DNA from: Rebecca billardiae RCC1528
Taxonomy: Eukaryota > Protista > Haptophyta
Direction: 5' to 3'
DNA length: 64,000 nt
Assembly: GCA_965240325.2 (NCBI GenBank)
Contig: OZ251233.1
Coordinates: 1,984,001-2,048,000 of the forward strand
Position numbers and translations under genes: made by a program. The notes below the pieces were generated by a model. The model had not been told where the DNA came from. It did no database searches and worked only from the letters and a program-made list of their open reading frames with translations. Shown here in pieces: positions 1-64,000 of the stretch (position 1 is the stretch's first letter; every line of letters starts with the position of its first letter).

Positions 1-1
1 G

Positions 2-1846
2 TGCCTCACGCGCGTGTGGTGCCTGTACGAGTGCGTGCAGTGCACGCTGCAGTCGATCCCGTTCGACCTGACGATCGCGCCGGACGACCGCGGCGCGCTG
101 CAGCGCGCGCTCCGCCGCGACCTCGCCGCGGTCCAGGCCTCCCTCGGCTCGTTCGACGCGCGCACCGCGCAGGCGTCCGTCGAGGACGACCGGCGCATGA
201 TCTTTGAGCTGATCCGCGAGGCCTTCGCTCAGCGCGTGGACGGGCTGGGGCCGGGCGCGGACGAGTTCGACGCGTTCAACGCGAGCGTGCGGCACGCGGT
301 GCGCACGGCCCTCGCCGGCTTCTCGTGGCCCGACGCCACGCCGGCCACGCGCCGGCTGAAGGGCACCGTCTCCGCCGCGCCCTCGCCGCGCAAGGGGCGC
401 TCCCCCGAGCAGCGCGAGCATCGGTTTCTGCCGCTCTCGCGCGCGCACTCGTCGACGGACCTGGGCAGCGGCGCGCTCCCGCGGCCTGCGTTGCGTCGGC
501 CCCGAGGCGTCACGTCCGACGTGCCGAGCTTCGACCGCTCCAGCCCGCGTGATGCCGGCGGCTCGGGCGAGCCCGAGGACGGCGAGCAGCCGACGCCGGG
601 CGCCGGGAGCGGCGGTTTGCGCAGCAGGTCCAGCGCGGCGCCGCGCGCATCCGCGGGCGACAACCCGGCGGCCGTGACGGCGCGCGGCGTGCACCCGCAG
701 ACCACGATGCTGAACAGCCGCCTCAGCCGCCGCAGCCGCCGCAGCCGCCCCTCGGCCGACGCTCACTCCGCGCTGCCGGCCGACGCCCCCAAGGCGCACA
801 GCGCAAGCTGGTCGCCCGCCGCGCGGGGTACCAATCATCACTGGCTGCGGACCAGTCGGCTGCTGGCGCGCGGCGCGAGCCCCAAGCCGCCCGCCTGGCA
901 GCGAGCGGCCTCGGTGCAGCCTGTGTCGGTCGCCGACGCGCTGCGCGCGGGCACGGCGCAGGCGCTCGGCGGCCCGCGCCGATCGAGGCGCGCGCTGCGC
1001 AACCTCAACGGTCTCTTCAGCTCGAGCGGCAGCGCGCAGGGCGCGGGCGAGGCCGAGGGTGGCGCGTCGCCGACGCCCGCGCAGCCGACGCCGGCCCCGC
1101 CCGACGCTCAGGAGGGCGGCGGCGCGGGCGCTCGGGGCGGAGCGCTGCCCGCGCAGCCGGGCGCCGCCGCCGGCGCGCCGCCCGCCGCACCCCTTACGAC
1201 CGGCCGAGACTCGAGCTCCTTCTCGCCGCTCTTCAACCGGCTCGTGCGCGAACCGGCCGCGGGCGGCGGCGCGGGCGCGGGCGCGGGCGTTCACTCGCCC
1301 TCGTGGCTGAGGCCGCGGGGCGAGTCGCGGCAGGAATCGCCCATGTTTGCTCGGCGGCGCGAGTCGGGCGGGGTCGGCGCCGCGAGCGCGGGCGTTCACT
1401 CGCCCTCGTGGCTGAGGCCACGGCGCGAGTCGCGGCAGGAGTCGCCCATGTTTGCTCGGCGGCGCGAGTCGGGCGGGGTCGGCGCCTCCGAGTCGGGCGC
1501 GATCGGCGCCTCCGAGCGCTCGGAGCGCCTCACCGAGCTGGTCATGCCGCTCGGCTCAGGCGGCTGGTCGCCCAAGTCTGCGCGGCGGCGTGAGCACGCC
1601 ACTGCCGGCGAGGCGGGCGAGGCCTCGTCGGCGCACTTCTCGTGCTTCGCCGGCGAGCCGTTCGACGATCAGCAGCACACGCCGCTGGCCGCGAGCCTGC
1701 CGCCTACGCCACCCGACGACGGCACCAGCGCTGAGTCTGAGCCGCACCCGCCCTTCTTCGCCTCCGAGGCGGCCGCGGGGGCTTCCCGCGAGGCGCAGCT
1801 CAGCAGGGTGTCTGAGGCCTCGCGCTGCGAGGCCTCAGACACGTGA
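2..1846 (+). CDS. 5'-truncated gene: conserved 'TRxWCxYE...DARxAxAS...DRxxI...F..FN..VR' domain (possibly TIR/HET-like) followed by a long disordered Ser/Arg/Pro tail
   Basis: The frame is open from base 2 (CLTRVWCLYECVQ...) to TGA at 1844-1846. The first ~105 aa look globular and match a motif pattern I recall from algal/protist TPR- and LRR-associated proteins. The remainder is low-complexity. The start lies outside the window. Confidence 0.65.
   Translation, partial: CLTRVWCLYECVQCTLQSIPFDLTIAPDDRGALQRALRRDLAAVQASLGSFDARTAQASVEDDRRMIFELIREAFAQRVDGLGPGADEFDAFNASVRHAVRTALAGFSWPDATPATRRLKGTVSAAPSPRKGRSPEQREHRFLPLSRAHSSTDLGSGALPRPALRRPRGVTSDVPSFDRSSPRDAGGSGEPEDGEQPTPGAGSGGLRSRSSAAPRASAGDNPAAVTARGVHPQTTMLNSRLSRRSRRSRPSADAHSALPADAPKAHSASWSPAARGTNHHWLRTSRLLARGASPKPPAWQRAASVQPVSVADALRAGTAQALGGPRRSRRALRNLNGLFSSSGSAQGAGEAEGGASPTPAQPTPAPPDAQEGGGAGARGGALPAQPGAAAGAPPAAPLTTGRDSSSFSPLFNRLVREPAAGGGAGAGAGVHSPSWLRPRGESRQESPMFARRRESGGVGAASAGVHSPSWLRPRRESRQESPMFARRRESGGVGASESGAIGASERSERLTELVMPLGSGGWSPKSARRREHATAGEAGEASSAHFSCFAGEPFDDQQHTPLAASLPPTPPDDGTSAESEPHPPFFASEAAAGASREAQLSRVSEASRCEASDT
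1285..1485 (+). repeat. Intragenic tandem duplication (~105-nt period) encoding GVHSPSWLRPRxESRQESPMFARRRESGGVGA twice
   Basis: Two near-identical copies are visible in both DNA and translation. Confidence 0.9.
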
Positions 1847-2723
1847 GACGCACCTTAGGCTCCGTCCCGCGACTAGTCGACATCGCCCGTCAGTCGTCGA
1901 GTCGTCGATAACGGCGTCGTCCGCCGACGAAATACTGACGCCGTCCGAGGCGAGTATACATATATATATATATAGCGCACGAGGCCGGGGGGGGGGGGGG
2001 TCAGACGGCGGCGAGGAGCGCCACTGATGATCCTGGCCTAGGTCTGATGACGCTGCTCGTTGCGGTGTTAGCACATCATGTCTCGACCAAGTACTATGAG
2101 TCATGAGAGACCATCAAATGATCAATGCAGCAGCTTGCTGTCTACAAGCTGCTCACGAGCCGCTAATGGTGCTGGCATCACAATTATATTCGCGCATCAA
2201 GTTTTGACACAATAAGCTCAGACTCGACAGCATCGCCGACAGCGGCACACCGCACCCTGTCACAAGCCTAGCTACTGACAGTCGTCATCATCAGTGCGCA
2301 CTGTTAGTCTGTCACTCAGAGTCTGTCAGCACGGCCGAGCCCGAGTGATGACGGCGGGCCGCCGATTCTTGTAAGCGGCAGCTGATGCGCGGCCTGATGC
2401 TCGTCTCAGGCTCCCTCGTGACTCAGACGTGAGACGCGGCGCCGCGACGGCAGCTACTAGCTAGATGCCGCCGCGGCCCGAAGCGCCTTCCGGAGCACTT
2501 GGATAGCTGCTACAGCTTGCTGACTCTGACGCCTGCCCGTTGCATACCACGTCGTTAATATATATGTCGATATCGCGGGCGGATCGGTGCGCGACAGTGC
2601 GTACATACGTCTCGCTCGAACGTGCTCTGCCGCGTGCCTTGCCTCGGCGGGCGAGGCTGTGCGTTGATCGCGCTGACCGGCTACGCCCAGCCTCCGCCTC
2701 CTCGAGCAGCGCTGGGCGCGCGC

Positions 2724-4406
2724 CTACTCCTCCTCGTCTCCGTGCCCCACCCTCGCGCCGATCGCCTCGTCGAGCGCTCCGTACGCGCCGAGCAGCCGCG
2801 CCGGGTCGGCTTCGAGCGCGGCGTCGCACAGCGCCTCGAGCTGGCGCTCGTCGTCCAGCAGCGCGCGCGCGCAGAGCAGCAGGCGCCAGTCGAGGAGCAC
2901 GCCGTCGAGCGGCTCGGCCCGGCGCTCGCGCAGGTGCTCGCGCAGCTCGAGCACGTCGTCGTCGCTCGGCTCCGGCCGCTCGGCGCCGCCCACGTCCGGC
3001 TCGAACTGCGCGCCCAGCCAGCCGAGCGCGCGCGAGACGTTGAACACGCGCGTCACGAAGAACTCGACGGGCGCGGTGTCGTTCTCGAGCTTCTGGCGCG
3101 AGGCGGAGACGAAGCTCATGTTCGGCGCGGGGCGGAGGAGCTCGGGCCGCCCCTTCACCCCGGCGCGCAGCGCGCCCTTCCGCGCGAGCCCGACGCACGC
3201 GGGCGTAGGCTGATACACGTCGACGGCCGCGTCGTCTCGCTCCGGCGCGTCCGATTGGGCGGCGGCGGAGCGCGCCGTGAGCTTGCGCCCGCCGCGCTTG
3301 GGCTTGGGCGCGGCGCGCGGCTGCGCGTGCAGGAGCACGAGCGCGTGGCCCTCGCCGCCCTTCGCAACACGCCCCCCTTCCCGCCCGTCCTCCCACGCCG
3401 CCTGCAGCCTGGCGGCCGCGAGCACCTCAGCAGCGCTCAGCCGGAACTTGCGCGGCGCTCGCCCGACAATCACTCCCACGCGCTCGAGGCCGAGGTGGCG
3501 GGCGAGGGCGCGGGCGCCGGGCTCCTCGGCGAGCGCGTCGGGCGTGAGCGCCGCGCCGTCGTCCGCGCCCGCCTCCGCCTCCGCGCCGCGGTGCACGTGG
3601 ATCACGCTCACCTCGACGCCGCGCCGGCCGCGCGCGCCGAGCACGAACTGGCCGTAGAGTGTGCCGACGCGCGTGCGCGCAAAGCCGTCCGACGCGCACT
3701 CGCGCAGGAAGGCGGCGGCGGCCTCCTCGTCGACGACGACGTACGCGCACGCCGCGTCGGGCGGCGTCTCGAGCCGGATCTGCGAGCGCTCCTGCTCACG
3801 CACGAGGTCGTCGAGCGTGCGAGCCTTCTTGTCGCGGGGCCGCCTGCCGACGGCGGGCGGCGGCTGCGGCGCGGAAGCGGACGCGGCGGCCGAGCCGGCG
3901 GCGGGCGTCGGCACGGTGGACTGCGCGTACTCGAGCGCGACGAGCGAGCCGTGCCGCACGCCGCACGAGGCGAACGTCGCCGTGGGCGCGAGCTCCTCGC
4001 CCGGGCGGCCGGCGGCAGCCATCAGCCGGAGCGTCTGCTCCGCCTCCGGCACGCCCAGCTGGGCGTCGATGCACTTGCGCAGCGCGCCGACGGTCTGCGG
4101 CTCTGTGGCGGGTACGCTCACGCGGAACATGCCGTCGCGTGTGCGCACGCGCACGAGCGTGCCCTTCCCGCCGCCACCGTCGTCATCGTCGTCGTCGTCG
4201 TCGTCATCGTCGTCGTCGTCGTCGCCGTCGTCGTCTGCCCTCACATTAGCCCGGGCGTCGACCTGCACGCCGCCACGGGCATCCAAGAGTAGCCTGGACG
4301 CGACCAGGCGACTTGCTTGAGGCAGCCGGACGGCCTCTCGCGAACGGGCCGCGACGGCCGCGCCCAGCACGGCGAGAGCTGCCACGACGGCACGCGTCCA
4401 CGTCAT
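2724..4406 (-). CDS. NPL4: Npl4-family Cdc48/p97 cofactor (ubiquitin-like domain + MPN-like Npl4 domain) with an N-terminal signal peptide; candidate symbiont-specific sNpl4 of the SELMA machinery
   Basis: UBL start LVRVRTRDGMFRV...LGVPEAEQTL...CGVRHGSLV. TLDDLV, RVGTLYG, LGLERVGVI, LSAAEVLAAARL and PVEFFV follow the layout of plant-type NPL4-like proteins. The leader MTWTRAVVAALAVLGAAVAA is followed by an Arg-rich stretch ending LDARGG and a poly-Asp run. 560 aa, no intron needed. Confidence 0.8.
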   Translation of the reverse strand: MTWTRAVVAALAVLGAAVAARSREAVRLPQASRLVASRLLLDARGGVQVDARANVRADDDGDDDDDDDDDDDDDDDGGGGKGTLVRVRTRDGMFRVSVPATEPQTVGALRKCIDAQLGVPEAEQTLRLMAAAGRPGEELAPTATFASCGVRHGSLVALEYAQSTVPTPAAGSAAASASAPQPPPAVGRRPRDKKARTLDDLVREQERSQIRLETPPDAACAYVVVDEEAAAAFLRECASDGFARTRVGTLYGQFVLGARGRRGVEVSVIHVHRGAEAEAGADDGAALTPDALAEEPGARALARHLGLERVGVIVGRAPRKFRLSAAEVLAAARLQAAWEDGREGGRVAKGGEGHALVLLHAQPRAAPKPKRGGRKLTARSAAAQSDAPERDDAAVDVYQPTPACVGLARKGALRAGVKGRPELLRPAPNMSFVSASRQKLENDTAPVEFFVTRVFNVSRALGWLGAQFEPDVGGAERPEPSDDDVLELREHLRERRAEPLDGVLLDWRLLLCARALLDDERQLEALCDAALEADPARLLGAYGALDEAIGARVGHGDEEE

Positions 4407-4440
4407 TGCGCGCCGGTCAGTCTGAGTCAGTCAGGCCACG

Positions 4441-5205
4441 ATGGCGCACGCGCGCAGTTGGCGGGTGGTCCTGCGCGTCGGAACGATGGTGCCGGGCGTA
4501 TGCGCTGCGCTCATGGTGCCGGCGGTGCTGGGCGCGGCACTCGGCGCGGCGCCTCTCCCCCGGCCGGCCGCGAGCGCCATGATGCGCGTGCACCCGCACG
4601 CAGTCGTCATGTCGGGCAGCGCCGAGGCCGTGGAGCCGGAGCTGAGCCGGCCGCTCTTCCTCTCGCGGCTGAGTGGCCGGAAGGCGCACCGCGCGCACAT
4701 CGACGCGACGGAGGCGGAGTGCGAGGCGCTGGCGAAGCGCTTCGACCTGGAGGCCGTGCACGAGCTCGCAGCCGACGTGACAGTGCGCCGCACCCTCCTC
4801 GACAGCATCACGATCCGCGGCAACCTGACCGCGCTGATCGGCCAGGTGTGCGTCGTTTCGAACGAGCCGTTTGCTAACCCGGTCGCCGCCTCGTTCGCAT
4901 GCATCTTGCACGCGGACGAGTCGCGGATCTCCGAGGACGCGATCGCGAACGCGCTGGGCGAGGAGGAGGTGGTCGACGAGGACGTGCTCGACGACCCGGA
5001 GGTCCTCGACCTGGGTGAGGTCGTCGCGCAGTACCTGTACCTGAACGTCGATCAGTTCCCCAAGAAGCCGGGCTCGCGGTTCAAGCCGCCGCCGGGCGTG
5101 CGCGTCGTGCGCGAGGAGGACGTGCCCGGCGGCGGCGGGGATGAGGAGGGCTCGGCCACGTTCGGGAGCATGTTCCCCGATGTGCTGCCCGACGACCTGA
5201 GCTGA
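4441..5205 (+). CDS. DUF177/YceD-family protein (large ribosomal subunit accumulation), probably plastid-targeted
   Basis: IDATEAECEALAKRFDL, GxLTAxIxQxCVVSNEPF and LDLGEVVAQYLYL..DQFPKKPG are alphaproteobacterial/plastid DUF177-type motifs. Hydrophobic leader (LMVPAVLGAALGA) followed by a transit-like segment. The true start may be ATG 4486 or 4513. Confidence 0.8.
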   Translation: MAHARSWRVVLRVGTMVPGVCAALMVPAVLGAALGAAPLPRPAASAMMRVHPHAVVMSGSAEAVEPELSRPLFLSRLSGRKAHRAHIDATEAECEALAKRFDLEAVHELAADVTVRRTLLDSITIRGNLTALIGQVCVVSNEPFANPVAASFACILHADESRISEDAIANALGEEEVVDEDVLDDPEVLDLGEVVAQYLYLNVDQFPKKPGSRFKPPPGVRVVREEDVPGGGGDEEGSATFGSMFPDVLPDDLS

Positions 5206-6053
5206 GCCCTGCCCTCGGCACTCCCTCGCTGCTCGGCTGCGGCAGGCTGCGGTTGCGGCGCTGCACGGGCTGACACGAAAGTGACGACGAACTACGATTC
5301 GGCGCTCGTCGATATTGCGAGCTGCATCGTCATCGCGGCGCATTGGCCGCGCATGCTGCGCTCAATCATCAGCATCGTGAGCGCGCGCATCATGCGCGCA
5401 GCATATACGTCGAAAGTCAGCAGCCAGCCCGCCCGCGCCCGTGCCGAGCAGGCTGCTACGGTGCCATCAGTCATCACTGCTGGCGGTGCGGCGGCTTGGC
5501 GCGGACCGATGACGCTTATTATCGCGCGCTGCGCTTTACATCAGATCAGAGTCGGCAGTCGTGGACGCCAGTGCCCGCCCAGACACACCCCAGACATCAT
5601 CATGCACAGTGCGGCCGCCGCACGTGATCGAATACTACTAACCGTCCGGTTGAAACTCGAATATAGTCGTACGTACGTCGTACGTACGTATAGTCGCGCG
5701 CGCGCAATGCTGCGCATCGTCATGACGGTCTGTGTCACTCATCATGACTATGTTATTACGACAGTTATTATTATGATATATATATATATATATATCGTCG
5801 ACGATCACGCGACGATCTGACAGCAGCTAGTCGCGTCCGAGCCGTCGTCCGACTGGAGTGTCTGGAGACGGAGTCTCAGTGAGTCAGTCTGGACGATCCG
5901 CGTCGCCCGGCGGCCCGAACTTTACGACTCGGCAGCGGAGATCCGGATGACGCCGCGCCGCGACTCTGCGCAGACTGCAGATCTATATAAGATTCATCAC
6001 GCGACACGATCAGTAGAGTGCGTGCACGGCCAGCACCGGGCTGATGAGCGCGG

Positions 6054-6927
6054 CTACGATGCGGCCCCGGCCCCGGGCACGGTTTGCTCCGCGCTCGCAT
6101 GTGCACGGCTGCTGGCGCTGCCGTCGGCGGTGCTCCAGAGATGCTCGCGCAGCGCGTGGTGCGCGCGCACGCCCGCGCGCGAGACGCAGCGCTCGCAGCG
6201 CTCGCCCTCGCACGCGCACAGCCTGCCCTGCACGCCCAGCTCCGCCACCGCCGGCCGCGCCGGGCCGGGGGGCTCGAGCAGAAGGTCTGCTGACTCGCGC
6301 TCGGCCCAGCTCGCCCAGCCGCGGCGCAGCGCGTCGAGCGCGCTCGCGCCCAGCCAGCGCGCGTCGACGACGTGCGAAAGCTGCTGCTCCGAACGATCCG
6401 CCGCCTTCCGCTCCCACGCCGAGTCCACCTCCGAGTCGAGGAGCGGGCTCATCGTGTTGCCCGCGCTCAGGTAGCGTCGGGAAAGGGCGTCCAGCGCCGA
6501 GCGCACGGCCTCGTCCTGCGCCTCGCCGCCTGCCCACGCCGTGTAGCCCCTGCGGCGGCGGCGCGCGGCGCGCGTGCGGGCGAGGCGGGCGGCGCCGGCG
6601 AGAGGGGGGAGTCGTCCGCTGCTCAGCCGGCGGGGCGGCGGCACCAGTCTGAAGCCCGCGGTGGCGGCGCCGCGCGCGCGAGCGGGCGCCGAGGGCGCTT
6701 AGCACGGCGCGCGCGCGCGCGGCGCGGCGCGGCGGCGCGCTCGGTGCCGCACCGCAGGCTGAGAACGCGCAGCGTGCGGTTGGTGTGCAGTGCGCGCGCG
6801 AGCACGTCGGCTGAGCCATCGCTGAGCAGCTGCCCGATCCCGTCGACGGAGCCGAGGGGCACCCGTGAGAGGAAGGAGCCCGAGTGAGTCTTGCCCAGCT
6901 GGCCCAGCTGCGCGCCGCTGACGCCGC

Positions 6928-6973
<46 letters not shown>

Positions 6974-9148
6974 CTGGCCCGCCGGCCCGCTCGGGGGCGG
7001 CGCGCACCCGTCCGCGCGCAGCTCGAGCAGGGAGGTGTTCTCGCGCAGCGCGCGCGCGAGCTTGCACCCGCTGTCCCACCCGAGCACGCAGTGGCTCAGG
7101 TCGAGCGACGTGAGCAGTGCGTGAGGCCCCGCCAGCGCGTCGGCGAGCGCGCCGAGCGTGCCGCGAGCGTCTGCCCAGCAGCGGTCGAGGGGCAGCATGG
7201 CGGCCGCGGCCGCGGCCGGTGCGCCGCGGCTCGCGCCGCCGGCGGCGCGCGGGTCCAGCGAGAGGTGGCGCAGGGCCGCGCTGCCGCGCACCAGCGCGCC
7301 GAGCGCGCGCGCGCACACCTCGCGCCGGCCGTGGTCATCGCCCGCCCAGACGGCCGCGGGCGAGTCGCCGAGCGCGGCGGCGAGCGCAGGGCCCAGCTCG
7401 AGCCGCTCCGCCGCCAGCAGATCCCTCACGCCCAGCCCGGCCGCCTCCGCCAGCGCGCCCAGGTCCACCTCCTCCGCCGTGCTCAGGCTGGGCCGCGGCG
7501 CGTGCGCGAGTGTGAACCCAGGGTTGGGGCGCGGAGGCGGCGGCGGCGCGCTTGCCGACGGGCGCCGGGGGCGCGCGGCGCCGGCCTCGGCAGCTGCCGT
7601 CGGCGGCGACGCGGGCGGCTTGGGCGGAGGCGATGGCTGCGGCGGCGGCGGCTGCCGCTGCGACGGCGGCTGCGGCGGCGGCGGCGGCTGCTGCGCCGGC
7701 GGCGGCGACTGCGGCTGCGGCTGCGGCTGCGGCTGCGGCTGCGGCTGCGGCTGCGGCTGCGGCTGCGGCTGCGGCTGCGGCTGCGGCTGCGGCGGCAACG
7801 GCGGAGCATGGCGCGGCTGCGCACCCGCGTGCTCCACCGCGCGCATGCGTGACTCGAGCGTCTTCGCCTGGTCGCGCAGCGCGTGCACCGCCACTGCCAC
7901 CTCCGCCCCGCCCTCGTGCGCCGCGCGCAGCGCCGCCACCTCCTCGAGAAGCCGGCCGTGCTGCGAGCTCAGCGCCTTCTGCTGAGCGTGCAGCTGCGCC
8001 TGCTGCTGGGCCAGAGCGCGCGCGTGCGCGTCCGCGTGGAGCTGCTGCCGGCTGGCCTCCTCCACGGCGGCGCTGCGGGCGAGCGCCTTGAGCTGCTCGA
8101 GCTGCTCGCCGCGCCGCTGCTCCAGCTCGAGCCGCAGCTCCGCGCCCAGCTGCGCCGCCGCCTGCGCCTCGGCGCGCGCGCGGTCGGCGCGCCCGTTGGC
8201 TGAGTGAGCGTCCGCCGCGGCGCTCTGTGCGTACTGCTGCATCCGCTCGAGCTGCTCGGCACACGTCGCCACCTTGGGCTCGAGCGCGGCGAGGCGGGCC
8301 TCGAGGGCGGACACCCGCGCCGCGAGCCCGACGGCTTCCTCCGCCGAGACCGGCGCGGCCGCGGCCGCGGCCGCCAGGGCGCGCGCACTCGCCGCCGCCT
8401 CCGCCGCCGGGGCGCTGGCCGGCGCGGCGGCGGAGGCGGCCGGCGCGTGGAGCGGGCGAGCCCCGCCGCCGGCGCCGTGCCCGCCGTGGATGATCAGCCC
8501 GCCGAGCACCGCCGCCGTCTCCAGCGTGTGCACGCGGTTGCGCAGCGCGCGGATCTCCCGAGACAGGTCGGCGCGCGACGGGCTGAGCGCTCCCGTGCTT
8601 GCGGCCGCGCGGTGAAGCTCGGGCAGCAGGCTGCGCGCGCTCTCGCCCTCGTGAAGCCGCGGCGGCGCGCCGCGCGCGGCGAGGCCGCTCTCCACCTCCA
8701 GCGTGAGCATCCGCGCGGCGAGCGCCGCCTGGTCCGTCGCCAGCCGCGCGAGCCCGCTGTCGAACGCCGCGCGCCCCTCTCTGAGCACGCGCTCGGCGAG
8801 CTCGAGCCGATCGTCGATGATGCGCTCGAGCGAGAGCTGGTCGACGGCGTGGCTGCCCTCGAGCGCCTTGTCGAGGGTGCGCTCGTGCACGTGCGCCGCG
8901 ATGCCCGCGCGCACCACGCTCATCTCCGACGCCGAGGCCGCGCGGCCAAAGCCCGGGTGCCGGGCTGCCTGCTCGGTAGCGCGCGGCGACGAGAGCCGAG
9001 GGCTCGCGACGTTGGAGGCACGGCGCGCGGTCGCGCCGGCGGTGATCGTGCGCATCGACGAGGGCTCCACGCTGCGGACCTGCGCCGACTTGTACTCCTG
9101 CCCATGCACGTACGGCCGACCCGCGGCGACGTCGCGCGGGCGTGACAT
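6054..9148 (-). CDS. Coiled-coil + Pro/Gln-rich linker + RNI-like leucine-rich-repeat protein (~963 aa, 2 exons)
   Basis: Exons 9148-6753 and 6549-6054, intron GTGCGG...GCAG (203 nt), and the frame closes. LRR motifs: LRHLSL, LTSLDLSHC, LARALRENTSLLELRA, LARALHTNRTLRVLSL. Long Glu/Gln/Ala heptad region. An alternative in-frame acceptor exists at 6649. Confidence 0.7.
7708..7792. repeat. (GCGGCT)n hexamer microsatellite encoding a poly-(Gln-Pro) tract
   Basis: Perfect tandem GCGGCT units. The minus strand reads PQPQPQ... Confidence 0.95.
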
Positions 9149-9247
9149 GATGGCGGTCGGGCCCGCGCGGCGCGCAGCCCGGAGCCCCGGACTCGTCTCT
9201 GATTCTCGCGTACGATAATCGTAACGACGATCTCGCGAACAGGCACG

Positions 9248-9595
9248 ATGGGCGCATGCGTGGGCGTGGCCGGCGAGGTGGAGGCGCTGGAGAAGGGAGA
9301 GATCCTCACGGAGGAGGAGCCGGGCAAGTGGGCTGGGAAGCAGGGCGGGCACGTGCCGAAGGCATCCAAGGAGGGCGACAAGCTCGTCGTCAAGGTCGAG
9401 CACGGCATGGCCGCCGAGCACTGGATCCAATTCATCTGGTGCCGCAGCAAGGCCGGCAAGCTGCTCGGGGCAGTCAAGCTCAAGCACACGGACAAGCCTG
9501 AGCTCGAGCTCAAGCTGCCCGCCGGGGTCGACGCGGTCATCTGCTATGAGAGCTGCAACCTGCACGGCGTCTGGAAGAAGGAGGTCGCCTTGTAG
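9248..9595 (+). CDS. sor: Superoxide reductase (1Fe-SOR / neelaredoxin / desulfoferrodoxin C-terminal domain)
   Basis: The full Fe[4His-Cys] ligand set is present: HVP, HGMAAEHWIQFIW, YESCNLHGVW. 115 aa with strong codon bias. No N-terminal desulforedoxin CxxC domain. Confidence 0.9.
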   Translation: MGACVGVAGEVEALEKGEILTEEEPGKWAGKQGGHVPKASKEGDKLVVKVEHGMAAEHWIQFIWCRSKAGKLLGAVKLKHTDKPELELKLPAGVDAVICYESCNLHGVWKKEVAL

Positions 9596-9985
9596 AGCGG
9601 GCGGCCGCTGGTGGCGCGGCCGCCGTCGGCCCGTCGCGCCGGTGAGCACTGCACAGTCCTGTGGACGGCCGAGTCCGGGCGCTGAGGCGGATACCTGCAG
9701 GCAGTACGCGGCAGCTCGCGGAGCACGCCGAAGGGAAAGAAGCAATCCATCGGCGCCGGGGGCGGGCAGCACGGGCTGGCTGCTGCTGCTCTGAATCGTA
9801 CGGGCACAGACGGTCGCCTGCCAGTGCCGACAGAGCCGCGGCGATGACGACGATTTACGTGTGCGCGCGTGACGACGTAATATCATGCGCAGCAGTCATC
9901 GTGAAGTCATCATCCGCCTGTGGCTGTATTAGTCCGTCGTAGGAGATCCGAGAAGTGGCAGCCTCAGCAGCAGTGCCAGCAGTCG

Positions 9986-12900
9986 TCACACGGCGAAGAG
10001 CTCAAGGAGCGCGGCCTGCTCAGCATCGGCACCAAAAGCCTGATCGGCAGCAGCGACGGACGATGCTGCTGCGGCACCCCGACTCGCGATCTGCGCGCCC
10101 GTGGGTGAGGCGGCGGCCAACGAGGCAGCCGCGTCGCGACCAGCGCTGCTCGTGCTGCCATCAAACCCCGCCGCCCCTGCCGCCGCCTCGTCCGCGTCCA
10201 CGCCCACGTCCGCGTCCGCGTCCGCCGCGTCGCCGCCGCCAAAATCGGCCGGCCACTCGCCCCACTGCTCAAAGCCGAGCTCGAAGTCGGACTCAAAGCC
10301 GAGCGCAAACGCGCTCTCCGGCGCCGGGGCGGCCTGCGGCGGCGCGACGGGCGCGGCGGCGCGCGCCTCCTCGCCGGCGGCACCCCCGCCGTCCGGCGCG
10401 CGCGCGACGAGCACGGCAAACGGCGAGCCTTGCACGTGCTGCCCGCCGAGAGTGGCGTGCAGCCGGCACGGTCCGGCGTGCGCGTGCGCGGGCGTGTACG
10501 CGCAGAGGTACGTGCCGTCGTCGCAGTCGAGCACGTCCACGTCGAGGCGCGGCGGCGGCGCGGCGGGCTCGGCGTGTGCGCGCTCGAGCCACGCGAGCAG
10601 CTCGTCGCCGCCTGCCTGCAGCCGGTTGTCGCACCGGTCGCGCGCCTGCAGCACAAAGCGCGCCTCTGCGCCGACGGTGGCGTGCGCGAGGCCGTCGCCG
10701 ACGGCGACGCTGCTGCCGGCGTGCGCGGGGGCGGGGGCGACGGTCACGGCGAACGGCGCGCCGAGGATCGGCACGCCGCCCACGCGCACGAGCAGCTCGA
10801 GCCGGCCGGCGCGCGTGGGCGTGTAGGACACCGCCCACACGCCCGGACCCAACTCCTCCACCCGCAGGGCGAGCGCGCTCGGCGATTCGTCGCCGCCGAC
10901 GACAGAGACCGCCGGCGGCGGCGCGGCGGCGCGCGCGCGCACGGCCGCGCCCGCCGCGTCGCGGCAGTGGACTTCGAAGCGCGCGGTGGAGCCGGCGAGC
11001 GCGAAGGCGATGCCGCCGCCCCGCGCGCGGCAGCTGGGCGCGTGCGCCACGCCCGCCGCGCCCGGTGAGCGCGGCGGCGGCGAGGGCGGCGAGGGCGGGG
11101 ATAGCCACGCGGCCGCGCGCTGCGCCGAAGCGGTCGCGCGCGGCGGCGGTGAGCCGCTCGCGGGCAGACTGGGCAGCGGTGGCGGCGGCGGCGGCGCGGC
11201 GGCGAGCGGGCTCACAGCCGCGCTGGCGCCCAGCTCGGCATCGGTAGCGAGCTCCTGCATGCCGCCGCCGTGCGCCGAGCCGGCCGTGCGCGGCGTGCGC
11301 GGCAGCGCCACGCGCAGCGGCGAGTGCGGCGGCGGCTGCGGCGGCGAGGCGGCGCGCGCGCCCGCCGCCACGTCAGCCTGCAGCGGCGGCAGCGCGCGCA
11401 CACGGAAGGGCGAGCTGCGCACGTGCGCGCCGCCGACGAGGACGGCAAGGAGGTACTCGCCCACCTGCGGCAGCGTGAGCTCGAGAACGTACTGACCGTC
11501 CCCGCCGTCCAGCACCGCCGGCTCCCGCGCCCCCGCCGGCCCGCTCAGCGCCAGCTGCACGCTGTCGCCGCCCTCGCACCGTGCGTTGCCGAACGCGTCG
11601 CGCGCGATCAGGAGGGCGTGGGAGCGCACGCCCGCGCTGACGGCGCGCACGGCGGGGCCGGCGACGGTGCACGCGGGCGGGTGCGTTTGCGCGGGCACCA
11701 CACTGAACGACCACGGCGAGCCCGCGAGCGCCACACCCGTCGAGCTCAGCTCGAGCTCGAGCTCATAGCGGCCGGCGACGCGCGCGCGCACCCAGCCGCG
11801 CGCCGCGCCCCGCACCGCACCGCGCGCCCACGCGTCGCGCGCGCCCGCCTCAAGCTCCAGAGCGTCGGGCTCCCAGCCGACGCGCGCGGGGGCGTCGTCC
11901 GCGCGCTCGGCGCCGCCCTCCGCCGCGTGCCACTGCTCGAGCGAGAGCGAGCGGCGCACGCCCGGCGGTGCGTCCACCTCCTCGCGGCGCGTGAGCCGCA
12001 CGCGCGCGCGCACGGGCGGCGGCGGCGGCGCCGCGGCCGCGTCGGCTGGGAGGCCGGCCGCCAGATCGCGCCCGAGATCGAGATTGCGCCCGAGATCGAG
12101 ATGCTCGAGATTGCGCCCGAGATCGACGGGGTTGTCGTAACGGTCGCGCAGCTCGACGCTGAGCGGCGCGCGCGCGCCGGCGACGAGCGGCGCCGCCGAG
12201 ACCGCCGCGCCGCGCACGAGCGCGCGGCCCGGCGCCGGCGCGGCGTGCGCCACGCGCAGCAGCGCGGGCGAGCCGCCGACGTGCCGCCCGTCGAGCGTGG
12301 CGCTGAGCACGAGGGTGCACGCGCGCGCGCAGGAGAGGCGCGCGCGCAGGGGCGCGCCAAAGGGCGCGGCGCCGTCGGGCGCGAGCAGCCGCCACGCGCT
12401 GCCGCGCTCGCCGCCCGCCGCCTCCGCCGCCGCCTCCGCGAGCACGTGCCCCGAGCACCGGAGCGCGCCGAGCGCGTCCGCACTCCCGTCGACGCGGAGC
12501 ACCGCCACTGCACCGCGGCGCGCGCCGGGCGCGGGCGGGCGCGCGGCGTTGCCAAAGCGGTCGCGGCAGTGCAGGCGCACGTCGAGCGGCTCGCCCGCGC
12601 AGACGGTGGGCTCGGCGAGCTCGAGCGCGCAGCTCGGCGCGTGCGCCTCCCCGGGCAGCACGCGCACGAGCCGCGCCGAGCCCGCCGCCTCCCCGCCCAC
12701 GCTCACGCGCAGCGCGTGCACGCCCGCGCGCCGCGCGCCCACGGTGAGTGCATAGCTGCCGTCACCCATGTCTGCAACGTGTGCAGCCGCGGCCGCGCTC
12801 GCGTCGGCGGGCGGCGCGTCGGCGTCGTCGTCGTCGTGTCGCGCGCCCTCGTCCACGCGCGCGAGCACCGCCGCCACCCGCGCGCCGCCCTCGGCCACGC

Positions 12901-15328
12901 GGTTGCCGCCGCCGTCTCGCAGCGTCAGCAGCGCGCGCACCGCCTCGCCCGCCACCACACGGCATTCGGCCGCGGCGCCGGCGGTTGCGGCGGCTGCGGC
13001 GGCGGCGGCGGCGGAGGCGGACGAGGCGGCGGCGGAGGGGTGCGCGTGGACGAGCGTGAGCTCGCTCAGCGCGGCGTGCGCCGGCCCCGCCGCCACGCGC
13101 ATGCGCAGCGGCGACTCCCCGATCGGCTCGCCGTTCACGCGCACCGCCACGGCAAACTCGCCCGAGCGCGCCTCCGCCCAGACCGCAGCGTGCCACCCGT
13201 CGCCGCAGTCGCGTGCAGCGCGCTTCACTTCGTCCGCACCCGCCGCGTGCTCGGCGCGCGGCTCGGCGGCGGCGGCGCGCGCGGCGGGCAGCACGCCGAG
13301 CGTCACGACGTCGCCCCCGTGCGTCCGCGCGTTGCCGTACTCGTCGCACGCGCGCACGCGCACCTCGAGCGGGTCGCCCGCCGCCGCGCGCGCGAGCGCG
13401 AGCACGCTGCGCGCGGCGACGCGGCACGCGCGCGGCGCGGTGCGCGCGGGCCGGACGTGCACGAGCGTGTGCCCACCCGAGCCGACGAGCTCGGCGCCGA
13501 GCGTGGCGCGCGCGTCGTACTCGCCCGCCTCCCGCAGCGTGAGCGCGCCGTGGTACCGCCCGTCGCCGCCGTCCCGCAGCGCGAGGCGCAGCGGCTGCGC
13601 GCGCTCGCGCGCGCGGCGCGCGCCCGCGCCCGCCGAGCGCGCCGCGGCGCCGTCGTCACCGTCGCCCCCACTGTCATCGTCCGCGCCGTGCGCGGGCTGC
13701 ACGCACACGACGAGCACCTCGGCGTGGTCGCCGCCGCTCTCGCGCGCGTTGCCGAACGCGTCTCGCGCCACCAGCTCGAGCGCGCACGCCTCGCCCGCCA
13801 CCAGCTCGAGCTCGCCGCCGCGCGCGCGCGCGCCGTCCGCCGCCCATCGCAACTCGCTCGCGGCCGCGGCCGCGGGCGCCGCCCGCACGCGAACCTGGAA
13901 AGGGCTGCCGGCGAGAGGCACGCCCTCGCGCGTGCGCACGTGGAGCTCGTGCGCGCCGGCGAGCGTCGGCGTGTACGTCACGTCGAACCCGCCATCCGCG
14001 CGCGGCACCGCCTCGCCCTTCGCGAGGAGCGCGCCATCGGGCCGCGCGCGCGGCTCGGCCGCCGCGCGTGGCGCTGCTGAATCGGCCGCGCCGTCCGCGC
14101 CGTCCGCGGCGGCGGCGCCGTCGGCGGCGGTGCGCAGCTCCACGATCGGCGGTGCGCTGAGGCGCCGGCTGGGCGTCGACGTGCGGGACGGCCTAGGCGC
14201 GAGCGCCGCGCTGATCTCGACCCGAGCGGCCACGCCCGCCGTCGCCGACTCCGTGCCCGGCCCGCGCACCACAAGATGCGGCGCACGCCGCACGTCCGAC
14301 CGAGCGCTCGCGCGCAGCTCGACCAGGAGGGGCGCGCCGCCGACCGGCACACGCGCCGGCACGCCGCGCGCGCGCACGCCGGCCCAGAGCGTGATCTCGT
14401 ACATGCCCGACTGCGCGGCGGCGTAGCTCACCTCGTACGAGCCGTCGCCGCAGTCGCGCACCGCCACGTCCATCGGCGCGGGCCCGCGGGAATGCGCACG
14501 AAGGCCGTCGCCGCCGCGGCCGAGCGGCCGCCCGCGCGCGTCACGCGCGATCACGGTGAAGAGGTTGGGCGCGTGGAGCGCGCCGGCGGTGGCGCGGTCG
14601 CCGAGGATCTCGCACGCGGCCGGGTCGAGCTCTCGCGCCAGCCGGCCGCCGTCGCGGGCCTCGCGAGGGCTCGCGCCGCGCGACGGCGCCTGCAGCCGCG
14701 GCCAGCTCGTGAGGGCGGCCCAGCCGCCGCCGCGCTCGGCGTCGCGGCCGTCACGCGGCGAAGGCGTGCGCGGACGCGCAGAGTCGCGCGAGCGGCGCGC
14801 GAGGAGCCCGAGCGGCACCGATGGCGGCGGCGTCTGTGCGCGTGCCGGTGTTGTCGCCGCCGAGGGCACCGGCGTGGGCACCGCGCCGCGCGCGTGCGCG
14901 CGCGCGCTCGCGGCCGCGCCGCCGCCCGGCGCGATGGGCACGCGCGGCCGCGCGCGCCCCGCGACCTCGCCGGGCGGGCTTCGGCCGTGGAGTGCGCGCT
15001 GCGAGGTGTCAAACTGCGGCTCGCCCGGCGCGGCCGCGTGTGCGGCGCGCACGGCCGATGCGGCCTCGTCCGCCGAGCCCTCGGCCAGGCTGGCGCGCTG
15101 CGGCTCCAACTGCGCGGCGCCTCCGCTCACGGCGTCGAAGACGTCCACGGAGCCGTCGGCGCGGCCGAGCGCGTAGTAGCGGCCGTCTGGCGAGTACACT
15201 GGCGTGTGCTCGAGTCCGTGGCGGTTGCGCACCTCGCACGCCTCGCGCAGCTTGGCCATCATGGCTGGCGTGAAGCCCGCCGGGCGTGGGGACGCCATTG
15301 CCGCCAAGGAGGCCGCCGCGCCGTTCAA
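9986..15328 (-). CDS. Filamin/ABP280-type Ig-repeat protein (~1770 aa, about 10 repeats)
   Basis: Repeated ARDAFGN...GGD...D.GDG.Y......AG.Y.L.V..GG.HV.GSPF.V.V motifs. Single ORF. The start may be the second Met (MASPRP, 15298). Confidence 0.85.
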   Translation of the reverse strand: MNGAAASLAAMASPRPAGFTPAMMAKLREACEVRNRHGLEHTPVYSPDGRYYALGRADGSVDVFDAVSGGAAQLEPQRASLAEGSADEAASAVRAAHAAAPGEPQFDTSQRALHGRSPPGEVAGRARPRVPIAPGGGAAASARAHARGAVPTPVPSAATTPARAQTPPPSVPLGLLARRSRDSARPRTPSPRDGRDAERGGGWAALTSWPRLQAPSRGASPREARDGGRLARELDPAACEILGDRATAGALHAPNLFTVIARDARGRPLGRGGDGLRAHSRGPAPMDVAVRDCGDGSYEVSYAAAQSGMYEITLWAGVRARGVPARVPVGGAPLLVELRASARSDVRRAPHLVVRGPGTESATAGVAARVEISAALAPRPSRTSTPSRRLSAPPIVELRTAADGAAAADGADGAADSAAPRAAAEPRARPDGALLAKGEAVPRADGGFDVTYTPTLAGAHELHVRTREGVPLAGSPFQVRVRAAPAAAAASELRWAADGARARGGELELVAGEACALELVARDAFGNARESGGDHAEVLVVCVQPAHGADDDSGGDGDDGAAARSAGAGARRARERAQPLRLALRDGGDGRYHGALTLREAGEYDARATLGAELVGSGGHTLVHVRPARTAPRACRVAARSVLALARAAAGDPLEVRVRACDEYGNARTHGGDVVTLGVLPAARAAAAEPRAEHAAGADEVKRAARDCGDGWHAAVWAEARSGEFAVAVRVNGEPIGESPLRMRVAAGPAHAALSELTLVHAHPSAAASSASAAAAAAAAATAGAAAECRVVAGEAVRALLTLRDGGGNRVAEGGARVAAVLARVDEGARHDDDDADAPPADASAAAAAHVADMGDGSYALTVGARRAGVHALRVSVGGEAAGSARLVRVLPGEAHAPSCALELAEPTVCAGEPLDVRLHCRDRFGNAARPPAPGARRGAVAVLRVDGSADALGALRCSGHVLAEAAAEAAGGERGSAWRLLAPDGAAPFGAPLRARLSCARACTLVLSATLDGRHVGGSPALLRVAHAAPAPGRALVRGAAVSAAPLVAGARAPLSVELRDRYDNPVDLGRNLEHLDLGRNLDLGRDLAAGLPADAAAAPPPPPVRARVRLTRREEVDAPPGVRRSLSLEQWHAAEGGAERADDAPARVGWEPDALELEAGARDAWARGAVRGAARGWVRARVAGRYELELELSSTGVALAGSPWSFSVVPAQTHPPACTVAGPAVRAVSAGVRSHALLIARDAFGNARCEGGDSVQLALSGPAGAREPAVLDGGDGQYVLELTLPQVGEYLLAVLVGGAHVRSSPFRVRALPPLQADVAAGARAASPPQPPPHSPLRVALPRTPRTAGSAHGGGMQELATDAELGASAAVSPLAAAPPPPPPLPSLPASGSPPPRATASAQRAAAWLSPPSPPSPPPRSPGAAGVAHAPSCRARGGGIAFALAGSTARFEVHCRDAAGAAVRARAAAPPPAVSVVGGDESPSALALRVEELGPGVWAVSYTPTRAGRLELLVRVGGVPILGAPFAVTVAPAPAHAGSSVAVGDGLAHATVGAEARFVLQARDRCDNRLQAGGDELLAWLERAHAEPAAPPPRLDVDVLDCDDGTYLCAYTPAHAHAGPCRLHATLGGQHVQGSPFAVLVARAPDGGGAAGEEARAAAPVAPPQAAPAPESAFALGFESDFELGFEQWGEWPADFGGGDAADADADVGVDADEAAAGAAGFDGSTSSAGRDAAASLAAASPTGAQIASRGAAAASSVAAADQAFGADAEQAALLELFAV

Positions 15329-15664
15329 AAGGGCGGTTGGCCGGAGAGAGGTCGACCCGGACCGGGGTCATCAGATGTCCAGCTTGCCGATCGAGATTGC
15401 AAGGGCCATCACGATCTGCCGAGTCACATAGTCGAATGCATGAAGTACCCGCTTGGCTGGTAATGAGGCACAATAAGATCCTCATTCGCCTTTTACCCGG
15501 GCAAGTCTTCGGCCCGGACGCCCGCGCGGGGCCAGCGCTGGTGAGCAGCCGAGGCGCACGAGCGAGCGGCGGAGACGCGCACCGCTTTTCGAGCAGCGGG
15601 CCATCACTGCACGAGTGCCCGGGCACCGCGCGTCAGCAGCTTCGCCGGCCTCGGACGCGGCGCG

Positions 15665-18600
15665 ATGGGTGCGTGCGGCAGCACGCCCAAGGAGGCGCCG
15701 CTCGGCGACACGCAGCGGCTGATCAAGACCGACGTGGACAAGGTGCCGTGGGAGGAGAGCAAGCCGCAGGAGGTGCACGAGATCCCGGAGGACGAGCTCA
15801 CTGCGCGCGTCGTCAAGCGCTCCTTCCTGCTGCTCACCGGGCTGTTCTACACGGTGATCTCGGGGCTCGTACTCATCATCCCCGGCGCGATGAGCGAGGG
15901 CTTCCCGCTCTACCTCTCCAAGGAGCTGCTCGCCGACCAGACGGCGATGAACTTTTTGGACGTCGCGGTCGCCGCCGCGTTCCTCCGCGGCATCGGCTAC
16001 TTCACGCTGGCGGGGAACAACTACGAGGAGATCATGTTCGCGTCGATGTTCAACAAGGCCCTGCTCGCCATCACCGCGGGCGTCTGGTGGTCCCAGAACC
16101 AGCTGCCCACCTCGCTCTTCGTGTTTGTGATGGTGGGCGACTTTGGCTCCATGCTGATCACGCTTCTGCTCATGATCATGTACCCGGCGACGATCCGGCG
16201 CGAGCGGCGCGTGCTGCTGTGGGTCGTGCCGCCCAAGCTGGGCCGGCCGATCCGCGCCTACTTCCTCGAGTTCGAGGGCTACTTCGGCGTCTTCTTCTAC
16301 CTGCTGCTCTCGATCCCGACCGTGGCGCGCATGTTTGAGGTCTCGCCAGAGCACTGGGTGGGCGGCGCGGGCACGGACGAGCAGACGGTGCCGGGCACGA
16401 TGCTGCCGAGCGGTGGCCACCGGCTCGGCATGTTCCAGATCGCCTGCTTCTGGCTGGCCAACATGTACTGGTGCGCCGCCGCGCCGCGCCGCGCCGGCTG
16501 CCGCGGCTCGCGCCGCGCCGCGCCGCGCCGCCGCTCACGCGCGCCGGCGCGTCCGCGCGCGCGCAGGTACTACATCCCGGGCGGGCGCCGCGCGTCGCGG
16601 GGCGTGATGGCGATGGCGTGGCAGCAGCGCCTCTTCCTCTTCGCGTGGTGGTTGTACCAGCACTTCATCATCGGCGACCACGAGCACAACCTGATCAACA
16701 CGGTCGGCACCTGTTCGTTCCTCTTCCTCGCCGCCGACCTGTACAACTGGACGTGGTTCGCGTACTTCTCGCCGATCGACGAGGCGGAGCAGCAGGCGCA
16801 CGTGGCCGAGGGCGGCGAGAAGAGCGTCGAGGACGGCGCCGGCGCGGCGAGCACGTACCTGATGTACACGCAGCCCACGCTGCCGTACCACTCGCGCTGG
16901 GTGGTCGCCAACGCGGGCAACCTCGTGCTGATCTCGCAGCTGTGGATGTGGCTCTCCACCACGGGCTGGCCGTACATCCACTACACGTACCAGCTGCTCC
17001 CGGGGCACATGGACCTCGCGTACAAGCTGCACCTCACCGTGCGCGCGCGCGCTCCGCCGGCGCGCGCGCCACGCGCGCGCTCGCCCGCCGCGCCGCGCCG
17101 CCGCCGCCGCTCACGACGCCCGCGGTCCGCGCCCTCCCTCTCTCTCCCTCTCTCTCCCTCCCTCTCCCTCCCTCTCTCTCCGTCTCTCTCTCTCCCTCTC
17201 TCTCTCGTGCGCGCGCGCGCCGCCCGCAGGACTGGTCGCTCGTGCTCTTCCAGGCGGTGCTCGCGCTGCTCCTCTTCCCGCTCGTGCCGCGCCACCCCAC
17301 CTCGCAGCTCGTGCTCAAGACGTGCGCGTACGTGTTCCCGCTCCTGGCGTGGTGGTACGCGCTCGAGGCCAAGATCCTCATGCACCTGCGCGGCGGCTCG
17401 CCGTGGCTCGTCTCGTGGATCAAGATGGGGCTGGGGACGCACTTCACGGACATCGCGGTGGACATCACCTTCTACATCGGCTTCGTCTCCTTCAAGCTCG
17501 TCGCCGTCCTCCTCGCCGCCGCCGTCTCACTGTACGCCCTCGGCGCGCCGTGGAAGAGCGCGCTCGAGATGCTGCGCGCCAAGAGCGTCCGCGACGCCTC
17601 GCCGGGCCTCAAGAAGTTCCTGCTGCAGAACGCAGTGCTACTCGTGCTCTTCTCCGGGTTCTGGATGCTCCTCGCCGCCACCGGCATCCCCTCGCCCAAC
17701 GGCAGCACCCAGGGCGCCTCCTCCGCGCCCGCGCCGGTCGACCCGCGCGTCGCGGTCGAGGTCCACCGCTATGACCTGCTGCTCGCGATCGCCCTGCCGC
17801 TCGGCGGCTGGGTGCTGGCCGAGGCGACGCACGTGGGGTACGCGCAGGGCGCGGCGGTGACGCTCGCCGCCGCGGCGTGGTGGTACGCGCTCGCCGTCAA
17901 GATCTCGGCGCACACCAACTCGGCGCCCTCCTTCCACCAGTCGTGGGTCGACATGTTCGGAGTGCCCGCGTTTGCCAACGCGGGGAGCGACACGTTCAGC
18001 TGGCTCGGCTTCGTGCTGCTCAACTTCGTCGCGTTCCCGCTGCTGCTGCCGCCGCTGCTGATGGGCGCGAGCTGGGACAAGGTGCGCGCGTACAACCGCC
18101 GCGCGCACCAGATGACCACCATCGAGCTGCTCCACTTCAACCGCTCGATGTTCCTGCTGCATGCGGCGCTGCTGCTGCTGGTCGGCGGTCTCTGGGCGGT
18201 GCTCACGTCGAGCGGGCTGTGGGCGCCCGCGGGCAAGACGGGCGCGGCGTTCGGCTCGTTCGAGGTGGCGAACCCGGCGGTGCTCAAGGTGGGGATGCAG
18301 GACATCGTCTCGGCGCTCTCGCTCGCGCTCGTCGGCGTGCTCCTCGACTTCGTCCCCGTCCACCTCACGGGCGAGCGGCAGCGCATCAACTCGCTCGGGC
18401 GGTTCCTCATCTTTGTGACGTGGTTCCTCACGCTCATGACGAAGCTCATGGTGAACATCGGCGAGGACGACATGCTCACGTGGCCGGGGATGGGCGCGTT
18501 CGGCGAGTGGCGCGACCCGGCCTCGCTCTCGGTCGGGCACAACATCGCCGACTTCATCTGGTACATCGCCACGCTGCTCGGCCGCGTGTCGGTGCCCGTG

Positions 18601-20475
18601 GTCGTGTGGTTCCTCATCCGCAACTCGATCATCAACTCGTCGCGCTCGCTCGCCGCCAAGTTCGTGCCGGTGCACACGGAGCCGGAGGAGAAGGAGCTGT
18701 ACTTTGGCGTGCTCTTCCTCCAGCTGATGAGCACGTGCGTCGCGGGCACCTCCGCGTACAAGCTCTTCGAGTGGCTCTCACACGTCGTCTCGCCGCCCGA
18801 GCGGCAGTACCTGACGGTCGACCGCATCGCGTACTCCATGCAGGAGCCGAGCCGCACGCTGCGGCGCAAGTGGTTCAAGGCGGTCGGCGTGGCGAAGGAC
18901 GAGCACGGCTGGTGGTTCTGCTCGCAGGTGCCCGAGGAGATCGAGGCGTTCCAGCGCAACGAGATCCTCGCCGCCATGTCGGCGCACACCATCCAGAAGG
19001 CCCCCGGCACCTTCTTTGAGATCATCCGCGCGCGCGCGTTCAACTCGGCGCCCGACTGGATGGTGTGGCAGCCGCTCACCGACAGCCTGTGGAACGACAT
19101 CTTCCACTCGCGCTTCGGCGCGGAGCTCGTGCGCAAGGCGACGGCGCAGGAGGTGAAGCACTTCAACGACGCGATGTCCAACCGCTCGAGCTCGCTCGTG
19201 CACGGCAACACGGCGCAGTCGCGGCTGCGCGGCGGCGCGATGCGCGCTGTCGTCAAGAACGACCCGGGCGCGTCGATCGTCGTCGCCGACCTGACCAAGC
19301 TGATGGAGGGCGCGCAGCGCAAGCCGACCGACCACGTGTACCCCACGCCCGGGATGAAGTTCTACTTCACCGCGGGCGCGGGCGGGCTCAAGGCGCGCGC
19401 CATCGAGATGTACCACCTCACCGGCAAGGTGGACATGTACTACAACGACGGCTCGGCGCAGTGGGAGTTTGCCAAGCGCGCGGGCTCGACGGCGCTCATC
19501 ACCGCGCACCAGATCGGCGTGCACCTCACGCACGGCCACTTCCTCGCCGAGTCGCAGGTGGTGCTCACGTACAAGTGGCTGCACGTCGACCACTGGCTCT
19601 TCAAGTGGATCGAGCCGCTCGCCGGAGACGTGCAGTTCATCAACGAGACGTGGGGCAAGGAGGCCATCCTGTACGGCACCATCATGGACATGGGCCCGCT
19701 CACGACGCAGGGGCTCGTGACGGTGATCGAGAACGCCAAGACGAGCGCGTTCGAGGGCGACCTCACGTGGCACCTGATGGAGCGGCTCAAGCCCGAGCAC
19801 TCGGGCGTGCCGCTCACCTGCCCGTGGAACTATCGCACGACCGCCACCATCCTCGAGGGCTTCGTGCGCAAGCTCGCCACCGCCGTCGCGGACAAGCACT
19901 ACAAGGTGGACGACATCGGGCTGCGCAACTTCATGAAGACGTGCTACTGGTGGCGGCAGAACCCGTCGTGGACGCCCACGACCAAGGAGGGCGTGATCGA
20001 GTACATGGTGCAGTTCTTCATGAACGCGTCGTACCGGCACGACTACGCGCACGACGACTATCTGTGGCACGTCGCAAAGTCGCTGCCGCCGCAGCTCATG
20101 CCCTCGCCCGACCCCGAGGTCCCCGCAAGCTACCTGTGCGCGCCGCGCCCGCGCCGCGCTCGCGCTGCGCCGTGCCGCGCCATGCCGCGCCGCGCCGCGA
20201 CCGCCGCGACCGACCGCTCACGCGCGCCTGCGCCCTCGCCGCGCCGCGCGCCCGCCGCTCGCAGCCCGAGCAAGGCGGTGTATGCGATGACGCTGCAGAT
20301 CGCGCACGCGCTGCAGGCGGGCGTGATCGAGACGCCGCTCGAGGCGTACTACTCCGTCTACCCCGAGCCGGACATGCGGCCGCACGTCGACACGTTCGTG
20401 TCCGAGGTGCAGAGCCTGCTCGTGCTCGGCGGCGTGCACGAGCACATGAACCAGTGCGGCAGCATGACGCACTGA
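15665..20475 (+). CDS. Polytopic membrane protein (~20 TM helices) fused to a C-terminal lipoxygenase-like domain (~1464 aa, 4 exons)
   Basis: Exons 15665-16470, 16567-17038, 17230-20135, 20265-20475. All introns are GTGCGC...GCAG and the spliced length is 4395 nt. LOX motifs: WEFAK, HQIGVHLTHGHFLAE (H-x4-H-x4-H), LHVDHWLFKWIEP, FMNASYRHDYAH, and C-terminus ...GSMTH. The N-terminus MGACGS is an acylation-type motif. Confidence 0.8.
17131..17206. repeat. (CT)-rich microsatellite inside intron 2 of the lipoxygenase-fusion gene
   Basis: Near-pure C/T tract. Confidence 0.9.
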
Positions 20476-20943
20476 GTGAGCGAGCGCGCGCGCGCAAACG
20501 GCGCCGCCTCGAGCGGCCCGCACGCCTCGCGCTCGCGCGGCGCGGCCGGCCGGACCGCGCGCGCACCATCATCCACTGCCGATGGTCCCAGTGTCAGACC
20601 CGCATGCGCGCTGGGCCCACTCATGTGGCGACTGGTCGGCACCTGCACCAGTCGACAGTCGCCAGGCAGGCAGCAGACCTGGCCCGCCAACGGCCAAGGC
20701 CCAGAGCCTCGGCGCTCCGGCGAGGCACGCCGCCGGTGAGCAGGGCCGCCGACCAGGGTGGCCCGACCAGGACTCTGTCCGCTGCATGGTGCAGCGGGCA
20801 TCAGCATGATCAGTCGTGACCCGCGGAGTCGCTTCGCGGCCGTCAGCTCGGCCGCGCGCCCGCCCGGGCCCGCGGGTCGGGCCGCCTGCCGTGCAGCTGG
20901 TCATGCATATATATATATATATATATATATACTGCTCATCTGC

Positions 20944-21350
20944 TGCTCATCTCGTCGCTCGTGCAGGCGGTGTTGGCGGATGCGGGCACGCGGCAGACGC
21001 GCGGTGCTGACGATGGCGACGATCACTACTGCGACGACGACGTGCATGCGCGCCCGCGCGGGCTCGCGTGCGCCTTCCCCTCCTGCAAGGGCGGCGAGAT
21101 GCTGGCACTTTCACACAAACTCTTGCTCATCTCGTCGCTCGTGGCCGTGCGGGCGGTGTTGGCGGATGCGGGCACGCGGCAGACGCGCGGTGCTGACGAT
21201 GGCGACGATCACTACTACGACGACGACGTGCATGCGCGCCCGCGCGGGCTCGCGTGCGCCTTCCCCTCCTGCAGGGACGGCGAGATGCTGGCACTCTCAC
21301 ACAAACTCTTGCTCATCTCGTCGCTCGGGCGGGCGGTGTTGGCGGATGCG
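20944..21350 (+). repeat. Tandem repeat, ~180-186-nt unit, 2.2 copies
   Basis: Units start at about 20945, 21125 and 21311 (gctcatctcgtcgctcg...ggcggtgttggcggatgcg...cacacaaactctt). Confidence 0.9.
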
Positions 21351-21809
21351 AGCGCGCCTGAGCCGGTGACACGCGTTGCTGACGACGACGCTTTCTACAT
21401 TTCCCTGCAGCAGCCCGCCGGCGGGCCGGGCTGCGACGTCGACTACACCCTCATCCGCTTCATCGACCTGAGCGCGCTAGGCGGCGCGCTCACTCTCCAA
21501 GCCCCTCTTCTGCAGCTGCGCGCCGCTAGGCCGGTGCGCGGCGACGTGTACTACGACCTCATCTTCATCCAGGCGCCCACGCGGGCGCCCGGGGGCGACA
21601 GCCGCGGCTGTCGCTTCCCGCAGCTGCACGCCGCTAGGTCGGCAGGCGGCGACATCGACTACGACCTCAGCCTCATCCAAGTGCTTCACCGGAAGGCGCT
21701 CGGCCGCGGCGGCATCTGCCGTCGCCGCCGCGTGCCCCAGGCCGAGGCGGTGCTCCATCCCGCCCCCGCTCCCGTAGGGGGGCAGGGCTGCGGGTGGCGC
21801 ACTGCCTGA
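21099..21809 (+). CDS. Possible small secreted repeat protein, or a rearranged pseudogene
   Basis: ATG 21099 (or 21285) gives the signal-like MLALSHKLLLISSLVAVRAVLA. The ORF contains three diverged 'QL.AAR..GGD.DYDL..IQ' modules. No family recognised. Confidence 0.3.
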   Translation: MLALSHKLLLISSLVAVRAVLADAGTRQTRGADDGDDHYYDDDVHARPRGLACAFPSCRDGEMLALSHKLLLISSLGRAVLADASAPEPVTRVADDDAFYISLQQPAGGPGCDVDYTLIRFIDLSALGGALTLQAPLLQLRAARPVRGDVYYDLIFIQAPTRAPGGDSRGCRFPQLHAARSAGGDIDYDLSLIQVLHRKALGRGGICRRRRVPQAEAVLHPAPAPVGGQGCGWRTA

Positions 21810-22508
21810 CCTGGTCGGAAGGCGCGGACGCATTCTATATGTGTCTGCTGCACTCTGAGCCTGACGCTTGCCCGTTGCATACCACGTCGTTAATAAATAT
21901 ACTGCTGCTATATATAGTCTTACTCAGAAATTAACGCGACTACTGAAATCAGAAATATACTATACGTAGTATAGTTATTACGCGACACGCCGACATTCGG
22001 CCCCACCGGGCGACACGCGACTCGTCTATACTGATCTGATGATGATGATGATGAGCAGGGAGCCGCCAGCGTCGGCGCGTCCAGCAGCCTGAGGTAGCGC
22101 GGGCGAGCTGGAAATGATGTAATGACGACATGATCATGCTGCATGCTGCGGATGAGTGAGACGCGCTGTGTGCGCGTCGCCGCTAAGCCGCCGCTCCGTC
22201 TGGAGCTGGAGGCGGTGGGACCGGGCGCCTGCGCGCCCGGCTCGGAGGAGGATGAGTACACGCTGGCACGCGCACAGCTGGGATGGCTCTGCTGCGCGGT
22301 GCTCGCTGCTCGGGCGACACGATGCGAGTGTCTTGCTTGGGTCTTGGGTCTTGGACTTCGGCCGCGCGGCTAGGTCGGCGCGCGCGTCCGCCGCGCGTCT
22401 CGGCCCCCGGCGGGTGGCGGCGCAGGGCCTGCGGCGGCCTGGCGGCCGTGCGCGGCGTGCGCGCGGCCGAGGCGCGCGCGCGCGCGTGGCGGCTGGCGGC
22501 TGGCGCGC

Positions 22509-25500
22509 CTAGTGCTGCTCGCCGAGCGAGAGCAACCCAGTGCCGCCGCCGCTCGCGGTCGACGCGTCGTCGGCGCCGCCGTCCGAGCGCTGGCTTCCGG
22601 CCGAGGTGCCGCCGCCCGCGCCCGCGGGCTGCGGCGGCTGTGAGCCCATGCACGAGCGCGCGACCGACTCGAAGAGCTTCTCGATCTCGGGCGCGGCGCG
22701 GATGAAGGGCTTGGACCAGAAGTGGTACCGCGGGTTCTTGATCAGCTCGATGAAGGTGATGAGCAGACCCCACGGGTGAGGCCGGTGCACGATCAGCCGC
22801 TCGACGAGCACGCGCGTGATCTGCTCCTGCAGCTGCGGGGCAGCGCGGCACGGCACACGGAGCGGAGCACGCGCACCAGGCCGGGCCGACCGGTGTGGGC
22901 GGAGGCAGCGGGCGCGCGAGGCGGGGGCATGGAGGGCGTGAGTGCACACACACACTCGCGCGCGCGCGCGCGCGCGAGAGAGGGCGAGCGTGCGAGACAC
23001 GCGGGATGAAGACTCTTCGGCTGTCGCCGCGCGCCCTCCACTCTCCCCGTCCGCCCCCGCGCGCGCACGCGACGCCCCGCGCGCCGCCGCCGCCGCCGCG
23101 CACGCACCGCCTCCTGGTTCGCCTCCTGGAACAGGAAGAGCAGCACGCACGAGAAGTAGTGCGTGTGGCTGTTCGGGTAGCGCAGCTGGTTGGCGAGCGC
23201 GTTCAGAAACGCGTACCGGCCCTCCGAGTCTAGGTCGCCCGCGAGCTGCGCGTAGATGTCCATCGGCGGCGAGTTGCCGATGGGCGAGGCGAGCTGCGGC
23301 CCCTTGGCCTGGAGCTGCGCGATGGCCTGCGCGCGCGCCGCCGCGCGGACGGCCGCGCGCGGACGGCCGTTTGGGCGCGTGAGCCGCGCCGCGCGGGGGC
23401 GGGCGCGCGCGCCGCTCGCCGCGCGCCGCGGCGGGCGCGCGCGCGCGCGCGCCCACACCTGCGCGCCGACGTGCAGCACGAGCGAGTTGAGCAGCGGGAG
23501 GTTGTACCGCAGCGCGCGCCCGCCCGCCTCCTGCGCTTGCTCGGCCGGCAGCAGCAGCCGGTGCCGCAGCTCGAGCAGCAGCGTGTACGGCGCGCGCGAC
23601 TGCAGGTAACCGTCCACGTCGGCGCGCAGCCCGCTCGCGTCGAGGGCGGCCGAGACGGCGGAGAGCGTGCGCGGCGGCTGCGTGATCTCCGGCAGGAGAT
23701 CGACCTTGAGGTTGGGCGTGAACGGGTCGGGCAGGCGCATCGTGCGAGGGAACGCTGCGCGCGCGCGCACGCGCACGCACACGCGCGGGAGAGCGAGGTG
23801 GAGGCGGAGGTGAGGGGCGGCGTGTGTGCGCGCGCACGCGAGCGCAGCCGCCGCGCGTGCTTAGCCCGCACGCCGTCCGAGCGCGCGGCCGGCGCTCGCT
23901 CTCAGTCCGCCGAGCCGCGGCGCTCGTGCGTGCGCAGTTGCGCGGGTGCGCGCGGGCGCGCGCGGAGCTGCGCACCCGAGAGGATGATGTTGCGCATCTG
24001 CACGCACGTGTGCGGGATGTGGTCGCACAGGCTGAAGTGGTAGTCGCACAGGAACTCGGGGAAGTCGTGCAACAGCACGAGCAGCACGCGCAGCAGACCG
24101 CGGTACAGCAGCCGCACCTGCGCGACGCACCGCCCGGAGCGTGCGTGCGTGAGTGAGTGGACGCGGGGCGGCGCTGCGGCGCTGCGGCGCTGCGGCGCTG
24201 CGGCGCGGCCGCACCGGCTCAGTGAGGTGCGCGTGCAGAAGGAACGGGTGGAGGAAGCGGAGCAGGTGCGCCAGCAGTCGCTGGAAGAGCACCCAGCCCT
24301 TCTGCCCCTTGGCGAGCAGCAGCTTGGGCATCAGCATGCGGTGCGAGGCGAGCTCGAGCCACGCGAACGCAAAGCCGGGCAGCCGCGCGGGCTGCAGCGC
24401 GTGCAGCGCGTTCGCGAACGCGGTGAGCACCTGGAAGTTGATGGAGTCGAGCGCGGGGTCGGCCCCGTTCAGGTCGTGTAGCCAGTTGCACAGCAGCCGA
24501 AAGTAGACGCGCTGGTTGAACGCGTGCGGCTCGTGCTCGTACGCGTGCAGCAGCACGCGCAGCACGGCGGCGAGCGCGCGGTGCAGCAGCGTGAGCCGCG
24601 TCGTCGCGGCGCCGCCCGGGCCCACGCCCTCCGAGTAGTACTTGACGAGGAGCGTGACGAGCTTTGAGAGCGCGTCCAACGGGCGCAGGTTGAGCTGCGG
24701 CCGCGAGCCGTCCGCGCCGTCCGCGCCGCCGCCGCCGGGCTCCTTCTCGTCGGCGCCGCTCGCTGTCGCCTGCACGGCCAGCTCGACGACGACGCGGAAG
24801 AAGTGGTCGCACGGCTCCGCGGCCTTGAGCCAGCCGCCCTGCGTGAGCATCGCCATGAAGGACGCGTATGCCTTGTCCGACTGCGCCGGCTGCGAGTACA
24901 CCGAGAGCCACTCGGACCAGAGGTAGCCCACGCGCTCGCGCACGTCGGCGGGCACGCGCGAGCGCGCGCCCTCCGCCTCGCCGCCGCCCTCCTCGCCGCC
25001 GCCGCCGCCGCCGCCGCCGGCCGCGCCGCCGCCGGCCGCGGCGGCGGCGGCGCCGGGCGCGGGCAGCTTGGGCGCGTGCGGCGGCGGCGGCGCCGAGCCG
25101 AGCGCGCGCACCTCCTCGATCGTCGCGCTCAGCCCCTCGAGCCCCGCGGGCGCGGGGCCGCCGAGCTGGCCCAGCCGCGCGCCCATCTTGGCGAGCGCGC
25201 CGAGCAGCTCCGCGGCCTCGTGCGTGCCGAGCGCGCGCTCGGCGAGCACACACGTGCGCACGATGTGCAGGCCGAGCGCGGCGGCGGGCTGCTGCGCGCG
25301 CCCGCCGCCCTCGATGAGCTTGGCGACGTGCGCGCACACCTCCGCCGCGGGCAGCAGCCCGGCGGAGAGCAGCGCGGGCGTCACGTCCGCGTGCAGCGTG
25401 CGCTCGTCGTCCGCGCTCAGCACGAGCTCGCCCAGCGCCTTGGGCACGCCCGCCCACGCCGAGTGCACGCGCGCGAGCGCGTGAACGTGGAGCTGCACCA

Positions 25501-26669
25501 GCAGTCGAGCGAGCGCGGGCGGCGACGCGCCCGCCGCCTCGTGCGCGCGCTTGAACAGCCGGTGCGCCAGCGCGCCGCCCGCCTCGTCGCGCGACGCGGC
25601 GTGCGTGACGAGCGGCGCCAGCGCGCGCAGCAGCTGCCCCAGCTCGTGATCGGCCGGCAGCGCCGAGAGCGAGGGAGGCTGGCCGAGGGCGCCAGAGTTG
25701 GCCGGCGCGCCCGGCCCGGCGCACAGCGCGCTCACCAGCCGCTCGAGTTGCGCGAGCAGCCCGCCGAAGCGCTCGAGCACGCGCGCGGTCGGCGCGCCAG
25801 CGCTGCCGCCGCCGCCGCCGCCGCCGCCGCCGCCCGGCTGCTGCGCGGCCGCGCCGGGCGGCGGCGGCGGCGGCGCGCCGTGCAAGCCGTGCTGCTCGGG
25901 CGAGCGCGGCGCGCCGCCGAGGCCCGCGGCGGGCTGCGTGAGCCGTGCGAACGCGTCGTACACGCGCGCCGCCGGCCGGTCGGCGGGCTGCCCCGCGCCC
26001 GCGGGCTGCGCGGGCCGCGGGCGCAGCACGTCCGGCAGCTGCGCCGGGTAGCGGCCCCCGACCTGCAGCGCGGCCGCGTCGTAGTAGGGCTGGCCCGGGC
26101 GCGTCTCGTGCGCCTTGCGCCGCGCGTCGAGCTGCGGCGCGATCGCGTCGTCCATGTCGCGCAGCGCGCGCTCCGTGGCGACGCGCTCGATCAGCGCGCA
26201 CCCGAGCTCGAGGTTGTCCGCGGCGACCGCCTGCGTCGCCTGCTCCACGAGATCGGCCGAGAGATTGGCGGCGGCGTGCTGCGGCGCCTGCAGCAGCGAG
26301 CGAAGGTGCGTGCCAATCGACACGCGGAGCGGCTCGCGGCACGTGACGAGCGCGAGGGAGGAGGCGAGCGCCTGCGCCATCTGCTGCGCCGCGCGGCGCA
26401 TCTCGCCCTCGTCCGGCTCGAGCGCGAAGTCCTTCGTCACCAGCTCGCGCGTCGTGATCGACGCGATCGTGACCGAGCGCTCCACGACAGGCGGCATGAT
26501 CTCCCGGAGCGCGCGCTCGAGCGCGGCGAGGGCGAGGCGCTTGAGGTGCGGCTGCGAGGAGAAGAGAGAGAGCGAGGGCGAGATGGAGACGAACGGGGCG
26601 AGCGCCTGCGCCAGCGCCGCCGACTCGGCAGACGCGCCGCTGCCGCCCGCACCGCCCGCGCCGCCGCCG

Positions 26670-26702
<33 letters not shown>

Positions 26703-28215
26703 CCGCCGCCCGCGCCGCCGCCCGCCGCGAGCGCGCCGAGCGCGGCGGCGAGCTGCGGCGACGCGAGCGCTGCGGCGGCGGCGGCGTGGCCGGCGGTGGG
26801 CTGCGGCGCGCTCGGCGGCGCGGGCTGCTGCTGCGGCTGCTGCGGCTGCGACAGCTGCGAGCCCGACGGCTGCCCGCCCTTGTCCGCGCACGCCGCCGCG
26901 CCGCCCGCGCCGCCGGCCGCGCCCAGCATGGCCGCCAGGTCAAAGTGGCCGCTTGGCCCGCCGCCGGGCAGCGGCGCCCCGCCGGCGGAGCCGCCCGCGG
27001 CGAGCTGCGGCGAGTGCGTGGCGGACGAGTCGACGGACGCGCCGCCCCGCCCCACGCCGTGCGCCATCAGCGCCGCCGCGTGCGCGCAGTGCGGCAGGTG
27101 CTCGTGCGAGAGACCCGCCGCACCCATCTCACGCCCGCGGTCGCCGCCTGGCACGACGTGCGCGCCTGGATGCACCGTCGTCGGCGCGCCGAATGCGCCG
27201 AGCGCGCCGAGCGCGCCGCCGGGCCGCGCGCCGGGCCCGCCGGCGGGCCCGCCGGGGGTGTGCGCGAACGGCGAGAAGCTCGGCGCCGCGTTGAGCACCG
27301 CCGCCTGCGACGAGCCCCCCCGGTTGGTGAAGTCGTAGTTGCCCGTGCGGTCGACCGCCACGCCCGCGAGCGACGCCGTCGGCCGGATGTCGGCAAGCTC
27401 GACGCCAATGGCTTTGCAGAGCACCTCGATCTCGAACTTGAGGTTGAGCTTGAGGTCGGGCACGTGGTACACCTCGACGAGCAGCGCGAGCAGCGCGGCG
27501 AGCCACGGGTTGGGCAGCCGGAACACGCTCGAGTGCCGGCTCGCGTCGAGGACCTTTGTGACAAACGGGATGACAGCGATCAGAAACCCCTTGGCGTACG
27601 CGTCCGACACGAGCCGCTTCAGGTCGAGCTGCCGCTGCAGCAGCGGCCGGTTGCGCCCGAGCGTGAGCATGCCGAGCCACGCGCCGAGGTTCTTGAGCAG
27701 CGAGCGCTCGCTCCACGACGTGCGGATCCGCGCGCTCTTGAGCAGCACCAGGATCGAGTCGAGCGTGCGGCGCAGCACCTCGCGCTCGAACTGGCGCGAG
27801 CCCATGCCGAGCAGCAGAGACAGGTAGGTCGGGTGGAAGTTGGACTCGGCGGCGACGCGCTTCACGACGAGCATGTGCGCGAACCACTCGAGCGCGGGCG
27901 TGTCGCGCCGCTCGACGAGCGCGCGCAGCGTGTTCGCCTTCACCCCCGTGTTCTCCGCGTTCAGGTTGTTCAGCTCGAACGAGCACTTGTCGCGCACCTC
28001 TTCGGAAGGCTGCGGCACCGGCGCGCGGCGCTCCGCCTCGACGAGAGGGTTGACGTCGGGGCGCGAGCCGAAGCCGTCGCCGCCGCCGAGCTCGGCGGCG
28101 GCGGCGGCGATCTCGGAGGAGGAGGGGAGCAGCGAGGTCGCCGACTTGGAGTGGCCCACGGGCGGCGGCTGCCCGTGCCCGAGCGCGCTGCCGCCGCCGC
28201 CGCCGCCGCTGAGCA

Positions 28216-28246
<31 letters not shown>

Positions 28247-28643
28247 GCCGGCGTGCGCGTGCGTCGCGACAGGCATCGAGAAGGATCGATGCGGCGAGAT
28301 GACGCTGGCGACGCCGCCGGGCGGGCTCGCGCCACTGCCGCCGCCGCCGCCACCACCACGGCCGAGCAGCCCGCCGAGCCCGGGCGCGCCGCCGCCGCCG
28401 CCGCCGGGCGCGCGCGCGCCGCCGCCGCCGCCGCCGCCGCCGCCGAGCGCGCCGCTCGCAGCGTGCGGCAGCTGGAAGGGCGGCGCCTCCGTGTTGACTC
28501 CGGGCGGCGGCGTGGGCGCGTGGCCGACGGAGCCGGGCGGCAGCTGGCGCGGCGACGAGCGCAACTCGCCGCCGCGCCCGCCCGGCGGCGTGCCCGCGAG
28601 CGGCGCCGCCGCCGGCCGCGGCGACGCGCTCGCCGAGCCGGCC

Positions 28644-28682
<39 letters not shown>

Positions 28683-29268
28683 GGCGCTGCGCCCTGCGGC
28701 GGCTGTGGCCCTCCGAGCAGGGAAGCGATGGCGGGGTCGAGCTCGGCGGGCGGCGCGCCGAGCGCGGGCGGCGGCACGGCGGGCGGCGCGCCGTCGCGCG
28801 CCGCCTCGATCATCCCGACCAGCTCGGCGTGCGCGCCGCGCAGCTGCCCCAGCGCCAGCAGCTGAGCGCAGTACTGAGGCCACTCGGGGACACGCCACCA
28901 AAACTGCGCGAGCGCGAGCACGCCAAAAGCAAACATCTTCGAGCCCGGCGGCTTGCGCAGCGCCTCGAGGACGTAGCGCAGGAACATGCCCAGCGTGATC
29001 GACGCGACCAGCTCGTGCTGGATCAGCATGCCGAACAGCAGCGCCGTCGTGCGCAGGAACCGGTCCGGGTACTTTGGGAAGAAGCGATATTCCTCGAACA
29101 GGTTGTGCACCACGCACGCGTACACACCCTGCGCGCGCCCGTCGGACGCGGAGCCCTTGAGGGCGGAGAGGTGCGCGACGAGCTGCTCGACGCGCATGTC
29201 GCCCGTGTACACGCGCTGGAAGTACCCGTTCGCCTCCGCCTCGATGTCCGCGGGGAAGCCGTCCGCCG

Positions 29269-29300
<32 letters not shown>

Positions 29301-32300
29301 GGCAGTGCGGCGAGGGCGCCCAGCCCGCTGCCGACAGTCTGCGGCGCGGGCTGCGGCGCGGGGCCCGGCGCGAGCTGGTGCGGCGCGGCCGAGCCGCCCG
29401 CGGACGACGGCGGCGCCGGCGCCGCGCCCGAGCTGTGCATCAGCCCGGACGGCGGCACGTGCTCCACCGAGCCGCCGTGCAGCGCACCAGACGACATGAG
29501 AGGCGAGCTGCACTCGGCGCTGCCGCCGCCGCCGACGCAGCACACGCCCGGCGGCGCGGCGGCACCCATACCGATGGAGGCGCCGACGGCGTGGGCGCGG
29601 GTGAGCTCGTCGGCGGCGGGGAGGCCGGGCGGCGGCTTGCTCAGCGAGTCGTCGCGCAGCGCGTCGAGCAGCGCCTGCCCGCCCACGGCGACGCCGGAGC
29701 CGACGGCCGAAGGCGGCGCGCCGCCCAGCACGGCGCCGCCGCCCGCCGCCGCGGCCGCGCCGAGCGCAGATGTGGCCACGGCGGTCGCGGCGGCGGCGGC
29801 GGCGGCGGCGGTCGCGCCGCCCGGCGTGTACTGCAGCAGCCGCGCGACCTGCGGGTGCGCCGTCACCGCCGCCGCGCACAGCTCGTCCAGCGCCGCCGCG
29901 TCCACGCCGGACGCGTCCGCCTCCGCGCCGCCGCGCGCCGCGCCGCCGCCAACGCCGCCGCCGCCGCCGCCGGGCGCACGCGCCGCCGAGTGCGCGCCGA
30001 GCGCCGAGAGAATGGCGCCGAGGGCGTCGATGTCGACGGCGTCGGGCCGCGCGAGCTGCGCGCGGACGAAGCCGACGCACGCGCGCGCGAACGGCGCCCC
30101 GCGCGCCCCCAGCGCCTCGCCCAGCCACGGCCCAAGCGCCAGACCGTCCCGGCGCGCCGCGACCGCCGCCATGTGCACGGCCAACGCCGGCCGATCCGCG
30201 TCGCCGAGCGCGTCGACGAGCGCGCCGTGGCGGCTGAGGAGCTCGTGCGCGCGCTCGTCGGCGCCCGCGCCCGCCATCGCGTCGAGGAGCGCGCCGCGCG
30301 CGCGCGGGCCCGCGCGGAGCACCGCGCTCACCGCCGCGCCGCCCGCCGCGCCGCCCGCGTCCGCCCAACGCCCGCCATCCGCCGCGACCAGCGCGCCCAG
30401 CGACTCAAGAGCAAAGAGGCGCGCGGCGCGCGGCGGCGCGGCGGCGACCTCGGCGAGGGCGCAGGCGAGGACGGGCGCGCAGAGCCGCGCGGGCGCGCCG
30501 CCGCCCGCGTTGAGCAGCGCGCGCACCTCCGACGCGTGCCCCGCGCCCGCCGCGCGCGCCGCCGCGCGCGCCAGCTCGACGCAGCGCCAGCGAGCCGCGG
30601 CGCGCGCGTCGGCGCACGCGCCCAGCAGCGCGGCGCGGCCGGCGGCGGAGTCGTCGCCGACGGGCACGGCGAGCGCGCCGGGCGCGGCGGCGGGGTCGGC
30701 GAGCTCGGCGGAGCGCAGCGCGGCGCGCAGCGTGCGCAGCAGGCCCGCGCCCGCCGGCGCGGCCGCGAGCAGCCTGTGTAGTGGGAATGGCGCCCCTGCC
30801 TTGCCCGACGCGTGCGCGTGCGCGCCCACAAGCAAGCCAAGCGCCGCGTCGTCTGCCGCGTCCGCGGCCGCGTCGCCCGCGTCGGCGGCGCGCGCGGGCA
30901 GCACGCCGGAGGGCTCGGCGCCGAGCGCGCTCACCACCGCGTCCCAGTCCAGCGCGGGCACGAGCTGTCGCACAACGTCGACGAACACGCGCGCATCCCA
31001 CGACGCAACGCCGCCGCCGCCGCCGCCACCGAGGGCGCCAGAGCGCGCGGCCGCGGCGCCAGCGGCTGCGCCGCCGCTGCCGCTGGCACCGGCCTTGTCG
31101 GCGAGGTTGCCCGCGGGCTGGCCGAGGATCACCTCGCCCGACACGGCGGCGACGAACGCCGCGTGCAGCGCGCCGCCGTCCGCGCTGCCGCCGCCGCCCT
31201 GCGCGCGCGCCATCATTGCCAGAGCGGCCGCCACGCCCGCGGGGCCAAGGTGCGCCGCGGGCTCGAAGCGCGAGACGACCTCGGCGAGCGCGGCGTGCGA
31301 GGCGGTGGCGGCGGGGCCGAGGTCGTGGAGCACGTCGGCCAGCGTGACCAGCTCCACCGCGCTCCCTGCCGCCGTCGCGGGCGTCAGAGCCAGCTCAGCC
31401 GAGCGCGGCGCCGCGCCCGCGCCCCCGGCGAGCGTGGCGGCGCGCGCGTCCGCCGCCGACAGCGGGCCGGCGCTGCCGCCGCGGCGCGCGTTGTACTCCT
31501 TGGCGGGCGCGTCGTGGAGCAGCGGCATGAGGTGCAGCGGGCACGCGTCCGCGGGGAACGCCGCGCCCAGCGCCGCGAGCAGCGGCGCCCGAAGCTTCGC
31601 CAGCCCGTCCTCAGACAGCGCGTGCTGCGCGAGCGCGTGCGCGTCCGACGTGCTGAGCAAAGGCGGCGCGCCGCCATCGGCCTTGGCGACGAGCTCGGCG
31701 ACGCGCAGGCCGAGGAGGCGCGAGGCTGCGCGGCGGCGCGGCGCGGCGCGGCGCGCGGCGCGCGGCGCGCGCGAGCGCGTCGGCGCCGGCCGGCCGGGCG
31801 GGTGTGCGCGTGTGTGTGTGCCGGCGGCGCGAGCGCGGCGCGCGGCGCGGGGCGCGCGGCGCGCGCGCACCCTCGGCGCGCGTGGAGGTCGAGGCCGCGC
31901 GCGAGAGCGCGATCAGCGCGCGCAGCTCGTGCGCGCCCGTCAGCCGCGCCGCCGCGCACAGCGCGCCGAGCCACTCCTCAGAGAAGCCGCCGCCCGCAGC
32001 GGCCGCGCCCTCCAGCACTTCCATGGCTGCCGACGCGGCGCGGCCCGAGGCAAGGAGCTTGGCGAGCGCGCGGCCGAGCAGGGCGGCGCGCGCGCTGCCG
32101 CCGGACTCCTTCGCCTGCCGCGCCTCCGCGCGCACGTCCAGCCCGTCCAGCAGGCAGCGCAGCTCGTGCACGAACGCATCCTCGCCGTAGAGGGCCACCA
32201 GCTGCCGACGGAAGCGGCCGCGGCGCGCGCGGTCGGCGCGGGGACGGCGCGGAGGGCGGGGCCCGCGGGGGCGGGCGGGCGGGCGGCGTGTGGGTGGGTA

Positions 32301-32535
32301 GGCGCGCCCGACGCGCGCGCAGCGCAGCGCGGCGCAGAGGACCAGCCGCGTTGCGCGGCGCGGCGAGCGGCGCGGGCGGCCGCCGCCGGGCTGCTGCAAG
32401 GCGCGCGCGGTCGGCGCAGGCGCGCGCCGCGCGCACGTGCTCGAGCTCCTCCTCGGTGGAGGCGAGGTTCTTCTTGGACACCTTTGAACACAGGTAGCGC
32501 ACCTGCGCGTACACTATGGAGGCGAAGGCGACCAT
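22509..32535 (-). CDS. CNOT1: CCR4-NOT complex subunit 1 (Not1/CNOT1), ~2973 aa, 7 exons
   Basis: Exons 32535-32437, 32201-31871, 31725-24215, 24117-23976, 23754-23459, 23326-23108, 22832-22509. The spliced length is divisible by 3. Hallmarks: [123 protein letters not shown]. Confidence 0.96.
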
Positions 32536-32745
32536 GTCGCCGTGGCGCCGCGCGGCGCGCAGGGTGGCGGCCCCTGTCGCTGGAGCCCTCCCCTGCTGTC
32601 TCGATCGGCGTGCCCGTCTGCGGCGATCCGGACCGGCTGGCGCGCCGCGCGCGTGCCGCCCGGACGGAAGGCTTCGAAGCGGAGAACGCCCGTCCTCAGC
32701 GATTTCGCCAAGGCTGCGTGGCGTGCCATCGCTCGTCGGTGCCTG

Positions 32746-33312
32746 ATGACGGCTGGATTGATGCGGCTGGCGGCCCTCGCGGCGCTGGCGGTGGCGGTGG
32801 TGCCGACGGCGGCGCTGTCGGCGGCGCGCACTTCCCTCCCGCTCGCCCAACGAGCACCGCTCGCCGCGCGCAGCGCCGTCGCCATGGGCGGCAAGAAGGT
32901 CGCGCGCGTCATTAAGCTCGCGCTGCCGGCCGGCAAGGCCAACCCGGCGCCGCCGGTGGGCCCGGCGCTCGGCGCGGCCGGCGTGAACATTGTGGTGTTC
33001 TGTAAGGAGTATAACGCCAGGACACAGGACCAGGCAGGCATGATCATCCCCGCCGAGATCACCGTGTACGAGGACCGCTCGTTCACGTTCACGCTCAAGA
33101 CGCCGCCCGCGTCCGTGCTGCTCACCAAGTACGCCAAGATCCAGAAGGGGTCGGCGATGCCGCAGAAGGACAAGGTGGGCTCGGTCACGAAGGCCGACCT
33201 CGAGGAGATTGCCAAGATCAAGCTCCCCGACCTCAACACCAACGACGTCGCGCAGGCGATGAAGATCGTCGAGGGCACCGCGCGCAACATGGGCATCACC
33301 GTCAGCGACTGA
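32746..33312 (+). CDS. rpl11: Nucleus-encoded plastid 50S ribosomal protein L11 (uL11c) with bipartite leader
   Basis: [40 protein letters not shown]...[22 protein letters not shown]...KLPDLN...GTARNMGI (cyanobacterial/plastid type). Signal peptide [18 protein letters not shown] plus transit-like segment. Start at 32746 or 32761. Confidence 0.95.
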
Positions 33313-34429
33313 GACCGGGGGCGTGTGGCGCGGAGCGGAGCGGCCTGCGCTGCGCGCGCGCGCGCAGGGCGCTGCAGACCGTGGTGTACGACCCGCACGG
33401 CCACCACGCCGCGCGTCGACCGCCGACCCGGCTCTCGCCGCGCCGCCTCGCTCGGGAGCGGCCCCGTCGCCGACGCGTCCGCCTGTGGGTGGGTGCCTGC
33501 GAGCTGGTCAGCGCGGGGGGGAGGGGTCCGGGCACAAGCCCGCAGGCGCTCGTCGTCGAGGCAGCCGGGATCGTGTCGGCGCTGGCAAGCTTGCGACTTT
33601 CAGCCCGTGACTCTCAGCCCGTGGCAGTCGGAATCGTCTCACCGGCAGCAGTCGCGGCGGGCCGCGCGTGTGGCTTGCGGGCTGGCATCGCACCCGGTGC
33701 GGCGCTGGGAGTCGGCTCACGTCACTCTCGACAGGCGTCGGACTCTGCAGGACGAGTTACGAAGGACAGACAGGCTGCAGTACCGCAGTGACATCCGCAT
33801 TATTGACAGCGCGCTGCTGATATGGCTATACCTGCGGCTCGCTCACTTACTCCATCGTCACGGATTAGGATAGTTAAAGTTTAATTTACGCTATCTACTT
33901 ATATATATATATATAATATAGGTATATATATATTATACAGAGTATTATAACGCGTACCATCATCAGCAGCGGATCGGCAGCCATGACACAATGCTGACTG
34001 CCTCGCAGCTGGTCGCAGCCGAGCCGAGCTCGCAGCGCGGTCGTCGAGTCGTCGACGTCGTGAGTTCGCGCGGCGGACCGGGCCGCGGGACGCGCGCGCC
34101 GCCGTCGCGCCGCGCGTGGCTCACTTCGACCGATTATTTGCAGCCGTGCAGCAGCGCCCGTCTGTCACCCATGACTGTATGGTGGCGGTCGACGTCGACG
34201 TCGCCGACGACGTCGTGCGGCCCGGGCACGTTGTGGGCGTGGCCGCGCCGTAGGCCCTCCCTCGTAGCCCTCGAATCGGGCTCAGCCTCGCCGTCCGGGC
34301 TCACACTAGTGGAGGCTCCAGGCGTCCGGTCCGGCCCGTCGCAAGAACCGTTGAGTGAGTTGGCGGCCAAGAACCGTGAACGAACCGGCCCGGTCGTTGG
34401 GCAACGGCCTCATCCCACTCACGCATCCG

Positions 34430-37400
34430 TCAGTGCTCGGACGCGCCGTCTGCGTATCGCTCGGGCAGCATGAGCCGCAGGTCGGCCTCGTCCACCATCG
34501 AGACAGCGCGGTCGAGCAGCCCCGCCGAGGCCATCGACGCCCCGTGCGTGCCAGTGAGCACCTGCGCTTGCCAGGCCTCAGTGGGAGCCGGCCGGCTTGC
34601 GCAGGCAGCGCCGTTGGCGACGAGCGCCAGCGGCGGCGGCGGCGGCGGCGGCGAGGTCAGCTTCCCCCCGGCCTGCGCGAGCGCACCGTCCGGCGCGCCG
34701 GGCGCCGAGGCCGCTGCGCCCGTGCGTGGCTCCGCACCCGCCGCGTGCTGGCGCGCTCCCGGCCCCTGGCCGGCCAAAGCGCCAGTGGGCGCCGCGCGCC
34801 GCGGGGCGGGAGCGCGCGGCGGCGCAGCTCGACGGGTCAGGCCTGCGCTGGCAGTGCGGAGGGCGGCGGGCGGCGGCGCCGGCGGCCGCGCGGGGGCGGG
34901 CTGGGCGGAGGCCGTGCCCACAGCAAAGCACGGCCCGGCGCTGAAGGACTGCAGCAGCGGCGCTGGGCCAGCCAATGAGAGCCCCGAGTGGGCCAGCCCC
35001 CGCCCGCAGCCCGTGGCGCCGCCGCCTGCGCCCGCAGCCAGCGGCACGCAGCAGAAGCCGGCGGCGTGCGGCATGGCGTGCGACGCGGGCGGCGGGCGGT
35101 GGTGGCCCGCCCCGACCGGCGCGCCCGCCGGCGTGCAGCGCGCGTCGGCGGGCGTGAAGACGATGGCGGCGGGCGTGAGCGGCGGCGGCGCGCCAAGCAC
35201 GGCGCGCGGCGAGTGCGCGCCGCCCGCCACCGCTAGCCCGCCCCCTCCGCTGCCGCTGCTGGCTGCGGGCTGAGGGCTTGGGCGCAGGTCGGAGCCGGCG
35301 AGCGCCCGGTCGATCAGCCAGCGCGCCTCGCCCGACGCAGCGGCGCGCACACTCGCAGCGCGCGCCGCCGCAGCCGTCGAGCGCTTGACGGGCGGCTGCG
35401 CCGGCCCGTCCGCGGCCGCCTCCGCCGCCTCCGCCGCGGCTGCGGCGGCTGCGCTCCTGTCTGTCGGCGCGGCCGCGCGGGCTGGGCCCGATGGCGGCGA
35501 CGCGCCGGCGCCGTCCTGGCCGGCGGCGTGCGGCGCGGGCGCGCCCGCGCATGCGGCTGGTTGCACCTCAGACGAGAGCTCAGACGAGAGGGGTGTCTCC
35601 GTCGGCCGCCGGCCGCGCGCGCCCGGCGCGGCCGCCCTCCGCTCTCGCAGCGCGCGCGCGGCGGCTGAGCCGCGCGCGCCGGCCGCGGCGCGCGCCGCCG
35701 CCGCGCCTCTCGGCTGCCGGCCGCGCGTGCCGTGCGCCGCCGCAGCCGCCGCGGCCGCGTCTGCGCGCGCTCGCTGCGTCGCCGCAAGCCGCTCGCTCAC
35801 GCGGTGCGCCGCCGTCGCAAGCCACGAGAGGCGCACCTGCGCGAGCGCCGACGCGGCGGGGGCGCGCGGGCGCATGAGGCACGGGCGTGGGCGCGCAGCA
35901 CACTCCTCGGCGCGCGCCGCGCGCGCTGGCTCTGCGCACGCGCGCCGACGCTGGGGTGCGCCGACGCGCCGGGCACCGCTCGCTTCACTGCGCTGCGCTG
36001 CGCTTCGCTGCGCTTCGCTGCGCTTCGCTGCGCTTCGCTGCGCTGCGCTGCGCTGCGCTGCGCTGCGCTGCGCTGCGCTGCGCTGCGCTTCGCTGCGCTG
36101 CGCTGCGCTGCGCTGCGCTGCGCTGCGGGCGCTGCGGGCGGCGCGCACCGCTCCGCGCACTGCGCGCGCGGGCGTACCAAAAACTCGAGCACGGGCGGCG
36201 AGGCCTCGACGCGCGCGTGCGTGTACAGCACCAGCACGCCCACGAGCGACTGGTCGTCGCGCAGGAGCGGCAGCGCGATCGCCGTCTGAATCGGCGGCGG
36301 CGCGCACAGCCGCTCCTGGCCCGCCTCGCCCGCCTCCGCGCCCGCCTCCGCCTCGGCCGCGCTGCCAGCTGTACACTTGTCGCAGCCGGCGCGCGCCACG
36401 CCGCCGTCAGGCGCGCCCGCGGCGGCATCAGCCGCAGCCGCATCAGCGCCGGCTTCGGCCCCCACCAGCCCCGGCGGCCGCGCGGGCTGCAGCTCGACCA
36501 GCCCCGCCTCCGTCTGCGCGTGCGCCCACACCATCCGCCGCTCCCGCAGCACGCGGTGACAGAGCGCCGCCGAGGGCGACGCGCACGTGCAGCCGGGGCG
36601 CACCCAGCACGCGGCGGCGGTGGCGCCCGCGGCGGCGAGCGTGGTGGTGCCCGGCGGCGCGGGCGCGGGGCCGAGGGCCGCGGGCTCGAGCGCGTACGCG
36701 CTCGCCATCGCCTCCGTGCAGCACAGCCGCACCAGCGTCGGCACCCTCGCCACCTCCGCGGCGCTGCGCTCGCGCATGGACTGAAGCCGCCTCTGCAACA
36801 CCTCGGCAGTTGACTCTGCGCCCGCCTCGGCGGCGGGCGGCGTGGGGGCGGGGCCGAGGCGCGAGGCGCTGGGCGCGGCGTGCGGCGACGCCGCCGTCTC
36901 CGACGCAGGCGCCCACGCCACCGCGCCCGAGCGCTCAACCTCGGCTGCGCCGCTGTCGAGCGCGCTCGGCGCGCCGTCCGCGCTCGCGGGCGCGCCGGGT
37001 CGGCCGTCACTCGACGCGGCCGTGCCGCTGCCGCCGGCCTGCTCGCTCGGCTTGTGCGCGAGCGAGAAGGACCAGACCTCGCCGACGCACGCGCCGACGC
37101 CGTGCGCGGCGACCTTGAGCGCCGCCGCGAACGCCTCGCCGCACGCCTCCTGCACGCCCGCGAACAGCCTGGGCGCGCGCACGTGCGCCGCCTCCGCAGC
37201 CGCCGCCTCGGGCCGGCGGTGCGCGGCAAAGCGCAGGCTGTGCGCGCACGGCCGCGCGGCGACGGCGCAGCCCGCGATCGAGGCGGCGAGCTCGAGGAGC
37301 TGCTTGACGTGGAGGTCCTCCGACACCCGCTCGAGCGCGTAGAACACCATCGCGCCCGCCGCCGGACCGCTGCCCGCCGCCGAGGGCACGGGGACGGCGA

Positions 37401-38363
37401 TGGCGGTGTGCGCGCCCACGCCGCCCGCTGGGAGCAGCGCAGGCCCGGCCGGCGGCGCGGCGCACCACGCGACGCCGCGCGAGCGGAGGACGGCGCCGAC
37501 GAGCTGCGTGCTGAAGGGGTGCGATGCGCCGGAGCCCTCGCCCACCGCGATCACGAGCCGCGCGTCCGCCGCGACGGACGACGCGACGAACACGTGCTCA
37601 CACACCAAACCACTCGGCGCGTCTGCCGCGGCCGCCGTGTCGCGCGCGGGCGCGGCCGTGCCTGCGGCGGCGGCCGTGCCGGCGGCGGCGTCGGCTGGCT
37701 GCACGCGCCACATCTCGGCGATCGCGAAGCCCGCGAGCCCGCATACGAGCTCGAGCAGCTCCGTCACCGTCTGCGTCAGACCGGAGCAGGGCGCGGCGAC
37801 GCTCAAGTCGCCGTCATGCCTGCGGCTGAGCTGCGCGCACGTACGGCCGCCGTCGGGCGTGTCGGGTACGTCGCGCTGGCGCTGGCGCCGGTTCTGGAAC
37901 CTGCGCGCGCGGCAGGCGGGTAGCGCGCGCGCGCGCCGCGAGCCCCGCGTCCGCATGTCAGCCTCCGTCGCGCCAGTGCCGCCGCGCGGCTCCGGGCGGC
38001 CGCCGCGCAGTGGTGCGCCGCGGCTGGCGCACCAGATTTGTATCTGGCGGCGGGAGAGCTGGAGCGTCTCGGCAAGGCGGGCTCGCGTGGCGGCGTCCGG
38101 AAGGGGCTCAATGTCGAATGTCGCCTCGAGCGTGCTGCCACGCAGAGGGGGCGCGGGAGGCAAGGGGCGTGAGTTTGCGCGCGCGCGCGTGCGCGCATCG
38201 CCCTCGGCCGCGGAGAGCACGGCCGAGCGCCGCGCATGCACCTGCGCTGGATGGCGGTGAGCTGCAGGCGTGCGCCGGCAGCCTTTGCGCCGTCATCCGT
38301 TGGCTCTGCCGACGAGGCCTCGGCGATGGATGCCTCTTGCAGCGCGCGCTTCTTGCGCGCCAT
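34430..38363 (-). CDS. Homeodomain transcription factor with two GAF-like domains (~1117 aa, 4 exons)
   Basis: Exons 38363-38242, 38134-38033, 37900-36178, 35836-34430. Splicing rebuilds RLQLTAIQRSTLEATFDIEPLPDAATRARLAETLQLSRRQIQIWFQNRRQR. Two 'AE.W ... L...V......W ... TAIA.P....G..V.Y' GAF-like segments follow. Confidence 0.85.
35988..36127. repeat. (CGCTG/CGCTT)n pentamer microsatellite in intron 3 of the homeobox gene
   Basis: About 28 tandem pentamers seen directly. Confidence 0.95.
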
Positions 38364-38579
38364 GGCGGGCTACGCCGGCGAGTTGCGCCGAGGACGAGGG
38401 GTGCGGGTGGTCCAGCGAGCTTGATACCTATCTAATCGACGTGACGGCACCGTTTGGCCGCAATGTTCCTAAGTGGCCATGGAAACGTCCCGACCGGGTT
38501 TTGTAACGATACAGTTTACTACTAAGAATAAGAGACGCACACAGCTCCTAAGGCAGGCGAGATTGACGCCCGCTAGCAT

Positions 38580-39212
38580 TTACGAGCCAATGGCGCTCTG
38601 GAACTGCGCGATCATCTTCATCACCTCGGCGTCGCCCGCGTACTTGGCGAACGCCACGGGCCCGTTCTCCATCACGTCCTTGAGCACGTCCTGCATGCGC
38701 GGGTTCTTGAGGATGGCCATCAGCTCGGGGTTGGACGCGAGCTTCTTGACGGCCTCGGGCGAGAGCCCTCCCGGGAGCGAATCCATCTCGTCCGCGGCCA
38801 CCTCGAACGGGTCGACCGCCTCGTCCGCGTCGGCTGCATCCTCCCCCGAGGTTGCGAACGTGCGCTCGAGCGACTCGGCGTTGAACTTGTCGACGAGCGA
38901 TGGGTCGGCCTCGCCCTGCTCGCGAGCGAGTGTCAGCCGACGGACGAGCTCGTCCTTCTCGAAGCAGCCCGAGTAGTCCACCCCGCGCAGCTCGAGCTCC
39001 GCCTTGATGTCTGCCACGCCCATCGCCTTGACGCGCTCGTACTCGCTGCCGAGCGACGCGTCCGACGCGACGAGCCGCGAGGCGACCGCCCGGCGGCAGA
39101 CGCGCTTCGACGGGCTGAGGACGCGTGAGCGTGTCAGAAGGTATGCGTGCGCGGTCGTGCAGCCCAGCGCCAGACCAACCACGAGCAAGACCGCTCGCCG
39201 CGCGCGCATCAT
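38580..39212 (-). CDS. Probably plastid-targeted co-chaperone-like protein: helical (SAP/ARMET-like) 'IKAELELRGVDYSGCFEKDELV' module + C-terminal STI1/HOP-DP domain
   Basis: Signal peptide MMRARRAVLLVVGLALGCTTAHA followed by Y/L and an Arg/Ser-rich transit-like region. STI1-like LASNPELMAILKNPRMQDVLKDVMENGP.AFAKY..D.EV. 210 aa. Confidence 0.75.
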   Translation of the reverse strand: MMRARRAVLLVVGLALGCTTAHAYLLTRSRVLSPSKRVCRRAVASRLVASDASLGSEYERVKAMGVADIKAELELRGVDYSGCFEKDELVRRLTLAREQGEADPSLVDKFNAESLERTFATSGEDAADADEAVDPFEVAADEMDSLPGGLSPEAVKKLASNPELMAILKNPRMQDVLKDVMENGPVAFAKYAGDAEVMKMIAQFQSAIGS

Positions 39213-39362
39213 GGCGGCCACGTCGAGGAGCCGGCACTTGATGCGAGCACTGCACAGGGCCGCGTCTCGACGCACACGATGGCGCCCAATTTGCCGCGCC
39301 CCGCCTCGGTCGGAGTTTCCTGTCTGGGCGTGAGCGACCGAGATCGCCGCCAGCGCCGAAAA

Positions 39363-40337
39363 ATGCCGACGACCGCGATGCGGCTCGGCGTGCTCTGCGT
39401 CGCCGTGGCGGCCGTGGCGCACGCCGGTGCAGCTGACGCGGCGGTGCGCACACGCCCGGCGTCGGTGCTTACGCGCTCTGCGTCGCATGGTCGCCGACCA
39501 CTGCATGCCTCCGCCCGCCCGCCGCCTCGGCTGATCGCCCTGCGCGGCGGCGGAGGGTCAGCCGGCGGCCCGCTGTCGGCGCTGCGCGAGATGGCACGGC
39601 AGCTCGCGAGCACAGTCGACCAGCTCCCGTCGCGCGCGCGCGCGCTCGTCATCTTCGCTGCCGGCATCACGGCGGGCCTCCTGATGGGCGTGATGGTCGA
39701 GTCCCTCGAGATCTTCCAAACGGTCGACGACATCCCGGGCGGCTACTTCCGCGCGCACCGCAGCGTGCACGGCCGGGTCGTGAGCGTCACGGACGGCGAC
39801 ACGATGCGCGTCCTGCACACGCCGCCCCTGTCGGGCGTGCGCCGAGCCATCACCAGCTCGCTCACCCAGCCCGCCGAAGGCAGCGGCCGCAAGCGCGCGC
39901 GCGCGCCGAAGCTGTCGGAGACCACGATGCAGGTGCGCCTCGCCGCTGTGGACACGCCTGAGGTGGGTAAGTTTGGCAAGCCGTCGCAGGCGTTCGCGGA
40001 GGAGGCCCGCGAGTTCGCGCAGCAGCGCGTGATGGGGCGCACGGTCGACGTGCGCCTGCTCTCGCGCGACCAGTACGGCCGCGCGGTCGCCAGCGTGCGC
40101 TACCCCGTGCTGCCGCCGCTGCCCTTCCCCAAGCTCGACCTGAGCGAGGCGCTGGTCGACGCGGGCCTCGGCGTGGTCTACCGGCAGGGCGGCGCGCAGT
40201 ACGACAGCCCGGAGGGCGTCGCGAAGTGGGACCGGCTCGAGGCCCGAGCCAAGGCGCGACAGCGCGGGCTGTGGGCGGGCAAGAAGGTCGAATTGCCATC
40301 GGCGTACAAGGCGCGCATGCGCGCCGCAAAAGGGTGA
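39363..40337 (+). CDS. Staphylococcal nuclease (TNase/SNase, LCL3-like) with signal peptide, LRGG motif and one TM anchor
   Basis: Catalytic motifs are intact: VTDGDT, VRLAAVDTPE, QAFAEEA, DQYGR, LVDAGLG, LEARAK..RGLW. TM segment LVIFAAGITAGLLMGVMV. 324 aa. Confidence 0.9.
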   Translation: MPTTAMRLGVLCVAVAAVAHAGAADAAVRTRPASVLTRSASHGRRPLHASARPPPRLIALRGGGGSAGGPLSALREMARQLASTVDQLPSRARALVIFAAGITAGLLMGVMVESLEIFQTVDDIPGGYFRAHRSVHGRVVSVTDGDTMRVLHTPPLSGVRRAITSSLTQPAEGSGRKRARAPKLSETTMQVRLAAVDTPEVGKFGKPSQAFAEEAREFAQQRVMGRTVDVRLLSRDQYGRAVASVRYPVLPPLPFPKLDLSEALVDAGLGVVYRQGGAQYDSPEGVAKWDRLEARAKARQRGLWAGKKVELPSAYKARMRAAKG

Positions 40338-40919
40338 GTGGACAGAGTGGGGGATGCACCACGCCTGAGGCCGCAAGGCGCACCTCCGCGTGACAACAGC
40401 GGGCCATTCGCCGCTCGGCGTGCATCCATCGTCGAGGAGGACAAGTCCAAGGAAGTGCGCGTGGCGTTGGTACCTTCCTTCCGTGGACGCCAATCATCAT
40501 GATGGCGGTCGCAGACTCAACGACGCCGTCGCCACGGTCCTGCTCCGCCAGTGCCTGCATCGATCGAATTCGAAGCGCCGCGGGCCGCGCGAAGACTGGC
40601 CGCCCGGCCTGCCGCGTGAGGCGCGTGACTGAGCGTCCGGCGGCGCCGGCAGCGTCTGCGAGTCACGGACTCGTGACTCATCCCGATTCAGGTTCAGTAG
40701 TATAATAACAGTATCGCGCCATGCGGGCGGCTGCTGCTCGGCCGGGCCCGAATATATCGCGCCCAAATCATCGTCTGTGCCACAGCGGTCTGCCTGAAGA
40801 GTGCCTAGCCGCCGCCGACTCGCCGGCGGACCGTCACCGACAGGCGGTCACCGTTTCGGCGCGGAGCTCGTGGTATGAGCTGATTTTCCGGGGGCGGATA
40901 GTCGGAGTACATGAGCGAT

Positions 40920-41433
40920 TCAGCTGCTGAAGAAGCCACCTGTCGGCGTCCGCTTGGACAGCCCCGTCGGGTGCGGGTCGCGGTAGGGCAGAACGCTGTA
41001 CCCAGTCGTGTCCCACGGCCGCTTTGCGTTGTACTTCTCCTCGGCGTCGAGGTCGCGAATGCGCTGGATGTGCACCTTGTGCGTCCTGATCTCGTCCTCG
41101 AGCTGGGCGATATTGTCCTCCTTATCCTTGATGGTCGTCAGCAAGGAGATCTGTTTGTTCATGTAGAAGTCAGTGCGGTCCACCGGACGCTCCTGCTCGG
41201 CGATCCCCAGTTGGACCGCCTGCTTCTTGAGCGTCTGCTGGCGCTTCAGCTCAGACTCCTGCAATCATCGCGCGGGGCATGGGGCGGGAGGATGGTGAAC
41301 GTCGGGCAGTGCGCAAGCCGACTCAGCGAGTATGATTCAGGCCAGCGGATGGTCGGCTGGACGACCTTTCGCAGCGTGGGCGCTCCGGCGCGGAGCGCAC
41401 CCAATCCGTCAGCAGCCCCTCCTCCGAAGCCAT
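40920..41433 (-). CDS. Small coiled-coil hypothetical protein (123 aa, 2 exons)
   Basis: Exons 41433-41401 and 41258-40920, intron GTGCGC...GCAG (142 nt). Coding-like composition (KDKEDNIAQLEDEIRTHK), ending ...TPTGGFFSS. Confidence 0.6.
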
Positions 41434-41734
41434 GCTGAAAGCTGTTGCGGCCGCGAGGCTGGTGTCACGACGGCGCGATCGCGATGAAACGACGGACTTG
41501 CCAAGTTCCAAGGTTGTAACGAACTGTCGGGGCTTTTTCCCCACGGCGCGCCAATAAAAAACATTTACTGCGGATCAACGTGCCGCGAAACGGGGGCACG
41601 AGCCCGCGCAAGATCGCGATCTCGCAGCAGCACGTGATTGTGGTAGCTGCGGCGGGCTTCGGCGTACGTCAACGACGTGGGCTCGCTCCTTCCAGCCGCT
41701 CATTCATCCGTCGCGTGTCCGCACACTCTCAACG

Positions 41735-42240
41735 ATGAGGTCGTTCTCCATTCTCGCGGGCCTCAGCGTGGCGATGCGCCAGCCGCCGAGCGTGTTCACG
41801 CGCGTGAGCGTCACGCGTCCGCTGGGCATGAGCGCGTCGCGCATCGCCATGTCGGACACGGGCGGTGACTCCGCGGCTGCCGAGGCGCGGAAAGTGGGCG
41901 AGGTCAAGTGGTTCAACACGCAGAAGGGCTTCGGCTTCATCACGCCCGACGATGGTTCTGCCGACGTCTTCGTGCACCAGACCGCGATCTACGCGCCCGG
42001 CTTCCGCAGCCTGGCCGAGGGGGAGAAGGTCGAATACGAGGTGCGGTCCTTATGCGCCGCTCGGCGTTGGCGTGAACGCGCTGCTCACGCATGCCTTGCC
42101 CCCGCGCGCGTCGCATCGGGCCCGCGCAGGTTGAGACGAGCGACGACGGTCGCATCCGTGCGCTTTCCGTCACTGGCCCGAACGGGGATTACGTGAAGGG
42201 GGCACCGCGTGACCCGTTCTTCAATGACGACGAGCGCTAG
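41735..42240 (+). CDS. Cold-shock-domain protein with an organelle-targeting-like leader (138 aa, 2 exons)
   Basis: [31 protein letters not shown]...[14 protein letters not shown]|[19 protein letters not shown]. Intron 42041-42129. Confidence 0.93.
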
Positions 42241-43493
42241 AGCTCGTACGAGCCCGCACTCGTGTTTCTGCCGGCACAGATCCCGACGTTCGCTCGGCTT
42301 GCTCACTCCGCTCGAATGGGGGTGCACGCCACCCGCGGCACCCACAGGCGCGTGGAGTCGACCCGGCCACTGCGGTGGCCGGTCAACTCGACAGCGTCAG
42401 CCAGGCAGTCCAAGTCCCGGCCGACATTGCCCGGGCCCCGGCTGAGCTCGGCCGACACGTCCGTGTGAACACGTGCCGGTTCACACGTGCCGGTCTCGGG
42501 ACTGCGTCTCACTCTGCCTCCGACTCTCCGTGCTCAGTCAGCGTCAGCCAGGTGGCGGCACGCGTTCTGTTGCCTCTCGTGCTTTCGCGGACCCGCGTTT
42601 GAATTTTATTAGAGTAAAAATGCCAACAATTGCTTATTCGTATTATAATTATAATAATAAAAATAGATTTTTAATCTGATCATGTCATTGAAGGTACTCC
42701 AATAAGTAATATCCGGAATCGCTGCTCAGTCCTTGACGACACAAGCATGCTCACCCGTCTTTGACTTGGTACCCGGCCATGCACTTCCTGGCGGGCCGCT
42801 GTGTCTGTGAAGTTGTCGCCGACGCCATGAGACGACGTCGTGACGACGACTTATAATTAAACTCATCCGAACAACATATCTCAACATCAACCCCAGCGCG
42901 CGGGGTGGCGACTGCACCATGACCAGCACAGCCACCACGATCTTACTGAGGAGCTAGACAGACAGTATAGTACGTGACTGTAACCGCGTCGTAGTTACAC
43001 GGTCTAATACCGAGTCTAGAGTCGCAAAAATATTTTAATATATTTTGAAAGTAGCTCAGTTTTGGGCACCGGGGTCCCGCTCGGGCGGAGGTGGGGTTGG
43101 GGCTCTGGACGCCGACACGGTAATATAGTAGTCGTGTACCCTATTGTCCGCCGTCTAGACAGACTGCTCACTCTAGTGCAGTACCGTTTGACACGGGCGC
43201 GGTTTGTCCGGGTTACGCGGCCCGCCGCCGCCGGCCACGGCGGCGCGCCGCGCGGCACGATACTGCGGCGCCGGCGCCCAAGGCGGAAGGCCAGCAAGAA
43301 CTATCCGCCCGAGTAAGGACACCCGCCGTTCTGGCAATGTCCTCACCGTCAAGAGCTGCCCTCGCCTTGATGCGGCTTGCCACTTGGGCGTTCGAGGTCA
43401 CCGCCGATCATGGCCGACTCCCGCCATGCTCACGGACACGGTGACAATGACGGGACTGGCGTCAGAAGACGATGTATAGGCGCCTGTTAGTCA

Positions 43494-43525
<32 letters not shown>
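43494..43525. repeat. Poly-G tract (32 nt), potential G-quadruplex
   Basis: Uninterrupted G run in the 2.8-kb intergenic region. Confidence 0.9.
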
Positions 43526-43526
<1 letters not shown>

Positions 43527-44230
43527 AGAGTGTGGGTCCGACAGTGTCGACCAAGCGGAGGGTAGCTCAGTAGGCCGCGCCCTGGCGCCCCTGCGCTGCA
43601 CTGCACGTGAACACGGACGACGGGTCAAGTGCTAGAAGCTCACATTCGCGCCACTCGGCGAGCGGGCGGACACGATGAGCAGGATCGGACGGCAGCACGA
43701 AATGATCACCACACGCCTTATTATGATGCTTGAGCTCCTGCCAGGCGCACGCGCAGCTCGTGTGCTGCTCCTCGACGGGATCACGGGAAGCATCGAACCA
43801 CTCGGACCCGACCGTCTCGCGCTTCGATTCGCAGCAGCAGCTGGGCGCTGCCGCGTGTCTGTGCGCACCAACTGCACGCTGAGCTCGAGCATCCGCCATC
43901 CGACGCGGCCCGCTTCGCTCGCCTGCCCCACGGCCTCACCACTGCCCCACTGTGAGCGCGCCTGTGGCAGTCTTCGCGCTGCTACGGCCGTATGGAGTGC
44001 GCGCGTGCGCGCGTGATCGTGGCGTCCTGACGGCTGCACGAGTGGCTTGACAGCCTGCACAGTCGCCGATGCACGCCTACCACGTGCCCAGCCAGCACCC
44101 TCGGCTCGGCCGCGCGGCAGCGCGGCACAAACTGCATCAGAGCGATTGGCTGGCTGACGATTGAAGACGGGTCGCTCGCAGAGTCGACTTTTTGGACGGC
44201 TGCGGCTGCTGAGGGGCACGCCACACATGC

Positions 44231-44308
44231 CGGGCGCGGTGAGATGCACGTGCCCGACTTCCCGGGCGCGGTGAGATGCCCGCTCGGGCGCGGTGAGATG
44301 CACGTGCC
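44231..44308 (+). repeat. Three direct copies of CGGGCGCGGTGAGATGC
   Basis: Copies at 44231, 44263 and 44285. The first and third extend with ACGTGCC. Confidence 0.85.
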
Positions 44309-45034
44309 GAACGGCAGCGTTGCTCGAGCATGTGCCAGGCCCTGCCGCGCGCGCGGCGGCGCGCAGCAAATCACGCCCCGCAGCCCCGATGCATCTTGCT
44401 GACAGCCTCGGACTGCTCGATGTTCCGCGTGCGCAGCGAACGACGCGAGCCGGCGATGATGCAGGACTGGCACGACGCGGAGGCGATTGGGCGCGCGTTC
44501 GACGAGGCCAGACGCGTGCGCCGCTTCTTCTGCTTCGTGGGCACGCGCGCACTGCACGATAGAGTAACGCGCACTGGCAGAAGCGGTGCGACGTGTGGCA
44601 CCGGCGTGGATTCTCTGCGTCAGGCGAAGGCAGCCGCGGGCGCCAGTGCGCTCCTGACGGTGAGGGCGGGCATCGCCTGAGCGAGCGTATGATTGCCGCC
44701 CATGCCGACGTCGAATCGTCGATCGGCTCCCAATTTCGTATGTTTACTCACATGTGGCCGTCGTGATATCATTTCGGTTGGCTGATGATGAATTTGATGA
44801 GGAAGAACCGACGAAGCAGCCAAGCAGGAGCTTCCGCTTGCACTCGTCGTCGTCGTCGCTGGCGGGGTGGTTGGATACGAGCCAATCGCTGAGCCTCATT
44901 TCTAACGACTTGGGTACGTAAAAATTCTGGGCGCTATTTGCCTATATTTTCCGGTTTCTGAGCGCTCGAATCGGGCGGTTTGGACTGTTGCACCCGCACC
45001 GGCCGCCGTCGTCGCTCCCGCCCCCCACCGAGCA

Positions 45035-48000
45035 ATGCGGCGAGAGCTCTGCACCGCGTTGCTGGTCCTGGCCCTGGCTGTCGTCGGCGTCGCCGCGGGC
45101 CCTCCTCTCCCGCCTCCGAGCCCGCCTCCGCGCGCGCCCCCGCCGCCGTCCTCGCCGCCGCCGCCGGTCTCCATCCCCGAGTCGCTGCCGCGGCAGAACC
45201 TCGCCGAGCTCCTGAACGCCGCCGCCGCCGCGGGCAAGGCGGCCACCGACACGGCCGAGGTCGACCTGTACCACGAGCACGTTGGCGCGATGCTGCTGCA
45301 GGCCGACCTCCCGACCGACACCGTCGTCGGCCTCCGCCCTCGACTCGTCGGCTCCGGCGACGAGGCGGTGGAGATCGACTCGTGGGCCATCCTGTGGCCC
45401 GACGCGATCGCCAAGGCGATCGAGAAGGTGAAGGAGTACGTCGAGGCGAGGGGCGACTATGACATGCCGCCGGTATACGCCCTGCCCTCCGAGCTCGCGC
45501 GGCACGCGCTCGAGCAGCTCGACAAGGACCAGGGCTCGGCGCGCACGCGCTTCCGCTGGCTCAAGCCGGGGCAGGAGGCAAACCTCACGCGCGCGGACGT
45601 GGAGCCGCAGCACAACGTGCGGATCCCGCGCGTGCTGGGCATGCCCGTCGCGATCCCCAAGGTCGGCACCAACCTCAGCCTCGTCGTGCTCAGCGGCGTC
45701 GACCCGCCGCGCCGCCGCCGCGCGCTGCGCGACGCGCGCGGCGCCGAGCTGCCCAGAGCGAAGACAGTGTTTGGCCTGCGCCGGTACTCGGTGGAGGAGG
45801 CGGAGGGCGGCGTGGTGAGCGTGCAGAACGGGAACGCGCTCGGCTCGGCGGTGTCCGGCGCCGCCGTCGCCGCCGTCCTCGCCTCAGTCGTCGTCTCAAA
45901 CGTCGCGTCCGTCGCCGCGGCGAGCGGCGGCTCGGCGGTCGCGCCTCCGCACGGCGGCGGCGGCGCGCTCAAGACAAGCGCGCTGCTCATCTCGCAGCTG
46001 CAGTACATGCACGTGCTCTCGTTCGCGCCGGTGGACGTGCCGCTCGCGTACCGCTCGTTCCTCGCCACGCTGCAGTGGGCCAACGGCTTCCTCGGCGTCG
46101 GCGCGGACGACCCGCTCGCCAGTGCGGGCGAGCGCACGTGTCCGGCGCTGGCGGCGGAGCGCGGCGTCGGCGCGCCCGCCGCCGGCGACCCATCCGACCA
46201 GCACGTGCAGGCGACGCTGGACTCGTCGGCGTTGGCCTCGCCCGAGGGGATGTGGCTGGTGCACGTGCGCCTGCTGCTCCTCGCGCTCGCGCTCACGCTC
46301 GCCGCCTCGCTCGGCCTGCAGCTGCTGTACACGCCGACGCGCGCGGAGGCGGAGGCGGAGGGCGAGCGCGGCGGCTGGGTGGCGCGCGTGCGCGCCGCCG
46401 CCGTGCCTGCGTCGATCGCGCCGCCCAAGCCGCAGGCGGTGGTCGGGTTCCTCTTCTTCCAGGGGAGCGTGCTCGCCTCGCTCGTGCTCATCACGCGCGG
46501 CCCGTGCCACGACGGCTACCTCGCCGGCGCCATCGTGCTGCTCGCCCTGGGGCCGCTGTGCTTTGGACTCTGGGTGGCGGCTACTCTGCACTTCACGGTG
46601 CTGCGCGCGCAGGTGGTGCGCTGGCGGCCGTTTGACCTGCGCGCGCTGCGCGAGATGGCGCGCGCGGCGAAGCAGCCGGCGCCCGGCAGCTCCGCCGCCG
46701 CGCGCATCCTTCCGCGCAAGCTGAAGACGGGCGCGTCCGCCGAGCCGGCGGCGCTGGCCGGCGGCGCGGAGTCGGCTGAGGCGCCCGCGGCGTCGGCAGC
46801 CGTCGGCAGCGCGGGGCGGCGGCGGGCCTCGTCGTTCAGCGCCGGGCGCGCGGGCGCCGGCCTCGCCAGCACCGCGAAGCGGCTGATGCGCGCGTCGGAG
46901 ATGTTCGCGCACAGGGGCGAGTGGGTGCCCACCGAGCTGGCCGGGCAGCACGGCGCGCTCGACCTCGCGGGGCAGCACGGCTTCGCCCTGAAGGACCGGC
47001 TGGGCATGCTATTTGAGCAGCGCACGCGGCCATGTGTCTTCCACCTGTCCTTTGAGCTCGGGCGGCAGGCGGCGCGCGTCGTCGCGGTGGTCGCGCTGCC
47101 CGGGCTGCTCGTCAGGCTGGGCGGCATGCCGGCGCCGCGCGCCGTGCTCGCGACGGGCGGCGCGCTCGTCGGCCTCGAGCTGCTCGACCTGCTGCTCGTG
47201 GCGGCGCTGCGCCCGTTCGCGGAACGTTCCGAGAACCTCACGCGAGGGCTGCTGCCGTTGCTGCGCTCGGCGCACATTGTCGCGCTGTTCGCCGGGAGCT
47301 GGCTGGGCTGGGTGGATGCGCGGATCGGCACGCTGGCGCTCGTCAACCCGCGGCTGCACGCGCTCGTCGTCGCCGCGCCGCAGCTCGCCGCGCTGCTCGC
47401 GCTGTTCCTCAAGTGCGCGCTCGAGACAGCAGCTGACGTGCGCTCGCTGCGCCGCCGCGTCGCCGAGCGCGTGCACGCGGCCCAAGTGGTCGCGCTGCTC
47501 GAGGCGCACGGGCTCGGCGGCGAGGGCGGGCTCGACGCCGAGGGCGGGCACGCCGGCTCGCCCGCGTGGCCCCCGCTCCCGGACCCGCTCCCGGACGGCC
47601 TGGTGCGCTCGGACGTGCTGCTGCTCGCGCACGCGGCGCTCGCGCTGCTCGCCGTCACGCACCCGTTCGGCCAGGCGGTCGTGGTCGGCGCGGCCAAAGA
47701 AGAATACGTCCGAGCGTTCCGCGAGCGCGCGGCGCACCCGGGCGCGCGCACCTGGCTGCGCCGCGCCGCGCCGTGCGCGCCGCCGCGGGGCGCGTACGGC
47801 GCGACCGCGTCGGCGCGCGCGGAGGCGCACGGCGCCGCGCTCGAGCGCATGCAGGCCGCTTTGCTGGAGCGCTGCCGCGTCGAGTTCCTGATCGAGGTAG
47901 ACTTGGGCCGCGCGGGCGAGCGCGACGGCACGGCGGCCGCGGCAGGGCGGCTGCTCGTCGGCGCGCTGCACGGCGCGCTGCAGGCCGACGCCGTCGACGC

Positions 48001-48490
48001 GGTGGTCGCGGCGGCGCAGCTGCGCGGCGTGCACGAGGCCGCGGCGCTCGCGCTCGGCGAGGCACTCGTGCCCGCGATCGGCCACACGCTGGACGGCTCG
48101 CTGCGCCGCGCCGCCAGCGCGGCCCTCGCGGCCGTGCTGCCTCCGGACGAAGTGGTGCCCACGCCGGCGGAGCTGGCTCCCGCGGACGGCGGCGGCGACG
48201 CGGCCGCCTCCAGGCCAGGGCGCGAGCGCGAGGGCGAGGCGCCGGGCTGCGCCGTGGCGGTGCGCGCGGCCGTCGCGCGCTCGCGCGAGCTCGCCCGCCG
48301 GCGCCACCGCCACCGTGCCGCCGTGGTGGGCACGGCCGACGCGAGCCACTCCCACGCCTCGGCCGCCGCCAGCCCCCTCCCTCCCGTCAAGTTCGTCAGC
48401 AAGCCTCCGCCGCCGCCCGACAGCCCGCCGCCGGGCGTGTGGCAGCGAGGCCAGTCGGGGGGCGCCGGGATCGTGGGCGGCGGCGGCTGA
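45035..48490 (+). CDS. Secretory-pathway multi-pass membrane protein of TRP-like/FLC (PF06011-like) type, 1151 aa
   Basis: Signal peptide and Pro-rich (SPPP) ectodomain. ISQLQYMHVLS..PVD.P.AYRSF...LQWAN and DRLGMLFEQ...F.L.RQ...LRPF motifs. About 8-9 hydrophobic segments. Confidence 0.65.
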   Translation: MRRELCTALLVLALAVVGVAAGPPLPPPSPPPRAPPPPSSPPPPVSIPESLPRQNLAELLNAAAAAGKAATDTAEVDLYHEHVGAMLLQADLPTDTVVGLRPRLVGSGDEAVEIDSWAILWPDAIAKAIEKVKEYVEARGDYDMPPVYALPSELARHALEQLDKDQGSARTRFRWLKPGQEANLTRADVEPQHNVRIPRVLGMPVAIPKVGTNLSLVVLSGVDPPRRRRALRDARGAELPRAKTVFGLRRYSVEEAEGGVVSVQNGNALGSAVSGAAVAAVLASVVVSNVASVAAASGGSAVAPPHGGGGALKTSALLISQLQYMHVLSFAPVDVPLAYRSFLATLQWANGFLGVGADDPLASAGERTCPALAAERGVGAPAAGDPSDQHVQATLDSSALASPEGMWLVHVRLLLLALALTLAASLGLQLLYTPTRAEAEAEGERGGWVARVRAAAVPASIAPPKPQAVVGFLFFQGSVLASLVLITRGPCHDGYLAGAIVLLALGPLCFGLWVAATLHFTVLRAQVVRWRPFDLRALREMARAAKQPAPGSSAAARILPRKLKTGASAEPAALAGGAESAEAPAASAAVGSAGRRRASSFSAGRAGAGLASTAKRLMRASEMFAHRGEWVPTELAGQHGALDLAGQHGFALKDRLGMLFEQRTRPCVFHLSFELGRQAARVVAVVALPGLLVRLGGMPAPRAVLATGGALVGLELLDLLLVAALRPFAERSENLTRGLLPLLRSAHIVALFAGSWLGWVDARIGTLALVNPRLHALVVAAPQLAALLALFLKCALETAADVRSLRRRVAERVHAAQVVALLEAHGLGGEGGLDAEGGHAGSPAWPPLPDPLPDGLVRSDVLLLAHAALALLAVTHPFGQAVVVGAAKEEYVRAFRERAAHPGARTWLRRAAPCAPPRGAYGATASARAEAHGAALERMQAALLERCRVEFLIEVDLGRAGERDGTAAAAGRLLVGALHGALQADAVDAVVAAAQLRGVHEAAALALGEALVPAIGHTLDGSLRRAASAALAAVLPPDEVVPTPAELAPADGGGDAAASRPGREREGEAPGCAVAVRAAVARSRELARRRHRHRAAVVGTADASHSHASAAASPLPPVKFVSKPPPPPDSPPPGVWQRGQSGGAGIVGGGG

Positions 48491-48971
48491 GCCGGCCCGA
48501 CGCGGCTCGCCAATCGGGCTCGCCCCGCACCGAGGCATGCCACCGCCACGTGAATACCGTATGGCGCGTATGCGCGTCGCGTCATGGCCGATTCTCCTAC
48601 TCTCGATGATGAAACTTCCACTGATGACGACACTGGCGACGGTACCTACACCGCTACACGAGCTTCGAGCTGACCGTCTGCGGCAGGCATGCTGCTCAAG
48701 TTCTCGGGACGATTGTTCATGAGCGCAAGTCCGGAGCACGAGTCCATCGTCGCTTGTTGTAGTTACGGTACTGGACCCCCATAGGCATACTGGTAGTACC
48801 ACTGTGGTAGTACTAGTAGGAGCCTAGGAGGACGACTGACGACGACATCGTTAGTCGGTTAGTTCGGCTCCCGGACCGACCAGATGCAGGACTACGTACT
48901 GTACGGATGCACCTGGACCGTCAAGTCGACCAGCAAGGTGCTCACGGCCTGGCGCTCCCGGGGGCGGGGCC

Positions 48972-51900
48972 ATGGTGCGCCTCGTTACCGCCGCGCTGCT
49001 GGCGGCGTTGGCGGCGTTGGCGGCCCGTCCGGCGGCGGGCGAGGCCGTGCTCCGGCTGGGTGTGGTCATGTCGCTCAGCGAGACCACCCCCGAGCTGGCC
49101 GTCGCCACGCTCAGCGCCATCGACCGGTGGAACAGCGCGCCGCCGTGCGGCGCGCGGCTCGAGCTCGTCGCGCGGCTGTACGACACGCGCGGCGACGAGG
49201 GCGACGGGCTGCGCGCGCTCTTCGAGGCGCACGCCGCCGGCGCGAGCGTGATCATCGGCGCCTACCGCTCGGCGGTCACGCTCGCCATGGCGCGCGCCGC
49301 CTCCCACCTGCCGGTCGTGATGGTGTCGCCGCGCTCGACCGCGCCCGCGCTCTCCGACCGCGCGGCGCTGCCCTACTTCGCGCGGACGGTGATGTCGGAC
49401 GACGTGGTGGCGCTGGCGATGGTCGCGCACATCGTCGACCACGGCTGGCGCCACGTCGGCCTCGTCCACGTGGACGACCCCTTTGGCCGCGGCCTCGCGG
49501 ACGCGATTGCGCGCGAGGCCGCGGCGCGCCGCATCACGCTCGTGCGCGCGGGCTTTGCGTTCGACGCGGACGACGAGGCGCTGCGCGGCGCGATGCGGCA
49601 GATGGTCGGGATCACGGGCGAGCCGCTGCGCGTCCTCATCGTCATCGCCTTCAGCCGCCACCTCCGCCCGCTCGCCGACGGCGCCGCCGCGGCCGGCGTG
49701 GCTGGCCCGAGCGGCCACGTGATACTGAACGGTCCTGAGGTCGTGCAGCTGCTGCCGGCGACCTCGCCGAGCGAGCGGCGGCTGCTGCACGGCAGCGTGC
49801 TGGTCGAGGCGACGGGCGACGACGGCTCCGGCCGCTTCGAGCGCTACCTCAACGAGACCTGGCGCCGCATCGACGCGGCGAGCGTGAGCGCGTCGCTGCC
49901 GCCACACGTCGGCTCCACGGCCAACGTGAGCGCGCTGATCGAGGCAGGCACGCCGCCCACGACGGTGATGTTCGCGGACGAGGCGGTGGAGGCGGTGGGG
50001 CGCGCGGCGTGCAACGCGAGCGCCGGCGCGCCCGCCGGCGCGCCCGACGCCGACGCGCTCATCGCCGCGCTCGACGCGCTGCGCTTCGAGGGCGCGTCAG
50101 GCGTTGTGCGCTTTGACCGGCACGGGGCGCGCGCGCTCGGCTCGGCGCCCGTGCGGCTCGTGAGCGTGCGGTACGGCGGCGGCGGCGGCGGGGCGGGCGC
50201 GCCGGTGCTGGTGCCCGTCGCGTTCTTCGGCGCGGGCGGCTACGGCCCGCCCCTCGCGCCGCTGCTCTTCGCCAACGACCGCGCCGAGCCGCCGGCCGAC
50301 GGGCAGGCGGCGGTGCTGATCCGCGTCGGCCTGCTCGGCCGCTTCTGGGGCGAGCCGACGCGCCGCGGCGAGCGCAGCAAGCTCGCGACGGCGCTGCTCG
50401 CGGTGTCGCACTTCAACGCGCGGAACGGCACGTTCGCGCCGGTCTTCGCCGCGCTGCGCGACGAGGGCTGCGACGTCGTCCTCGACCCGCGCCCGCTGCA
50501 CTCCGAGGGGCAGCGCGCGAGCGGCGTCGAGGCGTATTTGGCCGGGCGAGCGGGAGGGTGGGATGTGCTCGTGGGCGCGGCGCGCTCGGCCGTGTCCGAG
50601 CCGGTGGCGACGCTGGCGGGGATCCACGGCATGCCGATGGTGAGCTACTGGAGCACCGCGCCCAGCCTCTCCGACGCGCAGGTCTACCCCACCTTCGGCC
50701 GCACCATCCCGAGCGACTACAACATCGCGCGGCTGGTGGTGGGCTACGTGCGGCAGTGGGGATGGACGCGCGCGGCCGTGCTGCACGTGAACGACGTCGC
50801 GGGCGCGGCGTACGCGCAGGCGCTGCAGCGGCACGGCGCGGGCGCGGGCGTCTCGTTCAGCATCATCCCGTTCACCGAGGGCGACCCCGCCTCCGTCGCC
50901 GACGCGCTCGACAAGATGACCCGCGACGAGTACACCATCACCGTGTGTCTCACCTTCTTGGCGGACCTGCCGGTGATCGTGCGCAACGGCACGGCGCGCG
51001 GGCTCTTCTCGCCGAGGCAGCACTGGATCTTCACGGACATGATCGGCCCGAGCGAGTACGGCGCGCTGCTCGAGCCGGACGTCGCGCTGCCGCTGCTGGG
51101 CAGCGTGCAGACCGAGGCCGCCGGCGGCTGGGGCGCGCCCGCGTGGGAGCGGTTCCGCGCGCAGTGGGCGGCGGGCGCGCTCGCGCCCGCCTCGGAGCTG
51201 AACGCATACCTGCCGCCTGAGGGGCAGCTCGGCGCGGCGTGGTGGGAGGCGGACGAGCCGAACGACATCGACGCGCTCACGTACGACGCGGTCGCCACGA
51301 TGGGCCTCCTCGCGTGCCGCGCCGAGCGCGACCCCGTCGGCTGGCCCGTGCTGCCGCGCCAGGCGTGGTGGCGGCACGGCGCGCTCGCCGCCGGCTTTGA
51401 GAGCGTGACGGGCGCCGTGCACTTCGACGCGCAGAGCGGCGACCGCTCGATGGAGTCGTCGCGCTTCACGGTGCGCGGCTTCATGCCGGGCACGCCGCAC
51501 CTCGACGTCTCCGTGCGCGGCTCCTTCGTCGACGGCGCGTGGCGCTTCCACCTGCCCATCGTCTTCGCCTCCGGGGCGAGCGAGCCGCCGGCAGATCGGC
51601 CCGAGGCGGCGGCGGCGGCGGAGGCTGCGTCCGGAGCGAGGGGCGGCGGCGGCGGCGGCGGCGAGGGCGAGGGCGAAGGCGATGGGAAGAGCGTCGTCAC
51701 GACGGTGGTGGTGCAGGACGACCGCGCCGCCATCATCACCGCCGCCGCGACGATCGCCCTCGTCGCCGCCGCCTTCGCCACGCTGCTCCTCTGGTTGCGG
51801 TACCGCGCGGCCAGGCGCAGGCTCGAGGGCGCGGCGGCGGCGGCGGAGCGCGCGCCGCCGCCCGTGCCGCTGCTCGTGATCTGCGACGCGGGCGAGGACC

Positions 51901-54900
51901 TGGACGACGAGATGGCGCTGCTGATGGCGCACATGCTGCAGGCCGAGGGCCGCATCGAGCTGCTCGGCGTGATCGCCAACCTCACCCCCGCGTACGAGCG
52001 CGCAAGGCTCGTGCGCGGCACGCTGGACGTGCTTGGGCTCCAGCACGTGCCCGTGGGCATTGGCACGGACGGCGGCAGCATGGCGCACGGCGCGGGCTTC
52101 CTCGAGAGCGCGGAGTACGCGACGGCGGTGGCGTCGCAGCGCGCGCGGCAGCTCGAGCCCGGCCGCGCGCTGCTCTACCGCGTGCTCTCCGCCGCGCCGC
52201 CCAAGTCGGTCACGCTGCTCTGCATCTCCTCGCTCAAGGACGCGGCGCTGCTGCTGCGCGACAACGCGGCGCTGTGCGAGGACAGGCTGGCGCGCGTAGT
52301 GGCGATGGGCGGGGTGGACGTGGAGCGGAGCCGGGCGGAGCGCGTGCTCGTGCCCGACTCGGCGCACAACAACGTCTTCGACTCCGGCGCCGCCGAGTAC
52401 TTCTACCGCGGCTGCAGCGCGCTCGCCATCCCGGTGACCATCGTCTCGAGGCACGCGGTGAGAGGCGGGCGAGCGCGCGCGGCCGCGCGAGCGCGCGCAC
52501 CCGCGGAGCCGGCGCGGAGCGAGCGCGCAGCACCGCCGCTCGCCGCCCCGCTCAGCGCGCTCCGCCGCGCGCCGCCCCCCGTGCGCCCCCGCGCCGCCCC
52601 GCCAGGCGTACGCCGCGCCCGTGCCGCGCGTCATCTACGACCAGCTCGCGCAGAGCGGCAGCCCGATCGGCTGGCGGCTGCGCAAGGCGCAGCGCGACTC
52701 GATCGAGGGACTGTGGCGGCGCGCGGCCGCGCCGCCCGGCTCGGCCGAGCGGCGCGGGCTCCCCGAGCGCTGCGACGCCGCGTGGTTCTCCGCCACCTTC
52801 TGCGGCGGCACCATCGAGCCCGAGGGGCGCTCGGCGGAGGACCCGATCTGGGACCTCGTCGTCGGCTTCAATCTGTATGACGTGGTCGCGCTGCTCGCGT
52901 GCGTGCCGGCACTTCGGGACGAACTGTTTGAGCCGCTCGCGCTCGGCTCGCTGCCGTGCCCCGAGCCCGCCGCCGACGCCGTCGCGCCGCCGCGGCTCTC
53001 CACCGTCGAGTCCGAGGCGGAGAGCGTCGGGCCGGGCGTGCCGTGGGCCGCCTCGCGCGCCGCCTCGCACCGCAGCCGCGCGACGAGCGCCGCGTCGCAC
53101 GGCGGCGGCGACGACGGCAGCGCGTCCGCGCCGTCGGTGCCGCGCGCGCCGTCGCTGCGGGGGTTGACGGGGCGCGCGCGGGGGCGGGCGATCTCGGTGT
53201 GGAAGCGCTCGCTCCAGCTCGCGCCGCTCTCACAGACCGCCGAGCAGGACCGCCTCGCCGCCGCCGAGCTGATCGGCGAGTCGGAGCAGGCGTCGGGCGT
53301 GCGCGATGGCGCCGCGCTCAGCGAGCTGATGCGGGACCGGATCGCCGCGTCGGTGGGGGCGGGGTCTGGCGGCGCGGCGGCGGTGAAGGAGGTGGTGGTC
53401 GTCGTGCTGCGCGAGGACGCGGCGGGCGTCTCGACGCACGGCGCGGCGCTCACGCTCCTCGCGCTGCGCGCGCTGCTCGAGTTCAACGCGCTCGACTGCG
53501 CCGCGCTTCTCGTGGTCCGGGAGCGGTGGCAGCGCTCAGGAGGTGCCACGGCCGCGGCCGCGGCCGCGGCCGCGGTGGCCGCGGCCGTGGACGGCGGCGC
53601 GACGCCGCGGGCGGGCGCGGGCGCGGGCGGCGTGGCGGACGCGCCGGACGCCGCGGCCGTGCCCTCGCAGACCCTCGAGACCGCCGAGGAGCTCGGCATC
53701 GTCACCGCCGGCTCCGTCCTCCTCGGCGACGACGACGTGAGCGCGGAGGGCGGGGGGTCGCTGGAGGCGCTCGCCGCGCGCTTTGCCCAGCTGCCGGCGA
53801 GCGGCGTGCGGCTCGTCGTGCCCGCGGGCGTGCCGCGGCTGCTCGCGCGCTTCGCGAAGGTGCACGCGAAGCTGCTGCGAGAGAAGGTCGCCGAGGTCGT
53901 CGGCGTGATCGCCGAGGTGGCGCCGCCCGCGCACGAGCTCTACTCGGCGCGCGCCCCGCCGCAGCCGGCCGACGCGACGGGCGGCGGCGCGGCGCCCGGC
54001 GTAGCCTCCGGGGCGGCAGAGTCGCCGCCGGTCTCGCCTCAGCACGCGGCGGTGCAGCGCGAGCGCACCGCCTCGGACTGGGAGCGCGCCCTCGAGCGCT
54101 TCCGCTCGAGCGCCTGCGAGCCGAGCGCCGCCCTCGACACCGAGCGCTCCGACGCGTCCGGCCCCCCGGCCGTCGGCGCGCGCGCGTCCGCGCTCTGGCA
54201 GCAGAGCAACAGCGAAGGACGGCGCGGGCGGCGCGGCAGCGCGCCCACAGTGTTTCACAGGGCGGGGACGGCGGTGACGCTCGGCCGCGCGTCCGCCCCG
54301 TCCTCCCGCGCCTCGGACGCGCGCAGCAGCAACGTCTCGCGCACCACGCGCACCAGCTACACCTCGCGCGCGAGCTTCGCCAGCTCCGTGCCCACCTCCG
54401 TGCCCACGACCAACCGAAGTGACACATCGGCGGAGAGCGCCGCTCGGCGCGCGCGCCGCGGCTGGGGCCGCGGGATGGTGCCGTGGGTCGCGGACGCGTC
54501 GGCCGCGCGGAGGCCCGCGCACGAGCAGCCCCGGCTGCCGCCGATCGTGAGCTGCGGCGAGATGCGCCTGTCCGCCTCCAGGCTGATGGCGCTCGCCGCG
54601 CACGCGGAGCGCGCCTCCGCCGCGTCCGCTGCCGAGCGCGAGCGGTCGCCGACCGACAACCATCGGACCTCGACTGGCGCCGGCGCCGGCCGGCCGACGA
54701 GCGGTGGCGGCGGGCGCGGGCCGAGCGCGCCGATCGTGCTCGTGCCGCCCGCGCCCACGCGCTACCCCAGCACACCCGGCGAGCACTTCAGCCGGCGGTG
54801 CGCGCGGCTCGGCGTGCCGATCGTCGGTGCGCCCTCCGCGCTCGTGCGCGCGTGCGCGCTGCCTCGCTCGGTGGTCGACGCGCTGCTCGAGCTCTCGGGC

Positions 54901-55455
54901 GACTTTGGGCGGACGATGCACGCGCGCGTGCGCACCAAGGTGGAGACGGCGCTGCGGTACGCGGCGGGCAGCACCGCGGCCGAGCAGCCCGAGGGCGGCT
55001 GGCACGCGCGCGAGTACGGCGCGGCGGTCGCGTCCGCCATCGACGCGTGGGAGGCTGTGTCCTATCTGCCCGCGTACGGCCCTGTCGCGCTGCTCGCGGT
55101 CGCGCAGCGCTCGTGCGCGACGCCGCTGTTCGGGCTGCAGCCGGTGGCGCTGGTGAGCGGCGCGTGGCACCACCAGCTCGAGCCCGTGCCGCACGCCGAC
55201 GCCGCCAGCGTCGTCGCCGCCATCGCGCACCTGTGCCTCAAGGCGGCGACGCTCAACACGCACGCGCTCAACGCGCACGCGCCGCCGCCCTCCGCCGCGG
55301 ACGGCGACACGCGCGGCCGGGGCGTCGAGTGCGCGGGCGTGGGCTGGGTGCCCCTCGGGGACACGGTGCCCGCGTGGCTCGCCAGCAGGTCCGCCGCGGG
55401 CGCCGCCGAAGACGAGGCGGCGGAGGGGCGTGCCCACCAGCGCCAGAGGGTCTGA
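48972..55455 (+). CDS. Single-pass receptor: signal peptide + 2 Venus-flytrap (ANF_receptor/PBP1) domains + TM + XopQ/HopQ1-like nucleoside-hydrolase-fold domain + degenerate second copy (~2111 aa, 2 exons)
   Basis: Exons 48972-52457 and 52606-55455, intron GTGAGA...CCAG (148 nt). VFT1: IIGAYRSAVT...STAPALSDRAALPYFARTV.SD...GWRHVG...F.GASG.V.FD..G. VFT2: LVGAARSAVS...STAPSLSDAQVYPTFGRTIPSD...GWTRAAVL...YDAV...FESVTG.V.FD..GDR. TM at ~51730-51800, then VICDAGEDLDDEMAL. Confidence 0.88.
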
Positions 55456-56344
55456 CGGACACGACTGATGAATCTGATGCTGACGAGTTTCCAAAATGAA
55501 ATGGCTCGTCGCTCCGCCGTCGTCGTCGCATTCCAACCGGTCCAGACCTCAGGATTTGGGAAACTCGGAAATTCAAAAGTCAAAACCCGCCGCGTGCGCC
55601 GCGTGCGCCGCCACAGCCATCCGCCGCGAGGCGCCGCCGGCTGCCGCGCCGCCGCGGTCGTAGACGTGCACGCGGCGATGGCGCACGCCGTCGGGCAGAG
55701 GCATAGAGCCTTTCTGCGCCGCCCTGCGCCGGGCGACTCGCGTCTGCCCATCTTCTCCGCGCCTTGAGCCCGCACGGACGTGTGCGCCGCCTCTCACTTC
55801 AGCCGTGCTGTCATCCCCGCAAAGTATGCGCGCGCTGAGAGCAACCCGAGGCGCGCATCCCAGGAAGGCGTGAGCCATGTTACAGTACGATCGTAGGCGC
55901 GCGCCATGGTGCCCAGCGGCTTCCCGCGCGTGCGTGCCTCTCTGCTGCCTCGGCAGGCAAGGCGCCCATATCTCTGGCTGAACGTGGCGGCGGCGCAAGC
56001 TCGCGCTCGCGCGGGCCTCAAGCTGACCTTCCAGGTGCGAGGGCGCGAAGCGCTGCGCCACGCGCAAGCTACAGTAGTTCACCGCCTCGCTACCGCCCCG
56101 CTGCGTCCCATCGGAAGCTCTACTGGACATCGCGCGGCCTCGCCCTGGCGGCGGTAGGCGCGAGCGAGGTGGCGGCGGCGGCGGCGTTCAGCTGAGTCCG
56201 GGAGCGCGGCGCCCAGATTTCCACCCGGAAACCCACCTGGGGTGGGTTTTGGTTTTGGCTGGCAAATCCCGAGGTACCTCTGGCAACCTCTGGACCGGTT
56301 GGAGACCACTCCACCGAAATCGAGCCCGGCCAGGGCTTCGGCCG

Positions 56345-59228
56345 CCCACTGGAGGCCAGGGCTTAGCCCTGGCCGCGCCGAGCGCGGCCAGGGCTTCGCT
56401 CGCCAGCGCGAGATAGTATTGAGCTCATAGGCGATGCCGCCGCGCCGCGTGCGAGCCCTCCGTCTCGCGCTGGCTGCGGCCGCGAGCGCGTGCGGCGAGC
56501 CGTGGCGTGCGGTCGCGCACCGGCGCTGAGGTATGGTGTGCCCATCCGTGCCCTTGGCTCGTGCCCGCGCGCCCTGCTCCGCCGCTGCGGGGCGCGCGTG
56601 TGGTCGCGCCGCCTTGCTCGCTGGGCGCACCGAAAGCGCGAGCGCGCAACGAGTCACCTGTGGCGTGTCGGACCCAGCGCGTGCGCGCCTGGCGTATGGT
56701 TTGTGTTTGGCATGGCCCTGGTCACGCGCGGCGCCGGCCGTGCCCAGCGTCTGACCGCGCGCAACGCGCGCAGTACTGGTGGTGCCGGCTAGGGTCGAGC
56801 TGACCCCTCGGGGCTCGGCGGCACCCAGCCACTGGTAGGCGGCCGCGATGGGTCGACGCGTCGGATGGATGGCGGCTACACATCATGCTGGTCGCGCTCT
56901 GCCGCGTGCAGGGCGGTTGCACGGCGACAAGTGCCCCCGCGATCGTGCCGCGCTCGGGTACGAACCGGAGCAGTATGTTGCATGCGTGCCGCCCGCAGGT
57001 CGCGAGCTGGGGCGTGCTGGTCGGTGTGGCTGACGGGCGCGCTCGCGCGCGTGGCATGTGCGAGCGCGCCGCCGCCCACGCGTGCCGCCCACGCCGCGCG
57101 GCGCGCGCCGCGCGCCGCGCGCCGCGCGGCCTACGTCGCCTCGGCGCTCGCGCGGCCGGCAGCTCCGGACGGCAGCGTGACTCGGGTCCGAGTGGCTGTC
57201 GTGTGCCAGCTGCAGAGCTGGTCCTTACTAGTACACGGAGTGGGCGGCGGGTGAAGTGGTTGTAGCCGCGGTCTTGCGTCTGTGGGCGTCCGCATGCCGC
57301 GTGTCTCTTCGTACCCTGATGTACGTCATTGCCCACGGATTCTGGGGTCATATGGGCACAACGGGCTGACTGACGTCCGCTGCAACCCGTGGTGCAGGCT
57401 CGGCGTAGATGACTGTGAAGATGGCCGGTCACAAGACACACGAGCAGAAGGTATGCACACGCACCGAGGTGATGCATCGCCCCTCTTACCTTTGTGGTGG
57501 AGACCCGGAGGCGTGCGGCTGCCTGCGCATGCGCCAGAGTCGAGATGCGTAGCTCGGACGCTGCACGGGCTCGATGTGAGCGGCACTGCCTCTACTGTAC
57601 TCGTGAGCGGCTGCAAGCGCACGCACGCCTCAAGAGCCGGATGCTCGCCGCGGCTGGTTTCGGCATGTAGCGCGGGCCAACGCTCTCAACGAAGTAGGAT
57701 GGAGCCTAGAATAGCGTCAGTTGTGGCGTTGGCGCCTGCCACGGCCGCGGTGTCTGATGAACGACTGTGGGAATGATTGTAAGTGCGTGACAAGCGCTTC
57801 ACTGGAGTATGAGCTGACAGCAGCAGTTCCTGGCGAGGCTTCTATTGCACACAATCGTGCCGACCTTCACTGTCTGTGGCTCACAGCAACACTGGTCTAG
57901 TGGGTCCACGCGAGGGTGCACGCGTGGTGGGAGCAGGCTGCGCTGCTCATCATCCACACATCACAGCTGAGCACGACGCTTAGCGCGCGGAGCCGCTCGG
58001 CAGCTACCAAGTACGGGACGCTAGCCAGTGACAAGGCTGAGCCACGGCTACAGTATGCGCGTGCTGATGGCTATGATCGGCTCGGTACCCGGTGATGAAG
58101 TTCGCCAACTCCCGCCCTTCTACGGTGGCCGGCCTGAGCACAACACTGATGGTACACCACGATGCAGCGCAGTTACAGTTGTCAGCTGAACACTTTCCGA
58201 ATACCCAGTCAAGGAGCATGCAGACGGTGCTGAACTGCTGTGTATCGTCCATCTCATCATGCGCTCACGGCTTGATACCAAGACAGTGGCAGTGGCCACG
58301 ACCTACTACGCAGCTAGCTGTTTCCGTATGCCAAGATGATGGACGACTACTGCAGCTTGTTTGCCAGCCTTGAGCAGCTGGCACACGACAGCCACTCGGA
58401 CCCGAGTCACGCTGCCGTCCGGAGCTGCCGGCCGCGCGAGCGCCGAGGCGACGTAGGCCGCGCGGCGCGCGGCGCGCGGCGTGGGCGGCACGCGTGGGCG
58501 GCGGCGCGCTCGCACATGCCACGCGCGCGAGCGCGCCCGTCAGCCACACCGACCAGCACGCCTCAGCTCGCCACCTGCGGGCGGCACGCATGCAACATAC
58601 TGCTCCTGTTCGTACCCGAGCGCGGCACGATCGCGGGGGCACTTGTCGCCGTGCAACCGCCCTGCACGCGGCAGAGCGCGACCAGCATGATGTGTAGCCG
58701 CCATCCATCCGACGCGTCGACCCATCGCGGCCGCCTACCAGTGGCTGGGTGCCGCCGAGCCCCGAGGGGTCAGCTCGACCCTAGCCGGGACCACCAGTAC
58801 TGCGCGCGTTGCGCGCGGTCAGACGCTGGGTACGGCCGGCGCCGCGCGTGACCAGGGCCATGCCAAACACAAACCATACGCCATGCGCGCACGCGCTGGG
58901 TCCGACACGCCACAGGTGACTCGTTGCGCGCTCGCGCTTTCGGTGTGCCCAGCGAGCAAGGCGGCGCGACCACACGCGCGCCCCGCAGCGGCGGAGCAGG
59001 GCGCGCGGGCACGAGCCAAGGGCACGGATGGGCACACCATACCTCAGCGCCGGTGCGCGACCGCACGCCACGGCTCGCCGCACGCGCTCGCGGCCGCAGC
59101 CAGCGCGAGACGGAGCGCGCGCACGCGGCGCGGCGGCATCGCCTATGAGCTCAATACTATCTCGCGCTGGCGAGCGGAGCCCTGGCCGCGCTCGGCACGG
59201 CCAGGGCTAAGCCCTGGCCGCCAGTGGG
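56345..59228. mobile_element. Nested ~2.9-kb element with ~860-870-bp inverted arms, inserted in the left TIR of the outer element
   Basis: Arms 56345-57213 and 58374-59228 are near-identical inverted copies (a few substitutions, one ~14-nt indel). Termini are CCCACTGG...CCAGTGGG, with CGGCCG on both sides. The segment is absent from the right outer TIR. Confidence 0.75.
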
Positions 59229-61892
59229 CGGCCGGAGGGAGCACGGCCGAACTCGGACTCGTGTGAAGGTCCCTCCCACTGGGACCTTCACACGTCTCGA
59301 GGGACCTTCACACGTTCGACGAGTGAAGGTCCCTCCGCTGGCGCCGCCCGTTGGCGCTGGATGGGATGGCCGCGTGCGTGCGCGAGCGCCCGCCTCGCGT
59401 CGCGCGCCCCGCGCGCAGAGCGCGCGCTCGGCCGCGCGCGACGCGGCGAAGTCGAGGCTGACATGCCCCTGGCCCACTTCGCGCCGCGCAACGCCGCCCA
59501 CGCCCATCGCCGCTCGCACGCGCAGGCCTGCCGCGCACGGCTTGGGCTTTTCAGCACAGGCTGGCGGCGGCGCGCCGGGCCGAGGGCTCGGCCAGTGTTG
59601 TGCCCCTCGGCCAGGCCGAGACTTGGCGGAGGCGCGGGTAGTGCCATCGCCTGCCCAGATCCCGGGCCTCGCCGTCAGAGTGTGCACGCGAGGCGCGCTG
59701 TCGTGGTCGACAGGTGAGGCGCCGCGTGCTCGCCCTCGAGCGGGCAGCGGACATACCGGCAGGCGCGCGCGCACACAGCGGGGCTGTCGAGCTGCTTCCG
59801 GCTGGTTAGATCGACGGCGCATGCCCTGGCCCTGGTCTGGGAGGCGTGCGCGGGTTCGGAGGCCGGTGAACGCTCGGCGCGGACCCACGTGTCTTGCCGG
59901 GCACGGTTGCGCGACAGCTCTGCAGCCAGTCTCGAGGCTGAGTGGCATCAGAGCGCTTGCCGGCGTGCTGGCGGGCTCAGCCGCCGGGCCGATGCCCACG
60001 CCTTGGCCGGGATGCGACCGGCCTCCGCGTCCTCCGCAGCCGCCTGGAGCCGTCGACCCGCTGCCCACGGCCCGCGGCCGGCAGGCCGCTTGGCGGATGG
60101 CCAGAGGAGCAGGCGGCCGAGCCGGCTGGGCGGCAGCGAGGGTGGTGGGGATGGAGGCGGGCTCGGCGGCGGAGGCGGCGGAGGCGGGCTTGATAGCGGG
60201 CTCGGCGGCGGCGAGGATAGCAGGTTCAGTGCTGGCGATGACGGTGGGCTTGGCGGTGAGCTCGGCGGTGGCTGACGTGGCAGACTTGGCGGTGGGATCG
60301 GCTGCCGGCGGCTTGGTGGCAGCGGAGGCGGCGGCGACGGGATCGAGCTCGGCGGCGTGGTCGGAGGCGGTGCTGATGGCGGCGATGATGCTAGCGGGCT
60401 TGTTGGCGGCGATGTAGGCAGCGACGGCTGCGGGCTCAGCGGCGGGCTTTGTGGCGGCGATGTAGGCGTTGATGACGGTGGTGGGCTCAGCGGCGGGGTC
60501 GGTAGCGGCGACGGCAGCGGCAGGCTCGAGGTGGGCTTGGTGGCGGTGATGGCGGCCGGGCTCGGCTATGGACTTTGCGGCGGTGGGCTCGGGGGCGGAG
60601 TCGGTGGCGGCGAAGGTGGCGAACCCAGCGCTAGGCTTGGCGCTGGGGTGGAGGAGACGGGCTTGGTTGTCCGTGGTGGGCTTGGTGGCGGCGATTTGGC
60701 GATGATGGCTGTGAGCGGCGGAGTGGCCGTGAGCTCGGCAGAGGTGACGGTGGCTCGGGAACGGTGGCTGGCTCGGCGGCGGCTTCGGCGGCCGCGACGG
60801 AGACGGGCTGTGAGGCGGCTAGGGCGGTGGTGTGGGATGGGATTACTGCGTCACTGTTGCCCTCGGTCAGAGCTTGGCGGGGACACAGCGCGGCCAAGCT
60901 CCGGGCGTTGGCGCTGCCGCCAGGTCGGCCGCAGGCCACCCACTCGTCGGCAAAGCTTGGGCGGCAGCGATGCCCAGACATGAAGGAGGGCACTGCGGGA
61001 TCGCTGCGTCACCTCGGGAAGGCTGAGTCCATGAGAGAGATGATCGGCACTGCCCCGTCTGGTGGAGTTCGATGAGCTGACTTAGACTACTTTTGCGACC
61101 GTAGGCTGCTGCTCGGCCTTGTCAGAGTCGACATCCGACCTAGCGCCAGCGCGGCGCAGTACGTATCGATTGAGTCATTGCGCGGACCAGCAGCATGAGA
61201 CGTCATCGCGACTCGGAGTTCGTCACGTGCCACTCAACCGCGTCCGACCCGCCCCACTGCCACCTTGGGCAGGCGCCTGCAGACGATACGGCGGGCCAGC
61301 ATCATAAGCTGCGCTCCTGCTGAGTGCTGGCTGATGATGACTGCGTCAGACGACTGCGCATTGCAGCCGCAGCCATACCGTACATACGCTCTCAGCGGGA
61401 CTACGCGCGAGTTGTTCTGCCTTCTAGCGGTGCCGGCACGTGGCGCGACGATTCTGGCGTCATTATCACTTGACAACTCGACTGATCACGACGAGTGGCC
61501 CTTCTCAAGCAAGTGCAGCAGCATTAGAAGTATAGCCTACACTCGTCCGTCGTCGTCTGGTTCCCCTGAGAAGTCTTCTGGAATGCATCAGCGACATGCT
61601 CCCGCAGCCTGGTCAGTGGTCCAAGCCAGTCACATCCGGCAGCCTGACATCATCCCACATGCCGCGTGGGCAGAGAGGCGCGCTATGCCCACGCGACTGG
61701 CTTCCTAGAAGCTGCCGTGACGGAACGAGTGTCAGCAGTGGACCGCCGGCCGGTGCCGCGCGCCGCACCGCCGGGCCCAATGGCAACGAACACCCGGTGG
61801 CCGGCGGTGCGGCCCTAGGCTAGTGCGGCGGATCTATCGCGTATAGAACGACCGGCCGTGACGCGCTCTGCACCACGTACATTCAGACGCGG

Positions 61893-63532
61893 CAATGAGC
61901 AGCATGCACCACCGTCCGGCCGTCTCAGGTCGCTGTCGTCGGCAGCCAGCCGGTGCCGGGCACGGTGGCGCCGGGCGCTCGTAGCTGAAGGACCGCGATC
62001 AAGGATTGATTGCCAAGTCGTCAGCCGACGACTGGGAAGTTGAGCCTGATGCTGCCCGCTGCCGGTTCGCGGGACGAATGACGAGCAGCCTATGGCCCGT
62101 GAACCTGCTTCAGCTCCTAGAACTCTTCCAGACGTGGTGAGGATATCCCTCACGAACTCAGCCCTCTCGCGCTGACGCAGCGCGTCTTGCGGCCTGCTGC
62201 GTGCCGCGAGCTATCGGACAGCGCGGCCCGCCGGCCGCGGGCCTTGGGCGGCGGGTCGACGGCTCCAGGCGGCTGCGGAGGACGCGGGGGCCGGTCGCAT
62301 CCCGGCCAAGGCGTGGGCATCGGCTCGGCGGTTGGGCCCGTCAGCACGCCGGCAAGCGCTCTGATGCCACTCGAGACTGGCTGCCGAGCTGTCGCGCAAC
62401 CGTGCCCGGCAAGACACGTGGGTCCGCGCCGAGCGTTCACCGGCCTCCGAACCCGCGCACGCCTACCAGCCCAGGGCCAGGGCACGCGCCGTCGAGCTGC
62501 CCAGCCGCAAGCAGCTCGACAGCCCCGCTGTGTGCGCGCGCGCCTGCCGGTCCGTCTGCTGCCCGCTCGAGGGCGAGCACGCGGCGCCTCACCTGTCGAC
62601 CACGACAGCGCGCCTCGCGTGCACACTCTGATGGCGAGGCCCGGGATCTGGGCAGGCGATGGCACTACCCGCGCCTCCGCCAAGTCTCGGCCTGGCCGAG
62701 CCTGCCACAACGAGCAGCATGCACCACAGTCCGGCCGTCTCAGGTCACTGTCGTCGGCAGCCAGCATTCGCCGGGCGCGATGGCGCCGGACGCTCGCGCG
62801 CGATCAAGGATTGATTGCCATCAAGTCGTCAGCCGTCGACTGGGAAGCTGAGCCTGATGCTGCCCGCTGCCGGGTCGCGGGACGAATAACGAGCAGCCTA
62901 CGGTCCGTGAACCTGCGTTAGCTCCTAGAACGCTTTCAGACGTGGTGAGGATCTCCCTCACGACCTCAGCCCTCTCGCGCTGACGCAGCGCGTCCGCTGC
63001 CACTCTACGGCCCTGCTTCCTGCTGCGTGCCGCGAGCTCTCGGACAGCCCGGCCCGCCGGCCGCGGGCCGTGGGCAGCGGGTCGACGGCTCCAGGCGGCT
63101 GCGGAGGACGCGGAGGCCGGTCGCATCCCGGCCAAGGCGTGGGCATCGGCCCGGCGGCTGAGCCCGCCAGCACGCCGGCAAGCGCTCTGATGCCACTCAG
63201 CCTCGAGACTGGCTGCAGAGCTGTCGCGCAACCGTGCCCGGCAAGACACGTGGGTCCGCGCCGAGCGTTCACCGGCCTCCGAACCCGCGCACGCCTCCCA
63301 GACCAGGGCCAGGGCATGCGCCGTCGATCTAACCAGCCGGAAGCAGCTCGACAGCCCCGCTGTGTGCGCGCGCGCCTGCCGGTATGTCCGCTGCCCGCTC
63401 GAGGGCGAGCACGCGGCGCCTCACCTGTCGACCACGACAGCGCGCCTCGCGTGCACACTCTGACGGCGAGGCCCGGGATCTGGGCAGGCGATGGCACTAC
63501 CCGCGCCTCCGCCAAGTCTCGGCCTGGCCGAG
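61893..63532 (+). repeat. Tandem direct duplication (~810-825-nt units) overlapping the inner part of the right TIR
   Basis: Copy 1 spans 61893-62700 and copy 2 spans 62708-63532. Both start caa(t/c)gagcagcatgcaccac and end ggcctggccgag. Copy 1 is visibly more diverged from the left TIR. Confidence 0.85.
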
Positions 63533-64000
63533 GGGCACAACACCGGCCGAGCCCTCGGCCCGGCGCGCCGCCGCCAGCCTGTGCTGAAAAGCCCAAGCCG
63601 TGCGCGGCAGGCCTGCGCGTGCGAGCGGCGATGGGCGTGGGCGGCGTTGCGCGGCGCGAAGTGGGCCAGGGGCATGTCAGCCTCGACTTCGCCGCGTCGC
63701 GCGCGGCCGAGCGCGCGCTCTGCGCGCGGGGCGCGCGACGCGAGGCGGGCGCTCGCGCACGCACGCGGCCATCCCATCCAGCGCCAACGGGCGGCGCCAG
63801 CGGAGGGACTTCACTCGTCGAACGTGTGAAGGTCCCTCGAGACGTGTGAAGGTCCCAGTGGGAGGGACCTTCACACGAGTCCGAGTTCGGCCGTGCTCCC
63901 TCGGCCGAAGCCCTGGCCGGGCTCGATTTCGGTGGAGTGGCCTCGGTTGGTTCCCGTGCCCTCATCTGCTTTTTTTTGGCTTCATCCGGTTGCCACATTA

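Follow-up and report, generated by a model that had tools for sequence, protein, structure and literature searches.

We report a gene of the haptophyte Rebecca billardiae RCC1528 that is predicted to encode a single-pass membrane receptor, in which two Venus-flytrap (VFT) modules outside the cell are joined through one transmembrane (TM) helix to a cytoplasmic hydrolase domain of the XopQ/HopQ1-like (HLP) type. The gene lies on the forward strand, as do all features described here, at positions 48972-55455 of the window, a 64,000-nucleotide stretch of contig OZ251233.1 (assembly GCA_965240325.2). Our best reading, to which we would give an even chance, is that the product is a receptor hydrolase whose substrate is a nucleotide of the ADP-ribose type; the ligand, the substrate and the coupling between the two sides of the membrane are parts of this reading that we infer.

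The coding region consists of 2,111 codons and a stop in two exons, as defined by open reading frames (ORFs), GC3 periodicity and direct reading of the start and stop. The ATG at 48972 is the first start downstream of a stop, and exon 1 (48972-52457; aa 1-1162) continues as an uninterrupted ORF up to a GTGAG donor. The only intron of the gene (52458-52605; 148 nt, GT-AG with the form GTGAG...CAG) is followed by exon 2 (52606-55455), an ORF of 949 codons that closes with the TGA at 55453-55455. GC3 was 0.93-1.00 in one frame in all 300-nt blocks of 48972-52457 and 0.94-0.99 in the next frame in 52572-55271, with the change of frame coinciding exactly with the intron, and periodicity was absent from the blocks immediately flanking the gene. 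The coding signal of 48972-55455 is far beyond chance.

The single stop-free ORF of exon 1 covers the VFT pair, the TM helix and the N-terminal two thirds of the hydrolase domain, and the splice junction joins the remainder without a gap. In the PDB alignments the last residue of exon 1 corresponds to XopQ residue 322 (7jlu_B) and exon 2 picks up at residue 323; the junction likewise falls between positions 254 and 255 of the NCBIfam XopQ profile, between nodes 207 and 208 of a 100-member family profile, and between adjacent nucleotides in 15 homologous loci searched with tblastn. The initial annotation had read the flytrap and hydrolase halves as one gene, and the GC3 pattern, the ORF and the contiguous junction confirm 48972-55455 as one predicted gene of two exons. 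The genome is that of a very GC-rich, alga-like eukaryote. The neighbours of the gene are ordinary eukaryotic housekeeping genes; no tRNA and no further HLP or VFT copy was found in the window, and no notable repeat was found inside the gene.

The N-terminus resembles a signal peptide (48972-49040; aa 1-23), in which Met-Val-Arg is followed by a hydropathy peak spanning aa 4-22. VFT module 1 (49050-50300; aa ~27-443), for which the best stretch of the Pfam ANF_receptor match covers aa 44-388, matched a bacterial LIVBP-type binding protein best among PDB entries, together with GABA-B R2, mGluR2 and CaSR. Module 2 (50367-51596; aa ~466-875) is a paralogue of module 1 (31% identity across 396 aa, E 5e-26) and matched mGluR6, T1R1/T1R3 and GABA-B R1. 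The ANF_receptor profile (PF01094) scored 176 bits (E 1.4e-51) over two stretches, against a gathering score of 25.4 bits, and the sequence thus assigns both modules to the ANF_receptor / periplasmic-binding-protein type I family. An Ala/Gly/Glu-rich stalk (51597-51725; aa 876-918, from the translation) leads to the single predicted TM helix (51726-51797; aa 919-942), at which the Kyte-Doolittle value peaks at 1.92 in a 19-residue window. Five Arg residues occur within the eight residues right after the helix, which argues that the C-terminal side is cytoplasmic. The basic juxtamembrane tether that follows (51798-51842; aa 943-957, from the translation, with the domain start taken from the profile alignment) is short, with only 24 residues between the TM helix and the first hydrolase strand. 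Hydropathy peaks a third time at exon-2 aa 84, within the core of the hydrolase. These features support the prediction of a type I single-pass protein whose VFT pair faces outward and whose hydrolase is intracellular, and the order given in the initial annotation (signal peptide, two tandem VFT domains, one TM helix, cytoplasmic domain) was borne out by the ANF_receptor match and the hydropathy profile.

HLP domain 1 is divided between the exons, with its N-terminal two thirds in exon 1 (51843-52457; aa 958-1162, from profile, PDB and AF2/Foldseek matches) and its C-terminal third in exon 2 (52606-52938; exon-2 aa 1-111, i.e. aa 1163-1273), the latter matched by sequence only. Exon 1 aligned to positions 49-254 of the NCBIfam XopQ profile (E 1e-21, 77 bits) and exon 2 to positions 255-367 (E 9e-18, 64 bits). 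The exon-1 part matched XopQ in the PDB at E 1e-19 compared with 2e-5 for the classical enzyme 1MAS, and the C-terminal third matched XopQ residues 323-432 (E 1e-11) and nodes 208-316 of the family profile (E 2e-47). Pfam IU_nuc_hydro (PF01156) was also recovered with exon 1 alone (39.4 bits, E 7e-10; gathering score 34.2 bits). Identity to XopQ is ~29%, collinear over XopQ residues 117-432. An AF2 model of aa 955-1162 reached a pLDDT of 96.5. In a Foldseek search with this model the top four matches were all XopQ, the best being the ADPR-bound structure 4P5F (TM 0.85, E 1e-14); classical nucleoside hydrolases began at E 2e-9, and the best 50 PDB matches listed were all nucleoside-hydrolase-fold proteins.

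The sequence motifs agree with this placement. The Ca-binding motif DxxxDxDD, which in HLPs replaces the canonical DxDxxxDD (PMC11685791), is present as DAGEDLDD at 51885-51908, with Asp 972, 976, 978 and 979 in the Asp columns of the family. The fifth conserved Asp is encoded at 52879-52881, within NLYD (exon-2 aa 92, i.e. aa 1254), and corresponds to profile node 297, where 144 of the 156 full domain instances have Asp; all five Asp are kept in domain 1, as they are in 124 of the 156. Motif scans of the translation located RARLVRGTLDVLGL at 51999-52040, WF..TF at 52783-52800 and IWD..FNLYD..ALLA at 52846-52899, and every hydrolase motif quoted in the initial annotation was present. That annotation had called the cytoplasmic domain XopQ/HopQ1-like and had named a ranking of XopQ above the classical hydrolases as support and a different fold as grounds for dropping the call. 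XopQ outranked IU_nuc_hydro and 1MAS by NCBIfam, PDB search and Foldseek, i.e. with the exon-1 model and in sequence searches with both exons, and AF2 modelled the exon-1 part with a nucleoside-hydrolase fold. By sequence and predicted fold, domain 1 is a member of the HLP clan, with DxxxDxDD and closer to XopQ/HopQ1 than to the classical enzymes. The narrower label of XopQ equivalog (NCBIfam NF041355) was rejected, the 77 and 64 bits standing against a cut-off of 500, and an origin as a bacterial effector or contaminant was rejected on the intron and the eukaryotic neighbours.

The initial annotation was correct on this first HLP domain and overlooked a second one. Profiles indicate that the last ~740 codons contain another, catalytically degenerate HLP domain (53227-55110; exon-2 aa 208-835, i.e. 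aa 1370-1997), separated from domain 1 by an Ala/Ser/Pro/Arg-rich linker with no profile match (52939-53226; exon-2 aa 112-207). The second domain matched a profile built from 44 homologous second domains at E 3e-19 and 2e-15, and that profile matched the HLP profile with a probability of 100% (hhalign, E 6e-84). Direct BLASTP of domain 1 against the C-terminal region was marginal (E 0.009-0.06). The gap between the profile matches is a 292-residue insertion (53905-54780; exon-2 aa 434-725) that is rich in Ala, Ser, Arg and Pro and carries three R..[ST].P motifs. Where domain 1 has its five Asp, the second domain has V, D, G, A and G, so that four of the five are lost. An AF2 model of the N-terminal half had a pLDDT of 74, and Foldseek returned no match for it below E 0.01; XopQ ranked third. 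The C-terminal tail (55111-55452; exon-2 aa 836-949) had no Pfam or profile match. Of 212 family proteins, 69 have HLP domains in tandem, and degenerate HLP copies are common across the family.

The arrangement of a TM helix, a short tether and an HLP domain was also predicted in family proteins P0001, P0007 and P0023, and in P0010 with the helix farther upstream. P0008 has a Laminin_G_3/cadherin-like N-terminal region followed by one TM helix and HLP, P0204 and P0207 combine 7tm_1 (rhodopsin-type 7TM) with HLP, and other family proteins fuse HLP to cNMP-binding, NUDIX or cyclase-AAA-TPR (TPR/STAND) modules; the relatives named in protein searches come from Pelagophyceae sp. CCMP2097 and Prymnesium parvum. 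The TM-HLP cassette, as far as sequence comparison of these predicted proteins can tell, is an output module that recurs behind different sensors, and the laminin-G/cadherin-like and 7TM fusions give the receptor idea support beyond this gene. The tethering of HLP to a surface receptor, with siblings that carry 7TM, cNMP-binding, NUDIX and STAND-type modules, argues for a native signalling role in algae, of which the effectors XopQ and HopQ1 may be borrowed or convergent versions.

The combination of VFT and HLP was found in this gene only, and the conservation of the fusion is therefore without a second example. No other such protein was found in word-indexed protein searches with the whole of exon 1, the hydrolase region or the flytrap region, in a JGI metagenome scan (11 loci, all of them hydrolase-only matches), by tblastn of both exons against 17 homologous loci, or in Pfam scans of 66 family proteins; these searches worked with exact words or peptide patterns and length windows and were of limited sensitivity. 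Bacterial genomes scanned with P0094, a cyclase-AAA-TPR-HLP protein, gave no match. No paper describing an ANF_receptor domain together with a XopQ-like domain was found in the literature searched. HLPs have been described as a separate clan with an algal clade, carried by Aureococcus, Thalassiosira and Emiliania (PMC6019455, published in 2018), in an account that covers the hydrolase domain only and does not mention transmembrane or receptor architectures. The novelty claimed in the initial annotation, which knew of no described receptor of this kind, thus holds for the architecture and does not extend to the domain, which in algae was already a described clade. What is new is the receptor architecture, and that alone provides a concrete handle for finding the pathway, even without the function.

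XopQ and HopQ1 have been studied for two decades as bacterial weapons against plants. In 2026 XopQ was reported to cleave 2'cADPR, a TIR product, to ADPR at the ribose-ribose bond, and to leave nucleosides, cADPR, 3'cADPR and pRib-AMP uncleaved; this activity, reported in a single preprint, is the only one in the clan that the latest study upholds (bioRxiv 10.64898/2026.06.15.732069). An earlier report of 2',3'-cNMP phosphodiesterase activity is cited in PMC11685791. A surface sensor and a XopQ-like enzyme within one protein suggest that a messenger of the ADP-ribose type is broken down under the control of a signal from outside the cell. HLP domain 1 would be a Ca-dependent hydrolase of glycosidic bonds, acting more probably on a nucleotide of the ADP-ribose type than on a simple nucleoside. 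Binding of a ligand to the flytrap pair would alter how the membrane-tethered catalytic domain is arranged or how active it is, with coupling across a single helix assumed by analogy, and the dead second domain might act as a regulatory or pairing partner, comparable to the pseudokinase of receptor guanylyl cyclases. Overall, a small molecule outside the cell would determine how fast a nucleotide signal inside it is cleared at the plasma membrane. If this holds, single-pass receptors would gain a new output enzyme beside kinases, phosphatases and cyclases, and ADP-ribose-derived messengers would be placed in bloom-forming phytoplankton, where TIR genes have recently been linked to virus resistance. 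A wider proposal, possible although we think it rather doubtful, is that in marine microalgae a 2'cADPR-like, TIR-derived nucleotide is an ordinary second or immune messenger whose removal is under direct surface-receptor control, HLPs being the output of unrecognised 'receptor glycohydrolases'; these would have sensors of the flytrap, 7TM or laminin-G/cadherin type and may be the eraser counterparts of receptor-like TIR writers.

Other explanations were weighed against the receptor hydrolase. Both HLP domains might serve for nucleotide binding or scaffolding, with signalling through partners instead of hydrolysis. The loss of the Asp set from the second domain and the frequency of degenerate copies fit such a role, as does the long-held view of XopQ as ADPR-binding and inactive (PMC8910321), but domain 1 retains all five Asp like most full family instances, and very high catalytic efficiency has now been reported for XopQ, with Asp mutants being inactive (bioRxiv 10.64898/2026.06.15.732069); we regard a non-catalytic receptor as improbable. 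An immune sensor, in which the flytrap pair detects a microbial or viral molecule and HLP makes or removes a defence signal as the output of a conflict system, would account for the HLP domains that follow TPR, AAA_16 and cyclase modules typical of STAND-type sensors; the XopQ substrate is itself an immune signal, and haptophyte receptor-like TIR proteins respond to virus infection (PMC12489294). However, no PADLOC model matched the hydrolase part or exon 2 of the gene, no HLP relative was found in IMG/VR with the HLP alignment pattern used, and the neighbouring genes are ordinary housekeeping genes, and we see this explanation, too, as improbable.

A membrane-anchored salvage enzyme, which would cleave ordinary nucleosides for purine and pyrimidine recycling while the flytrap pair serves as a nutrient binder with no regulatory effect on the enzyme, draws on the IU_nuc_hydro score above the Pfam threshold, the nucleoside-hydrolase fold, the derivation of flytrap modules from nutrient-binding proteins, and the best PDB match of module 1, a bacterial binding protein. 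This is unlikely: the domain is a member of the HLP clan and bears DxxxDxDD (PMC11685791), the HLP members tested leave common nucleosides uncleaved and have no base-activating residues (PMC8910321, bioRxiv 10.64898/2026.06.15.732069), a transporter domain is absent, and the binding modules and the enzyme lie on opposite sides of the membrane. An artefact, i.e. two adjacent genes or a mis-assembly read as one, is very unlikely even though no second VFT+HLP protein was found in the searches made and GC-rich DNA readily yields long ORFs on both strands, as no stop separates the flytrap pair from the hydrolase, the frame and the extreme GC3 continue through their junction, and the TM helix, short tether and hydrolase match independent homologues, whereas a protein starting at the hydrolase would be without the helix.

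The preferred reading, a receptor hydrolase, can be set beside several known systems. Class C GPCRs (mGluR, GABA-B, T1R, CaSR) provide the nearest solved relatives of both flytrap modules; membership of that class was rejected, there being no 7tm_3, no Cys-rich domain and one helix only. The classical IU-, IAG- and pyrimidine nucleoside hydrolases (1MAS, RihA, YeiK) share the fold and the Ca-binding Asp with domain 1, but carry DxDxxxDD and are weaker matches by both sequence and fold. Receptor guanylyl cyclases combine an ANF_receptor ectodomain with a pseudokinase domain, and those for natriuretic peptides are likewise single-pass proteins in which a cytoplasmic enzyme is paired with a dead enzyme-like domain. 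The present gene differs in having a second flytrap module, an output enzyme that is a hydrolase with a different fold, and a dead domain that, unlike the pseudokinase, is a copy of the enzyme placed after it; classification as a receptor guanylyl cyclase was rejected, as neither exon had a Guanylate_cyc or kinase Pfam match.

The effectors XopQ, HopQ1 and RipB (4KL0, 4P5F, 7JLU) have in common with domain 1 the fold, DxxxDxDD and the C-terminal Asp, and the algal HopQ1-like proteins (PMC6019455) belong to the same domain clan. Compared with the type III effectors, this gene is eukaryotic and has an intron, a signal peptide and a TM helix that tethers the enzyme to a receptor, is without a secretion leader, and continues into a degenerate second copy. 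A parallel in layout comes from another haptophyte, Gephyrocapsa huxleyi, in which receptor-like proteins consist of a leucine-binding-like ectodomain, one TM helix and TIR (PMC12489294). These proteins, likened here by layout, also belong to NAD/ADPR signalling chemistry in a marine microalga; their TIR output is likely a maker of the signal, whereas the HLP output of the present gene is likely its remover.

The receptor gene (48972-55455, forward strand) encodes two extracellular Venus-flytrap (VFT) modules, a single membrane helix and a cytoplasmic HopQ1/XopQ-like (HLP) domain with all five of its Asp residues in place, followed by a second, degenerate HLP domain. It is read from two open reading frames: the first (1,302 codons, ATG at 48972) translates sensibly up to aa 1162, and the second, in the next frame of the forward strand, reads sensibly from approximately 52606 to a TGA at 55453-55455. 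Between the two lies an intron of 148 nt (52458-52605, +; GTGAG...CAG), placing the exons at 48972-52457 and 52606-55455 (+). The G+C content of the window is 62-82% and its coding regions have a third-position G+C (GC3) of 0.9-1.0; therefore, every gene is overlain by long stop-free ORFs in several reading frames and on the two strands alike, for instance one of 845 aa on the strand opposite the receptor gene. In this window the length of an ORF is by itself no evidence for a gene. The GC3 values were 0.93-1.00 in all 300-nt blocks across 48972-52571 in the first frame and 0.94-0.99 across 52572-55271 in the second; just beyond the ends of the gene, third-position G+C is without periodicity. 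No long non-coding stretch was found inside exon 1 or exon 2 in these 300-nt blocks, and the pattern settles the coding question in favour of a two-exon gene totalling 2,111 codons.

The splice model was checked by comparing each exon separately with uninterrupted relatives, and in four independent comparisons exon 2 picked up on the relative at the position directly after the one where exon 1 left off. Exon 1 covers positions 49-254 of the NCBIfam XopQ profile (E 1.1e-21) and exon 2 positions 255-367 (E 8.6e-18); on the XopQ chain 7jlu_B, the exons map to residues 117-322 and 323-432, respectively. In a family profile built from 100 uninterrupted homologous domains, they match nodes 4-207 (E 1e-79) and 208-316 (E 2e-47), and in 15 homologous metagenomic loci the exon ends map to adjacent nucleotides. 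The intron is thus defined by the relatives.

The protein begins with a hydrophobic, signal-like N-terminus (aa 1-23), followed by two flytrap modules delimited with Pfam (aa ~27-443 and ~466-875), an Ala/Gly/Glu-rich stalk (aa 876-918) and a membrane helix (aa 919-942), after which five Arg occur within eight residues. The Pfam ANF_receptor match scores 176 bits, and the two modules share 31% identity (E 5e-26). Their closest solved relatives are the flytraps of mGluR, T1R, GABA-B and CaSR and a bacterial LIVBP-type binding protein; five N-x-S/T sequons are present in the ectodomain. Tandem flytrap ectodomains 28-32% identical to this one were also seen in two collected proteins that have other outputs. 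P0002, from a Nephroselmis transcriptome, combines the ectodomain with Cys-rich repeats and a TRP-type membrane region, and P0223 combines it with a Cys-rich domain of ephrin-receptor-like type. In algae, the flytrap pair appears to serve as a sensor unit that can be reused.

The first strand of the hydrolase lies 24 residues past the membrane helix, and HLP domain 1 extends over aa 958-1162 and exon-2 aa 1-111. Asp is found at all four positions of the DxxxDxDD motif (aa 972, 976, 978 and 979), which sets HopQ1-like proteins apart from the canonical DxDxxxDD enzymes (PMC11685791), and the C-terminal Asp is exon-2 aa 92. The portion of the domain encoded by exon 1 was modelled with AF2 from 48 homologues and reached a pLDDT of 96.5. 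The initial annotation had asked, as a check on its call, whether XopQ ranks above classical IU-nucleoside hydrolases, and a Foldseek search of the PDB with this exon-1 model shows that it does: four XopQ entries take ranks 1-4, the XopQ-ADPR complex 4P5F among them (TM 0.85, E 1e-14), and the first classical nucleoside hydrolase appears at rank 5 (E 2e-9).

Domain 2, which the initial annotation had missed, was detected with a profile derived from the 'second' domains of tandem homologues (44 domains), matching exon-2 aa 208-433 (E 3e-19) and 726-835 (E 2e-15). This profile aligns with that of the catalytic domain over 300 columns (hhalign probability 100%, E 6e-84). Its structural model reached a pLDDT of only 74, with XopQ at Foldseek rank 3 and a weak E of 0.024. 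The five Asp positions are occupied by V, D, G, A and G, so that domain 2 is read, from these residues, as a probable pseudo-enzyme. Tandem HLP domains occur in 69 of the 212 collected family proteins and a degenerate copy is frequent among them. An Ala/Ser/Arg/Pro-rich insertion of 292 residues (53905-54780, +) splits domain 2. Three R..[ST].P motifs resembling 14-3-3 mode-1 sites were noted in exon 2, at aa 542, 704 and 719; all fall within the insertion, the latter two among its final 22 residues. HopQ1 and XopQ are 14-3-3 clients via their own N-terminal sites; the motifs in the insertion may be coincidental.

An exhaustive HMMER search, in which the part of the hydrolase encoded by exon 1 was run against 1.84 billion representatives, returned 962 proteins at E <= 1e-3, of which 98 reached E <= 1e-30; these are mostly unnamed metagenome or transcriptome predictions, and named relatives are from Pelagophyceae sp. 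CCMP2097 and Prymnesium parvum. The cassette of membrane helix and HLP domain recurs behind other sensors. Among the closest relatives (59-67% identical), the helix directly precedes the HLP domain in P0007, P0008 and P0023, as it also does in P0001 (~50% identity), and lies ~60 residues upstream in P0010. P0008 (2,341 aa; 1446-8471 of a homologous locus, L002, on a Logan contig), with an HLP domain 59% identical to that of the receptor gene, has an N-terminal region of Laminin_G_3 and cadherin-like type that is presumably an ectodomain, then a membrane helix, an HLP domain and a degenerate HLP domain; the 5' end of its gene model may be incomplete, since the N-terminus is without an obvious signal peptide. 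Two proteins from ENA metagenome contigs, P0204 and P0207, join a rhodopsin-type 7TM region (7tm_1, E 7e-21, aa ~59-309) to a C-terminal HLP domain and, judged by sequence, would be GPCRs with a XopQ-like hydrolase tail; no description of a 7TM receptor fused to an HLP domain was found.

Other relatives carry three cNMP-binding domains (P0221), a sulfotransferase domain (P0086), TPR arrays (many proteins) or PH, ALO or TerB domains (one protein each). P0183 combines NUDIX with two HLP domains; if the ring of a cyclic ADPR isomer were opened by an HLP domain, the product would be ADP-ribose, a common substrate of NUDIX enzymes. P0094 (~1,637 aa), with P0171 and P0176-P0178, has a class III cyclase, AAA_16, TPR repeats and a C-terminal HLP domain, a layout that appears STAND-like; the 90%-identity cluster to which it belongs comprises 44 sequences, five of them full-length at 1,630-1,637 aa, and no close relative turned up when bacterial and archaeal genomes were scanned. 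ANF_receptor was absent from all HLP relatives with partner modules in the Pfam scans, and the pairing of flytrap and HLP was encountered a single time. As the flytrap is found with other outputs and the HLP domain with other partners, the gene combines two modules that are each shuffled among proteins.

The large genes of the window are eukaryotic and include a CNOT1 homologue (23864-31912, -; six CNOT1 and Not1 Pfam domains), a filamin-repeat/GEX2-like protein (9989-15367, -) and a homeodomain protein (35800-38292, -), and such ordinary nuclear neighbours argue against contamination or a mobile island. The receptor gene is preceded, at a distance of 481 nt, by an ORF of 1,151 codons (45035-48490, +) with high GC3, several hydrophobic segments, a stretch rich in Pro and an N-terminus that looks like a signal; it gave no Pfam match. 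A tandem repeat (20944-21357; 186-nt unit, 2.3 copies, 91% matches) lies in an intergenic-looking stretch.

We propose that domain 1 would be a Ca-dependent hydrolase of an ADP-ribose-type nucleotide, that a ligand bound outside would change its activity, and that domain 2 may regulate or pair with it. Taken as a whole, this receptor-hydrolase reading has about an even chance of being correct; a specifically 2'cADPR-like substrate is a tentative and rather unlikely refinement. XopQ is monomeric and binds ADPR in an enlarged pocket (PMC8910321). An immune sensor is one less likely alternative: TIR proteins of Gephyrocapsa huxleyi respond to virus infection, and some combine a leucine-binding-like region outside the cell with one TM helix and a TIR domain on the cytoplasmic side (PMC12489294). 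A non-catalytic binder is another; against it stand the intact Asp set of domain 1 and the reported inactivity of XopQ Asp mutants (bioRxiv 10.64898/2026.06.15.732069). A salvage enzyme is a third; XopQ reportedly cleaves 2'cADPR to ADPR and is inactive on nucleosides, cADPR, 3'cADPR, pRib-AMP and 2',3'-cNMPs (bioRxiv 10.64898/2026.06.15.732069). Phosphodiesterase activity on 2',3'-cNMPs had been claimed earlier, as cited in PMC11685791. A gene-model artefact is the least likely alternative.

Neither the HLP clan, nor its occurrence in algae, nor the flytrap module is new; HopQ1-like proteins are a clan of their own within the nucleoside-hydrolase superfamily, divided into bacterial, fungal/moss and algal clades (PMC6019455). 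The literature searched contained no paper pairing ANF_receptor with IU_nuc_hydro and none on receptor-type HLPs. The VFT-TM-HLP architecture is undescribed and unique among the data reached, and the use of HLP domains as the output of several receptor types is likewise an undescribed pattern. The part suggested for domain 2 would, by analogy, resemble that of the pseudokinase domain of receptor guanylyl cyclases, which regulates or pairs with the enzyme domain.
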